From Pedobacter sp. PAMC26386 (lineage in GTDB: Bacteria > Bacteroidota > Bacteroidia > Sphingobacteriales > Sphingobacteriaceae), in contig CP060294.1 of assembly GCA_014302835.1 (NCBI GenBank), positions 2,295,067 to 2,319,066 of the forward strand: a stretch of DNA of 24,000 bases, written 5' to 3'. Positions 1 through 24,000 of this stretch are shown one piece after another. The notes beneath the pieces were generated by a model. The model did not search any database. It was not told the origin of the DNA and saw nothing but the letters and a program-made list of their open reading frames with translations. Numbering within the stretch: position 1 is the first letter of the stretch; each line of letters begins with the position of its first letter. The position numbers were made by a program, and so were the translations under genes.

Positions 1-345
1 GCCTGAATAATCGTACTTAAAGGGCACAACTTCTTTTCCTTCTTTATTAATAAATCCCCATTTCTCTTGAAATTTAACGCCACCTTTGCCTTCAAAAAAA
101 TTCCCGGCACTTTCATATTTCAATGGAACTATCTCTTTTCCATCAAGATCTATATAACCATATCGGGACTCCTTCTCCCCATTCACATTCACTTTATTTC
201 CAACCATAATAATTCCCTGGTCCTCTCCATAGTCACTTATATAGCTATACTTTTTAGCCAATTGCTCCCTATTCTGAGAAAAACTACAGCTATAAACCAT
301 GGACAATAGAATCAGGTATATCAAATTGACTTTTAATCTTTTCAT
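1..345 (-). CDS. WG-repeat (KWG-type) lipoprotein, N-terminal part; gene runs off the left edge
   Basis: Absent from the ORF track because it has no stop in the window. The reverse strand from ATG at 345 reads MKRLKVNLIYLILLSMVYSCSFSQN (signal peptide with lipobox-like Cys). It continues ...RYGYIDLDGKEIVPLKYESAGNFFEGKGGVKFQEKWGFINKEGKEVVPFKYDYSG, which are repeated WGxIxxxGKEVVPxKYD units typical of the WG-containing repeat family. The frame stays open to base 1. Confidence 0.7.
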   Translation of the reverse strand, partial: MKRLKVNLIYLILLSMVYSCSFSQNREQLAKKYSYISDYGEDQGIIMVGNKVNVNGEKESRYGYIDLDGKEIVPLKYESAGNFFEGKGGVKFQEKWGFINKEGKEVVPFKYDYSG

Positions 346-540
346 TTCTTCCAATTTTTAACAAGATAAGCAGCAGTCTACTCACAAAAATAGGTGACTT
401 ATTCCATATTCGAAGTTAATAAAAATAGCTGCGCAAGAAGGAATAGATTCTTGGGAGAGAATTTTATTTATATAAACTCCCCATTGTTTTGCTAGTTTTA
501 TTGTATCTAGAATCATCCACATCCAAAATATCAGCCGATT

Positions 541-993
541 ATGAAAATCATATCTATAAGAGAGTACCCTGAGTATCTAAAAAAAGCCATTCTATATCTT
601 CAAACCTGCTGGTCTGAAGTAGAACCAATTATTTATGAAGATTGTTTAACCCACTCCATTGACGCTGATGGTACATTTCCTCAATGGTACTTATTAGAAA
701 AAGACAATGAAATTATTGGTTGCGCTGGATTAGTACCTAATGATTTTATCAGCAGAATGGATTTATACCCATGGGTTTGTGCCTTATATGTCGATGAAAA
801 ACATAGGGGAAAAGCATATAGTAAGCTGATCTTAGATAGAGCAAAGGAAGACACAATTAAAGCAGGATTTGATAATTTATATCTATGTACTGATCATATC
901 GGTTTATATGAAAAATACGGTTATGAATACATAGGCATAGGTTATCATCCATGGGAAGAGGAATCCCGGATTTATAGGCTGAAGCTCAAATAG
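541..993 (+). CDS. GNAT-family N-acetyltransferase
   Basis: 150-aa ORF. An acetyl-CoA-binding motif-A-like segment is present (ALYVDEKHRGKAYSKLIL), and the C-terminal LYEKYGYEYIG is typical of GNAT folds. Confidence 0.75.
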   Translation: MKIISIREYPEYLKKAILYLQTCWSEVEPIIYEDCLTHSIDADGTFPQWYLLEKDNEIIGCAGLVPNDFISRMDLYPWVCALYVDEKHRGKAYSKLILDRAKEDTIKAGFDNLYLCTDHIGLYEKYGYEYIGIGYHPWEEESRIYRLKLK

Positions 994-1048
994 TATAAAA
1001 ACCATCAATTAATTTCATCAAAGAGAAGAATTGATTAACCTTGTATAT

Positions 1049-1864
1049 ATGGCCACCAGAATTAACGATATCTTAAGAAAGAAACTCTACATTATCATTT
1101 TCAAATCGGATACCAAGGCGGGTAAGTTATTTGATCTTGTCTTGCTTTGGGTTATTCTATTGAGCATTCTTTCTGTTTTTCTAGAGAGTGTGGCCAGTTT
1201 CAGGGCTCAGTACCTGATCTATATCCGTATTGTAGAATGGATTTTCACCATATTTTTCACACTGGAATATGCCCTTCGCATTTATAGCACTGATAAACCG
1301 GCTAAATACATTTTCAGTTTTTACGGATTAATCGATATCATCGCTTTTTTACCAACCTACCTGAGTTTGTTTCTTGCCGGAGCACATTACCTGGTAGTTA
1401 TTCGTGCATTCAGATTGCTCAGAGTTTTTAGAATTTTAAAATTAAGTCGTTTCACAAGCGAAGGAAATATCTTAAGAAATGCGCTTAAAAACAGCTTGTA
1501 TAAAATCACTGTATTCCTGGCTAGTGTCATTACACTGGTTACCATTATAGGTACCTTAATGTACATTATCGAAGGAGATGCAAGTGGTTTCACCAGTATC
1601 CCTGTTTCTATTTACTGGGCAATAGTCACCATTACTACTGTTGGTTACGGTGACATTTCGCCACAAAGCCCTTTAGGTCAACTTCTGGCTAGCATACTAA
1701 TGATTATCGGTTATGGCATTATTGCTGTACCTACTGGCATTGTCTCTGTAGAAATGGCTAGGGCAACCGAAGAAGCCAAAGAGAAATGCCCAGTATGTTA
1801 TGCACCAATTTATCCGGCTAATGCCAGATTTTGTTCCAGATGCGGGAAAGAATTAAAGACTTAA
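1049..1864 (+). CDS. Voltage-gated K+ channel (6TM ion-transport family) with C-terminal zinc-ribbon
   Basis: The S4 voltage-sensor segment has a basic residue at every third position (RAFRLLRVFRILKLSR). The canonical K+ selectivity filter TTVGYGD is present. The C-terminus has CPVC-x13-CSRC. I prefer the ATG at 1049 (MATRINDIL...); the ORF track starts at an upstream TTG at 1031. Confidence 0.85.
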   Translation: MATRINDILRKKLYIIIFKSDTKAGKLFDLVLLWVILLSILSVFLESVASFRAQYLIYIRIVEWIFTIFFTLEYALRIYSTDKPAKYIFSFYGLIDIIAFLPTYLSLFLAGAHYLVVIRAFRLLRVFRILKLSRFTSEGNILRNALKNSLYKITVFLASVITLVTIIGTLMYIIEGDASGFTSIPVSIYWAIVTITTVGYGDISPQSPLGQLLASILMIIGYGIIAVPTGIVSVEMARATEEAKEKCPVCYAPIYPANARFCSRCGKELKT

Positions 1865-2119
1865 AGTTACTGGTTCTATCTCTGGCTTCACAGTATACTC
1901 CAGTTTTTTAAGATAAAAATAAACAATGGATAAACCTATTCCAGCAATTCCAATTATACTAACAATAATAGATCCTTCTATAAAAAACCTTCCCCAGGAT
2001 AAATTTGCACTTCCTAAATAACCAATAGAATCTGCCAAATAGAGGCCCAGTATTATGTTATACATAAATGTTTTTGTACCGTCAATCCATGGCATCAACA
2101 ATCCATGCACCTGCACCAA
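1853..2119 (-). CDS. Hypothetical small membrane protein (about 2 TM segments)
   Basis: This is the only ORF filling the 288-nt space between the channel gene and the hydrolase gene. It has hydrophobic stretches (FMYNIILGLYLADSIGYL and IIVSIIGIAGIGLSIVYFYL) and lies co-directional 33 nt downstream of the hydrolase. I recognise no family. The start may be an internal Met (MPWIDG, 2095). Confidence 0.35.
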   Translation of the reverse strand: MVQVHGLLMPWIDGTKTFMYNIILGLYLADSIGYLGSANLSWGRFFIEGSIIVSIIGIAGIGLSIVYFYLKKLEYTVKPEIEPVTLSL

Positions 2120-2152
2120 TCAGCAAAAAGCCCAGCGCAATCCACCCATGTC

Positions 2153-2962
2153 TTAATATTTTTTTGCAGACTGAGTTGCTGCCTCAATGATGAGGTTGGC
2201 AACTTCTTTAGGATGAGATTCATATACAGAGTGGCTCGCTCTTTCTATCTCTACTTTTGTACTGCCAGCACGTTTAGCATACATTCTTTCCAGATCTGGA
2301 TTGATAATACGATCAGACTTTGCGACCATATACCAGCTTCGTTTATTTCTCCAGGCAGGATTTTTTATAATTGCATGAAATACAGAATCTACAGTAAATA
2401 TTTGTGCATGTCCCTCAAATTCTGCTTGTTCTCTTGGAAGATCTGCAGCGAAGTCTTCATAAAACCTGGAGGGGTCTATATAATCATAACCATCGGGACG
2501 CTTTTGCAGTGATTTATATGCTGAGGGATAAAGCTTGCCATTTTCGGCTTCAGATTCTCCGTTATCTGGTGCATGGGCAGCAATATAGACTAATCCCGCT
2601 ACTTTCGTATCATTACCAGCCACAGTAATAATAGCTCCTCCATAACTGTGGCCAACTAAAATACAAGGGCCATCTTGCATAGCAATAATCCGTTTCACAG
2701 CTGCTATATCTCCAACAAATGAGGTTAGAGGCTGCTGTACAACGCTTACCTTAAAGCCATATTTAACAAGAATATTGTAGACCGGCTGCCATCCAGATCC
2801 ATCGACAAACGCACCATGCACCAATACAATATTTTTCACCACAGCAGCATTAGCCTTCTGAAGCTTGCCTATTGGTCTCGGCTTAATTTGCGCATAGTTA
2901 TTCAAACCTAAAAATGTACTCAGGAGTAATGTAAAGAGGCTTGCTTTGATCGAAGTTTTCAT
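2153..2962 (-). CDS. Secreted alpha/beta-fold hydrolase
   Basis: It has a nucleophile elbow GHSYGG, an N-terminal HGAFVDGSGW segment typical of the alpha/beta hydrolase-6 type, and C-terminal SHSVYESHP (catalytic His region). The signal peptide MKTSIKASLFTLLLSTFLGLNNYAQ favours a start at 2962. The ORF is open to an ATG at 3001. Confidence 0.8.
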   Translation of the reverse strand: MKTSIKASLFTLLLSTFLGLNNYAQIKPRPIGKLQKANAAVVKNIVLVHGAFVDGSGWQPVYNILVKYGFKVSVVQQPLTSFVGDIAAVKRIIAMQDGPCILVGHSYGGAIITVAGNDTKVAGLVYIAAHAPDNGESEAENGKLYPSAYKSLQKRPDGYDYIDPSRFYEDFAADLPREQAEFEGHAQIFTVDSVFHAIIKNPAWRNKRSWYMVAKSDRIINPDLERMYAKRAGSTKVEIERASHSVYESHPKEVANLIIEAATQSAKKY

Positions 2963-3106
2963 CTTGTTAATTTGTTTTTTTGGTTTGTGTTCTGCTATCA
3001 TCCGTATGCATTTTCCGTTCCAAAAAATCTCATTTTTTGAACTAGTTCAACTTTTGTCTTTTGAACCAGCCATATCTTTGCTGACAGAAACAATATACCT
3101 ATCATC

Positions 3107-3589
3107 ATGAACTGCAAAACACAAACATTTATTGTTGGTCTGCTTGCTTTACCAATTTTATTGGTTAGCTGTGCCAGAACATCAAGGATGCATAACCTGG
3201 CGCTAGTCAAGAGTACTTATGAAGGAAAAACTTCAGAAGAAAATGGCAAAAATCTTGCAAACGCCCTTGCTCCAGATGCCCGATGGACAGAGGCCGCTGG
3301 CTTTCCATATGCAGGTACTTATATTGGAATTGACGAAATTACTAAAAATGTCTTTCAAAGATTAGCAACAGAATGGACTGATTATAAAGTACAAATAGAT
3401 GATTATATAGTTAGAGGAGATAAGGTTGTAGCCATAGGCACCTATAGCGGGATTTACAAAAAAACAGGTAAAAGTTTTAAAGCTAGAGTTGCACATGTCT
3501 GGGAACTTAAAGATGGTAAAATTATAAGTTTTGAGCAGTTCGTAGATAGTAAATCCCTGACTGATGCGATGGTAGCTACTGTTCATTAA
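3107..3589 (+). CDS. SnoaL-like / NTF2-fold lipoprotein
   Basis: A lipoprotein signal (LLVSC) is followed by about 130 aa with the pattern of ketosteroid-isomerase-like NTF2 proteins (...RVAHVWELKDGKIISFEQFVDS). Confidence 0.6.
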   Translation: MNCKTQTFIVGLLALPILLVSCARTSRMHNLALVKSTYEGKTSEENGKNLANALAPDARWTEAAGFPYAGTYIGIDEITKNVFQRLATEWTDYKVQIDDYIVRGDKVVAIGTYSGIYKKTGKSFKARVAHVWELKDGKIISFEQFVDSKSLTDAMVATVH

Positions 3590-4280
3590 TAATTCTATAA
3601 TCGGACGGTATGGAGAAGATGTCCTCATCAATTTTTATCTTTTTTACACGTATGGCCATCATGCCTATTCTCATGCCATTTTCCTGGGAATATATTTCCA
3701 GTGCACTGCCAGGTAATTGCCTCAAATATGCCTCCCTACCTCTATAATGTGAAGGAATTTTATCAGTATACCAAACAACAATCTCTACACCAGGTATTTT
3801 GGGATTTATAAAAATAGCCTTCCTGCAAGAAAACCCCAGAATACATTTTTCTTCATCTGAGAAACTGACTTTATAATCACCAGCACTAATAACTATTGCA
3901 ATATTGTCTTCCATTTCTTCCTCCACATAAGAAGCATCTCTGAATTTCCTGCTGGCTTCTTTCTTCCCGTGATTTAAAATGTAATAAAAAGCATCACCCT
4001 TCCTGCTTAAAGTAACCCGATCAGCTGATGACTTTTCTTCCGTCCGCATTTGCTGATCGGTCACATAACAAGTAAAATACCCCTTCTCTCTTTCGGCCAG
4101 CATCATATCTTTTATAAACCCCTCTAATAATTTACCCCCATCAGAATCATCAAGAGGTATATTCTGGATTAGTAAACCATACTTAATCTCCCATCCTTCC
4201 AATTTCTTTCTCGTCTGTTGTGAGCATACCCTGGAAGATTGCATGAGCAATAGCATCACTAAAATTTTAAGATTTTTCAT
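3576..4280 (-). CDS. GLPGLI-family-like secreted protein (divergent member)
   Basis: It has a signal peptide. The C-terminal pattern ILGFSCRKA...VVWYTDKIPSHYRGREAYLRQLPGSALEIY parallels the family signature ILGYxCxKA...AWYTxxIPxxxGPxxxxGLPGLILE. It lies 10 nt downstream of the anti-sigma gene. Confidence 0.5.
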   Translation of the reverse strand: MKNLKILVMLLLMQSSRVCSQQTRKKLEGWEIKYGLLIQNIPLDDSDGGKLLEGFIKDMMLAEREKGYFTCYVTDQQMRTEEKSSADRVTLSRKGDAFYYILNHGKKEASRKFRDASYVEEEMEDNIAIVISAGDYKVSFSDEEKCILGFSCRKAIFINPKIPGVEIVVWYTDKIPSHYRGREAYLRQLPGSALEIYSQENGMRIGMMAIRVKKIKIDEDIFSIPSDYRIINEQ

Positions 4281-4290
4281 TGACTAAACT

Positions 4291-4593
4291 TTATAAAACT
4301 GTATCCCCCATAACTCCTGTTTTTTGAACCAGCTTATCTTGAATAAGTCCTTTCAAATTATTCTTAAAGTCATCACTAAGGTTTATTCTTTTATCTTTCA
4401 AAAATTTCTGATTCCTCTTCATCATACAGTCAATCAGTAAACTTTGTTCCTGAAAAATGCGGCAAACCGGGCAATCTTTTAAATGAATCAGCAATCTGAT
4501 TTCATCCATCACTGCAATTCCTTCCGTATGCTTTCTCTCTACTAAAAAGATAGCTTTACGACAACAGCAGGTAATTTTTTTCAATGTATTCAT
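4291..4593 (-). CDS. Soluble zinc-finger (ZAS, RsrA-like) anti-sigma factor
   Basis: 100 aa with no hydrophobic TM stretch. The motif H37-LKD-C41-PV-C44 is an exact HxxxCxxC, and a CCC triplet ends at C11. It lies 6 nt downstream of an ECF sigma gene. Confidence 0.65.
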   Translation of the reverse strand: MNTLKKITCCCRKAIFLVERKHTEGIAVMDEIRLLIHLKDCPVCRIFQEQSLLIDCMMKRNQKFLKDKRINLSDDFKNNLKGLIQDKLVQKTGVMGDTVL

Positions 4594-4599
4594 ATGCTT

Positions 4600-5199
4600 T
4601 TATATCCAGTTTGTTTGAAGACAATCTCTAAGATTAAGTTTGGTACGGTGAATGATTACCCAAAAATTAGCATGCGTTATACATAAATTTTCACAAATTG
4701 CATAAGTATCTTCTTCATCCAGATATTTCATAGTAAAGACGGCAGACCATAATGGCGGAAGCTTAGACAGACATCCTCTTAAAATTTCATTAAATTCTTC
4801 ATTAATTAATAGTTCCTCTATATCAGCACTAAAACTTTGCGGAACATGTTCTTCTTTCCATTGTCCGCTTTCTTTTTCAAAAAAATTCTCCTGCTGTTTT
4901 TCAGCTTCATCCATTCTCATTTTTCCGTTCAACCCTGAAGAGTTTTTCCGATAGGTATCAATAATTTTGTTTTTAAGAATAGCAGTAAGCCAGGTAATTT
5001 CCTTACTTCTTCCTTCAAATTTATGAAGACTTTCAAGCGCTGCTAAAAAGGTTTCCTGAACAAGATCTCTTGCCGTTTCATCATCGCTAATTCTGGAAAG
5101 CGTATAACGATAAAGGAAATCTGAATAGTGATCAACCCATAAATGGGGATCGATGACTATCTTCTTTTTTGAGGGCGCCGTTTTTCTATCAATCTGCAT
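4600..5199 (-). CDS. ECF-type RNA polymerase sigma-70 family factor
   Basis: Region 2 is present (ARDLVQETFLAALESLHKFEGRSKEITWLTAILKNKIIDTYRK), as is a region 4 helix-turn-helix (LPPLWSAVFTMKYLDEEDTYAICENLCITHANFWVIIHRTKLNLRDCL). Confidence 0.85.
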   Translation of the reverse strand: MQIDRKTAPSKKKIVIDPHLWVDHYSDFLYRYTLSRISDDETARDLVQETFLAALESLHKFEGRSKEITWLTAILKNKIIDTYRKNSSGLNGKMRMDEAEKQQENFFEKESGQWKEEHVPQSFSADIEELLINEEFNEILRGCLSKLPPLWSAVFTMKYLDEEDTYAICENLCITHANFWVIIHRTKLNLRDCLQTNWI

Positions 5200-5231
5200 A
5201 AGTGATCAGGATGTATATAACTATCCCACTT

Positions 5232-5258
5232 AGTCGTGACACTTCACAGATCCTTACA
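5232..5258 (-). promoter_or_regulatory. Candidate ECF-type promoter of the sigma/anti-sigma/GLPGLI operon (TGTAAGG-N15-CGACT)
   Basis: The minus-sense sequence reads ATTGTAAGG-atctgtgaagtgtca-CGACTAAG and ends about 32 nt upstream of the sigma ATG (5199). The motif and spacing are identical to those of the plus-strand site at 5448-5474. Confidence 0.55.
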
Positions 5259-5447
5259 ATTATCTTACGCGATTTATTAATAATAATAAATTAACCTAGC
5301 ACCTCGTTTAATTATCTAATTAAATCCATAACTCAAAGAAACAAAACCTGGATTCCCTGTTCAGTTCATTCCAGGATCAATTTTCTCAAAACTTTCCAAA
5401 CAAGATTCTTCGCAGATTGATCAGGATCAATGTTTTTTCATTTCTGT

Positions 5448-5474
5448 TGTAAGGTTTGCCAATGAACTGCGACT
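5448..5474 (+). promoter_or_regulatory. Candidate ECF-type promoter of the nine-gene YHS-to-LysE array (TGTAAGG-N15-CGACT)
   Basis: The plus-sense sequence reads GTTGTAAGG-tttgccaatgaactg-CGACTTAA and ends 38 nt upstream of the ATG at 5513. It is the mirror partner of the site at 5232-5258. I found no TAnnTTTG housekeeping box in this spacer. Confidence 0.55.
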
Positions 5475-5512
5475 TAACACTAAAAAACAATCCACTTCAT
5501 CAATTCAAAATC

Positions 5513-5977
5513 ATGAAAAACTTATTTGCAGTTTTAGTATTATCGGTTATTAGTATTTGTAGTGTTTCGGCCCAGACAGCCAATCACAAAAATCAGTTCA
5601 ATGTAGATAAATCAGCCCTGGCAATAGAAGGTTATGACCCTGTAGCCTACTTTACATCAAGCAAGCCCATAAAAGGAAAAAAAGAATTTAACCTGACTGC
5701 AGAAGGAGTTACCTATCAATTTGCCAACGCCCAGAACAAAAATACATTCAAAGCCAATCCGGCAAAATATGAACCTCAATATGGTGGCTGGTGTGCTTAT
5801 GCAATGGGTGCAACAGGAGAAAAAGTAAGTGTTGACCCGGAGACTTACAAAATAATCAATGGGAAATTATTTCTATTCTACAATAGGTTTTTCAACAATA
5901 CGCTGAAAGACTGGAATAAAGACGAGTCCAATCTAAAAATCAACGCCGATAAAAGCTGGGCAAAGTTTAATCCATAA
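5513..5977 (+). CDS. Secreted YHS-domain (seleno)protein-family protein, Cys form, copy 1
   Basis: The signal peptide is MKNLFAVLVLSVISICSVSAQ. Family pattern: GYDPVAYF...KG...F...NP.KYEPQYGGWCAYAM...GKLFLFYN. The ORF track extends to a TTG at 5456, but that extension overlaps the candidate promoter and has no signal peptide. Confidence 0.75.
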   Translation: MKNLFAVLVLSVISICSVSAQTANHKNQFNVDKSALAIEGYDPVAYFTSSKPIKGKKEFNLTAEGVTYQFANAQNKNTFKANPAKYEPQYGGWCAYAMGATGEKVSVDPETYKIINGKLFLFYNRFFNNTLKDWNKDESNLKINADKSWAKFNP

Positions 5978-6010
5978 GCACTTAAATCATCGTCCATAAA
6001 TAAGAAAAAA

Positions 6011-6454
6011 ATGAAAAAATTATTAGTAGTAACTACTTTCCTCCTATTCGCAATTTTTAGTGCACGGGCTCAAAAATCAGAAATATTTGTCACCGGGAAT
6101 AAAGCAATCAGAGGTTATGATCCCATTGCATTTTTCAAAGAATCAAAACCGGTAAAAGGTGATGAAAAACTATCTTATAACTGGAAAGATGCGACCTGGC
6201 TATTTTCCACTCAGCAAAACTTAGATGACTTCAAAACGTCGCCAGAAAAGTATGCTCCACAATATGGTTGTTACTGTGCATATGGCACGGCCGATGGACA
6301 TAAGGCTCCAACCCAAACTGAGACCTGGACTATTGTTGGCGACAAACTCTATTTCAATTATAACAATAAGGTAAAACAGCTTTGGGATAAAAATCAGAAA
6401 GCACTAATTGAAAAGGCCGACCAACAGTGGATAGATATCAAAGAGAAACCCTAA
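6011..6454 (+). CDS. Secreted YHS-domain (seleno)protein-family protein, Cys form, copy 2
   Basis: It has a signal peptide. The sequence IRGYDPIAFF...KG...SPEKYAPQYGCYCAYG...DKLYFNYN marks it as a paralogue of the upstream gene. Confidence 0.75.
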   Translation: MKKLLVVTTFLLFAIFSARAQKSEIFVTGNKAIRGYDPIAFFKESKPVKGDEKLSYNWKDATWLFSTQQNLDDFKTSPEKYAPQYGCYCAYGTADGHKAPTQTETWTIVGDKLYFNYNNKVKQLWDKNQKALIEKADQQWIDIKEKP

Positions 6455-6465
6455 ACTAAATTATC

Positions 6466-7089
6466 TTGGAAATAGAAAAGCAATTAAAGTTCTTGCTGAC
6501 CATAGGATTCATCTTATGGTCAATGGGTATTAAAGCACAGGATACCGCCAAAATATCCATCACCACTAGTGTGGGTTTAGTACATATTACAGGTAAGCTG
6601 GGCAATACATTTAAATCGGCCGTTGCCTTTAATACAGGTTTAGAGCTTCAATTGAAACACAATTGGTTTATACAGGGCGAAATCAGTTTCAATACACTTG
6701 GTTATCATCAGCAAGTCAGGGACGCAGGTTCAACTTATCTTTTCACGAATGCAAACAGCTCTTTATTACAGGTAGGTGGTATAGGCGGAAAGGACTTTAC
6801 CATTCAAAAAGATAAATGGTTTATTGGTCTTTATTTAGGTGCAGGCTATCTCAATATTGGCGAGCCCAGAATTACTGTAGATGTTGCTAACAATACAGCC
6901 AGACAGGATGTGGTAAGAATGAGTAACATTTATGGAAAAGGAGGCAGCAGGATATCTTATAAGACTAAATCTCCATTTTTTCAAACAGTGTATCTGGACG
7001 CATCTTATTTTGCTTCACCCGTTAAACTGCAAGGTGAACACTTAAACGGAATTTCTCTTTTCATAGGGACTAAGTTCAGTCTTAAATAA
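6466..7089 (+). CDS. Small outer-membrane beta-barrel protein (porin-like, family unassigned)
   Basis: The signal peptide ends IKAQ. Alternating hydrophobic beta-strand patterns run through the protein, and the C-terminal strand is ...LFIGTKFSLK. The start is a TTG, because the next in-frame ATG would delete the signal peptide. Confidence 0.55.
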   Translation: MEIEKQLKFLLTIGFILWSMGIKAQDTAKISITTSVGLVHITGKLGNTFKSAVAFNTGLELQLKHNWFIQGEISFNTLGYHQQVRDAGSTYLFTNANSSLLQVGGIGGKDFTIQKDKWFIGLYLGAGYLNIGEPRITVDVANNTARQDVVRMSNIYGKGGSRISYKTKSPFFQTVYLDASYFASPVKLQGEHLNGISLFIGTKFSLK

Positions 7090-7095
7090 TAGAAT

Positions 7096-7764
7096 ATGAA
7101 TTATTTAAAAGCCTGTATCAAAGTATTAATTACAGCTGGTCCAACCAGAGAGCCAATTGATCCGGTACGCTACCTGACCAATCGTTCTTCCGGAAAAATG
7201 GGTTATGCAATTGCCGAAGTGTTTTTGAAAATAGGATTCGAAGTCATCCTGATTTCAGGCCCCGTTGAACTGAGTTTATATCATTCAAGACTTCGCTTAA
7301 TCAAGGTTGGTTCTGCACAGGAGATGTATAATGCAGCACAACAATATTTTGAAGCTACAGAAATTGCAGTATTTACAGCAGCTGTTGCTGATTACCGGCC
7401 AGCAGAAATAGCAGAATACAAACTCCAGAAAAAAGAAGATTCTTTCCAATTGCAAATGGTTAAAAATATAGATATCGCCTTTGAATTTGGGTTGAGAAAA
7501 ACTAAAAACCAAATCGCTATAGGATTTGCATTAGAAACAGATCATGAACTAGACAATGCAGTAAAGAAGATCTGGGCTAAGAATCTTGACCTGGTGATCT
7601 TAAATTCCACACAGGATGAATTTGCAACTTTTGGTTATGACACTAATAAGATTGCTATGATTTACCCGGATGCGTCAATTGTAAATTTCCCATTGAAACC
7701 AAAAATACAGGTTGCTAAAGATATCGTCATGGCAGCCATTAATCTAAAAGCTCAAAAGGTTTAA
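7096..7764 (+). CDS. coaB: Stand-alone CoaB-type phosphopantothenate--cysteine ligase-like protein (DFP C-terminal domain only)
   Basis: [40 protein letters not shown], KLQKK and MVKNIDI align by eye with the E. coli CoaBC ligase half ([49 protein letters not shown]). At 222 aa it has no flavin-dependent decarboxylase (CoaC) half. Confidence 0.8.
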   Translation: [222 protein letters not shown]

Positions 7765-7792
7765 AATTCAACATTGCTTTAATAAAAGAAAG

Positions 7793-8200
7793 ATGACAAT
7801 CAAACAAAAAAATATAACCTACTGGATTTTGAGACTCACCGCAGCATTCATCCTCCTCCAAACGCTATTTTTCAAATTTACAGGGGCAGAAGAATCTGTT
7901 TATATCTTTTCTACTCTTGGGATGGAGCCTTGGGGAAGAATTGGTACAGGAATCGTGGAACTTATAGCCGCTATACTTATCCTCATTCCCAGAACAACTG
8001 CTATTGGTGCAGTTATAGGCATGGGAATGATGAGTGGGGCATTATTATCTCACCTTACCGTACTTGGAATTGTGGTTAAAAATGATTCAGGAGCATTATT
8101 TATTTACGCATTAATCACCTTTATCTGCTGTTTTCTGCTCGCTTATGCTTTCCGTACACAGTTAATTCAGTTATTAAAAAAAGTAAACATCAAAATATGA
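7793..8200 (+). CDS. DoxX-family inner-membrane protein
   Basis: 135 aa with four hydrophobic helices. The N-terminal ILRLTAAFILLQTLFFKFTG and the IGTGIVELIAAILILIPRT pattern are typical of DoxX proteins. Confidence 0.65.
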   Translation: MTIKQKNITYWILRLTAAFILLQTLFFKFTGAEESVYIFSTLGMEPWGRIGTGIVELIAAILILIPRTTAIGAVIGMGMMSGALLSHLTVLGIVVKNDSGALFIYALITFICCFLLAYAFRTQLIQLLKKVNIKI

Positions 8201-8706
8201 CAATGCATTTAAATAAAACGATTTCATCTTTACTTGCACAACTTCAAAATTTGCTGGAAGAACTCTCAGATGAACAATATTGTATGCCAGTAATTGCGTT
8301 GTCCAATGCAACCCTTGGACAGCATACACGGCATATTGCAGAGTTTTACCTGGAGCTTGATCATGGTTACCAGAACGGTATCGTCAATTACGACAACCGA
8401 AAAAGAAATTATAAAATTGAGACTTTCAGAATTTTCACCATTCACCTGCTTCAGGAAATTTCAGCAGGCATGATTAAAGAAAATAAGGAACTCAAGCTTA
8501 TCGCCGACTATGGAACAGCCATAAATGACGAAATCTGTATAGTAGAAACCAATTATTTCAGAGAATTACTCTATAATCTGGAACATACTGTCCATCATAT
8601 GGCACTGATGAGAATTGGTGTGACGGCTGTCTCGGGTATCATATTGCCAGTAGATTTCGGCGTAGCTGCTTCTACTATAAAATTCAGAAAAACATGTGCA
8701 CAGTAA
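8197..8706 (+). CDS. DinB-fold (DinB_2-like) metal-dependent protein
   Basis: A four-helix-bundle-style sequence carries a His triad pattern: GQHTRHIAEF near the N-terminus and LEHTVHHMALM near the C-terminus. The start overlaps the DoxX stop (ATGA). Confidence 0.55.
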   Translation: MTMHLNKTISSLLAQLQNLLEELSDEQYCMPVIALSNATLGQHTRHIAEFYLELDHGYQNGIVNYDNRKRNYKIETFRIFTIHLLQEISAGMIKENKELKLIADYGTAINDEICIVETNYFRELLYNLEHTVHHMALMRIGVTAVSGIILPVDFGVAASTIKFRKTCAQ

Positions 8707-10481
8707 CCTTTATTCCTTCAAATAGTGGAATTCATATCACCTCTAACAGAGATGAACATGCTACACGAAGCCGGGCTATCCGTCCAAAAAAGTATGTAAC
8801 TAATGGATACGAATTGATCTATCCAAAAGATGAGGATGGTGGTGGCAGCTGGATTGCGACCAAAACCAATGGTGACGCTGCGGTCTTGTTAAACGGAGCC
8901 TTTATCAAACATATTCCCGCCCTGTCTTACCGTAAAAGCAGGGGTTTGATCTTTCTTGAAGTAATTCAGGCAAATGAGCCAGCTGGGCATTTTAAGACAA
9001 TCGATCTTGAAAACATTGCCCCTTTTACCCTGGTTCTTTATTCAGGTGGACAGCTACGTACCTTAAGATGGGATGGTCTTCGTAAACATAATCTATTGAT
9101 GGATGAAAGTATACCGCATATCTGGTCTTCCGTTACCCTTTACGAGCAAGAAATAGTAAATGATAGAGAACGCTGGTTTAAAACATGGATTGAATCTGAT
9201 CAGGAATTAAATAAAGATAAAATTCTTCACTTTCATCGCTTTGCTGGAAACGGTGACCCGGAAAATGATCTGATCATAGATAGAAAAAGTAAGCTGTCTA
9301 CAGTAAGTATTACTTCTGTTTTTGTATCCTCTTTCAGTACATGTTTAACTTACCTTGACCTGAAAGCTAATCAGAAATATGTTGTATCACTCAGTTGCAG
9401 GCAGGATAAGATCGTTACAGATGGCCAGTTATACAAGATCGGATGGGCAACAAAACGCTTGTTGATTAAGACTTTCAATTGGGAATACTGGCCTTTTCAA
9501 TTGGTCTATATTCCTATGTATGTATATTGGTTCTGGCTTAGTTTTAAAGCGCGTTCCTTTTTCTTTTTTAGTGCGGCAAATCCCCTGATTGAAAATAGTG
9601 GGTTTGCATTGGAAAGAAAAAGCAAAATCTATGATACGATTCCTAAAGCCTATTATCCGAAAACAACACTTATTGAGCCGGATATAGAAATAGCACAACT
9701 AGAAAAGATGCTGGAAAAAGATGGGTTTAATTTTCCTCTAATTGCAAAACCTGATATTGGAGAAAGGGGTGTAAAGGTAAAAATTTTGCATCATGCAGAG
9801 GATCTTAGAGCATACAAGACAGAAAGTAAAGTAGATTTTCTGATTCAGGATTTTATTGATTATGAACAGGAGGCAGGAATATTCTATTACCGGATTCCCG
9901 GAGAAAAAAGAGGCCATATTTCTGGTATCGTTGGAAAGGAATTTCTGGCAGTTACCGGTAATGGTAGGTCAACTATAATAACGTTACTTCAACAGGAAGA
10001 TCGTTATATTCTGCAATTACCCGTATTAAAAACGCTTTATGGCAATTTTCTCCAAACCATTTTACCTGAAGGTGTCCGCCATATACTAGTTCCTTATGGC
10101 AATCACAGTCGTGGTTCAAAATTTACAGATCTAAGCCATAAAATTAATGAAGAATTAGTAAACGCAATAGATCATATATGCAGCAAAGTTCCTGAGTTCT
10201 ATTTTGGCCGGCTGGACATCAAATTTAAAAACTGGGAAGATCTGTCTAAAGAAAAAAACTTCTCGATCATTGAGTTGAATGGTGCGGGGAGTGAGCCCAC
10301 ACATATCTATGATCCAAAACATTCTATCTTTTTTGCTTGGAAGGAAATCATCAGACATTGGGATTTACTTTTTAAGATCAGCAGAATGAATGCCCGTCGT
10401 AAGGGCTTAAGATTGATGGGAACAACTGAAGGAATGAAAATGCTGAGAGATCATACTGAACATTTAAAACTAATCGCTTAA
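8694..10481 (+). CDS. Fusion protein: N-terminal NRDE/TANGO2-family domain + hydrophobic linker + C-terminal ATP-grasp ligase
   Basis: The N-terminus reads MCTVTF...TSNRDEH...GGGSWIA...GDAAVLLNG, which parallels human TANGO2 (MC...ANRDE...GGTWLG...G..AALTN). The linker is WEYWPFQLVYIPMYVYWFWLSF. ATP-grasp hallmarks are FPLIAKPDIGERGVKVKIL, FLIQDFIDYEQEAGIFYY and IIELNGAGSEPTHIYD (E-x-N metal site). It is a single uninterrupted 595-codon frame. Confidence 0.7.
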   Translation: MCTVTFIPSNSGIHITSNRDEHATRSRAIRPKKYVTNGYELIYPKDEDGGGSWIATKTNGDAAVLLNGAFIKHIPALSYRKSRGLIFLEVIQANEPAGHFKTIDLENIAPFTLVLYSGGQLRTLRWDGLRKHNLLMDESIPHIWSSVTLYEQEIVNDRERWFKTWIESDQELNKDKILHFHRFAGNGDPENDLIIDRKSKLSTVSITSVFVSSFSTCLTYLDLKANQKYVVSLSCRQDKIVTDGQLYKIGWATKRLLIKTFNWEYWPFQLVYIPMYVYWFWLSFKARSFFFFSAANPLIENSGFALERKSKIYDTIPKAYYPKTTLIEPDIEIAQLEKMLEKDGFNFPLIAKPDIGERGVKVKILHHAEDLRAYKTESKVDFLIQDFIDYEQEAGIFYYRIPGEKRGHISGIVGKEFLAVTGNGRSTIITLLQQEDRYILQLPVLKTLYGNFLQTILPEGVRHILVPYGNHSRGSKFTDLSHKINEELVNAIDHICSKVPEFYFGRLDIKFKNWEDLSKEKNFSIIELNGAGSEPTHIYDPKHSIFFAWKEIIRHWDLLFKISRMNARRKGLRLMGTTEGMKMLRDHTEHLKLIA

Positions 10482-10482
10482 G

Positions 10483-11127
10483 ATGCCGGGACATAGTAAG
10501 ATAACATTATATGCATTGGTCATCAGCTTCTTAGGCTCTTTGCCCCTGGGTACATTAAATCTTAGTGTGGCTAATTTTGTATTTAAAGATAATATTCCGG
10601 GGGCAATTGCCTTTGCTATTGCGGCAATAGTTGTAGAGATTGTACTAGTCAGGATAGCTTTGGTTACCGTAAACAGACTGGAAGGTTTGAAGCGCTTTTA
10701 TAAACTGTTTAACATAGTGACCTGTTTAATCCTGATTGTGCTTTCTATGATTAGCCTCAACGCTGCCTACAATAGGTGTAAATTTGAGGCTGGTCTACCC
10801 TTTTCAAACCTGAATCCCTTTCTTTCGGGTTTGTTGCTCAGTGTGATCAATCCACTGCACCTGCCATTCTGGATGGGCTGGACAGCAGTACTGAAGTCTA
10901 AAAATATTTTAGACCATTCCCTGGGGTCTTATAATGTATATGTTGCTGGGATTGGGATAGGTACGTCGCTTGCTTTTCTAACTTATGGTACAATTGGACA
11001 TCTCCTCATTACCAATTTGCTGAACTATCAGATATTGCTGAACTGGCTGGTAGGGATTACGCTGTTACTCACAGCGTTGATACAATTTTATAAAACATTT
11101 TTTACTCCAATAAAAAAACTCATATAA
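10483..11127 (+). CDS. LysE/RhtB-type small-molecule exporter
   Basis: About six hydrophobic helices. The N-terminal FLGSLPLGTLN and the central LSVINPLHLPFW resemble LysE-family motifs. The start lies 1 nt after the stop of the fusion gene. Confidence 0.6.
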   Translation: MPGHSKITLYALVISFLGSLPLGTLNLSVANFVFKDNIPGAIAFAIAAIVVEIVLVRIALVTVNRLEGLKRFYKLFNIVTCLILIVLSMISLNAAYNRCKFEAGLPFSNLNPFLSGLLLSVINPLHLPFWMGWTAVLKSKNILDHSLGSYNVYVAGIGIGTSLAFLTYGTIGHLLITNLLNYQILLNWLVGITLLLTALIQFYKTFFTPIKKLI

Positions 11128-11152
11128 TATTATTTGAGATAAAATAAATCTA

Positions 11153-11197
11153 TTTTTCATCGGCATGCTTTTCGATGAAAAACATGCCGATGAAAAG
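11153..11197. terminator. Long hairpin between convergent genes (likely transcript-end structure for both)
   Basis: TTTTCATCGGCATG (11154-11167) pairs perfectly with CATGCCGATGAAAA (11183-11196). After one C.A mismatch, five further pairs close a 3-nt loop. On the minus strand a U-rich tract (auagauuuauuuuau) follows a few nt after the stem. There is no immediate U-run on the plus strand. Confidence 0.5.
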
Positions 11198-11212
11198 CAA
11201 ATTAACACACTA

Positions 11213-12865
11213 TTACCAACCTGGATTCTGTTTCAAATTCGGATTTAGTGCCAATTCCTGTGTAGGAAGCGGGTTTAAATATAATTTATCATTCCATGTT
11301 CGTGTAATTCCGGGATAAATCAGGATATAGCTATTCCCATCAACCACAATATTATTTACCTGACTAGCGGGATATTGTGCCTTAAGAGCTGCTGTAAGCT
11401 TCATGCCCAAGATGGTTTCCGGATTATTTATCAAAGTACCAGCGTGCCATCTGTGCATATCGTCAAAACGGAAACCCTCAGCACCAAGTTCTATTCTTCT
11501 TTCTCTCCGTATTTCATCAGTGAGTACAGGAAGACCAGGGAAATTTGATTTTGGATCTTTAACCAAGCTGGCCAGAACCATATGTGCCATCCCTACCCGA
11601 TCTCTCAGTTTGTTTATAGTCAGATCTAGTGTGACCTGTGTGCAAGTACCTAATTCTGCTTTGGCTTCAGCCGAGATCAGCAATTGTTCAGCATAACGGA
11701 AAATAAAAAAATCATAAACACTTTGATTTGCATTCCATGCAGCCTGACTGGACGACCGTCCTTTAATTGGCTGATAACCAGTTGAAGTAACCGAAGTCCC
11801 TATCCTTGGTAAGGTGATGAAATCACCATTCAAAAAATCAAATCCTCTGGTAGCTATTTGCTGAGCATAACGCGGATCACGATTAGCCACCTCGTTTTCA
11901 GGCGTATCATCTCCTTTATATAGAGGACTTAATGAAGTGGGTAAACCATCTGTACACAAAAAGGAACGAACAAAATCTTTACTGTAACCATCACTTGATT
12001 CTCCTAATGACCTATCAATATTGTTCATCAATATATTAGTTAAATACCGCATAGGCATTATAACTTCGGGATTACCCTTTAACTCATCCTGAATAAACAA
12101 ATTATAATAATCGGATTGTGGCTTTCCTGTACTGTAAAGATTAAACAGGCCCGACTTTATAATCTGATCGGCAGCGTCAGAAGCAGCTTGCAAAAAGGGA
12201 GTTTCATCTCCAACTCCAAAATACTTCCTGTAAGTCCCCTCCCACAAGCAAATCCTTGCTTTCAATGCCAATGCGCAATATTTGTTTAAACGCCCATCTG
12301 GTGCGCTTACTGGCAGATGATCAACTGCAAAATTCAAATCCTTCAAAACTGAATCCATCACTTGTTTATGAGCCATCCTTGAACCATATAAAACTGTTTT
12401 AGAAGTATCGGTAATATAAGTGTTTATATAAGGTACATCGCCGAAAGTCTTAACCTTCCTCCAAAAATCATTCGCTCTGAAAAACAAGGTCTCCCCAACG
12501 TATATATTTTTTGTATTGTCACTTATATTAGCTCTGGAGTAATTGGCCAGAAAAAAATTACAAGACCTGATGAAACTAAAATCCCAGCCCCCACCTGTAT
12601 TTGGTACTGTTGCTGTACCAGCCAGAAAGGAATTAATTTGCGTATTGGCCTTGTCATCAGAACCATTATCTGCCCTTAAAAAGGATTGAACAGGCAGTTG
12701 AGAATAATATTGATTACAATATAATTGTAAATCACTCTCGTTTTTAAAAAAGTTTTGCGGACTGATATCACTTAAGGGTGCGCGGTTAAGAAAACTGTCC
12801 TTTTTGCAGGAAGCAAAAACTGTAACAGCAAAAATTGTCAGATATATGATAAGTCTATTTTTCAT
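11213..12865 (-). CDS. RagB/SusD-family nutrient-binding outer-membrane lipoprotein
   Basis: The lipoprotein signal is ...VFASCKKD. TPR-like SusD architecture. The C-terminal ...YLNPLPTQELALNPNLKQNPGW is typical of SusD homologues. It lies 34 nt downstream of a SusC-type gene. Confidence 0.9.
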   Translation of the reverse strand: MKNRLIIYLTIFAVTVFASCKKDSFLNRAPLSDISPQNFFKNESDLQLYCNQYYSQLPVQSFLRADNGSDDKANTQINSFLAGTATVPNTGGGWDFSFIRSCNFFLANYSRANISDNTKNIYVGETLFFRANDFWRKVKTFGDVPYINTYITDTSKTVLYGSRMAHKQVMDSVLKDLNFAVDHLPVSAPDGRLNKYCALALKARICLWEGTYRKYFGVGDETPFLQAASDAADQIIKSGLFNLYSTGKPQSDYYNLFIQDELKGNPEVIMPMRYLTNILMNNIDRSLGESSDGYSKDFVRSFLCTDGLPTSLSPLYKGDDTPENEVANRDPRYAQQIATRGFDFLNGDFITLPRIGTSVTSTGYQPIKGRSSSQAAWNANQSVYDFFIFRYAEQLLISAEAKAELGTCTQVTLDLTINKLRDRVGMAHMVLASLVKDPKSNFPGLPVLTDEIRRERRIELGAEGFRFDDMHRWHAGTLINNPETILGMKLTAALKAQYPASQVNNIVVDGNSYILIYPGITRTWNDKLYLNPLPTQELALNPNLKQNPGW

Positions 12866-12899
12866 TTTTCAACAGATTAAAATTTAATAAAAACTAATA

Positions 12900-15800
12900 C
12901 TATAATGTAGCCTGCAAGCCAACAGAAACTGATCTGTTGATAGGATAAGTCCTATAATTCCCGCCAGTGGTGATGATTTCCGGGTCATATCCTTTAAACA
13001 AAGAAGTAATAGTAAATAAATTAGCACCAGTAACATATACTCTTACTTTTTGCATTTTCAGTCTGCTGATCAATTGCTTTGGCAGGGAATAACCTAATGT
13101 TAACTGTTTGATTCTCGCATAAGCTGCATTTTGCAGATACTTAGTCTGTGTCTGTTTATTGCCCTGACCACTAAACCTTGGACGTGCAAAATAAGCAGTT
13201 GGATTCTCAGGAGTCCAATAATCAGTAGTAGATTTATATGGCAAATCATATTCACTGTTGTTAAAAGAATAAAATACATTATCATTTGGTGCATAATCAG
13301 CTTTTAATACACCCTGAACAAAAGCAGCAAAGTCAAAATCTTTATAGGATAGATTCAGGTTAAAACCGAACCTGTAACGTGGAGTGCTATTTCCTATAAT
13401 TTTCTTATCTCCTGGATTAGCCAATGTATTATTCCCATAACCAATCTTCCCATCATGGTTCAAGTCCGCATACTTAACGTCTCCAGCCAGCCATTTATAG
13501 CCTGCCAACGCCGAATTATCCATACTGGCAGCTTCAGCATCAGTTTGATAAAAACCCAGAGTTTGATAGCCCCAGATATTCCCCAGTTTCTCTCCTGGAT
13601 AATGATCGTCTATATTAAATGTAGGATTTAATGCATACTTAGTAATCGTACTAGAGGCATCTGAGACACCCAGGGTTACATTATAAAGTAACTGATTATC
13701 AAATACGCGGTCTCTCCATCCGACGCTAAATTCCCATCCCTTTGTACGCAGACTAGCTTGATTCAACAATGGCGCCCCGGTTCCTAATACTGCCGGCAAT
13801 TTCTGACCGTCCACAAGCATATCTTTTGTATCTGTAATAAAATAATCAAAACTACCACTTAGCTTATTATTTAATAAGGTATAATCAAGTCCAATATTTT
13901 TAGTCTGAACTTTTTCCCAGGTGAGTGTTGTACTAATCAAACCCGGAGTGTTGACCACAATACCGGGTTGGTTATTAAACAAATAACCCACAGTACCAGT
14001 ACCCTGAGTAGCAATATATGGATATTGCGCTCCAGCAGAGATCGCATCCGACGGGGTTTGCTGATTAGGTAACTGTCCATAAGAGGCTCTTATCTTCAAT
14101 TCATTAATCGTGTTTTTAGCACCCTGCATAAAAGATTCTTCGGTAATATTCCATCCTGCAGATACTGAAGGAGAGAATGCATAACGGTGATCTGCCGGAA
14201 ACCTCGATGTACCATCATATCTCCCATTAATCTCCAATAAATATCTTTTATCATAGATGTAATTAAGTCTGAAAAAAGTACCTACCAAAGCGTATTCTGT
14301 TTCTGTACCACCTACCACAGGTTTGGTATCAGTATTTGTTCCAATAGCTGGTAGGTAAGGATCAATCAGGCTTTTAGCCAGAGAGTTACTTAGCTGATAA
14401 TGCTGATATTCTTGATTATAACCCAAAAGTGCCTTGAAATAATGTTTCTTATTAAAGGTATTTTCATAGGTAGTATAGATATTCAAAGCATTATAATTGT
14501 TATTCCTCCTGTTTTCATTTACTTGTGAAGGGTTTGTCCAGGGAAATACACCTAATAAAACACCGTCTACTCCATATTCATTGAATGGAATTACATTTGA
14601 TTTTTGGAACTGCGAAAAGGCATTCCACGTATAATCAGCGGTAACTGTAAGATGATCCACCGGTTTTAAGATCACACGACCTGTTGTCCAGAAATCATTC
14701 TGAGAATTAATATCTCTGCCAGACAGATTAATCACCGCAACCGGGTTAGTATAACTTCCCTGTCCAGAATAATGTCCATCCGGATGATAAACAGGCATAA
14801 GTGGTCTTAAATCACCAGGGATCCAGGCTCCACCCTGATTAATAATCGTATTTGCGGCCTGGTTATTATTTGTATTTGTCATCGACATGTTCAAATTAAA
14901 GGTGATCCATGAAGTAACATCTGAATTGATTTTTAGACTTGGCGTATATCGTTTATAAATCTGGTTAGCTACTTTCTCAAGACCGTCTTGTTTAAAATAA
15001 CCTAAACTGGCTGAGTAGGTAGTCTTTCCTTCCCCACCAGATACGGATAAATTATGCTGTTGCTGAGGCGCCCAGCCAGGATAGAGTACTTTAATCCAGT
15101 CAGTATTTCCTACATACCTGTATAATTTTGGATTGCCAGGATCTGGATAGACGGCTGGATTATTTGCGGGATCTCTAAAAAAAGCATCGGCCATAATAGA
15201 ATCTCTTGCGGTAAAAGGACTGCCAGAAACAGAACCGCCAGTCCGGCTTCCTGTTCGCTGGGCATCATTAAACATTTTAATATACTCCTGCGAATTAAGA
15301 TAAGCAGGCATTATAGTAGGTCTTGAAGTGGTATATGAACCAGAGTAACTGATTTGTGTCACACCCTTTTTACCGGTTTTGGTAGTAATTAAAATTACCC
15401 CATAGGCTGCTCTGCTTCCGTAAATCGCTGAAGAAGCTGCATCTTTTAAAACTGTTACACTGGCTACATCATTCGGATCTATCAAGTTTGGATCACGTTG
15501 TATACCATCTACCAAAACTAGTGGTCTGGAACTTGAATTAGAGCCAATTGTAGTATATCCCCTGATGTTAAATGTAGCACTTGTGCCAGGCTGCCCATTA
15601 TTAACATTTACATTCAAATTGGGAATAAGGCCATTCAAGCCATCCCCAAGGTTCACAAGCGGCCTGCTTTCCAGTTTTTCACTCCCTATGGTTGCAATTG
15701 CACCAGTTAAATTAACTTTCTTCTGTGTGCCATAACCTACTACTACCACTTCACTCAACTTACCTTCATCGGCTTCTAGTCTGACTATCATTTCTATACC

Positions 15801-16385
15801 TGGAGTTACAGATAGCTCTTTAGGTATAAAACCGATAGAGGAAAAGATAAGTATTGCTTCTTTATCAGGAACAGTAATTTTAAATTTACCATTGGCATCT
15901 GCTACAACTACGGTTTTGCTGCCTTTTACTTTCACAGTAACACCAGGTATGGGTTTATTACTATCATCATTCACCTGTCCAATAATCACTATTGGATTAA
16001 TCGTGTTTTTAATTGCAGGAATTATCATCATCTCCTGTATTATAATTGTTTTATCGACAATTTTATAAATCAAGGGCAGGTTCTTAAAACACTCCTTTAA
16101 TGCCTGATCAATGGAGGCATTATTAAGCTGTACACTATTTATGCTTTTGTTTCTGATATCTTTTGAGTCATAAAAAAAAACATATCCAGTCTGTTTATGG
16201 ATCAATTCAAAAACTTTTTTAACAGCTATTTTTCTTTCATTCAGAATGATATTCTGACTATATCCTTCAGCGCTTACCTGTACAAGGGTGATCAGGATTA
16301 ACAGACTAGTTAATTTCATATACAGAAATATTTTTTTGGGTAACCACATTCTATATGCAGCCAAAAAGAAAGCATTTATTTTCAT
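12900..16385 (-). CDS. SusC/RagA-family TonB-dependent transporter with N-terminal STN signalling domain
   Basis: An STN-like segment is present (VFELIHKQTGYVFFYDSKDI...IDQALKECFKNLPLIYKIVDKTIIIQE). A carboxypeptidase-regulatory-like domain follows (GQVNDDSNKPIPGVTVKVKGSK...ADANGKFKI). The SusC signature VVVVGYGTQKKVNLTGA, the plug and a 22-strand barrel length are all present. An alternative start is at Met23 (16319). Confidence 0.9.
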   Translation of the reverse strand: MKINAFFLAAYRMWLPKKIFLYMKLTSLLILITLVQVSAEGYSQNIILNERKIAVKKVFELIHKQTGYVFFYDSKDIRNKSINSVQLNNASIDQALKECFKNLPLIYKIVDKTIIIQEMMIIPAIKNTINPIVIIGQVNDDSNKPIPGVTVKVKGSKTVVVADANGKFKITVPDKEAILIFSSIGFIPKELSVTPGIEMIVRLEADEGKLSEVVVVGYGTQKKVNLTGAIATIGSEKLESRPLVNLGDGLNGLIPNLNVNVNNGQPGTSATFNIRGYTTIGSNSSSRPLVLVDGIQRDPNLIDPNDVASVTVLKDAASSAIYGSRAAYGVILITTKTGKKGVTQISYSGSYTTSRPTIMPAYLNSQEYIKMFNDAQRTGSRTGGSVSGSPFTARDSIMADAFFRDPANNPAVYPDPGNPKLYRYVGNTDWIKVLYPGWAPQQQHNLSVSGGEGKTTYSASLGYFKQDGLEKVANQIYKRYTPSLKINSDVTSWITFNLNMSMTNTNNNQAANTIINQGGAWIPGDLRPLMPVYHPDGHYSGQGSYTNPVAVINLSGRDINSQNDFWTTGRVILKPVDHLTVTADYTWNAFSQFQKSNVIPFNEYGVDGVLLGVFPWTNPSQVNENRRNNNYNALNIYTTYENTFNKKHYFKALLGYNQEYQHYQLSNSLAKSLIDPYLPAIGTNTDTKPVVGGTETEYALVGTFFRLNYIYDKRYLLEINGRYDGTSRFPADHRYAFSPSVSAGWNITEESFMQGAKNTINELKIRASYGQLPNQQTPSDAISAGAQYPYIATQGTGTVGYLFNNQPGIVVNTPGLISTTLTWEKVQTKNIGLDYTLLNNKLSGSFDYFITDTKDMLVDGQKLPAVLGTGAPLLNQASLRTKGWEFSVGWRDRVFDNQLLYNVTLGVSDASSTITKYALNPTFNIDDHYPGEKLGNIWGYQTLGFYQTDAEAASMDNSALAGYKWLAGDVKYADLNHDGKIGYGNNTLANPGDKKIIGNSTPRYRFGFNLNLSYKDFDFAAFVQGVLKADYAPNDNVFYSFNNSEYDLPYKSTTDYWTPENPTAYFARPRFSGQGNKQTQTKYLQNAAYARIKQLTLGYSLPKQLISRLKMQKVRVYVTGANLFTITSLFKGYDPEIITTGGNYRTYPINRSVSVGLQATL

Positions 16386-16413
16386 AGTTTTGCTTGGTAT
16401 TAGGTTAATACTC
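16385..16413 (+). promoter_or_regulatory. Plus-strand TAnnTTTG box (TAGTTTTG) plus conserved block, antisense to and abutting the susC-like start
   Basis: TAGTTTTG at 16385-16392 matches the Bacteroidota -7 consensus TAnnTTTG. The following CTTGGTATTAGGTTAATACTC is conserved with 23563-23590 at the second locus. Confidence 0.35.
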
Positions 16414-16505
16414 GGTTAGGTCTTAATCTTGTTTTTCCGTTTTTTCCGGAAAGGTTAATCCTGATACTTTTGCGCAGGAGTGGTCCAAGACTTCTGCGCT
16501 TTTTC
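16397..16505 (+). ncRNA. Candidate cis-antisense small RNA opposite the susC-like 5-prime leader (DonS-like arrangement)
   Basis: A predicted start lies a few nt after the TAGTTTTG box. The candidate ends at the hairpin GCGCAGGAGT-ggtccaag-ACTTCTGCGC (16472-16499, 10 bp including one G.U), followed by TTTTT on the plus strand only. On the minus strand the G.U becomes a C.A mismatch and the tail is A-rich. No plus-strand protein gene lies here to be terminated. Confidence 0.3.
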
Positions 16506-16592
16506 AGACTATAACCTCGGGGCGGGTTAACTGTGTAGTCTTCTCTTCATTTTTTCCTTTCTTTTAATTAAATGTTTAATTGATGCTTAAAA

Positions 16593-17720
16593 TTATGGCG
16601 TCACAATTATTGTCCTGCCGCTTATCCTGAAATGGATATGTTTAAAGTTTAGAATCTCCTGTAATTGTGTTGCATTGATATTCCTGGGGATTTCTCCGGT
16701 AAATTCTCTAGCCGGTATTTTACCTTCATATTTTACATCTACATCATACCACCTGGAAAGCTGCCTCATCACGGTTTCTATACTCGCATCTTTAAAGTTA
16801 AAAAAACCGTTTTTCCAAGCAATTTCATCTTCTATATCCACTTCTGATTTATGGAAAACACCATTGTTCAGCTGTGCTTGTTCACCTGGTTTAAGAATAG
16901 TATTATTATCTTTTGATAATACCTTTACACTTCCTTTTAAAAGGGTGGTTTTAACTTCTTCTTCATTATCATAAGCATTAATATTAAAATGCGTACCTAA
17001 TACTTCAACCGTCTGTTTTTCCGAAACTACTCGAAAAGGTGTATTTTTATGATGTGCAACTTCAAAATAAGCTTCCCCGCTAATTTCAACACGGCGCTCA
17101 GTCCCGCTAAATGCAACTGGATATTTAATAGAAGAGGCGGCATTCAGCCACACTTTAGTACCATCGGATAAGATCAATTGATAACTACCTCCACGAGGGG
17201 TAGTTACTGTATTATATAATTTTCGCGATGCTTTAGCAAAATCTGCGGAACCAGAGTAAGCAATCTGCCCTTCTGCTGTCTTATCTATAATTTTATCTCC
17301 CTGACTTGCCAGTGTACCATTCTTTGTTCCATTCAATACAATGGTTTGTCCATCATCCAGTGTGAGTACGGCCTTATTTCCGCCGGGTAAAAGATCTTTA
17401 GAAATATTCTTGCGCTGAACTTGTTCGTGTTGTTCTGTTTTTTTGTTAAACAACAAATAGCTGGTGCCTGCTGCGAGGACGAAAATTAATGAGGCTGCTA
17501 TTTTCATAGCTGGCCAAAATCTTCTTTCCTTTCGCTTCTGAATCTGATTGATTAAATCTGTCAGACTCTCTTTTTGCGCATCTTCTATCTTTTGATAAGG
17601 TATTTTGGCTGAAGAATCCTCATAAGTTAAATACCAGGTTTCTACTAAAGTTTTTTCTTCTTCCGTAACCATACCTGTTTGGTATCTATCCAGTAGATTC
17701 TGAACATCTTTCAGTTGCAT
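16593..17720 (-). CDS. FecR-family transmembrane anti-sigma factor / sensor
   Basis: It has an N-terminal cytoplasmic domain, a single TM (IAASLIFVLAAGTSYLLF), a periplasmic FecR domain and a C-terminal WKNGFFNFKDASIETVMRQLSRWYDVDVKY module typical of Bacteroidota FecR proteins. Confidence 0.9.
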   Translation of the reverse strand: MQLKDVQNLLDRYQTGMVTEEEKTLVETWYLTYEDSSAKIPYQKIEDAQKESLTDLINQIQKRKERRFWPAMKIAASLIFVLAAGTSYLLFNKKTEQHEQVQRKNISKDLLPGGNKAVLTLDDGQTIVLNGTKNGTLASQGDKIIDKTAEGQIAYSGSADFAKASRKLYNTVTTPRGGSYQLILSDGTKVWLNAASSIKYPVAFSGTERRVEISGEAYFEVAHHKNTPFRVVSEKQTVEVLGTHFNINAYDNEEEVKTTLLKGSVKVLSKDNNTILKPGEQAQLNNGVFHKSEVDIEDEIAWKNGFFNFKDASIETVMRQLSRWYDVDVKYEGKIPAREFTGEIPRNINATQLQEILNFKHIHFRISGRTIIVTP

Positions 17721-17801
17721 AATAATAGAAGTATGAATGAGTACTTATTACGCTACATAACAACCGATCCGGGATCAGGGAGTAGAAGAAAAATGAAATA
17801 A

Positions 17802-18371
17802 TTAGAAAAAAAGCATAAAGTGGTAGACACCTAGTTTTACACGCAGTATTTTAAGCGAATTATTGACTTGCTTCTTAACTGTAAGTGAACTTATACCCAG
17901 TTTTTCCGCAATTTCCAGATGTGAAAGTTGTTCGTTTCTGCTCATTTCAAATATCAGGCGCATTTGCGGCGGCAACATAGAAATTCCGGCTTCCACGATC
18001 GCGATTAATTGTTTAAGCCGTATTTCCTCATCAGCTGCAGGTACCTTATTTTCGCTAAATCTCTGAAAAGAGGAAATGTAATCGGCTCTGACCTTGCTGT
18101 GCTTAAAAAAGTTTAAAATTCTATTTCTTACTGAAGTATATAGATAGGCAGGAAGATTCGGGCTTAAGCTATTTGATTCTCTATTATTCCATATCCAGGT
18201 AAAAAGTTCCTGCAAGATATCTTTTACCTCCTCATGATCTGATAACCTTCTATAAGCATGGCTATACAAAATCCCATAGTATCTATTGTGAATTTCTGTA
18301 AAAGCAGTCAAATCTCCCCTTTTAAGGAGCATCGTTAGTTCAACATCACTGTATGAATTATATACAGTCAT
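17802..18371 (-). CDS. ECF sigma factor (Bacteroidota expansion-type sigma-70 family)
   Basis: FTEIHNRYYGILYSHAYRRL...VKDILQELFTWIWNNR...YLYTSVRNRILNFFKH covers region 2. LPPQMRLIFEMSRNEQLSHLEIAEKLGISSLTVKKQVNNSLKILR covers region 4. Confidence 0.9.
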   Translation of the reverse strand: MTVYNSYSDVELTMLLKRGDLTAFTEIHNRYYGILYSHAYRRLSDHEEVKDILQELFTWIWNNRESNSLSPNLPAYLYTSVRNRILNFFKHSKVRADYISSFQRFSENKVPAADEEIRLKQLIAIVEAGISMLPPQMRLIFEMSRNEQLSHLEIAEKLGISSLTVKKQVNNSLKILRVKLGVYHFMLFF

Positions 18372-18452
18372 AAAAAAATTAGGTTATAATGGTTCAGATT
18401 GATATTTGATTACACTAAATTAAAGCAATAACCTGTAGCATAAATTTTACAT

Positions 18453-18519
18453 TATTGGCCTAATATTAAATGATATTGGCTAATAAAACCTGATCAGATC
18501 AAATTATTATTAGCCAATA
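18453..18519. repeat. Perfect 13-bp inverted repeat plus a third near-copy of the half-site
   Basis: TATTGGCTAATAA (18474-18486) and TTATTAGCCAATA (18507-18519) are exact reverse complements separated by 20 nt that contain the palindrome TGATCA. TATTGGCCTAATA (18453-18465) is a third copy with one extra C. The repeat lies between the susD-like stop (18563) and the sigma start (18371). Confidence 0.6.
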
Positions 18520-18562
18520 CATAAGAGATTACACGATTAGTTACTACACTGACACATAAGGG

Positions 18563-20254
18563 TTAATAACCTGGATTTTGTTTCAAGTTATTATTTCCTG
18601 AGATTGCTTGTGAGGGCACAGGGAAACGGTTAAGGTGAACAGATCCGGAAGGCTGATGATCCCACCAGTTACCAGCAGTAAACATTTTCCACCTGATCAG
18701 ATCTGTACGGCGTCTTCCTTCTCCAAGAAACTCTATACTCCATTCATCCAGCATCCGGTTAGGCGTCAGATTACCAGCATTTACAGGATTAGGGTCAGCC
18801 CCATTTGCAAAATCCCTTCTTCTCACCTGATTGATCAGTTCAGTAGCAACAGTTTTATCACCTGCCCGCATCTTACACTCTGCCAGCATGTAGTAAACTT
18901 CAGTCAGCCGGATAGCAGGATTATCAGCACCCCATCTCAGGCTCTTATCATTATCATTCGGGATTGGAACTTTAACCAGTCTAACCCCAGTATTCTCTTC
19001 TCCTTCAGACATTTTTGAAGGAAGCTGAGCTATTGAAGGATAACGTTTTCCAGCACCAACCTCAGAAAAACGCCCCACCTGATCAACAAAATTAAGTGGC
19101 TTGTCTTTATACTCTTCCCCTCCCAAAATTGGCACACCATCAGGCGTAAGATGCGGGCCTACAATAAACATTCCTTCATAACGTCCGCCCCCAAGATATT
19201 TATAAGGTTGTTTACGAAGATCGCCCTGATCAAATTTTTCATAAGGAGAGCCCAACTGAAACTCGGTACGATATAAAGTTCCATCAGGTCTTTTAGATGG
19301 CGAAAGATGGCCCCCATTGTCTGCGCCCAGGTTTACACCAAAATATTGCCTGGAATTATAATGATAAAAATTCGAATAGAACCAGTCATACTGAAGCTTA
19401 TTAAATTCTGAAGGAATAGACCAGATAATCTCAGGTGATTTATCATTCGTAAATGTATGCGGGCCATACCAAGTATTATCCAATGCGTAACTTCCATATT
19501 TGTTATCTTTAATATCCTGACAGATTTGCATACACTCGGCAAACATCGGTTTGTTAATATAAGCTTCTGCATTAAAATACAAGCTGGCTAGCATAGCCGC
19601 AGCTCCAGCTTGCCGGATCGCTCCCTCCTCCCTGTCGCCAGTCTTTTTTGCCGGAAGCTTTTCAATAGCGTTCTTCAATAGTGTCTCTATATGATTAAAC
19701 GTTTCCTGATCCGTATTACGGGGTAGTGATTCTTTATCTAAGGAGTCGAAGATTGGCAGCCCGCCAAAATAATCCAGCCCCCTCAGGTAGAAGTAAGCAA
19801 TTAAAGTATTTAATTGATTGAGATGATCCTCCTGGTCGGTCTTAGTCATCGCAAATGTTGTATAGTCGAGCTTGGCTAAATCTGACCTGGAATCTAATGC
19901 TAAAGCAATTCCCATCAATGTTCCCCGCCAGGTTTCCCAAATCCAACCATCATCGGCTGTCCAGCGATGGTAATGGTAACGTTCATTTTCTCCGCCATTG
20001 TACCAATGTCGTCCTTTGGTTGTAATGGCGAAATTATCCGCAGTATATTCCTGAAGTTTCCATCTATCTGCACCAAGATACCATCTTGCATGTGTAAATG
20101 GTCTGTACAATACAGCTTTCACGTCTTTTTCGCTTTTAAAAAACGTTTCGGGAGTTACTTTATCATAGAATTTCTGATCAATTTTCTTACACGCTCCTGC
20201 AAAACACAGCAGAAGGATTAGTGTGGCTGTTTTGATATTAGTTATCTTTTCCAT
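18563..20254 (-). CDS. RagB/SusD-family nutrient-binding outer-membrane lipoprotein
   Basis: The lipoprotein signal is LLLCFAGACKK. The length is SusD-like and the C-terminal ...FPVPSQAISGNNNLKQNPGY is typical. It lies 48 nt downstream of a SusC-type gene. Confidence 0.9.
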   Translation of the reverse strand: MEKITNIKTATLILLLCFAGACKKIDQKFYDKVTPETFFKSEKDVKAVLYRPFTHARWYLGADRWKLQEYTADNFAITTKGRHWYNGGENERYHYHRWTADDGWIWETWRGTLMGIALALDSRSDLAKLDYTTFAMTKTDQEDHLNQLNTLIAYFYLRGLDYFGGLPIFDSLDKESLPRNTDQETFNHIETLLKNAIEKLPAKKTGDREEGAIRQAGAAAMLASLYFNAEAYINKPMFAECMQICQDIKDNKYGSYALDNTWYGPHTFTNDKSPEIIWSIPSEFNKLQYDWFYSNFYHYNSRQYFGVNLGADNGGHLSPSKRPDGTLYRTEFQLGSPYEKFDQGDLRKQPYKYLGGGRYEGMFIVGPHLTPDGVPILGGEEYKDKPLNFVDQVGRFSEVGAGKRYPSIAQLPSKMSEGEENTGVRLVKVPIPNDNDKSLRWGADNPAIRLTEVYYMLAECKMRAGDKTVATELINQVRRRDFANGADPNPVNAGNLTPNRMLDEWSIEFLGEGRRRTDLIRWKMFTAGNWWDHQPSGSVHLNRFPVPSQAISGNNNLKQNPGY

Positions 20255-20302
20255 TTGAATATGATTGTCTTTTAATGCTGTGTTTATTTTACGGTTAACG
20301 GG

Positions 20303-23300
20303 TTAAAAACCGACCTGTACTCCAAACATGAAAGTTCTTGTTTTGGGATATGCGTTACGTTCTTCGAACCCTGCATCCAGCCCATTGATATTAACTTCAG
20401 GATCCAGTCCCGAATATTTAGTAAAGACAAATAAGTCTCTGCCAGTTAAATAAACACGAACATTTTTGAGTGGCTTAATTAATTTAGGATTGAAAGTATA
20501 ACCCAGACTGATTGCATCTACTTTCAGAAAATCACCTTTTTCAAGCCAGTAATCACTTAACTCTTTTTCTCCTTTGACGTCTTTATTTTTCTCAAAAGCA
20601 TCCTTCAATACGTTCTGTCCCTTCACATTAGGCAAACCATAGTACATATTGATCATATTATAAACATCATAGCCAAGCCAGCTTCTCAAGTAAATTCCCG
20701 CATCAAAATTTTTGTAAGAGATGGAGTGGTTCCAGGAAAGAATAACTTTAGGAATTCCATTCCCAACGAATGCTTTATCTGCTATAGTTTTGGATTGTTT
20801 GGTCACGTCAAAAGCTTTCCCGTCCTTATCATATAACATCCAGTTACCTTCGGGCGTGAAACCTGCAAAGCGCCAGATAAAAAACTTACCAATATCCTGT
20901 CCCGGGTAAAGTCTGACCGCACTTCCCGGAGACCCAGGAGCCGGAAAGTCTTTTCGATCTGTAAAAGTCTGGCCACCAGCTAAAGAGGTTAGACTGCTCT
21001 TATTTGAAGAGAATACAATACCAGTTTTATATTTCCAATCTGTTTTATCAACTACATTCCAGTTCAGTTCAAATTCGAAACCTCTGTTTTCCATATTCCC
21101 GACATTGATCGTTGTCTTTTCGTAAATTGCAGGAGGCTGAGAAACGCTAACATCATAAATCAGATCATCGATCTTACGTTTATAAAAATCCACCCGGCCA
21201 CTTAACTTATTATTGAGCAAAGCGAAATCAAGACCTATATTATATTCTTTTTTGACTTCCCATCTTAAATTGGCATTCTGGTTATGTCTTACCCCGTATG
21301 TCCGTTGCCAGGTACCATTTACCAACCACCAGGTATCGGCAGAATAGATACGATAAGCAGTGTTTGCATCAAAATCGGCATTCCCTGTTTTGCCGTATCC
21401 TCCTCTCAATTTCAAGTCATTAACAAAACTCAGACGCTTCATAAAAGGTTCTTCAGAAATACGCCAGGCAGCAGAAATACCTGGAAAAGTTCCCCACTGG
21501 CTACCCGGGGCAAATTTAGAAGACCCTTCACGTCTTATTGTTCCAGTCACAATGTATCTGTTCATAAAAGAGTAATTAATTCTTCCAAAAAAAGCAAGCA
21601 GCTTAACGGTTGGGTCCTTAAATGAGCCAATTCCAGCTCTCCCATCTGACAGAAAAGTACCATTCCCCAGATCATTTTCCCCTATACCATCCACAGAGAA
21701 ATCTGAATTATTGGCAGAAAAACCCTGGCCGTTAAAATCCTGGTAAGAATAGCCACCCACGGCATTGATACTATGATTTTTGATAACTTTATTATAATTC
21801 ACTGTCCATTCAAATGTCCGGTCAGTAAAACGCTTATATTCCTGACTTCCATAACCTGCAACTCCATCCGTACGAGAGATCCGGTGTTGAGCAGAGCGAT
21901 AAAATATCGGATTCTCTGTATTATTCTTTACCGCCACCATCCCTGAAGCAGACAGATCTTTAGTAAGGTTAATCTTAAGAATAGTGCTGGCCAAAAGATA
22001 TTTATATTGATTCTGATTTTTTTGCAGCATCACTTCAGCAATTGGATTCCAGTAATCATAACCACCTTTTAGCACATTATATCCAGTAACATCTTTTGCA
22101 TTATAAGGTGTTTCTGTTGGATTCAGTATCAGCGCCATATTAAAAATATCATTGTTTGTAAAATCAGCATCAACCTGGTTATAACTTACATTAGTACTCA
22201 ACTGTGCTTTTCCGTCAAAAAACTTAAAAACACTATTAATTCTTCCTCCGAACTCTTTTCTCTTAGAGCCTATAGCAATCCCTTTTGCATCCCGAATGGT
22301 TGCCGTGGCATAAACCCTTGCATTTTCGCTTCCACCATTAGCATTTAATACATAACGCTGACTAAATGGAGTTTTATTGGTCACTTCATTGTACCAATCT
22401 GTTCTGTACCCCAGATCAGGGCCCAATCCATTCTTAACAAATTCATCTCCATTAAGAGATTTAGGTCGTTTTCTGATAGTTTCAATGAATAACTCACTCG
22501 TAAAATTAACACTGGCCACTCCCACCTGAGCCTGTTTGGTCGTAATCAAAATAACGCCACCAGAGGCACGGGTTCCATAAATTGCAGCAGCAGACGCATC
22601 TCTAAGCACGTTGATCGATTCTATATCTTCTCGCGAAACGGAGTTGATACTTCCACCTGGAACGCCATCGATAACCACTAATGGCCCCTGCCCTGCATTG
22701 ATAGAATTTACGCCTCTTAATTGGATGGAGACACTTGCATTGGGGTCAGTACCATTGGAAGAGGCAATGGTTAGACCAGGTACTTTACCTTGAATAGAGA
22801 GCAGCGGATTTACCGCACCTGAAACAAAATCTTTCGGTTTGATCGAAGATACGGCACTGGTCAGATCTTTCTTTTCCAATGTTCCGTAACCAACCACCAC
22901 TACTTCGCTTAAGTCATTATTTTGCTCTGTAAGTATGATATTGATCTCTTTTCTCCCATTAATCTGAATTTCCTGTGTCTTGAAACCCACGGCAGAAATG
23001 ATGAGAATTCCAGTATCTGGAGCACTCAGTGCAAATTTGCCATCAGCTCTTGTAGAAATTACTCTGCCCGATACACCTTTTACAGTGATTGTAACTCCAG
23101 GAATACCAACGCCAGACTTATCTTTAACAACTCCTGTTACACTAATATCAATTGCATTCCCAGCAGAGTTATTTGGTAGATCAGGTTTTCCTGGTTTTTT
23201 ATCTCTTACAATTATTGTAGAAGCTTCTATGGTGTAGCTTAGCGGTTGTCCTTGAAAACAAAGTGTTAATACTTCGTCAAGAGAGACATCCTTGACATCA

Positions 23301-23557
23301 ATGGTTACTGGTTTTGTCTTTTTGATCCGATTCGAGTTAAAAACAATATCGTAACCACTCTGAGCTCCGATTTTTTCAATTACAAATGCTAAAGATTTCC
23401 TTTTCACAGAGAGGGTAATATTCTTTTGTGCATAGCCAATTGCACTGACCTGAAAAGAAAAAAGAAAGGATAATATCAGGATAATCAGCTTCTTGCTCAA
23501 TAGCCTTTTATTCCCAGTATAGAGGACCCTATACGGATTTAAACAGTTGAATTTCAT
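20303..23557 (-). CDS. SusC/RagA-family TonB-dependent transporter with N-terminal STN signalling domain
   Basis: An STN-like segment is present (FVIEKIGAQSGYDIVFNSNRI...LDEVLTLCFQGQPLSYTIEASTIIVRD), followed by a carboxypeptidase-regulatory-like domain. The signature VVVVGYGTLEKKDLTSAV is present. The C-terminal ...RTFMFGVQVGF ends in the usual terminal Phe. Confidence 0.9.
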   Translation of the reverse strand: MKFNCLNPYRVLYTGNKRLLSKKLIILILSFLFSFQVSAIGYAQKNITLSVKRKSLAFVIEKIGAQSGYDIVFNSNRIKKTKPVTIDVKDVSLDEVLTLCFQGQPLSYTIEASTIIVRDKKPGKPDLPNNSAGNAIDISVTGVVKDKSGVGIPGVTITVKGVSGRVISTRADGKFALSAPDTGILIISAVGFKTQEIQINGRKEINIILTEQNNDLSEVVVVGYGTLEKKDLTSAVSSIKPKDFVSGAVNPLLSIQGKVPGLTIASSNGTDPNASVSIQLRGVNSINAGQGPLVVIDGVPGGSINSVSREDIESINVLRDASAAAIYGTRASGGVILITTKQAQVGVASVNFTSELFIETIRKRPKSLNGDEFVKNGLGPDLGYRTDWYNEVTNKTPFSQRYVLNANGGSENARVYATATIRDAKGIAIGSKRKEFGGRINSVFKFFDGKAQLSTNVSYNQVDADFTNNDIFNMALILNPTETPYNAKDVTGYNVLKGGYDYWNPIAEVMLQKNQNQYKYLLASTILKINLTKDLSASGMVAVKNNTENPIFYRSAQHRISRTDGVAGYGSQEYKRFTDRTFEWTVNYNKVIKNHSINAVGGYSYQDFNGQGFSANNSDFSVDGIGENDLGNGTFLSDGRAGIGSFKDPTVKLLAFFGRINYSFMNRYIVTGTIRREGSSKFAPGSQWGTFPGISAAWRISEEPFMKRLSFVNDLKLRGGYGKTGNADFDANTAYRIYSADTWWLVNGTWQRTYGVRHNQNANLRWEVKKEYNIGLDFALLNNKLSGRVDFYKRKIDDLIYDVSVSQPPAIYEKTTINVGNMENRGFEFELNWNVVDKTDWKYKTGIVFSSNKSSLTSLAGGQTFTDRKDFPAPGSPGSAVRLYPGQDIGKFFIWRFAGFTPEGNWMLYDKDGKAFDVTKQSKTIADKAFVGNGIPKVILSWNHSISYKNFDAGIYLRSWLGYDVYNMINMYYGLPNVKGQNVLKDAFEKNKDVKGEKELSDYWLEKGDFLKVDAISLGYTFNPKLIKPLKNVRVYLTGRDLFVFTKYSGLDPEVNINGLDAGFEERNAYPKTRTFMFGVQVGF

Positions 23558-23562
23558 ATGCT

Positions 23563-23590
23563 TATATTTGGTTGGTTAGGTTAAATGCTC
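23563..23590 (+). promoter_or_regulatory. Plus-strand TAnnTTTG box (TATATTTG) plus conserved block, antisense to and near the second susC-like start
   Basis: TATATTTG lies at 23563-23570 and is followed by GTTGGTTAGGTTAAATGCTC. It aligns with 16385-16413 (shared TAnnTTTG-n-TTGGT...TAGGTTAA...CTC). A weak hairpin GATCA-n13-TGATC (23599-23621) followed by TTTATT lies downstream. Confidence 0.25.
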
Positions 23591-23649
23591 AGTATGCTGA
23601 TCATTTTGAATTAGGTTGATCTTTATTCGTGTGTGTTACATCTTCCTGT

Positions 23650-24000
23650 TCATAGCATAACAGTAACCCTCCTTCCTGTAACTTTGAATTTCACGTCACC
23701 TGTGAGGCTTAAAACTTTTAGAATTTCGCTTATATTTTTTGACCTGGACACTTTACCGCTAAAGTTCAAATCATCCAGATTCCCGGCGTAATCAATATCA
23801 ATATTATACCATCGGGCAAGCTTGCGCATAATGGTATGGATATTATCTTCTTTAAAAATGAAATAGCCATTTTTCCAGTCCACAATTGAATTGACATCTA
23901 CTTCTTCGACCTCAAACTGTTTCTCATTAACTATAGCTTGCTGTCCTGGGGTTAAGAAATGATGTTCGGTCTTGTTATACTGTGAACTTACGCTAATACT
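23650..24000 (-). CDS. FecR-family anti-sigma factor, C-terminal part; gene runs off the right edge
   Basis: The frame is open from base 24000. It reads ...HHFLTPGQQAIVNEKQFEVEEVDVNSIVDWKNGYFIFKEDNIHTIMRKLARWYNIDIDYAGNL...KFKVTGRRVTVML. This parallels the C-terminus of the FecR protein at 16593-17720. The M at 23883 in the ORF track is only an internal GTG. Confidence 0.85.
   Translation of the reverse strand, partial: SISVSSQYNKTEHHFLTPGQQAIVNEKQFEVEEVDVNSIVDWKNGYFIFKEDNIHTIMRKLARWYNIDIDYAGNLDDLNFSGKVSRSKNISEILKVLSLTGDVKFKVTGRRVTVML

Follow-up and report, generated by a model that had tools for sequence, protein, structure and literature searches.

A conserved set of genes in Bacteroidota encodes one or two secreted YHS-domain proteins, a DoxX protein, a DinB-like protein, an NRDE/TANGO2 domain fused to an ATP-grasp ligase (NRDE/TANGO2~ATP-grasp) and a LysE translocator, and this core is common to hundreds of species. 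No paper describing such a module was found in the literature searched, in agreement with the original prediction that no characterized pathway has this gene composition. The core is without a characterized counterpart, and could help to reveal the role of the human disease protein TANGO2. We tentatively interpret the Pedobacter example as a sigma-controlled operon for oxidative and thiol stress in the envelope, which under stress would make, turn over and export a small metabolite that is amide-linked and probably related to sulfur; we give this reading a little under an even chance.

Organization of the locus

The features identified in the window, the whole 24-kb stretch of Pedobacter DNA that was analyzed, are as follows.

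3576..4280, minus strand: GLPGLI-like secreted protein (TIGR01200 GLPGLI 45.9 bits, under the cutoff of 50)
4291..4593, minus strand: small soluble zinc-finger (ZAS-type) anti-sigma, 100 aa (C11-x25-H37-x3-C41-x2-C44)
4600..5199, minus strand: ECF (group IV) sigma-70 factor (Sigma70_r2, TIGR02937)
5232..5259, minus strand: ECF-type promoter of the sigma operon (exact motif, 33 nt 5' of the sigma start codon)
5447..5474, plus strand: ECF-type promoter of the eight-gene operon (exact motif, 38 nt 5' of ATG 5513)
5513..5977, plus strand: secreted YHS-domain (seleno)protein-family protein 1 (NF041384 137 bits; motif GGWCAY)
6011..6454, plus strand: secreted YHS-domain protein 2 (NF041384 149 bits; motif GCYCAY)
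6466..7089, plus strand: possible small outer-membrane beta-barrel (OMP_b-brl 17.5 bits, under the cutoff of 28.7)
7096..7764, plus strand: stand-alone CoaB-type (phosphopantothenate-cysteine ligase-like) protein (DFP 210 bits)
7793..8200, plus strand: DoxX-family inner-membrane protein (DoxX_2 31.7 bits, cutoff 26.3)
8197..8706, plus strand: DinB-superfamily four-helix-bundle protein with His triad (AF2, Foldseek)
8694..9395, plus strand: NRDE/TANGO2 Cys-Ntn hydrolase domain of the fusion, aa 1-234 (TANGO2 38.5 bits, cutoff 22.6)
9426..9551, plus strand: aromatic-rich helices opening the ATP-grasp module, aa 245-286 (AF2)
9591..10481, plus strand: ATP-grasp amide-ligase domain of the fusion, aa 300-595 and stop codon (Foldseek; RimK 21.8 bits)
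10483..11127, plus strand: LysE-family small-molecule translocator (PF01810 27.0 bits, cutoff 25.6)
11153..11197, no strand: strong hairpin, probable bidirectional terminator, on which the LysE and SusD genes converge

The sigma gene is followed after exactly 6 nt by the anti-sigma ORF, and coordinates, Sigma70_r2 match and Cys/His motif all agree with the predicted pairing of an ECF sigma gene with a soluble HxxxCxxC anti-sigma. In profile searches the sigma protein scored 57 bits with Sigma70_r2 and 79.5 bits with TIGR02937 (cutoff 42.9); its nearest model, TIGR02943, gave 135.6 bits, under the cutoff of 162.2. The anti-sigma has no hydrophobic segment by hydropathy, no match in a Pfam scan, and a weak match of 18.4 bits to NCBIfam antisigmaE. 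Its zinc-site motif is invariant across 17 aligned sequences (the protein of the window and 16 orthologs), but such a motif by itself does not prove redox sensing. The GLPGLI-like gene, absent from the original description of the region 3576-11197, lies 10 nt 3' of the anti-sigma gene and is probably the third member of the sigma operon. No homolog of it was found by tblastn among 80 related loci.

The array on the plus strand consists of eight ORFs between 5513 and 11127. Nine genes had been predicted, but the seven junction distances given with that count also correspond to eight, and the distances themselves are correct: 33, 11, 6 and 28 nt, overlaps of 4 and 13 nt, and finally 1 nt. The 4-nt overlap of the DoxX and DinB-like genes is ATGA, the 13-nt overlap of the DinB-like and NRDE genes is ATGTGCACAGTAA, and the 1-nt spacer separates the fusion and LysE genes. 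A search for terminator-like sites inside the array found none, and this together with the overlaps and the short spacer supports co-transcription. The array ends at a hairpin as had been proposed, a structure of 15+5 bp with dG of -25.8 kcal/mol and z = -6.4 that is predicted to terminate transcription in both directions. A TTG at 5456, which falls within the promoter, was rejected as the start of the first gene; the start is the ATG at 5513.

The window holds two and only two copies of the motif TTGTAAGG-N15-CGACT, neither with a mismatch; one faces the sigma gene and the other the array, just as the original prediction stated. By chance 0.4 matches would be expected, even allowing up to two mismatches.

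Proteins of the array

Of the eight proteins, seven are confirmed in their assignment; the exception is the outer-membrane barrel, whose score is below cutoff. Both YHS proteins lie well above the 70-bit cutoff of the YHS_seleno_dom model (NF041384), and each begins with a hydrophobic stretch that, judged by eye, resembles a signal peptide. The cysteine expected of these secreted proteins is invariant (178 of 178 tblastn alignments), and the motif GCYCAY of the second protein corresponds to GGYCAY in its orthologs. The DoxX protein has several hydrophobic segments, and its assignment stands, as does that of the LysE-type exporter.

The CoaB-like protein is indeed a stand-alone enzyme with no CoaC domain, and it matches PDB 5int (4e-48) with the canonical motifs kept. 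Its gene is present in only three of 72 related loci, in addition to the window and L084, and an ORF for the barrel is found at the corresponding position in none of the 72, making the latter a strain-specific insertion. Both are lineage-specific add-ons outside the conserved core. Elsewhere the CoaB paralog family adjoins YHS, DM13 or DoxX genes (L081, L082, L084 and L085). We therefore do not retain the CoaB-like gene as a regular pathway member, and the earlier arguments for two amide-forming ligases and a pantothenate-derived product rest on an accessory gene.

A DinB fold is predicted for the next protein, as had been suggested, by an AF2 model with pLDDT of 91 for which the best Foldseek matches are DinB/YfiT structures (2f22, with TM 0.64/0.74, then 3gor, 2qe9, 6iz2 and 1rxq). 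H43, H46, H130, H133 and H134 are invariant, and the DinB_2 profile matches 27 of 34 orthologs. From the sequence the gene is apparently coupled translationally both to DoxX upstream, through ATGA, and to NRDE downstream, through the 13-nt overlap, and the overlap with NRDE is conserved. The DinB superfamily also includes non-thiol enzymes, such as ClbS.

The fusion protein carries the predicted TANGO2 and ATP-grasp domains in a single polypeptide. Across 51 sequences C2, N18, R19, D20 and E21 do not vary, and by Foldseek the NRDE domain resembles human TANGO2 (9bwa and 8sv7; E ~1e-10, TMt 0.6) and IAT (2x1d). The ATP-grasp domain, in which K352, E527 and N529 are invariant, is closest to the cyanophycin synthetase G domain (2e-10), the GshF ATP-grasp domain (5e-10), Ddl and LysX/ArgX. 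The models thus support TANGO2 joined to an ATP-grasp of the amino-acid-ligase type, and the expected catalytic residues are invariant in both the fusion and the DinB-like proteins. AF2 places helices at 245-261 and 268-286. By hydropathy the segment 245-286 falls short of a transmembrane span; stand-alone homologs of ~350 aa keep it, and it is probably an interfacial membrane anchor. The NRDE/DUF833 family has no settled biochemical function in the literature (PMC13044924, PMC12782551).

Conservation, control and possible function

Relatives of the fusion protein are encoded in at least 590 species genomes. In loci spanning four classes of Bacteroidota (Sphingobacteriia, Chitinophagia, Cytophagia and Flavobacteriia) the companions of the fusion gene are the DinB-like gene in 76 of 78, DoxX in 61 of 72 and YHS in 60 of 72, and LysE lies beside it in at least 39 of 74 by tblastn, about half. 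The test of the hypothesis set beforehand was conservation of the neighborhood, and this was found for DoxX, DinB-like, NRDE~ATP-grasp, LysE and YHS, but not for the CoaB-like protein or the barrel.

The domain architecture varies. There are direct LysE~ATP-grasp fusions (P0421 and P0394), DedA/VTT~ATP-grasp and abhydrolase~VTT~ATP-grasp fusions, and separate NRDE proteins. In all three examined loci where ATP-grasp is fused to a membrane domain a DinB ortholog lies immediately upstream, as it does in the split locus L087, and the DinB and ATP-grasp pairing persists through four architectures. NRDE is usually present among the variant loci L086-L089 but is missing from L074, L075, L078 and L086, and is therefore not essential to the job of the ligase. 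Since the variants keep their DinB partner, we view the module as DinB, a Cys-Ntn hydrolase, a membrane-associated amide ligase and a translocator.

The promoter is conserved between the window and its relatives in the form TGTAAGG-N15-CG(A/T)C. In at least 24 loci it is found no more than 110 nt upstream of a YHS, DoxX or sigma gene, including the sigma genes of L001, L002, L012, L013, L014, L016 and L020, and such positions ahead of a module gene account for 31 of the 90 relaxed-motif sites in 2.95 Mb. Among the relatives, CMD/AhpD-like, DM13 and DUF1223 genes have it upstream too, as do genes for cytochrome b561 and a molybdopterin oxidoreductase (MsrPQ-like), which points to an envelope oxidative-stress regulon. 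Thioredoxin, MsrA, MsrB and AhpC genes adjoin the module in L084 and L089. A redox or oxidative-stress role is thus supported by what the predicted regulon contains. Control by an adjacent sigma/ZAS pair, as proposed, holds in part: the pair is linked to the module in three classes, with the conserved ECF-type promoter, but lies nearby in only ~17 of 80 loci. No motif was found within 110 nt upstream of module genes in the Flavobacteriia and Cytophagia loci, the one exception being a weak and degenerate match ahead of the Maribacter sigma gene (L052), and sigma control is therefore lineage-specific. A Crp/Fnr-type regulator often adjoins instead in these two classes.

We propose that oxidants or electrophiles would react with the cysteines that hold zinc in the anti-sigma and so release the sigma factor. 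The ATP-grasp ligase, at the inner face of the membrane, would join an amino acid to a carboxylate to form a small amide-linked and most likely sulfur-containing metabolite, which the DinB-like metalloprotein would make or use and LysE would carry to the periplasm. There the YHS cysteine proteins, with quinone-linked DoxX, could use or recycle it for redox protection. Turnover or recycling would fall to the NRDE domain, through hydrolysis of this amide or a related one. With an N-terminal cysteine as nucleophile, the domain would be inactivated on oxidation and product would accumulate, as in glutathionylspermidine synthetase/amidase. In a few lineages the CoaB-like gene may be an optional means of raising the capacity for ligating cysteine or making CoA precursors.

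DedA/VTT, a family associated with lipid flipping, can stand in for LysE, which suits a lipid substrate no less than a soluble one. An unlikely alternative is the remodeling of membrane-lipid head groups, in which the anchored ATP-grasp ligates an amino acid onto the carboxylate of a lipid (giving, for example, an aminolipid or serine-containing lipid), NRDE or, in other lineages, an alpha/beta-hydrolase removes an acyl or aminoacyl group, and LysE or DedA/VTT flips the product. The fusions of VTT with ATP-grasp and abhydrolase and the aromatic-rich interfacial helices are in accord with this; DedA proteins are reported to be lipid flippases, and TANGO2 binds acyl-CoA and is similar to three lipid amidases, acid ceramidase, NAAA and bile-salt hydrolase (PMC13044924, PMC11867700). 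The LysE family, however, are known exporters of small solutes and not flippases, the nearest structural neighbors of the ATP-grasp ligate soluble amino acids or peptides, and DinB, DoxX, YHS and CoaB are left without explanation.

The DinB fold with its His triad would also suit an S-transferase joining a thiol to quinones or other electrophiles, with NRDE cleaving the conjugate, LysE exporting a cysteine-S-conjugate as in mercapturate formation, and ATP-grasp (with CoaB) re-ligating cysteine. These roles would parallel MST/Mca of mycobacteria and BstA/Bca of Bacillus; DoxX and the YceI nearby are both linked to quinones or isoprenoids, and the accessory CoaB paralog is cysteine-ligating. We nevertheless give this detoxification scheme a low probability, equal to that of lipid remodeling. 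None of the loci carries a known thiol-biosynthesis gene, no role falls to the secreted YHS and DM13 proteins, the module persists in the four loci that lack NRDE, and the fusions of ATP-grasp with translocators suggest that the cargo moved is the ligase product itself.

Accessory genes come and go between loci (CoaB, OMP, YceI, DM13, DUF1223 and SDR), and known chemistry yields no reconstructable pathway, as would be expected if these were biochemically independent stress proteins that have a promoter and a membrane-stress context in common, with no common metabolite. We consider this slightly less probable again: the conserved DinB-NRDE overlap, the persistent pairing of DinB with ATP-grasp and the LysE~ATP-grasp fusions argue for physical and functional coupling. 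Finally, repair or salvage of the thiol end of CoA or pantetheine, where NRDE might cleave an oxidized or alkylated cysteamine or cysteine end, ATP-grasp or CoaB re-attach cysteine and LysE expel the fragment, is improbable, for although TANGO2 binds CoA as well as acyl-CoA through its NRDE motif (PMC11867700), a bona fide CoaB paralog has been recruited in several lineages and a P-loop kinase adjoins it in L081, CoaB is absent from >95% of loci, the core contains no CoaC, PanK or other CoA gene, and the reading rests entirely on analogy.

Comparison with known systems

The closest regulatory parallels to the stress operon that we favor are Neisseria sigma-E/MseR and Haemophilus influenzae RpoE2/HrsE (PMC7907618, PMC2893595), where an ECF sigma factor is likewise co-transcribed with a small soluble ZAS anti-sigma. 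Both respond to HOCl and H2O2. Their regulons similarly serve repair of oxidative damage in the envelope, and include msrAB, a transporter, a DoxX operon and a periplasmic methionine-sulfoxide reductase containing Mo (PMC7907618). Phylum and promoter differ, their DoxX operon has other partner genes, and unlike Pedobacter they lack DinB, NRDE, ATP-grasp, LysE and YHS genes. Streptomyces SigR-RsrA is also an autoregulated ECF system governing thiol/redox homeostasis, with a soluble anti-sigma of ~100 aa and a Cys/His-x(23-26)-H-x3-C-x2-C zinc site. The Pedobacter anti-sigma differs from RsrA in matching no ZAS model significantly, its redox sensitivity cannot be read off the motif, and the regulon lacks mycothiol, thioredoxin-reductase and proteolysis genes.

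Among enzymes, E. coli Gss likewise combines an N-terminal cysteine-nucleophile amidase with a C-terminal ATP-grasp amide synthetase, and provides the model for product accumulation under stress through oxidation of the amidase cysteine. Its amidase is a CHAP domain whereas that of the Pedobacter fusion has the Ntn/NRDE fold, and a Pfam scan of the fusion matched TANGO2 and RimK only, with no Gss-type synthetase or CHAP domain. The likeness is one of architecture and not of homology. An ATP-dependent amide ligase, a DinB metalloenzyme that uses its His triad for reactions of sulfur, and an amidohydrolase, of Cys-Ntn type in EgtC, are found together in the ergothioneine EgtA/EgtB/EgtC and the mycothiol/bacillithiol S-transferase and amidase pathways, a combination that the module resembles. 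It lacks their FGE-type domain, methyltransferase, PLP lyase, glycosyltransferase and deacetylase, and its ligase and hydrolase come from other families. MprF with aminoacyl-phosphatidylglycerol hydrolase, the nearest analog of the lipid-remodeling scheme, similarly unites synthase, membrane translocator (flippase) domain and partner hydrolase in modifying the envelope at the inner membrane under stress, but MprF has a different fold and uses aminoacyl-tRNA as donor, and a lipid substrate for the Pedobacter module is hypothetical.

Human TANGO2 and Shewanella HtpA (NRDE/DUF833) have the same fold, Cys2 and N-R-D-E catalytic-site residues as the Pedobacter NRDE domain. TANGO2 papers (PMC13044924, PMC11867700, PMC10470608) make no mention of such gene contexts. 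What sets the Pedobacter domain apart from both proteins is its fusion to an ATP-grasp ligase, together with its translational coupling to a DinB-like gene.

Arrangement of the operon and its promoter

The plus-strand array comprises eight ORFs, encoding two secreted YHS-domain proteins (YHS1 and YHS2), a weak OM-barrel candidate, a stand-alone CoaB-type protein, DoxX, a DinB-like protein, a 595-aa protein in which NRDE/TANGO2 and ATP-grasp domains are fused, and LysE. The original prediction described this array accurately overall; its count of nine genes has become eight, and its assignment of an OM barrel is weak. The start of YHS1 is placed at ATG 5513, because TTG 5456 sits within the promoter. 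The first four junctions are gaps of 33, 11, 6 and 28 nt; the next two are overlaps, of 4 nt (ATGA) and 13 nt (ATGTGCACAGTAA), and 1 nt separates the final pair of genes. The 3' end of the array is a hairpin of 15+5 bp at 11153-11197 (dG -25.8 kcal/mol, z = -6.4). This was assessed by folding because the consensus terminator scan overlooked it, the hairpin having no T-run; the same scan found no terminator within the array. Three genes lie beside it on the opposite strand.

Minus-strand genes beside the array
4600-5199, minus strand, ECF sigma gene
4291-4593, minus strand, anti-sigma ORF (100 aa), 6 nt downstream of the sigma gene
3576-4280, minus strand, GLPGLI-like secreted protein, 10 nt beyond the anti-sigma ORF

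The last of these converges with a gene for a SnoaL-like lipoprotein (3107-3589), their 3' ends overlapping by 14 nt. Elsewhere in the window, a protein of ion-transport or K+-channel type, with a zinc-ribbon (CPVC...CSRC) at its C-terminus, is encoded at 1031-1864. The minus strand also carries two pairs of SusD/SusC-like genes (TonB-dependent receptors) at 11213-16385 and 18563-23557, and between them (16593-18371) are a FecR-type anti-sigma and a second ECF sigma gene; the second SusC has an STN domain. This set is an ordinary PUL-type trans-envelope signalling unit, unrelated to the module.

The sigma protein has sigma-2 and sigma-4 domains alone and matches the ECF superfamily model, as a group IV factor (TIGR02937, 79.5 bits against a cutoff of 42.9; Sigma70_r2, 57.2 bits; Sigma70_r4_2, 20.8 bits and below cutoff). 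Its close pairing with an anti-sigma gene suggests co-transcription with a cognate anti-sigma, and the identical motif found at the sigma gene and at the operon, conserved in relatives, points to the shared, autoregulated promoter that characterizes such factors. In the anti-sigma protein the arrangement C11-x25-H37-x3-C41-x2-C44 is invariant in 17 aligned sequences (the window protein and 16 orthologues from three classes), and it conforms to the motif of the zinc-binding anti-sigma (ZAS) proteins of RsrA type, H-x3-C-x2-C with a Cys or His 23-26 residues upstream. No membrane segment was evident from hydropathy in any of the 17. Compared with curated models, the protein matched no Pfam family at E <= 0.01 and scored 18.4 bits with NCBIfam antisigmaE, for which the cutoff is 50. 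The ZAS motif by itself cannot tell redox-sensing from non-sensing members.

Two perfect copies of the motif TTGTAAGG-N15-CGACT, and no more, are present in the 24 kb; they are divergent, one lying 33 nt before the sigma start codon and the other 38 nt before that of YHS1. The form tTGTAAGG-N15-CGAC(A/T)AA was counted 24 times across ten Sphingobacteriaceae loci, in every case 30-60 nt ahead of a start codon, and the genes behind it are those of sigma, YHS1, DM13 or other secreted proteins. In the Chitinophagaceae the operon is preceded by a variant whose -10 element reads CGTC or CGTA; this is present even where no sigma gene is nearby, and also in loci that carry a sigma/ZAS pair (about 40% identity) inside the operon. 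A relaxed motif gave 90 sites in 2.95 Mb; for 31 of them, spread over 24 loci, a module gene begins no more than 110 nt downstream. The consensus would define an ECF regulon across two classes. Flavobacteriia and Cytophagia loci have no such motif, and sigma control is therefore lineage-specific.

Other genes behind the motif in Mucilaginibacter encode a CMD/AhpD-like protein, DM13, OM proteins and DUF1223, the last with genes for cytochrome b561 and a molybdopterin oxidoreductase (MsrPQ-like) after it. The module is flanked by thioredoxin, MsrA and MsrB in one related locus (L084) and by AhpC in another (L089). Judged by annotation, this motif-linked and neighbouring gene content is that of an envelope oxidative-stress regulon. 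At the level of sequence, then, the genes make up a tightly coupled operon that is conserved, as is its ECF promoter, and that belongs to a predicted oxidative-stress regulon.

Conserved core and accessory genes

At least 590 species-representative genomes encode a relative of the fusion protein. The comparison covered eighty loci with 10-kb flanks, from Sphingobacteriia, Chitinophagia, Cytophagia and Flavobacteriia, and counts were restricted to loci with enough flank.

Gene content around the fusion gene in related loci
DinB-like gene directly upstream: 76/78 loci
NRDE fused to ATP-grasp: 75/78 loci
DoxX among the neighbours: 61/72 loci
YHS among the neighbours: 60/72 loci
LysE among the neighbours: at least 39/74 loci
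CoaB-like among the neighbours: 3/72 loci (Mucilaginibacter)
Barrel among the neighbours: 0/72 loci

From these counts the conserved unit is YHS-(YHS)-DoxX-DinB-NRDE~ATP-grasp-(LysE), where the tilde denotes fusion in one protein, and by the same comparison the CoaB and barrel genes are insertions. Accessory genes that recur nearby encode a DM13 lipoprotein (24 loci), YceI between DoxX and DinB (13 loci), further OM barrels and DUF1223, and a Crp/Fnr-type regulator lies near the module in 23 loci, mainly of Flavobacteriia. One locus (L030, CALRLC020000002.1) comes from a MAG contig titled 'Brevundimonas vancanneytii'; its gene order is that of Sediminibacterium-type loci and its fusion protein has 46% identity to that of the window, so the label is probably a binning or naming error.

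The CoaB-like protein has a DFP domain (PF04127, 210 bits) and no CoaC domain. It matches the phosphopantothenate-cysteine ligase of PDB 5int (4e-48), with the canonical nucleotide- and substrate-binding motifs (ITAGPTREPIDPVR..SSGKMG and AAVADYRP) aligned. Its 120 closest relatives all stand alone as well, at 220-240 aa. In all contexts examined the paralogue accompanies genes of the regulon. In Mucilaginibacter the paralogue sits between YHS2 and DoxX, and the order in L084 is YHS-CoaB-DoxX-DinB-fusion-LysE. A second type of cluster (L081, 653-7834; L082; L085, 3813-8720) comprises tandem YHS genes, then HbpS-like, SGL lactonase-like, DM13, SDR and uridine-kinase-like P-loop kinase genes, followed by CoaB; it contains no NRDE or ATP-grasp gene and has a Rieske/ferric-reductase gene opposite. 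Since the paralogue is patchy (3/72 loci) and repeatedly placed beside YHS, DM13 or DoxX genes, we regard it as a predicted dedicated accessory tied to YHS-type clusters and not part of the core. From its distribution, a housekeeping role is very unlikely.

Most of the 2,744 cluster representatives returned by an exhaustive search with the ATP-grasp module are stand-alone proteins of some 350 aa in which the N-terminal helices are retained. Further domain arrangements are LysE~ATP-grasp, DedA/VTT~ATP-grasp, alpha/beta-hydrolase~VTT~ATP-grasp, ATP-grasp~YqcI/YcgG and ATP-grasp~MORN. In other lineages the predicted ligase is physically fused to translocators. Five loci retain the partners in altered form.

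Variant architectures of the module
L086: DinB, then a LysE~ATP-grasp fusion
L087: YHS, DoxX, DinB, separate NRDE, then ATP-grasp
L088: DinB, NRDE, then VTT~ATP-grasp
L089: DinB, NRDE, then abhydrolase~VTT~ATP-grasp
L025, 7210-14091: NRDE and ATP-grasp as separate ORFs, with an extra ATP-grasp paralogue upstream, YceI, LysE, a second (classical) DinB and an amino-acid permease fragment

The persistence of the partners across these loci identifies the invariant pair as the DinB-like protein and the membrane-associated ATP-grasp. These two are joined by an N-terminal hydrolase, in most cases NRDE, and by a translocator, LysE or DedA/VTT, which appears interchangeable. More distant relatives are found in different company. 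A stand-alone ATP-grasp of 32% identity (L091, 5001-6826) adjoins MsrA, with genes for a cysteine-desulfurase-like aminotransferase and a Dps/ferritin nearby and no DinB or NRDE gene in the locus; an ATP-grasp~YqcI/YcgG fusion (L090, 385-2713) is followed by a DUF1989 gene, a context that also differs from the module. The module is thus confined to the closer part of the ATP-grasp family.

The encoded proteins

The fusion protein, 100% identical to a protein of Pedobacter sp. PAMC26386, was modelled with a pLDDT of 86.8. Residues 1-234 match crystal structures of human TANGO2 (E about 1e-10) and isopenicillin-N acyltransferase in Foldseek, and the Pfam TANGO2 domain scores 38.5 bits against a cutoff of 22.6. 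In human TANGO2, Cys2 is discussed as the N-terminal nucleophile, with Asn25, Arg26, Asp27 and Glu28 forming the conserved NRDE motif (PMC13044924). These correspond to C2, N18, R19, D20 and E21 of the fusion protein, which are invariant in 51 sequences, so that domain, nucleophile and motif all place it among the NRDE/TANGO2 Cys-Ntn hydrolases. Residues 300-595 match the ATP-grasp of cyanophycin synthetase (CphA1), the bifunctional glutathione synthetase GshF, D-Ala-D-Ala ligases (Ddl) and LysX/ArgX (Foldseek, 1e-10 to 1e-7). The ATP-binding lysine K352 and the Mg-binding E-x-N residues E527 and N529 are invariant, and the RimK score is 21.8 bits (cutoff 21). The invariant residues and fold matches together indicate a catalytically intact Cys-Ntn hydrolase joined to an ATP-grasp of the amino-acid-ligase type.

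The ATP-grasp module starts with two helices rich in aromatic residues (245-286). We considered that these might be transmembrane segments and rejected this, as their hydropathy is too low. Since they are too polar to cross the membrane, an interfacial membrane anchor is the more likely role.

For the DinB-like protein the AF2 model has a pLDDT of 91, and the top Foldseek matches (2f22, 3gor, 2qe9, 6iz2 and 1rxq) are DinB/YfiT structures. There are five invariant histidines, including H43/H46, H130 and H134, and the model has the four-helix bundle and putative His metal triad of that family. The window protein is below the Pfam cutoff (15.2 bits); DinB_2 is matched by 27 of 34 orthologues. A match to MST had E = 0.044, a profile of the family returned only chance matches from PDB sequences, and sequence gives no assignment to MST or BstA, the mycothiol and bacillithiol S-transferase subfamilies. 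A near-invariant 'CAQ' at the C-terminus (8694-8706) was rejected as a functional motif. It is an overlap artefact, fixed because these 13 nt, read in another frame, specify M-C-T-V, with which NRDE invariably begins. LysE was assigned from PF01810 (27.0 bits, cutoff 25.6) and multiple hydrophobic segments, as in a multi-pass membrane protein.

YHS1 (137 bits) and YHS2 (149 bits) both exceed the cutoff of 70 for NF041384, the YHS (seleno)protein family. The conserved cysteine, at the position occupied by Sec in some members of NF041384, is invariant in 178/178 alignments, and no related locus has an in-frame TGA (selenocysteine) there. A PDB sequence search with YHS2 gave no match. YHS2 (6011-6454) carries a CxC motif, GCYCAY, where related loci read GGWCAY, GGYCAY or a close variant; GCYCAY is absent from all of them, and the second cysteine is therefore strain-specific.

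A possible pathway and its relation to known systems

These assignments suggest how the parts might operate together. The ATP-grasp ligase would make a small amide-linked metabolite at the membrane, to be exported by LysE. The DinB-like metalloenzyme may act on the metabolite or together with it, and the NRDE domain may hydrolyse it or a related amide. Outside the cytoplasm, DoxX and the secreted cysteine-bearing YHS proteins could use or recycle it.

Circumstantial evidence favours a sulfur or thiol compound as the metabolite. Most characterised DinB-superfamily enzymes perform thiol chemistry, DoxX has a reported link to thiols, and CoaB is a cysteine-ligating enzyme, here present as an add-on. 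The same reading draws on the ZAS switch, the Cys/Sec site of the YHS proteins, and the neighbouring Trx, Msr and AhpC genes. A role in lipid remodelling is kept alive as an alternative, because DedA/VTT can stand in as translocator and TANGO2 resembles lipid amidases. The thiol reading can be taken further. The DinB-like protein, NRDE/TANGO2, the membrane-associated ATP-grasp and the translocator might constitute an unrecognised bacterial pathway that makes, turns over and exports a new cysteine- or pantetheine-related thiol amide, serving as a periplasmic redox buffer of Bacteroidota, with NRDE as the oxidation-gated amidase half of a synthetase/amidase pair. In this complete form we think the proposal unlikely. 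Were it true, the class of substrate native to TANGO2 proteins would become apparent.

The TANGO2 literature regards the substrate of the family as unknown. The biochemical function in humans is disputed and clinically relevant, with heme chaperone, acyl-CoA binder and Ntn hydrolase all proposed. In these bacteria NRDE shares a polypeptide with an amide ligase, is coupled in translation to a DinB-like enzyme and is linked to a translocator, which offers a concrete route to candidate substrates. The means by which Bacteroidota hold the envelope in a reduced state under oxidants are poorly understood, and an inducible exported metabolite would fill that gap. A single-strain curiosity is now a defined module in at least 590 species genomes: its core is distinguished from its accessory genes, its promoter is mapped and it occurs in several domain architectures. 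It is widespread, well delimited and directly testable, and a ready genetic target in tractable strains of Flavobacterium, Chitinophaga or Pedobacter.

No paper describing the module emerged from full-text literature searches on NRDE with ATP-grasp, on DUF833, on DoxX/DinB/ECF in Bacteroidetes and on ATP-grasp together with DedA or LysE, and the combination of DinB, NRDE, ATP-grasp and translocator matches no characterised system. With Pfam and NCBIfam, no operon protein matches the signature enzymes of the glutathione, bacillithiol, mycothiol or ergothioneine pathways (GshA/GshB, BshABC, MshABCD, EgtBD). The likeness to GshF of glutathione synthesis is at the level of fold alone, between the ATP-grasp domain and the GshF ligase domain. 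Glutathionylspermidine synthetase/amidase is a useful analogy without family membership; the CHAP amidase and GSP_synth domains are absent from the fusion protein, for which Pfam gave TANGO2 and RimK alone. EgtA/EgtB/EgtC of ergothioneine synthesis, the MST/Mca mercapturate route, and MprF with a hydrolase are likewise analogous and not of the same families.

The enzyme and export part is thus uncharacterised, and the regulatory layer, an ECF/ZAS oxidative-stress regulon, is of a known kind. The Neisseria sigma-E and Haemophilus RpoE2/HrsE systems each pair an ECF sigma with a small ZAS anti-sigma and are inducible by HOCl/H2O2; under their control are msrAB, a periplasmic Mo methionine-sulfoxide reductase, a transporter and a DoxX operon (PMC7907618). 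The regulon described here, as read from sequence, parallels these two systems.

Follow-up and report, generated by a model that had tools for sequence, protein, structure and literature searches.

In Pedobacter sp. PAMC26386, a gene for an ECF sigma factor and an array of genes beginning with a YHS-domain protein are arranged divergently, and the spacer between them carries two mirror-image copies of a bipartite sequence. Are these copies promoters of the adjacent sigma factor, and which genes would they drive? We addressed this question in a stretch of 24,000 nts (contig CP060294.1, positions 2,295,067 to 2,319,066), hereafter called the window, to which all coordinates refer.

Two mirror-image sites in the divergent spacer

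The spacer from the ATG of the sigma gene (5199, minus strand) to the ATG at 5513 is 313 nts long, as stated in a preliminary description of this locus. Scanning the window for TTGTAAGG-N15-CGACT returned exactly two matches in 24 kb, one on the minus strand (5232-5259) and one on the plus strand (5447-5474), and a pattern search allowing up to two mismatches still found these two sites only. The former reads ATTGTAAGG ATCTGTGAAGTGTCA CGACTAAG and the latter GTTGTAAGG TTTGCCAATGAACTG CGACTTAA. Direct reading and the pattern searches thus bear out the earlier observation that the copies mirror each other, with identical 15-nt spacers and the same 13 specified positions. The distances reported for them, 32 nts to the sigma ATG and 38 nts to the ATG at 5513, are correct if the T of CGACT is taken as the reference point; measuring from the last base of the 8-mers gives 29 and 35 nts, respectively. 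The exact pattern was absent from all 100 dinucleotide-preserving shuffles of the window, a within-window statistic that alone overstates the significance because the pattern was chosen after the sequence had been read.

A position weight matrix (PWM) built from 116 homologous sites (see below) exceeded 8 bits at these two places only. The minus-strand site, predicted to be the ECF-type promoter of the sigma operon (P_sig, 5229-5259), scored 32.1 bits; its -35 element is TTGTAAGG (5259 to 5252) and its -10 element CGACTAAG (5236 to 5229), and the assignment is based on the exact pattern match, the PWM and homologous placement. The plus-strand site, predicted to be the ECF-type promoter of the divergent operon (P_yhs, 5447-5477), has TTGTAAGG at 5447-5454 and CGACTTAA at 5470-5477, and is assigned from the exact match, the PWM and the sites before YHS genes in four related loci (L010, L038, L041 and L051). 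Its score is lower (23.7 bits) because, in CGACTTAA, a T follows CGAC-N where A stands in 111 of the 116 homologous sites. Being off-consensus at one strongly conserved position, P_yhs may be a weak promoter.

Other signals were also sought. Bacteroidetes housekeeping (sigmaA) promoters are defined by a -7 motif TAnnTTTG with a -33 TTTG, and neither strand of the spacer (5200-5512) contains TAnnTTTG. An Rfam scan of 5100-5650 gave no meaningful match. In the region 3400-11400, matches to a sigma-70 consensus, which is of the E. coli type, did not exceed the shuffle expectation, and a scan for intrinsic terminators found none. A repeat search detected a palindrome, TGATCAGGATCA (5418-5429), and a repeated 10-mer within the spacer. 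Near-matches do not stand out clearly against chance (the count in the window is reached in 7 of 100 shuffles), and the palindrome is absent from the related loci in which it was sought; a role as a second operator is possible but unsupported.

Conservation among homologous sigma loci

The comparison set comprised 80 loci (647.5 kb), each with a gene for a homologue of the ECF sigma factor beside the spacer. GTAAGG-N15-CGAC was observed 116 times in these loci versus 0.8 times in block shuffles, and the spacing is strongly preferred, with 116 sites at 15 nts and 0 or 1 at each other spacing from 11 to 20. The resulting consensus is TGTAAGGWTT-N11-CCGACTAA. Much of the conservation was not imposed by the search: T precedes GTAAGG in 116/116 sites, WTT follows it, C precedes CGAC, and an AT-rich tract lies upstream. 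Two A residues stand two and three bases past CGAC in 111-112 of the 116 sites. When orthologous spacers were aligned, TGTAAGG and CGAC.AA were the only invariant blocks. Versions with CGTC as the -10 core were found in related loci L030, L037, L038, L051 and L055-L080.

Classical ECF promoters have the geometry AAC-N16-CGT. Recounted as GTAAG-N16-CGAC, the present element has the same geometry, that is, a rigid bipartite -35/-10 arrangement with a CG-containing -10. Its placement also corresponds to that of ECF promoters, being intergenic and sense-oriented before the sigma gene and neighboring target genes. Although 78% of the bases lie in long ORFs, only two of the 116 sites fall inside them, and for all but one of 118 sites (the 116 plus the two in the window) a start codon follows within 2-153 nts in the orientation of the motif. 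The gene behind the site is the sigma gene itself in 47 cases, and 29 loci have an additional site after the anti-sigma gene. The divergent pair seen in the window recurs in 33 of the 59 loci of the Sphingobacteriia/Chitinophagia type. Among the Flavobacteriia-type relatives without the ECF motif before the sigma gene, several show TAnnTTTG-like sequences at that place.

These comparisons favor the earlier reading of the sites as bipartite ECF-type promoters, with the 15-nt spacing conserved and a published Neisseria consensus matching. The suggested autoregulation of the sigma gene also gains comparative support, the same motif and spacing being found before 47 homologous sigma genes.

The aligned sites indicate where transcription would begin. 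An A-rich position lies 6-8 nts after CGACTAA in the 116 aligned sites, with A at motif position +34 in 93 of them. By homology, the start of the sigma operon is predicted at 5222-5224 (minus strand), which would give a 5'UTR of about 23-25 nts, and that of the YHS operon at 5482-5485 (plus strand), where motif position +34 corresponds to A5483. The latter is about 30 nts before the ATG at 5513 and past the candidate start codons TTG 5456 and ATG 5462, both of which are overlapped by the plus-strand motif, as noted earlier.

Copies of the motif also mark other genes in related loci. The syntenic loci L010, L038, L041 and L051 retain a copy before their YHS genes. The operon is split in L038, and there separate copies stand before the DinB-like gene and before the DoxX gene. 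Behind other sites are genes for DUF1223, MsrB (in L023, L024 and L044), AhpC/TSA, DUF417, DoxX, cytochrome b561, DM13, DsbD-thioredoxin and YHS proteins, as well as small Met/Lys-rich secreted peptides. Judged by their predicted products, the genes behind these copies are a coherent redox set.

The sigma factor, its predicted anti-sigma factor and their probable operon

The sigma factor (199 aa; 4600-5199, minus strand) contains the Pfam domains Sigma70_r2 and r4_2 and shows 100% identity to a protein of Pedobacter sp. PAMC26386. NCBIfam TIGR02943 was among its best-scoring specific models, with 135.6 bits against a cut-off of 162.2. Bacteroidota relatives score higher (152.6 in L010 and 159.4 in L008), and six proteobacterial homologues reach 230-249 bits. 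Since the window protein is below the trusted cut-off, it is assigned to a sister clade of this family (the original ECF group 13) and not to the family in the strict sense. A sequence search for relatives with solved structures gave generic ECF matches only. This genome also has at least one paralogue of the factor (P0051, 56% identity).

Directly downstream lies a gene for a small protein of 100 aa (4291-4593, minus strand), predicted to be a cytoplasmic zinc-binding (ZAS-type) anti-sigma factor from the residues C11, H37, C41 and C44 of its translation. A small soluble ZAS anti-sigma factor in this position is a feature of TIGR02943/ECF13 modules. Only three of the 80 loci lack a protein with the C-x26-H-x3-C-x2-C pattern after the sigma gene, and the four Cys/His residues of this pattern are the sole invariant columns in an alignment of 25 anti-sigma sequences that includes proteobacterial members. 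Pfam zf-HC2 was matched by 15 of these 25 family members and not by the window protein itself. When the family profile was compared with solved structures, no anti-sigma structure was recovered, including those of RsrA and ChrR.

The next gene (3576-4280, minus strand) encodes a GLPGLI-family-like secreted protein of 234 aa (TIGR01200, 45.9 bits, below the cut-off of 50). It follows the anti-sigma gene after a gap of 10 nts, with no promoter-like site according to the PWM, and it is probably co-transcribed as the third gene of the sigma operon.

The predicted divergent eight-gene operon

The array on the plus strand had been described as containing nine genes; we counted eight ORFs between 5513 and 11127. 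The proposed control of the array by the plus-strand site agrees with the comparative evidence. Its interior contains neither terminator-like sequences (terminator scan) nor further promoter sites (PWM).

The first two genes encode members of the YHS-domain (seleno)protein family (NF041384), at 5513-5977 (137.7 bits, with a Pfam YHS domain) and 6011-6454 (148.7 bits). The proposal that the first of them starts at 5513 is upheld, as orthologues align from that Met, which opens a signal peptide. No relative of the YHS protein with a solved structure was found by sequence. Then follow a possible outer-membrane beta-barrel protein of 207 aa (6466-7089; weak Pfam OMP_b-brl match, E 0.005, below cut-off) and a stand-alone CoaB-like protein of the phosphopantothenate-cysteine ligase family (7096-7764; Pfam DFP, 210 bits, below the NCBIfam equivalog cut-offs), both of which are absent from the syntenic loci.

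The DoxX-family membrane protein (7793-8200; Pfam DoxX_2 and DoxX) has a conserved gene in L010, L038, L046, L051 and L052. It is followed by a 169-aa protein (8197-8706) whose N-terminus faintly resembles DinB or mycothiol-S-transferase (Pfam DinB_2, E 0.029; MST, E 0.044; both below cut-off) and whose gene is kept beside the DoxX and TANGO2 genes in syntenic loci. The seventh gene (8694-10481) encodes a 595-aa fusion of a TANGO2/NRDE-like part, with an N-terminal Met-Cys, and an ATP-grasp ligase-like part (Pfam TANGO2, 38.5 bits; RimK, 21.8 bits). This fusion is conserved in syntenic loci; no relative with a solved structure was found by sequence, and a literature search for TANGO2 together with ATP-grasp in bacteria found no paper. 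The last gene (10483-11127) encodes a LysE-type translocator (Pfam LysE, 27 bits), and in L038 a LysE homologue comes after the YHS genes.

Regulons of TIGR02943/ECF13 sigma factors include msr genes and a DoxX operon. Here, DoxX is encoded in the window itself, and the others are linked to the motif in related loci. The eight-gene operon is presumed to be an envelope defence module against thiol and methionine oxidation.

Comparison with known systems

The closest described counterpart is sigmaE (Ecf, NMB2144) with MseR (NMB2145) in Neisseria. The ZAS gene directly follows the sigma gene and has the same Cys-x26-His-x3-Cys-x2-Cys register (PMC2893595, PMC3240639), and an autoregulated sigma operon is common to both, predicted by homology in the window. 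The Neisseria consensus, derived from sigmaE-dependent genes with one mapped start, is GTMAGBWTT (GTAAGGTT), 12-13 nts and CGTCTAAH, and the mapped start, in gonococcal msrAB, is an A six nts past the -10 element (PMC2893595). The window class reads GTAAGGWTT, 12 nts and CGACTAA, against GTAAGGTT, 12-13 nts and CGTCTAA in Neisseria. The two agree in the -35 element, in spacing and in the TAA extension, and they differ in a single base of the -10 core, namely the third (CGAC versus CGTC). An AT-rich upstream tract and a conserved start-site A are likewise common to both promoter classes. The Neisseria regulon consists of a DoxX operon and msrAB (PMC2893595; PMC3240639), and DoxX and a methionine sulfoxide reductase also belong to the regulon predicted here from the motif, with DoxX in the window and MsrB in relatives. 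The organisms belong to different phyla (Bacteroidota versus Betaproteobacteria), and the window operon has no BufA, MNIO or DUF2063 genes, carrying YHS, DinB-like and TANGO2/ATP-grasp fusion genes instead.

According to the searched passages of PMC7907618, the authors of that study place H. influenzae RpoE2/HrsE in ECF group 13, HOCl and H2O2 induce it, envelope repair genes including msrAB and a DoxX operon are under its control, and no promoter consensus is reported for it. The original ECF13 was merged into ECF293 in the 2021 re-classification (PMC7826278). A small ZAS peptide anti-sigma factor again resembles that of the window (PMC7907618, PMC7826278). The target genes overlap only in part, and the oxidant induction is a Haemophilus result (PMC7907618).

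The six proteobacterial sigma factors above the TIGR02943 cut-off are 32-35% identical to the window protein. In five of their six loci (Oceanimonas L085, Acinetobacter L083 and L087, Sulfuriferula L086 and Sphingopyxis L081), GTAAG(G/A/C)-N15/16-CG(A/T)C precedes neighboring operons, and Acinetobacter L087 has a divergent pair like that of the window. These sites vary more, in the sixth base of the -35 element (GTAAGA, GTAAGC), in the -10 core (CGTC or CGAC) and in one 16-nt spacer. The cargo also differs, as the proteobacterial sigma/zf-HC2 modules adjoin BufA1-MNIO-DUF2063-DoxX ('bufferin'-type) operons. Since their BufA1-MNIO-DUF2063-DoxX-sigma-ZAS order is the layout described for Neisseria and Haemophilus, TIGR02943 members provide an indirect link to NMB2144 and HiRpoE2; the window sigma is below the cut-off of that family, and its tie to NMB2144 runs by this indirect route. 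A homologue search seeded with the Acinetobacter protein gave no Neisseria entry among the 120 matches listed.

Streptomyces coelicolor sigmaR, of group ECF12, has the promoter consensus GGAAT-N18-GTT. It thus differs from the window sigma in both promoter consensus and sigma group, and no sequence-level match to the RsrA or ChrR structures was obtained; an autoregulated sigma gene and a thiol-oxidation regulon are points of likeness. The anti-sigma positions C11, H37, C41 and C44 are numerically identical to those of RsrA, the redox-sensing ZAS paradigm (RsrA numbering quoted in PMC2893595).

Alternative readings and proposed mechanism

A purely accidental duplication in an AT-rich spacer, without function, would be in keeping with a pattern picked post hoc and a within-window statistic that is overstated, but it is refuted by the 116 homologous occurrences against 0.8 expected, with flanks and placement conserved, and we give it virtually no credence. 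It is very improbable, too, that the element is an operator of a DNA-binding transcription factor, such as a repressor site near both start codons. Two inverted copies in one spacer could be two operators, and the spacer holds the separate palindrome TGATCAGGATCA. However, the element lacks symmetry, consists of two parts at a rigid 15-nt distance, is always aimed at a downstream gene 2-153 nts from its start codon, and co-occurs with a sigma/anti-sigma pair and with no conserved transcription factor; it also matches a promoter consensus from sigmaE-dependent genes that is anchored by a mapped start (PMC2893595), and the palindrome does not recur in related loci.

A somewhat more plausible alternative, though still an improbable one, is that a paralogous sigma factor of the family, encoded elsewhere in the genome, is the main or an additional reader of these ECF promoters, so that the adjacent one would not be the sole or principal driver and specificity would come from which anti-sigma factor releases its partner and not from the DNA motif. 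The motif hardly varies although the sigma factors concerned share only 50-60% identity, and one Mucilaginibacter rubeus genome has two modules (L008 and L044) that both carry TGTAAGG-N15-CGAC. Because such a pair of modules exists, and P0051 is a second family member in Pedobacter sp. PAMC26386 itself, the pairing of paralogues with sites is not readable from sequence. Against this alternative, the motif is physically linked to the sigma gene in 48 of the 59 loci and in 33 of them to the divergent neighbor, as is usual for cognate modules under autoregulation.

What the sequences show directly is the motif with its statistics, how it is conserved and placed, the signature of the anti-sigma factor and what the genes encode. 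It is highly probable that the adjacent ECF sigma factor (4600-5199, minus strand), which would be released by oxidants, recognizes both sites as its cognate promoters and drives both operons. Sigma dependence and the inducing signal are assigned here by homology. At rest, the sigma factor would be held by the 100-aa, zinc-binding anti-sigma factor (C11/H37/C41/C44). A thiol-reactive oxidant would oxidize its cysteines, zinc would be lost and the sigma factor set free. The holoenzyme would then recognize the -35 element TGTAAGG and the -10 element CGAC(T)AA and initiate about 6-8 nts past each CGAC(T)AA. The leftward transcript would carry the sigma, anti-sigma and GLPGLI-like genes, with autoactivation of the sigma gene acting as positive feedback and the anti-sigma factor as delayed negative feedback. 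The rightward transcript would carry the eight-gene operon from the ATG at 5513 and yield two periplasmic YHS proteins, the OMP-like protein, the CoaB-like ligase, DoxX, the DinB-like protein, TANGO2/ATP-grasp and the LysE exporter.

A broader proposal is put forward only tentatively and is rather unlikely to hold in full. Bacteroidota may have expanded the ECF13/TIGR02943 sister clade into several modules per genome that share one promoter code, here commanding an undescribed envelope redox module, with the Flavobacteriia-type promoter relocated into the sigma coding sequence. Under this proposal, insulation would have to lie in the anti-sigma factors, since all paralogous modules keep one promoter code, and a promoter inside the sigma coding sequence would drive the anti-sigma gene only. 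The envelope redox module (two YHS proteins, DoxX, the DinB-like protein, TANGO2/ATP-grasp, LysE and the CoaB-like protein) might be involved in the synthesis, export or recycling of a small protectant of the thiol type.

Significance

On comparative grounds, the mirror-image signals are real and strongly conserved, and they are predicted to be promoters belonging to a known sigma/anti-sigma family of oxidative stress. The preliminary description read them correctly; the feature is an ordinary new member of this family, and no new kind of regulatory mechanism is revealed. The comparison fixes the start of the first YHS gene at the ATG at 5513. The consensus TGTAAGGWTT-N11-CCGACTAA provides a ready motif for mapping the regulons of a widespread, unstudied sigma/anti-sigma family of soil Bacteroidota, and the promoter code described for Neisseria is kept across phyla, having drifted by one base in the -10 element. 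In addition, YHS (seleno)proteins, DoxX, DinB-like proteins and TANGO2/ATP-grasp, whose function is unknown, are linked to oxidative and thiol stress, which offers a condition under which they may be tested.

Two divergent sites and the genes that they face

The pattern TTGTAAGG-N15-CGACT has exactly two matches in the 24-kb window, at 5232-5259 on the minus strand and at 5447-5474 on the plus strand, and no exact match in 100 dinucleotide-preserving shuffles of the window. The mirror-image pair with identical N15 spacing in the preliminary description is therefore real. As read from the sequence at 5100-5640, the sigma-side site runs from 5259 to 5229 on the minus strand (ATTGTAAGG-ATCTGTGAAGTGTCA-CGACTAAG) and the YHS-side site spans 5446-5477 on the plus strand (GTTGTAAGG-TTTGCCAATGAACTG-CGACTTAA). 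Both sites point outwards in a spacer of 313 nt between the ATG of the minus-strand ORF 4600-5199 and the ATG at 5513, as had been described, and the distances of 32 and 38 nt to these ATGs are right if counted from the T of CGACT. No additional site was found in the window with up to two mismatches. A position weight matrix derived from 116 motif sites in homologous sigma loci exceeded 8 bits at these two places only (32.1 bits on the sigma side and 23.7 bits on the YHS side). Since CGACTTAA replaces the consensus CGACTAA, the YHS-side promoter is probably the weaker of the two. No Bacteroidetes housekeeping -7 element is recognisable in the spacer, so basal expression of the sigma gene may rest on leakage from its own promoter.

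The spacer also contains a perfect palindrome, TGATCAGGATCA, at 5418-5429 (plus strand), some 18 nt 5' of the -35 element on the YHS side. A second copy of its 10-mer TGATCAGGAT lies immediately before the sigma ATG (5203-5212), and CAGGATCAAT is found again at 5372-5384. The window shows no clear enrichment of near-matches (their count is reached in 7 of 100 shuffles), and the palindrome is absent from related spacers; it could be a chance occurrence or a strain-specific operator.

On the minus strand, ORF 4600-5199 encodes an ECF sigma factor (Pfam Sigma70_r2 and r4_2; 100% identity to a Pedobacter sp. PAMC26386 protein), followed after 6 nt by a 100-aa anti-sigma candidate and, 10 nt after that ORF, by a GLPGLI-like secreted protein (NCBIfam scan). 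The plus-strand array at 5513-11127 comprises eight tightly spaced or overlapping ORFs, rather than the nine genes previously counted, with no terminator-like sites within it. It encodes two members of the YHS-domain (seleno)protein family (genes 1 and 2; NF041384, 138 and 149 bits), a possible beta-barrel protein, a stand-alone CoaB-like ligase (7096-7764), DoxX, a 169-aa, faintly DinB-like protein (8197-8706), a 595-aa TANGO2/NRDE and ATP-grasp fusion (8694-10481) and a LysE-type exporter. The fusion gene overlaps the DinB-like gene, and the TANGO2/NRDE-like part of its product begins with Met-Cys. The CoaB-like ligase lies close to the TANGO2 fusion in this genome only, and a literature search for TANGO2 together with ATP-grasp found no paper. 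The Met at 5513 opens a signal peptide, orthologous YHS proteins align from it, and the predicted transcription start (about 5483) lies 3' of the TTG at 5456 and the ATG at 5462; thus the first YHS gene starts at 5513, as had been argued.

Farther along, the minus strand of 11213-23557 carries two large ORF pairs (1161 + 550 aa and 1084 + 563 aa) flanking a second, small sigma-like ORF (189 aa, 17802-18371) and a 375-aa ORF, which by size and sequence look resemble SusC/SusD pairs with an ECF/FecR-type regulator. This region would be a separate regulatory unit, because the matrix finds no promoter site there.

Conservation of the motif across homologous sigma loci

An alignment of sigma homologues yielded 80 loci (L001-L080) from the genome collection, all oriented by the sigma gene. 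Their 647.5 kb (both strands) hold 116 copies of GTAAGG-N15-CGAC, compared with 0.8 in block shuffles, and the comparative counts exclude chance as the origin of the sites. The spacer is 15 nt in all 116 sites, while other spacers within 11-20 nt give 0 or 1 each. Outside the search pattern, a T precedes GTAAGG in 116/116 sites and W-T-T directly 3' of it is conserved. CGAC is preceded by C in 70 of the 116 sites and followed by A at two and three bases past it (111 and 112), with A at an A-rich position 6-8 nt further downstream in 93; an AT-rich tract 5' of the motif is also conserved. TTGTAAGGWTT-N11-CCGACTAA serves as the working consensus. Only two of the 116 sites fall within ORFs of 120 aa or more, which account for 78% of the bases. 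Of the 118 listed sites (116 in the loci and two in the window), all but one are followed, in the orientation of the motif and at a distance of 2-153 nt, by an ORF that begins with ATG.

Clustering of the ORFs behind the sites revealed the sigma gene itself (47 sites, 46 in the loci and the window's own), DUF1223 thioredoxin-like proteins (23), small Met/Lys-rich secreted peptides (21), AhpC/TSA (5), 433-aa lipoproteins (5), DUF417 (4), YHS (3, two in the loci and the window's own), MsrB (3), and DoxX, cytochrome b561, DM13 and DsbD-thioredoxin (one each). A divergent pair like that of the window is present in 33 of the 59 closer loci and the sigma-side site alone in 15, and 29 of the 80 loci have an extra site after the anti-sigma gene. 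The YHS-YHS-DoxX-169aa-TANGO2 module is shared by L010, L038, L046 and L051, and partly by L052, where the locus end cuts it. Both sites are present in L010; L051 combines the sigma-side site with a CGTC variant ahead of the YHS gene; in L041 a YHS gene with its own site follows the anti-sigma gene; and in L038 the module is broken up, with a separate motif copy for the YHS genes, for the DinB-like/TANGO2 genes and for DoxX. TGTAAGG and CGAC.AA are the invariant blocks of a four-way spacer alignment. This conservation in orthologous loci, a check that the preliminary description had named, favours the promoter hypothesis.

The third base of the -10 core varies by clade: most Sphingobacteriia/Chitinophagia loci have CGAC, Flavobacteriia-type loci as well as Neisseria have CGTC, and Proteobacteria have both. 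The two are occasionally mixed within single loci; examples of the difference are L030:3843(-), L037:3874, L038:4888 and 8074, and L051:3878(-).

The 21 small secreted proteins (64-125 aa) directly behind the motif have a high content of Met, Lys and Asp (as in ...SDTTKMDKMKMDKKMDKKMKMKKKDKM...). They occur at L001:4833-5100, L012:3021-, L030:5559- and in 18 other Mucilaginibacter/Pedobacter loci, and most of them immediately follow the anti-sigma gene; none is encoded in the window. A possible role is that of sacrificial, methionine-rich scavengers of oxidants.

Loci L055-L080 are more distant and mostly of Flavobacteriia type, and their sigma genes are not preceded by the motif. Counting bipartite k-mers de novo detected TGTAA-N17-CGTC in 20 of the 21 loci L060-L080. 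The site falls within the 3'-terminal part of the sigma coding sequence, 72-90 nt before the anti-sigma ATG; in fuller form it reads TGTAAG-N16-CGTC-N-AA (for example L062:4464-4500 and L070:4464-4500). Among 20 unique sequences, third-codon positions are fully conserved only in TGT, AAG, an NCG codon whose residue varies (Pro, Thr, Ser or Ala) and TGG, Trp having no alternative codon; the remaining ones are 35-90% identical. Such conservation points to selection on the DNA itself and suggests an internal sigma-dependent promoter that would drive the anti-sigma gene only. The sigmaE-dependent rseA promoter within E. coli rpoE is a precedent for an internal promoter.

The putative anti-sigma factor

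In all but three of the 80 loci, the sigma gene is followed by a short ORF whose product combines H-x3-C-x2-C with a Cys located exactly 26 residues ahead of the His. The equivalents of C11, H37, C41 and C44 of the window protein are the sole invariant columns in an alignment of 25 anti-sigma sequences, including three proteobacterial members. Pfam zf-HC2 matches 15 of the 25 (best E-value 1.7e-07) and does not match the window protein at E 0.1; a profile search against solved structures found no anti-sigma structure. The assignment of the 100-aa product as a putative zinc anti-sigma (ZAS) factor therefore rests on position, pattern and family alignment. It shares the Cys-x26-His-x3-Cys-x2-Cys arrangement with redox-sensing zinc anti-sigma factors, such as RsrA and MseR (numbering in PMC2893595).

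Relation to known systems and alternative explanations

The Neisseria sigmaE consensus, which Hopman et al. deduced from 24 rpoE-operon and msrAB promoters, consists of GTMAGBWTT ('GTAAGGTT') at -35, a spacer of 12-13 nt and CGTCTAAH at -10, with an AT-rich upstream element and a conserved A six nt downstream that is the mapped gonococcal msrAB start (PMC2893595). In the same notation, the Pedobacter consensus is GTAAGGWTT, 12 nt and CGACTAA, which differs only at the third base of the -10 core. In Neisseria, the regulon consists of the DoxX-containing rpoE operon and msrAB (PMC3240639). For H. influenzae RpoE2/HrsE, HOCl and H2O2 act as inducers and the targets include msrAB and a DoxX operon; its authors placed it in ECF group 13 (PMC7907618), a group that the 2021 re-classification joined to ECF293 (PMC7826278). 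TIGR02943, among the best-scoring specific NCBIfam models for the window sigma factor, gives it 135.6 bits, under the cut-off of 162.2; Bacteroidota relatives score 153-159 bits, and six proteobacterial homologues, 32-35% identical to the window sigma factor, score 230-249 bits. The Oceanimonas homologue lies in a BufA1-MNIO-DUF2063-DoxX-sigma-zf-HC2 operon, the layout described for Neisseria and Haemophilus. Proteobacterial TIGR02943 loci have TTGTAAGA-N16-CGACCAAG ahead of BufA1 and TGTAAGG-N15-CGTCTA ahead of a thioredoxin-CcdA operon; Acinetobacter has a divergent pair (TGTAAGA-N15-CGACTAA and GTAATA-N15-CGTCTAA), Sulfuriferula has TGTAAGG-N15-CGACTAC and Sphingopyxis has two sites of the same class. 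The tie between the window sigma factor and the Neisseria/Haemophilus systems is indirect, via these proteobacterial members.

That the sites are transcription-factor operators is unlikely, as the element is asymmetric, rigidly spaced, oriented at the downstream gene and fits a promoter consensus that is tied to a mapped transcription start. The ECF-type promoter reading of the preliminary description is supported by the 116 sites versus 0.8, the rigid spacing and the conservation before orthologous genes. The sites may also be read by a paralogous sigma factor: the Pedobacter sp. PAMC26386 genome has at least one paralogue (P0051 beside P0001, both homologous sigma proteins), and in Mucilaginibacter rubeus CGMCC 1.15913 both of two modules (L008 and L044) have TGTAAGG-N15-CGAC. 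One M. rubeus module adjoins DUF1223 and the other MsrB; these two genomes each contain at least two paralogous sigma/ZAS modules of this family.

Overall, we consider it very likely that both sites are cognate promoters of the adjacent sigma factor, with oxidation freeing it from the ZAS factor and both operons being transcribed. At rest, the zinc-loaded anti-sigma factor would sequester the sigma factor; oxidation of its cysteines would release it. The holoenzyme would then start at about 5222-5224 (minus strand) to transcribe the genes for sigma, anti-sigma and the GLPGLI-like protein, providing positive feedback followed by re-capture, and at about 5482-5485 (plus strand) to transcribe the eight-gene operon. 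The feature is a well-conserved addition to a known promoter and sigma/anti-sigma class. With a motif shared among paralogous modules, the insulation of paralogues from each other becomes a question, and experimental work could be rewarding above all for the cargo operon and the paralogue expansion.

Follow-up and report, generated by a model that had tools for sequence, protein, structure and literature searches.

The biochemistry of TANGO2, a protein whose gene loss leads to severe childhood disease, is disputed, and it has been viewed as a haem chaperone, as an acyl-CoA or lipid enzyme, and as a cysteine N-terminal-nucleophile (Cys-Ntn) hydrolase. Its known relatives, including the bacterial NRDE/DUF833 proteins CV2077 (3gvz) and Shewanella HtpA, are, like human TANGO2 itself (8sv7, 9bwa), stand-alone and soluble. 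An N-terminal cysteine amidase and a C-terminal ATP-grasp amide synthetase share one polypeptide in the glutathionylspermidine synthetase/amidase GspSA; its amidase, however, is CHAP papain-like and not Ntn, and it is soluble and unrelated in sequence to the protein described here, an analogy only. In the cyanophycin synthetases CphA1 and CphA2 and in GshF, the ATP-grasp module, known as the G domain and the glutathione-synthetase domain, respectively, is accompanied by a Mur-ligase or gamma-glutamylcysteine-ligase partner domain. The hydrolase reading of TANGO2 stems from its crystal structures, and the catalytic residues proposed for the human protein include Asn75, Asn157 and Lys166 (PMC13044924).

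In the window, a 24,000-nt stretch of the soil bacterium Pedobacter sp. PAMC26386, a TANGO2-type domain forms one polypeptide with a membrane anchor and an ATP-grasp ligase, in a gene array composed as follows:

4291-4593, minus strand: small anti-sigma factor (zinc motif HxxxCxxC)
4600-5199, minus strand: divergent ECF sigma factor
5456-5977 and 6011-6454, plus strand: two YHS-domain (seleno)protein paralogues in their Cys forms (NF041384, 137 and 149 bits)
6466-7089, plus strand: putative outer-membrane beta-barrel protein (weak match)
7096-7764, plus strand: CoaB-only paralogue, phosphopantothenate--cysteine ligase-type domain (full-length match to PF04127, E = 2.4e-62)
7793-8200, plus strand: DoxX-family membrane protein (Pfam DoxX_2)
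8197-8706, plus strand: putative DinB-superfamily protein u169, 169 aa
8694-10481, plus strand: fusion ORF, 595 aa with a Met-Cys start, comprising an NRDE/TANGO2 domain, a membrane segment and an ATP-grasp ligase
8694-9401, plus strand: NRDE/TANGO2 Cys-Ntn domain, residues 1-236 (Pfam PF05742, Foldseek and invariant columns)
9402-9479, plus strand: variable linker (residues 237-246, pLDDT <50), then amphipathic helix (residues 241-261)
9480-9545, plus strand: aromatic membrane-partitioning segment WEYWPFQLVYIPMYVYWFWLSF, residues 263-284, with an invariant Pro274
9591-10478, plus strand: ATP-grasp ligase domain, residues ~300-595 (Pfam, fold and invariant residues)
10483-11127, plus strand: LysE-type exporter (Pfam LysE)

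The fusion protein and its domains

Neither a frameshift nor an assembly error accounts for the long ORF: the same protein, residue for residue, has been recorded for Pedobacter sp. PAMC26386, and its full-length homologues, each of roughly 595 aa and 50-58% identical to it, number more than 120. Relatives are present in at least 590 Bacteroidota species genomes, either as the fusion or as neighbouring split genes. We counted neighbourhoods at 80 species-level genome loci and 80 metagenome loci. The two halves are fused at 22 of the 80 genome loci and are separate but adjacent in most others, and can therefore be regarded as functionally linked. In the split forms, the break falls in the linker/helix region that follows the NRDE domain. 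Of 55 split junctions at genome loci, 51 keep the reading frame across one intervening stop codon; selenocysteine insertion or programmed read-through was considered at this position and rejected, the stop being TAA in 45 of the 51 in-frame cases. When loci were instead ranked by their ATP-grasp half only, the frame was kept at 13 junctions and lost at 42, which is close to chance, so that the in-frame excess is a tblastn ranking artefact and the split forms are ordinary adjacent genes. Three genome loci and four metagenome loci carry the ligase and the DinB-like gene with no NRDE gene alongside, indicating that NRDE is dispensable for the core reaction.

Conservation was assessed in an alignment of 30 full-length homologues of the fusion protein (50-58% identity), in which the segment WEYWPFQLVYIPMYVYWFWLSF and the motifs NRDE (residues 18-21), GGSW (50-53) and LLNG (65-68) are invariant or nearly so, and M1, C2, N18, R19, D20, E21 and N67 do not vary. 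The N-terminal domain matches PF05742 (TANGO2) over residues 14-179 with E = 1.9e-9 (38.5 bits vs. a cut-off of 22.6). An AlphaFold2 model of the fusion protein (mean pLDDT 85.3) was compared with known structures by Foldseek: its N-terminal half yielded as best matches the human TANGO2 crystal structures 9bwa and 8sv7 (E ~1e-10, target-normalised TM 0.60), followed by 3gvz (TM 0.68), with 2x1d also matched, and the 50 best fold matches on this side comprised TANGO2, CV2077 and isopenicillin-N acyltransferase. In a provisional hhalign comparison with human TANGO2, C2, NRDE and N67 sit on C2, N25-E28 and N75; the alignment ends at residue 67, and the equivalents of Asn157 and Lys166 were not placed by sequence. 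The invariant S145/S146 and R158 are candidates only for the remaining catalytic positions. Overall, the domain shares with human TANGO2 and the bacterial NRDE/DUF833 proteins the PF05742 match, the Met-Cys start, the NRDE and GG(S/T)W motifs, the LxN asparagine and the predicted alpha-beta-beta-alpha fold, although it is only ~16% identical to the human protein.

Assignment of the C-terminal half leans on its predicted fold and conserved motifs, because the match to Pfam PF08443 (RimK) is marginal and partial (21.8 bits vs. a cut-off of 21, residues 333-396). A profile search of the PDB gave weak matches to CphA2, GshAB and CphA1, and Foldseek placed this half of the model with cyanophycin synthetases, GshF and Ddl at E values of 1e-9 to 1e-7 (7txv, 7wae, 3ln6 and 7ta5 at ~2e-9, many Ddl structures at ~1e-7). 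Within the domain, K352, D354, Q385, E393, R506, D508, E527 and N529 are invariant in the 30 homologues; K352 belongs to a KPD motif, and the E-x-N residues, of the nucleotide/Mg-binding type, align as E-L-N with E-I-N of CphA2. The domain is thus predicted to be an ATP-grasp ligase closest to the Ddl/GshF/cyanophycin-synthetase branch. The CphA1/CphA2 G domain and the glutathione-synthetase domain of GshF provide its best profile and fold matches (residues ~330-535) and have in common with it a GDGxSTI-type motif and the E-x-N Mg site, whereas the Pedobacter ligase lacks either partner domain, follows a membrane anchor and is less than 20% identical to them. The family is large and distinct, with 1039 representative clusters at E <= 1e-30, and a profile search aimed at remoter ATP-grasp relatives led back to this Bacteroidota system, in its split forms only.

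The segment joining the two domains had been described, in a sequence-only reading of this DNA, as strongly hydrophobic and Trp/Tyr-rich. Its aromatic, membrane-partitioning character stands, with Wimley-White values of -17.2 kcal/mol on the octanol scale and -11.7 on the interfacial scale, but hydrophobicity of the aliphatic type does not, the Kyte-Doolittle score being only 0.9. Among the five proteins scored (fusion, DoxX, LysE, CoaB-like and u169), its membrane-partition score was the strongest, above the best DoxX and LysE helices, and the aromatic anchor is kept across the ATP-grasp family, stand-alone forms included. When one membrane segment separates two large domains, these normally lie on opposite sides of the membrane, which counts against the topology that we propose for this protein, with both domains cytoplasmic and the anchor monotopic or re-entrant. 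The same reading had named the two domains from their hallmarks alone, and both names were borne out by the Pfam thresholds, the invariant residues and the structure-prediction comparison; the fusion is likewise genuine.

In sister architectures, LysE or a membrane domain of the DedA/VTT type is the fusion partner of ATP-grasp domains of the same family, and in ABH-VTT-ATP-grasp fusions an alpha/beta-hydrolase (ABH) takes the N-terminal position of NRDE. These arrangements show that the hydrolase and exporter modules are exchangeable around the ATP-grasp domain. A DinB-like gene of the u169 type again adjoins the sister fusions (hhalign 99.5-100% for neighbours of ABH-VTT-ATP-grasp and LysE-ATP-grasp). 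Both domains of the Pedobacter protein are of known kinds; literature searches on TANGO2 with ATP-grasp, on DinB with DoxX and ATP-grasp, and on NRDE/DUF833/COG3332 returned no description of their combination or of the cluster.

Conserved neighbours and the CoaB-like gene

The constant partner of the ATP-grasp gene is the DinB-like gene (78 of 80 loci), followed by those for DoxX (65/80), YHS proteins (61/80) and the LysE-type exporter (40/80), and blind clustering of neighbour ORFs confirms the same conserved set. In contrast, the putative beta-barrel gene, found at 1/80 loci, is not conserved with the system. The fusion gene is tightly coupled to its neighbours, given that its start is overlapped by the end of u169, stop codon included, for 13 nt, that the LysE gene begins 1 nt past its stop codon, and that no terminator-like sites were found in the gene array; the DoxX gene likewise overlaps u169 by 4 nt. 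While u169 itself is below threshold for DinB_2 (E = 0.029) and a PDB sequence search with it gave only noise, 17 of 21 members of its family match this profile (best 7e-6), and a relative scoring 35.2 bits vs. a cut-off of 24.8 aligns to the u169 family with an hhalign probability of 99.5%. Histidines H43, H46, H130, H133 and H134 are invariant in the family. The YHS proteins are probably periplasmic, judging from their hydrophobic N-termini. Selenoprotein forms of these neighbours were also considered and rejected: across loci, the motif position carries Cys codons, 91 of them, and never TGA. YceI-like lipid-binding proteins recur near the system. PADLOC defence models gave no match.

The CoaB-like gene ends 930 nt before the fusion ORF, and its PF04127 match substantiates the sequence-only report of a CoaB-type gene upstream in the same array. 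It shares with the CoaB domain of CoaBC the full-length profile match and a GPTREPIDPVRxxxNxSSGKMG motif, but lacks the CoaC half, and it falls below all NCBIfam equivalog cut-offs (184.9 vs. 219.7 for TIGR00521, 72.9 vs. 265 for NF005231, 66.7 vs. 217.2 for TIGR02114). The adjacency had been taken as independent support for a pantothenate, cysteine or CoA-type substrate, and this part of the argument fails: CoaB-like genes lie near the system at 3/80 genome loci, all from Mucilaginibacter (L007, L014 and L016), and at 0/80 metagenome loci, so that no recurrent association was found outside that genus. Four other Pedobacter loci of the system do not contain the gene either. In other Bacteroidota, the CoaB-only paralogue belongs to a separate conserved, non-CoA cluster without NRDE or ATP-grasp genes; some clusters seen in that survey include HbpS-like and Rieske/ferric-reductase genes. 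The CoaB-like gene is a lineage-specific insertion in the Pedobacter cluster, which by our reading takes no part in pantothenate-to-CoA metabolism, although the adjacency kept in the Mucilaginibacter clade may mean that a cysteine ligase serves the system there in an accessory capacity limited to that lineage.

Candidate functions of the cluster

On balance, and by a narrow preference, we regard the cluster as a two-enzyme, membrane-associated module, in which a hydrolase or acyltransferase and an amide ligase make or edit an exported amide-linked metabolite. The single aromatic anchor would keep the fusion protein on the inner membrane, on its cytoplasmic side. The NRDE/TANGO2 domain of the protein would act as a Cys-Ntn enzyme, with removal of Met1 exposing Cys2, and, as a member of the isopenicillin-N acyltransferase/bile-salt hydrolase/ceramidase branch, may act on a non-peptide amide by cleaving off or transferring its acyl part. 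The ATP-grasp domain, in the manner of its Ddl/GshF/cyanophycin-synthetase branch, would activate an amino acid or short peptide by phosphorylating its carboxylate, to which an amine is then joined. Together with a translationally coupled, putative DinB-like metalloprotein, the two activities could make or edit one small amide-linked metabolite; we infer that both domains act on the same compound and that the product is exported. It would pass through the adjacent LysE-type exporter to the envelope, the presumed site of DoxX and YHS action, and the cluster as a whole has the look of a module for envelope or redox stress. LysE is encoded at only half of the loci, which counts against this explanation. 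A more specific version, in which aerobic Bacteroidota use the cluster to make and export a hitherto undescribed metabolite, either a low-molecular-weight thiol of peptide type or a conjugate of an N-acyl (lipo-)amino acid, with NRDE performing N-acyl amide hydrolysis or acyl transfer, is put forward only tentatively and is in itself unlikely. If true, it would supply the first defined enzymatic reaction of any TANGO2-family protein and a template for the human substrate.

The same two activities could instead oppose each other, NRDE hydrolysing the amide formed by ATP-grasp and thereby setting the steady-state level of a conjugate. This synthetase/amidase pairing would parallel GspSA in domain order, with MprF and its aminoacyl-lipid hydrolase as a second precedent for opposed activities, and a hydrolase that can be swapped for an alpha/beta-hydrolase, or is sometimes missing, fits turnover and not an essential biosynthetic step; however, the two domains need not act on the same bond, and strict fusion or adjacency in most lineages suits a pathway step equally, so we consider it a doubtful alternative that still deserves some weight. 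Rather improbable, in our estimate, is a lipid-directed system, in which the ligase would add an amino acid to the carboxylate of an N-acyl-amino-acid lipid or modify a head group, NRDE would serve as N-acyl amidase or acyltransferase, and LysE or DedA would move the lipid. Its appeal lies in the aromatic, interfacial anchor, the DedA/VTT fusions (some members of this family being linked to lipid translocation), the recurring YceI-like proteins, the lipophilic N-acyl amides on which structural relatives of NRDE act, and the glycine and serine-glycine lipids made by Bacteroidota. A resemblance may be seen to MprF with an aminoacyl-lipid hydrolase, where a membrane synthase, a translocating domain and a paired hydrolase recall the ABH-VTT-ATP-grasp and LysE-ATP-grasp fusions, but MprF uses aminoacyl-tRNA and has another fold, and a lipid substrate is only a possibility for the Pedobacter system. 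Fatty-acid derivatives have also been proposed as substrates of human TANGO2, in keeping with a lipid role (PMC13044924). Nevertheless, no lipid-biosynthesis gene recurs in the cluster, LysE members (PF01810) are amino-acid exporters, the nearest ATP-grasp relatives take soluble substrates, and a search of the aminolipid literature tied no ATP-grasp enzyme to glycine or serine-glycine lipids.

Joint work of the fusion and the CoaB paralogue on a CoA-type compound, or on pantothenate, phosphopantothenate or cysteine, would agree with the position of that gene in the same same-strand array, with the three Mucilaginibacter genomes in which the arrangement recurs, and with several Mucilaginibacter CoaB-like and NRDE proteins that seemingly lie on a common contig; isopenicillin-N acyltransferase, a structural relative of NRDE, also employs acyl-CoA. 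The rarity of the adjacency, its absence from the other Pedobacter loci, the separate cluster of the paralogue, and the identity of the constant partners (DinB-like, DoxX, YHS and LysE) make this quite improbable. A glutamine amidotransferase of class-II type, in which the Cys-Ntn domain would free ammonia and ATP-grasp would amidate an acyl-phosphate, would explain the order of an N-terminal Cys-Ntn domain and a C-terminal synthetase, as in PurF, GlmS and AsnB. It is very unlikely, as none of the top 50 fold matches is an amidotransferase and replacement by an alpha/beta-hydrolase indicates that the domain hydrolyses a substrate rather than supplying ammonia. Least probable of all is a non-catalytic NRDE module that binds or traffics haem while tethered to the ligase. 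HtpA and TANGO2 proteins have been reported to bind haem (PMC10470608), and HbpS-like and Rieske/ferric-reductase genes occur in some neighbouring clusters, yet the proposed catalytic set C2/N/R/D/N is invariant, NRDE is exchangeable with an alpha/beta-hydrolase, haem-biosynthesis and cytochrome-maturation genes were not found in the cluster, and haem binding was found to be nonspecific in the crystal study of human TANGO2 (PMC13044924).

Hundreds of species pair a TANGO2-family domain with an ATP-dependent amide ligase, either within one fusion protein or as neighbouring genes. The ligase link, the invariance of the proposed catalytic residues and the alpha/beta-hydrolase swap argue that the TANGO2 family is enzymatic and acts on amide or ester bonds, while the tempting connection of TANGO2 to pantothenate or CoA through CoaB adjacency is removed as unsupported. 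Relevance to the human protein is limited by the low sequence identity, by the dispensability of NRDE in some lineages, and by the fact that the sequence names no substrate. The expectation that this locus would offer an experimentally tractable handle on the family is upheld: a real, widely conserved fusion with a small defined gene set constitutes a genetically tractable bacterial system in which TANGO2-family substrates may be sought.

A sigma-70 promoter scan yielded sites not above the shuffled-sequence level. Of the 80 loci, 17-19 have the divergent ECF sigma factor within 7 kb of the system and 15 have a zf-HC2 partner.

The fused protein and its gene array

The fusion ORF, already annotated as 'NRDE family protein', opens with Met-Cys, has no upstream in-frame start, and encodes 595 aa. 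Its product matches in full a protein deposited for Pedobacter sp. PAMC26386, the strain of this window. It belongs to eight tightly packed same-strand genes that extend from a YHS gene (5456) to LysE (11127).

Genes of the array and of its surroundings in the window
4291-4593, minus strand: small anti-sigma factor, 100 aa (HLKDCPVC, an HxxxCxxC zinc motif)
4600-5199, minus strand: ECF sigma factor, divergent from the array
5456-5977, plus strand: YHS protein (NCBIfam 'YHS domain-containing (seleno)protein')
6011-6454, plus strand: YHS protein (NCBIfam 'YHS domain-containing (seleno)protein')
6466-7089, plus strand: OMP-like protein (weak match)
7096-7764, plus strand: CoaB-like protein (PF04127, full length)
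7793-8200, plus strand: DoxX
8197-8706, plus strand: u169, a DinB-like protein of 169 aa, without annotation
8694-10481, plus strand: fusion ORF (TANGO2 PF05742 and RimK ATP-grasp)
10483-11127, plus strand: LysE
16593-17720, minus strand: FecR-like anti-sigma factor with the first SusD/receptor pair (Pfam)
17802-18371, minus strand: ECF sigma factor with the first SusD/receptor pair (Pfam)
18563-20254, minus strand: SusD (Pfam)

The u169 and fusion genes share 13 nt (aaaacATGTGCACAGTAA), a single nucleotide separates the fusion-gene TAA from the LysE start, and no terminator-like sites were found across 5100-11400. In nearly all of the 80 genome loci (L001-L080) u169 ends in Cys-Ala-Gln-stop, as at the window junction 8694-8706, a consequence of its final codons running into the ATG-TGC-ACA (Met-Cys-Thr) that opens the NRDE gene; both proteins are constrained by this overlap. 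The YHS motif residue is Cys in all fetched loci (62 TGT, 29 TGC), and TGA occurs at this codon in none of them. Downstream, the minus strand at 11213-23557 carries two SusD/large outer-membrane receptor gene pairs, of which the other SusD and both receptors were assigned by reading the sequence alone; together they form a polysaccharide-utilisation-type locus of the ordinary sort, which converges on the array but is unrelated to it.

Placement of the N-terminal part in the NRDE/TANGO2 family, proposed in the sequence-only reading, was borne out. The Pfam TANGO2 family matches residues 14-179 with 38.5 bits (cut-off 22.6), and an alignment of 30 full-length homologues (50-58% identity) leaves M1, C2, N18, R19, D20, E21, G51, W53, L65, L66, N67 and G68 invariant. 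The AlphaFold2 model (mean pLDDT 85.3, below 50 only at residues 148-150 and 237-246) has two well-defined domains connected by two helices, and its top Foldseek matches in PDB are human TANGO2 structures 9bwa and 8sv7 (E ~1e-10), followed at E ~2e-9 by GshF and cyanophycin synthetases 1 and 2; below these are the bacterial NRDE-family member CV2077 (3gvz), numerous D-Ala-D-Ala ligases, and isopenicillin-N acyltransferase (2x1d). Alignment of the N-terminal profile with a hand-entered human TANGO2 sequence by hhalign equates C2 with C2, NRDE with N25-E28, and N67 with N75, residues that the crystal-structure paper proposes as catalytic for a Cys-Ntn hydrolase (PMC13044924). Equivalents of human Asn157 and Lys166 were not located in the NRDE domain, which is only remotely similar to the human protein (~16% identity).

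The C-terminal part was likewise confirmed as ATP-grasp by Pfam RimK (residues 333-396, 21.8 bits against a cut-off of 21), by the Foldseek fold matches, and by a separate PDB-sequence profile search, in which it weakly matched CphA2, GshAB and CphA1 with the E-x-N motif aligned; ATP-grasp matches in NCBIfam were weak. Its invariant residues are K352, D354, Q385, E393, R506, D508, E527 and N529. Ligases of the Ddl/GshF/CphA branch convert an amino-acid or peptide carboxylate to an acyl-phosphate, to which an amine is then added.

The joining segment, described earlier as strongly hydrophobic and Trp/Tyr-rich, is indeed aromatic, but its hydrophobicity depends on the scale. Kyte-Doolittle gives only 0.9, because Trp, Tyr and Phe make up 11 of its 22 positions. 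Residues 266-284 reach -17.2 kcal/mol by Wimley-White octanol (interfacial score, -11.7), where the top-scoring DoxX and LysE helices give -14.9 and -12.6. Pro274 is invariant within this conserved segment, stand-alone ATP-grasp proteins also begin with it, and the fusion protein has no second segment of this type. No signal peptide precedes the NRDE domain, whose initial Met has to be removed, and the ligase depends on ATP; we infer from this a cytoplasmic location for both domains, with the segment as a monotopic or re-entrant anchor.

Fused and split forms and the conserved core

Scanning one genome per species yielded at least 590 loci of the system, and those fetched all belong to Bacteroidota (Sphingobacteriales, Chitinophagales, Cytophagales and Flavobacteriales). 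Record CALRLC020000002.1 (L030), labelled Brevundimonas vancanneytii, holds a typical Chitinophagaceae-type split cluster and is probably a mislabelled or mis-binned MAG. A continuous fused ORF is present in 22 of the 80 genome loci (Pedobacter, Mucilaginibacter, Chitinophaga, Puia, Dyadobacter and others), most of the remainder have two neighbouring genes (Flavobacterium, Ferruginibacter, Sediminibacterium), and in three Cytophagales loci the ligase stands without an NRDE partner. Independent gene calls give the split form as TANGO2 (236-242 aa) followed by ATP-grasp (347-356 aa). The fusion thus acts like a Rosetta stone, revealing a link that is also kept when the genes are unfused.

Split junctions in the genome set are mostly in frame across one stop (51/55; for example L022, 10726/10730; L015-L073). 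Selenocysteine at the junction is ruled out, the stop being TAA in 45 of the 51. The excess is a tblastn ranking artefact, since the genome set was ranked with a full-length query; the 80 metagenome loci (L081-L160), ranked by the ligase half only, had in-frame junctions in 13 cases and out-of-frame ones in 42. One MAG (L025, 7198-8250) has, besides the NRDE-linked copy, an extra divergent membrane ATP-grasp gene (37% identity) upstream of DoxX.

Among the 80 genome loci, u169 lies no more than 7 kb from the ligase in 78 cases, DoxX in 65, YHS proteins in 61, LysE in 40, ECF sigma in 17, and a CoaB-like gene in three, all Mucilaginibacter. This ranking was unchanged when neighbouring ORFs were clustered blind, which added DM13 (24 loci), a Crp-like regulator (21), SDR (20), a zf-HC2 anti-sigma factor (15) and YceI (12). 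An ECF sigma and HxxxCxxC anti-sigma pair accompanies the system in about 15-19 of the 80 loci. From its sequence, u169 is a probable member of the DinB superfamily: DinB_2 is matched by 17 of 21 family members (best E=7e-6), and H43, H46, H130, H133 and H134 are invariant.

Searched exhaustively, residues 246-595 matched 2744 representative clusters, 1039 of them at E<=1e-30. The majority are stand-alone proteins of 340-365 aa, anchor included. Others are fused N-terminally to a LysE translocator, to a DedA/VTT membrane domain, or to an alpha/beta-hydrolase followed by VTT, or C-terminally to a YqcI/YcgG domain or MORN repeats (proteins P0301, P0274, P0377, P0384, P0363, P0314, P0360, P0382, P0355 and P0277; loci L167 and L168). 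The alpha/beta-hydrolase-VTT-ATP-grasp gene (L167) neighbours a DoxX-guanylate-cyclase fusion and a DinB_2 protein aligning with the u169 family (99.5% probability), and a u169-family protein (100% probability) is directly upstream of the LysE-ATP-grasp gene. The conserved core is therefore the DinB-like protein plus the membrane ATP-grasp; its hydrolase is exchangeable (NRDE or alpha/beta-hydrolase, sometimes absent), as is its transporter-like membrane module (LysE or DedA/VTT).

Proposed function

The NRDE structural relatives, TANGO2 and isopenicillin-N acyltransferase together with bile-salt hydrolase, acid ceramidase and NAAA (PMC13044924), act on N-acyl amides, cleaving off the acyl moiety or transferring it. 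In the best-supported reading, the NRDE and ligase domains would form a membrane-tethered hydrolase/acyltransferase and amide-ligase pair, which may act with the putative DinB-like metalloprotein on one small metabolite that would be passed on to an exporter. The accompanying ECF sigma and zinc anti-sigma factors, DoxX, DM13, YceI and Cys-containing YHS proteins suggest an envelope or redox function. DinB-fold enzymes are frequently thiol transferases, so that a peptide-type thiol is one candidate product, an N-acyl amino-acid lipid being another.

Rival readings of the same domains are an opposing synthetase/amidase pair, a glutamine amidotransferase, and, for the NRDE domain, a haem chaperone. 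A CoA model had drawn on the adjacent CoaB-like gene, taken as support for a pantothenate, cysteine or CoA-type substrate. The neighbour is of CoaB type, as its full-length PF04127 match attests, but the argument fails: across the family, association with the ligase does not recur beyond the three Mucilaginibacter genome loci, being found in none of the 80 metagenome loci, many on short contigs, and the paralogue has its own cluster elsewhere.

Literature searches found no description of the TANGO2-ATP-grasp architecture or its cluster; the two domains are of known kinds. With its value limited by the distance from human TANGO2, the dispensability of the NRDE module and the loss of the CoA link, the fusion offers a tractable bacterial system in which a TANGO2-family domain is linked to the chemistry of amide bonds.

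A separate cluster of the CoaB paralogue

The CoaB-like protein, while matching PF04127, falls under all NCBIfam equivalog cut-offs, lacks the CoaC half, and belongs to a populous Bacteroidota family of CoaB-only proteins of ~230 aa. In two unrelated contig families (L161, 1813-7583; L162, 222-7403; L163) such a paralogue lies in a cluster of YHS, HbpS-like, SGL/arylesterase-like, DM13, SDR, a 223-aa PRK/uridine-kinase-family P-loop kinase, CoaB-like and a 231-aa unknown, with a Rieske/ferric-reductase protein and an S8 peptidase on the opposite strand; neither contig family has NRDE or ATP-grasp genes in this cluster. The YHS, DM13 and SDR genes are common to it and the NRDE/ATP-grasp cluster, which may explain why the two adjoin in this Pedobacter and in Mucilaginibacter. 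Type I pantothenate kinase belongs to the PRK/uridine-kinase family, and the pairing of such a kinase with a cysteine-ligase paralogue is suggestive of an uncharacterised side pathway resembling that of pantothenate.
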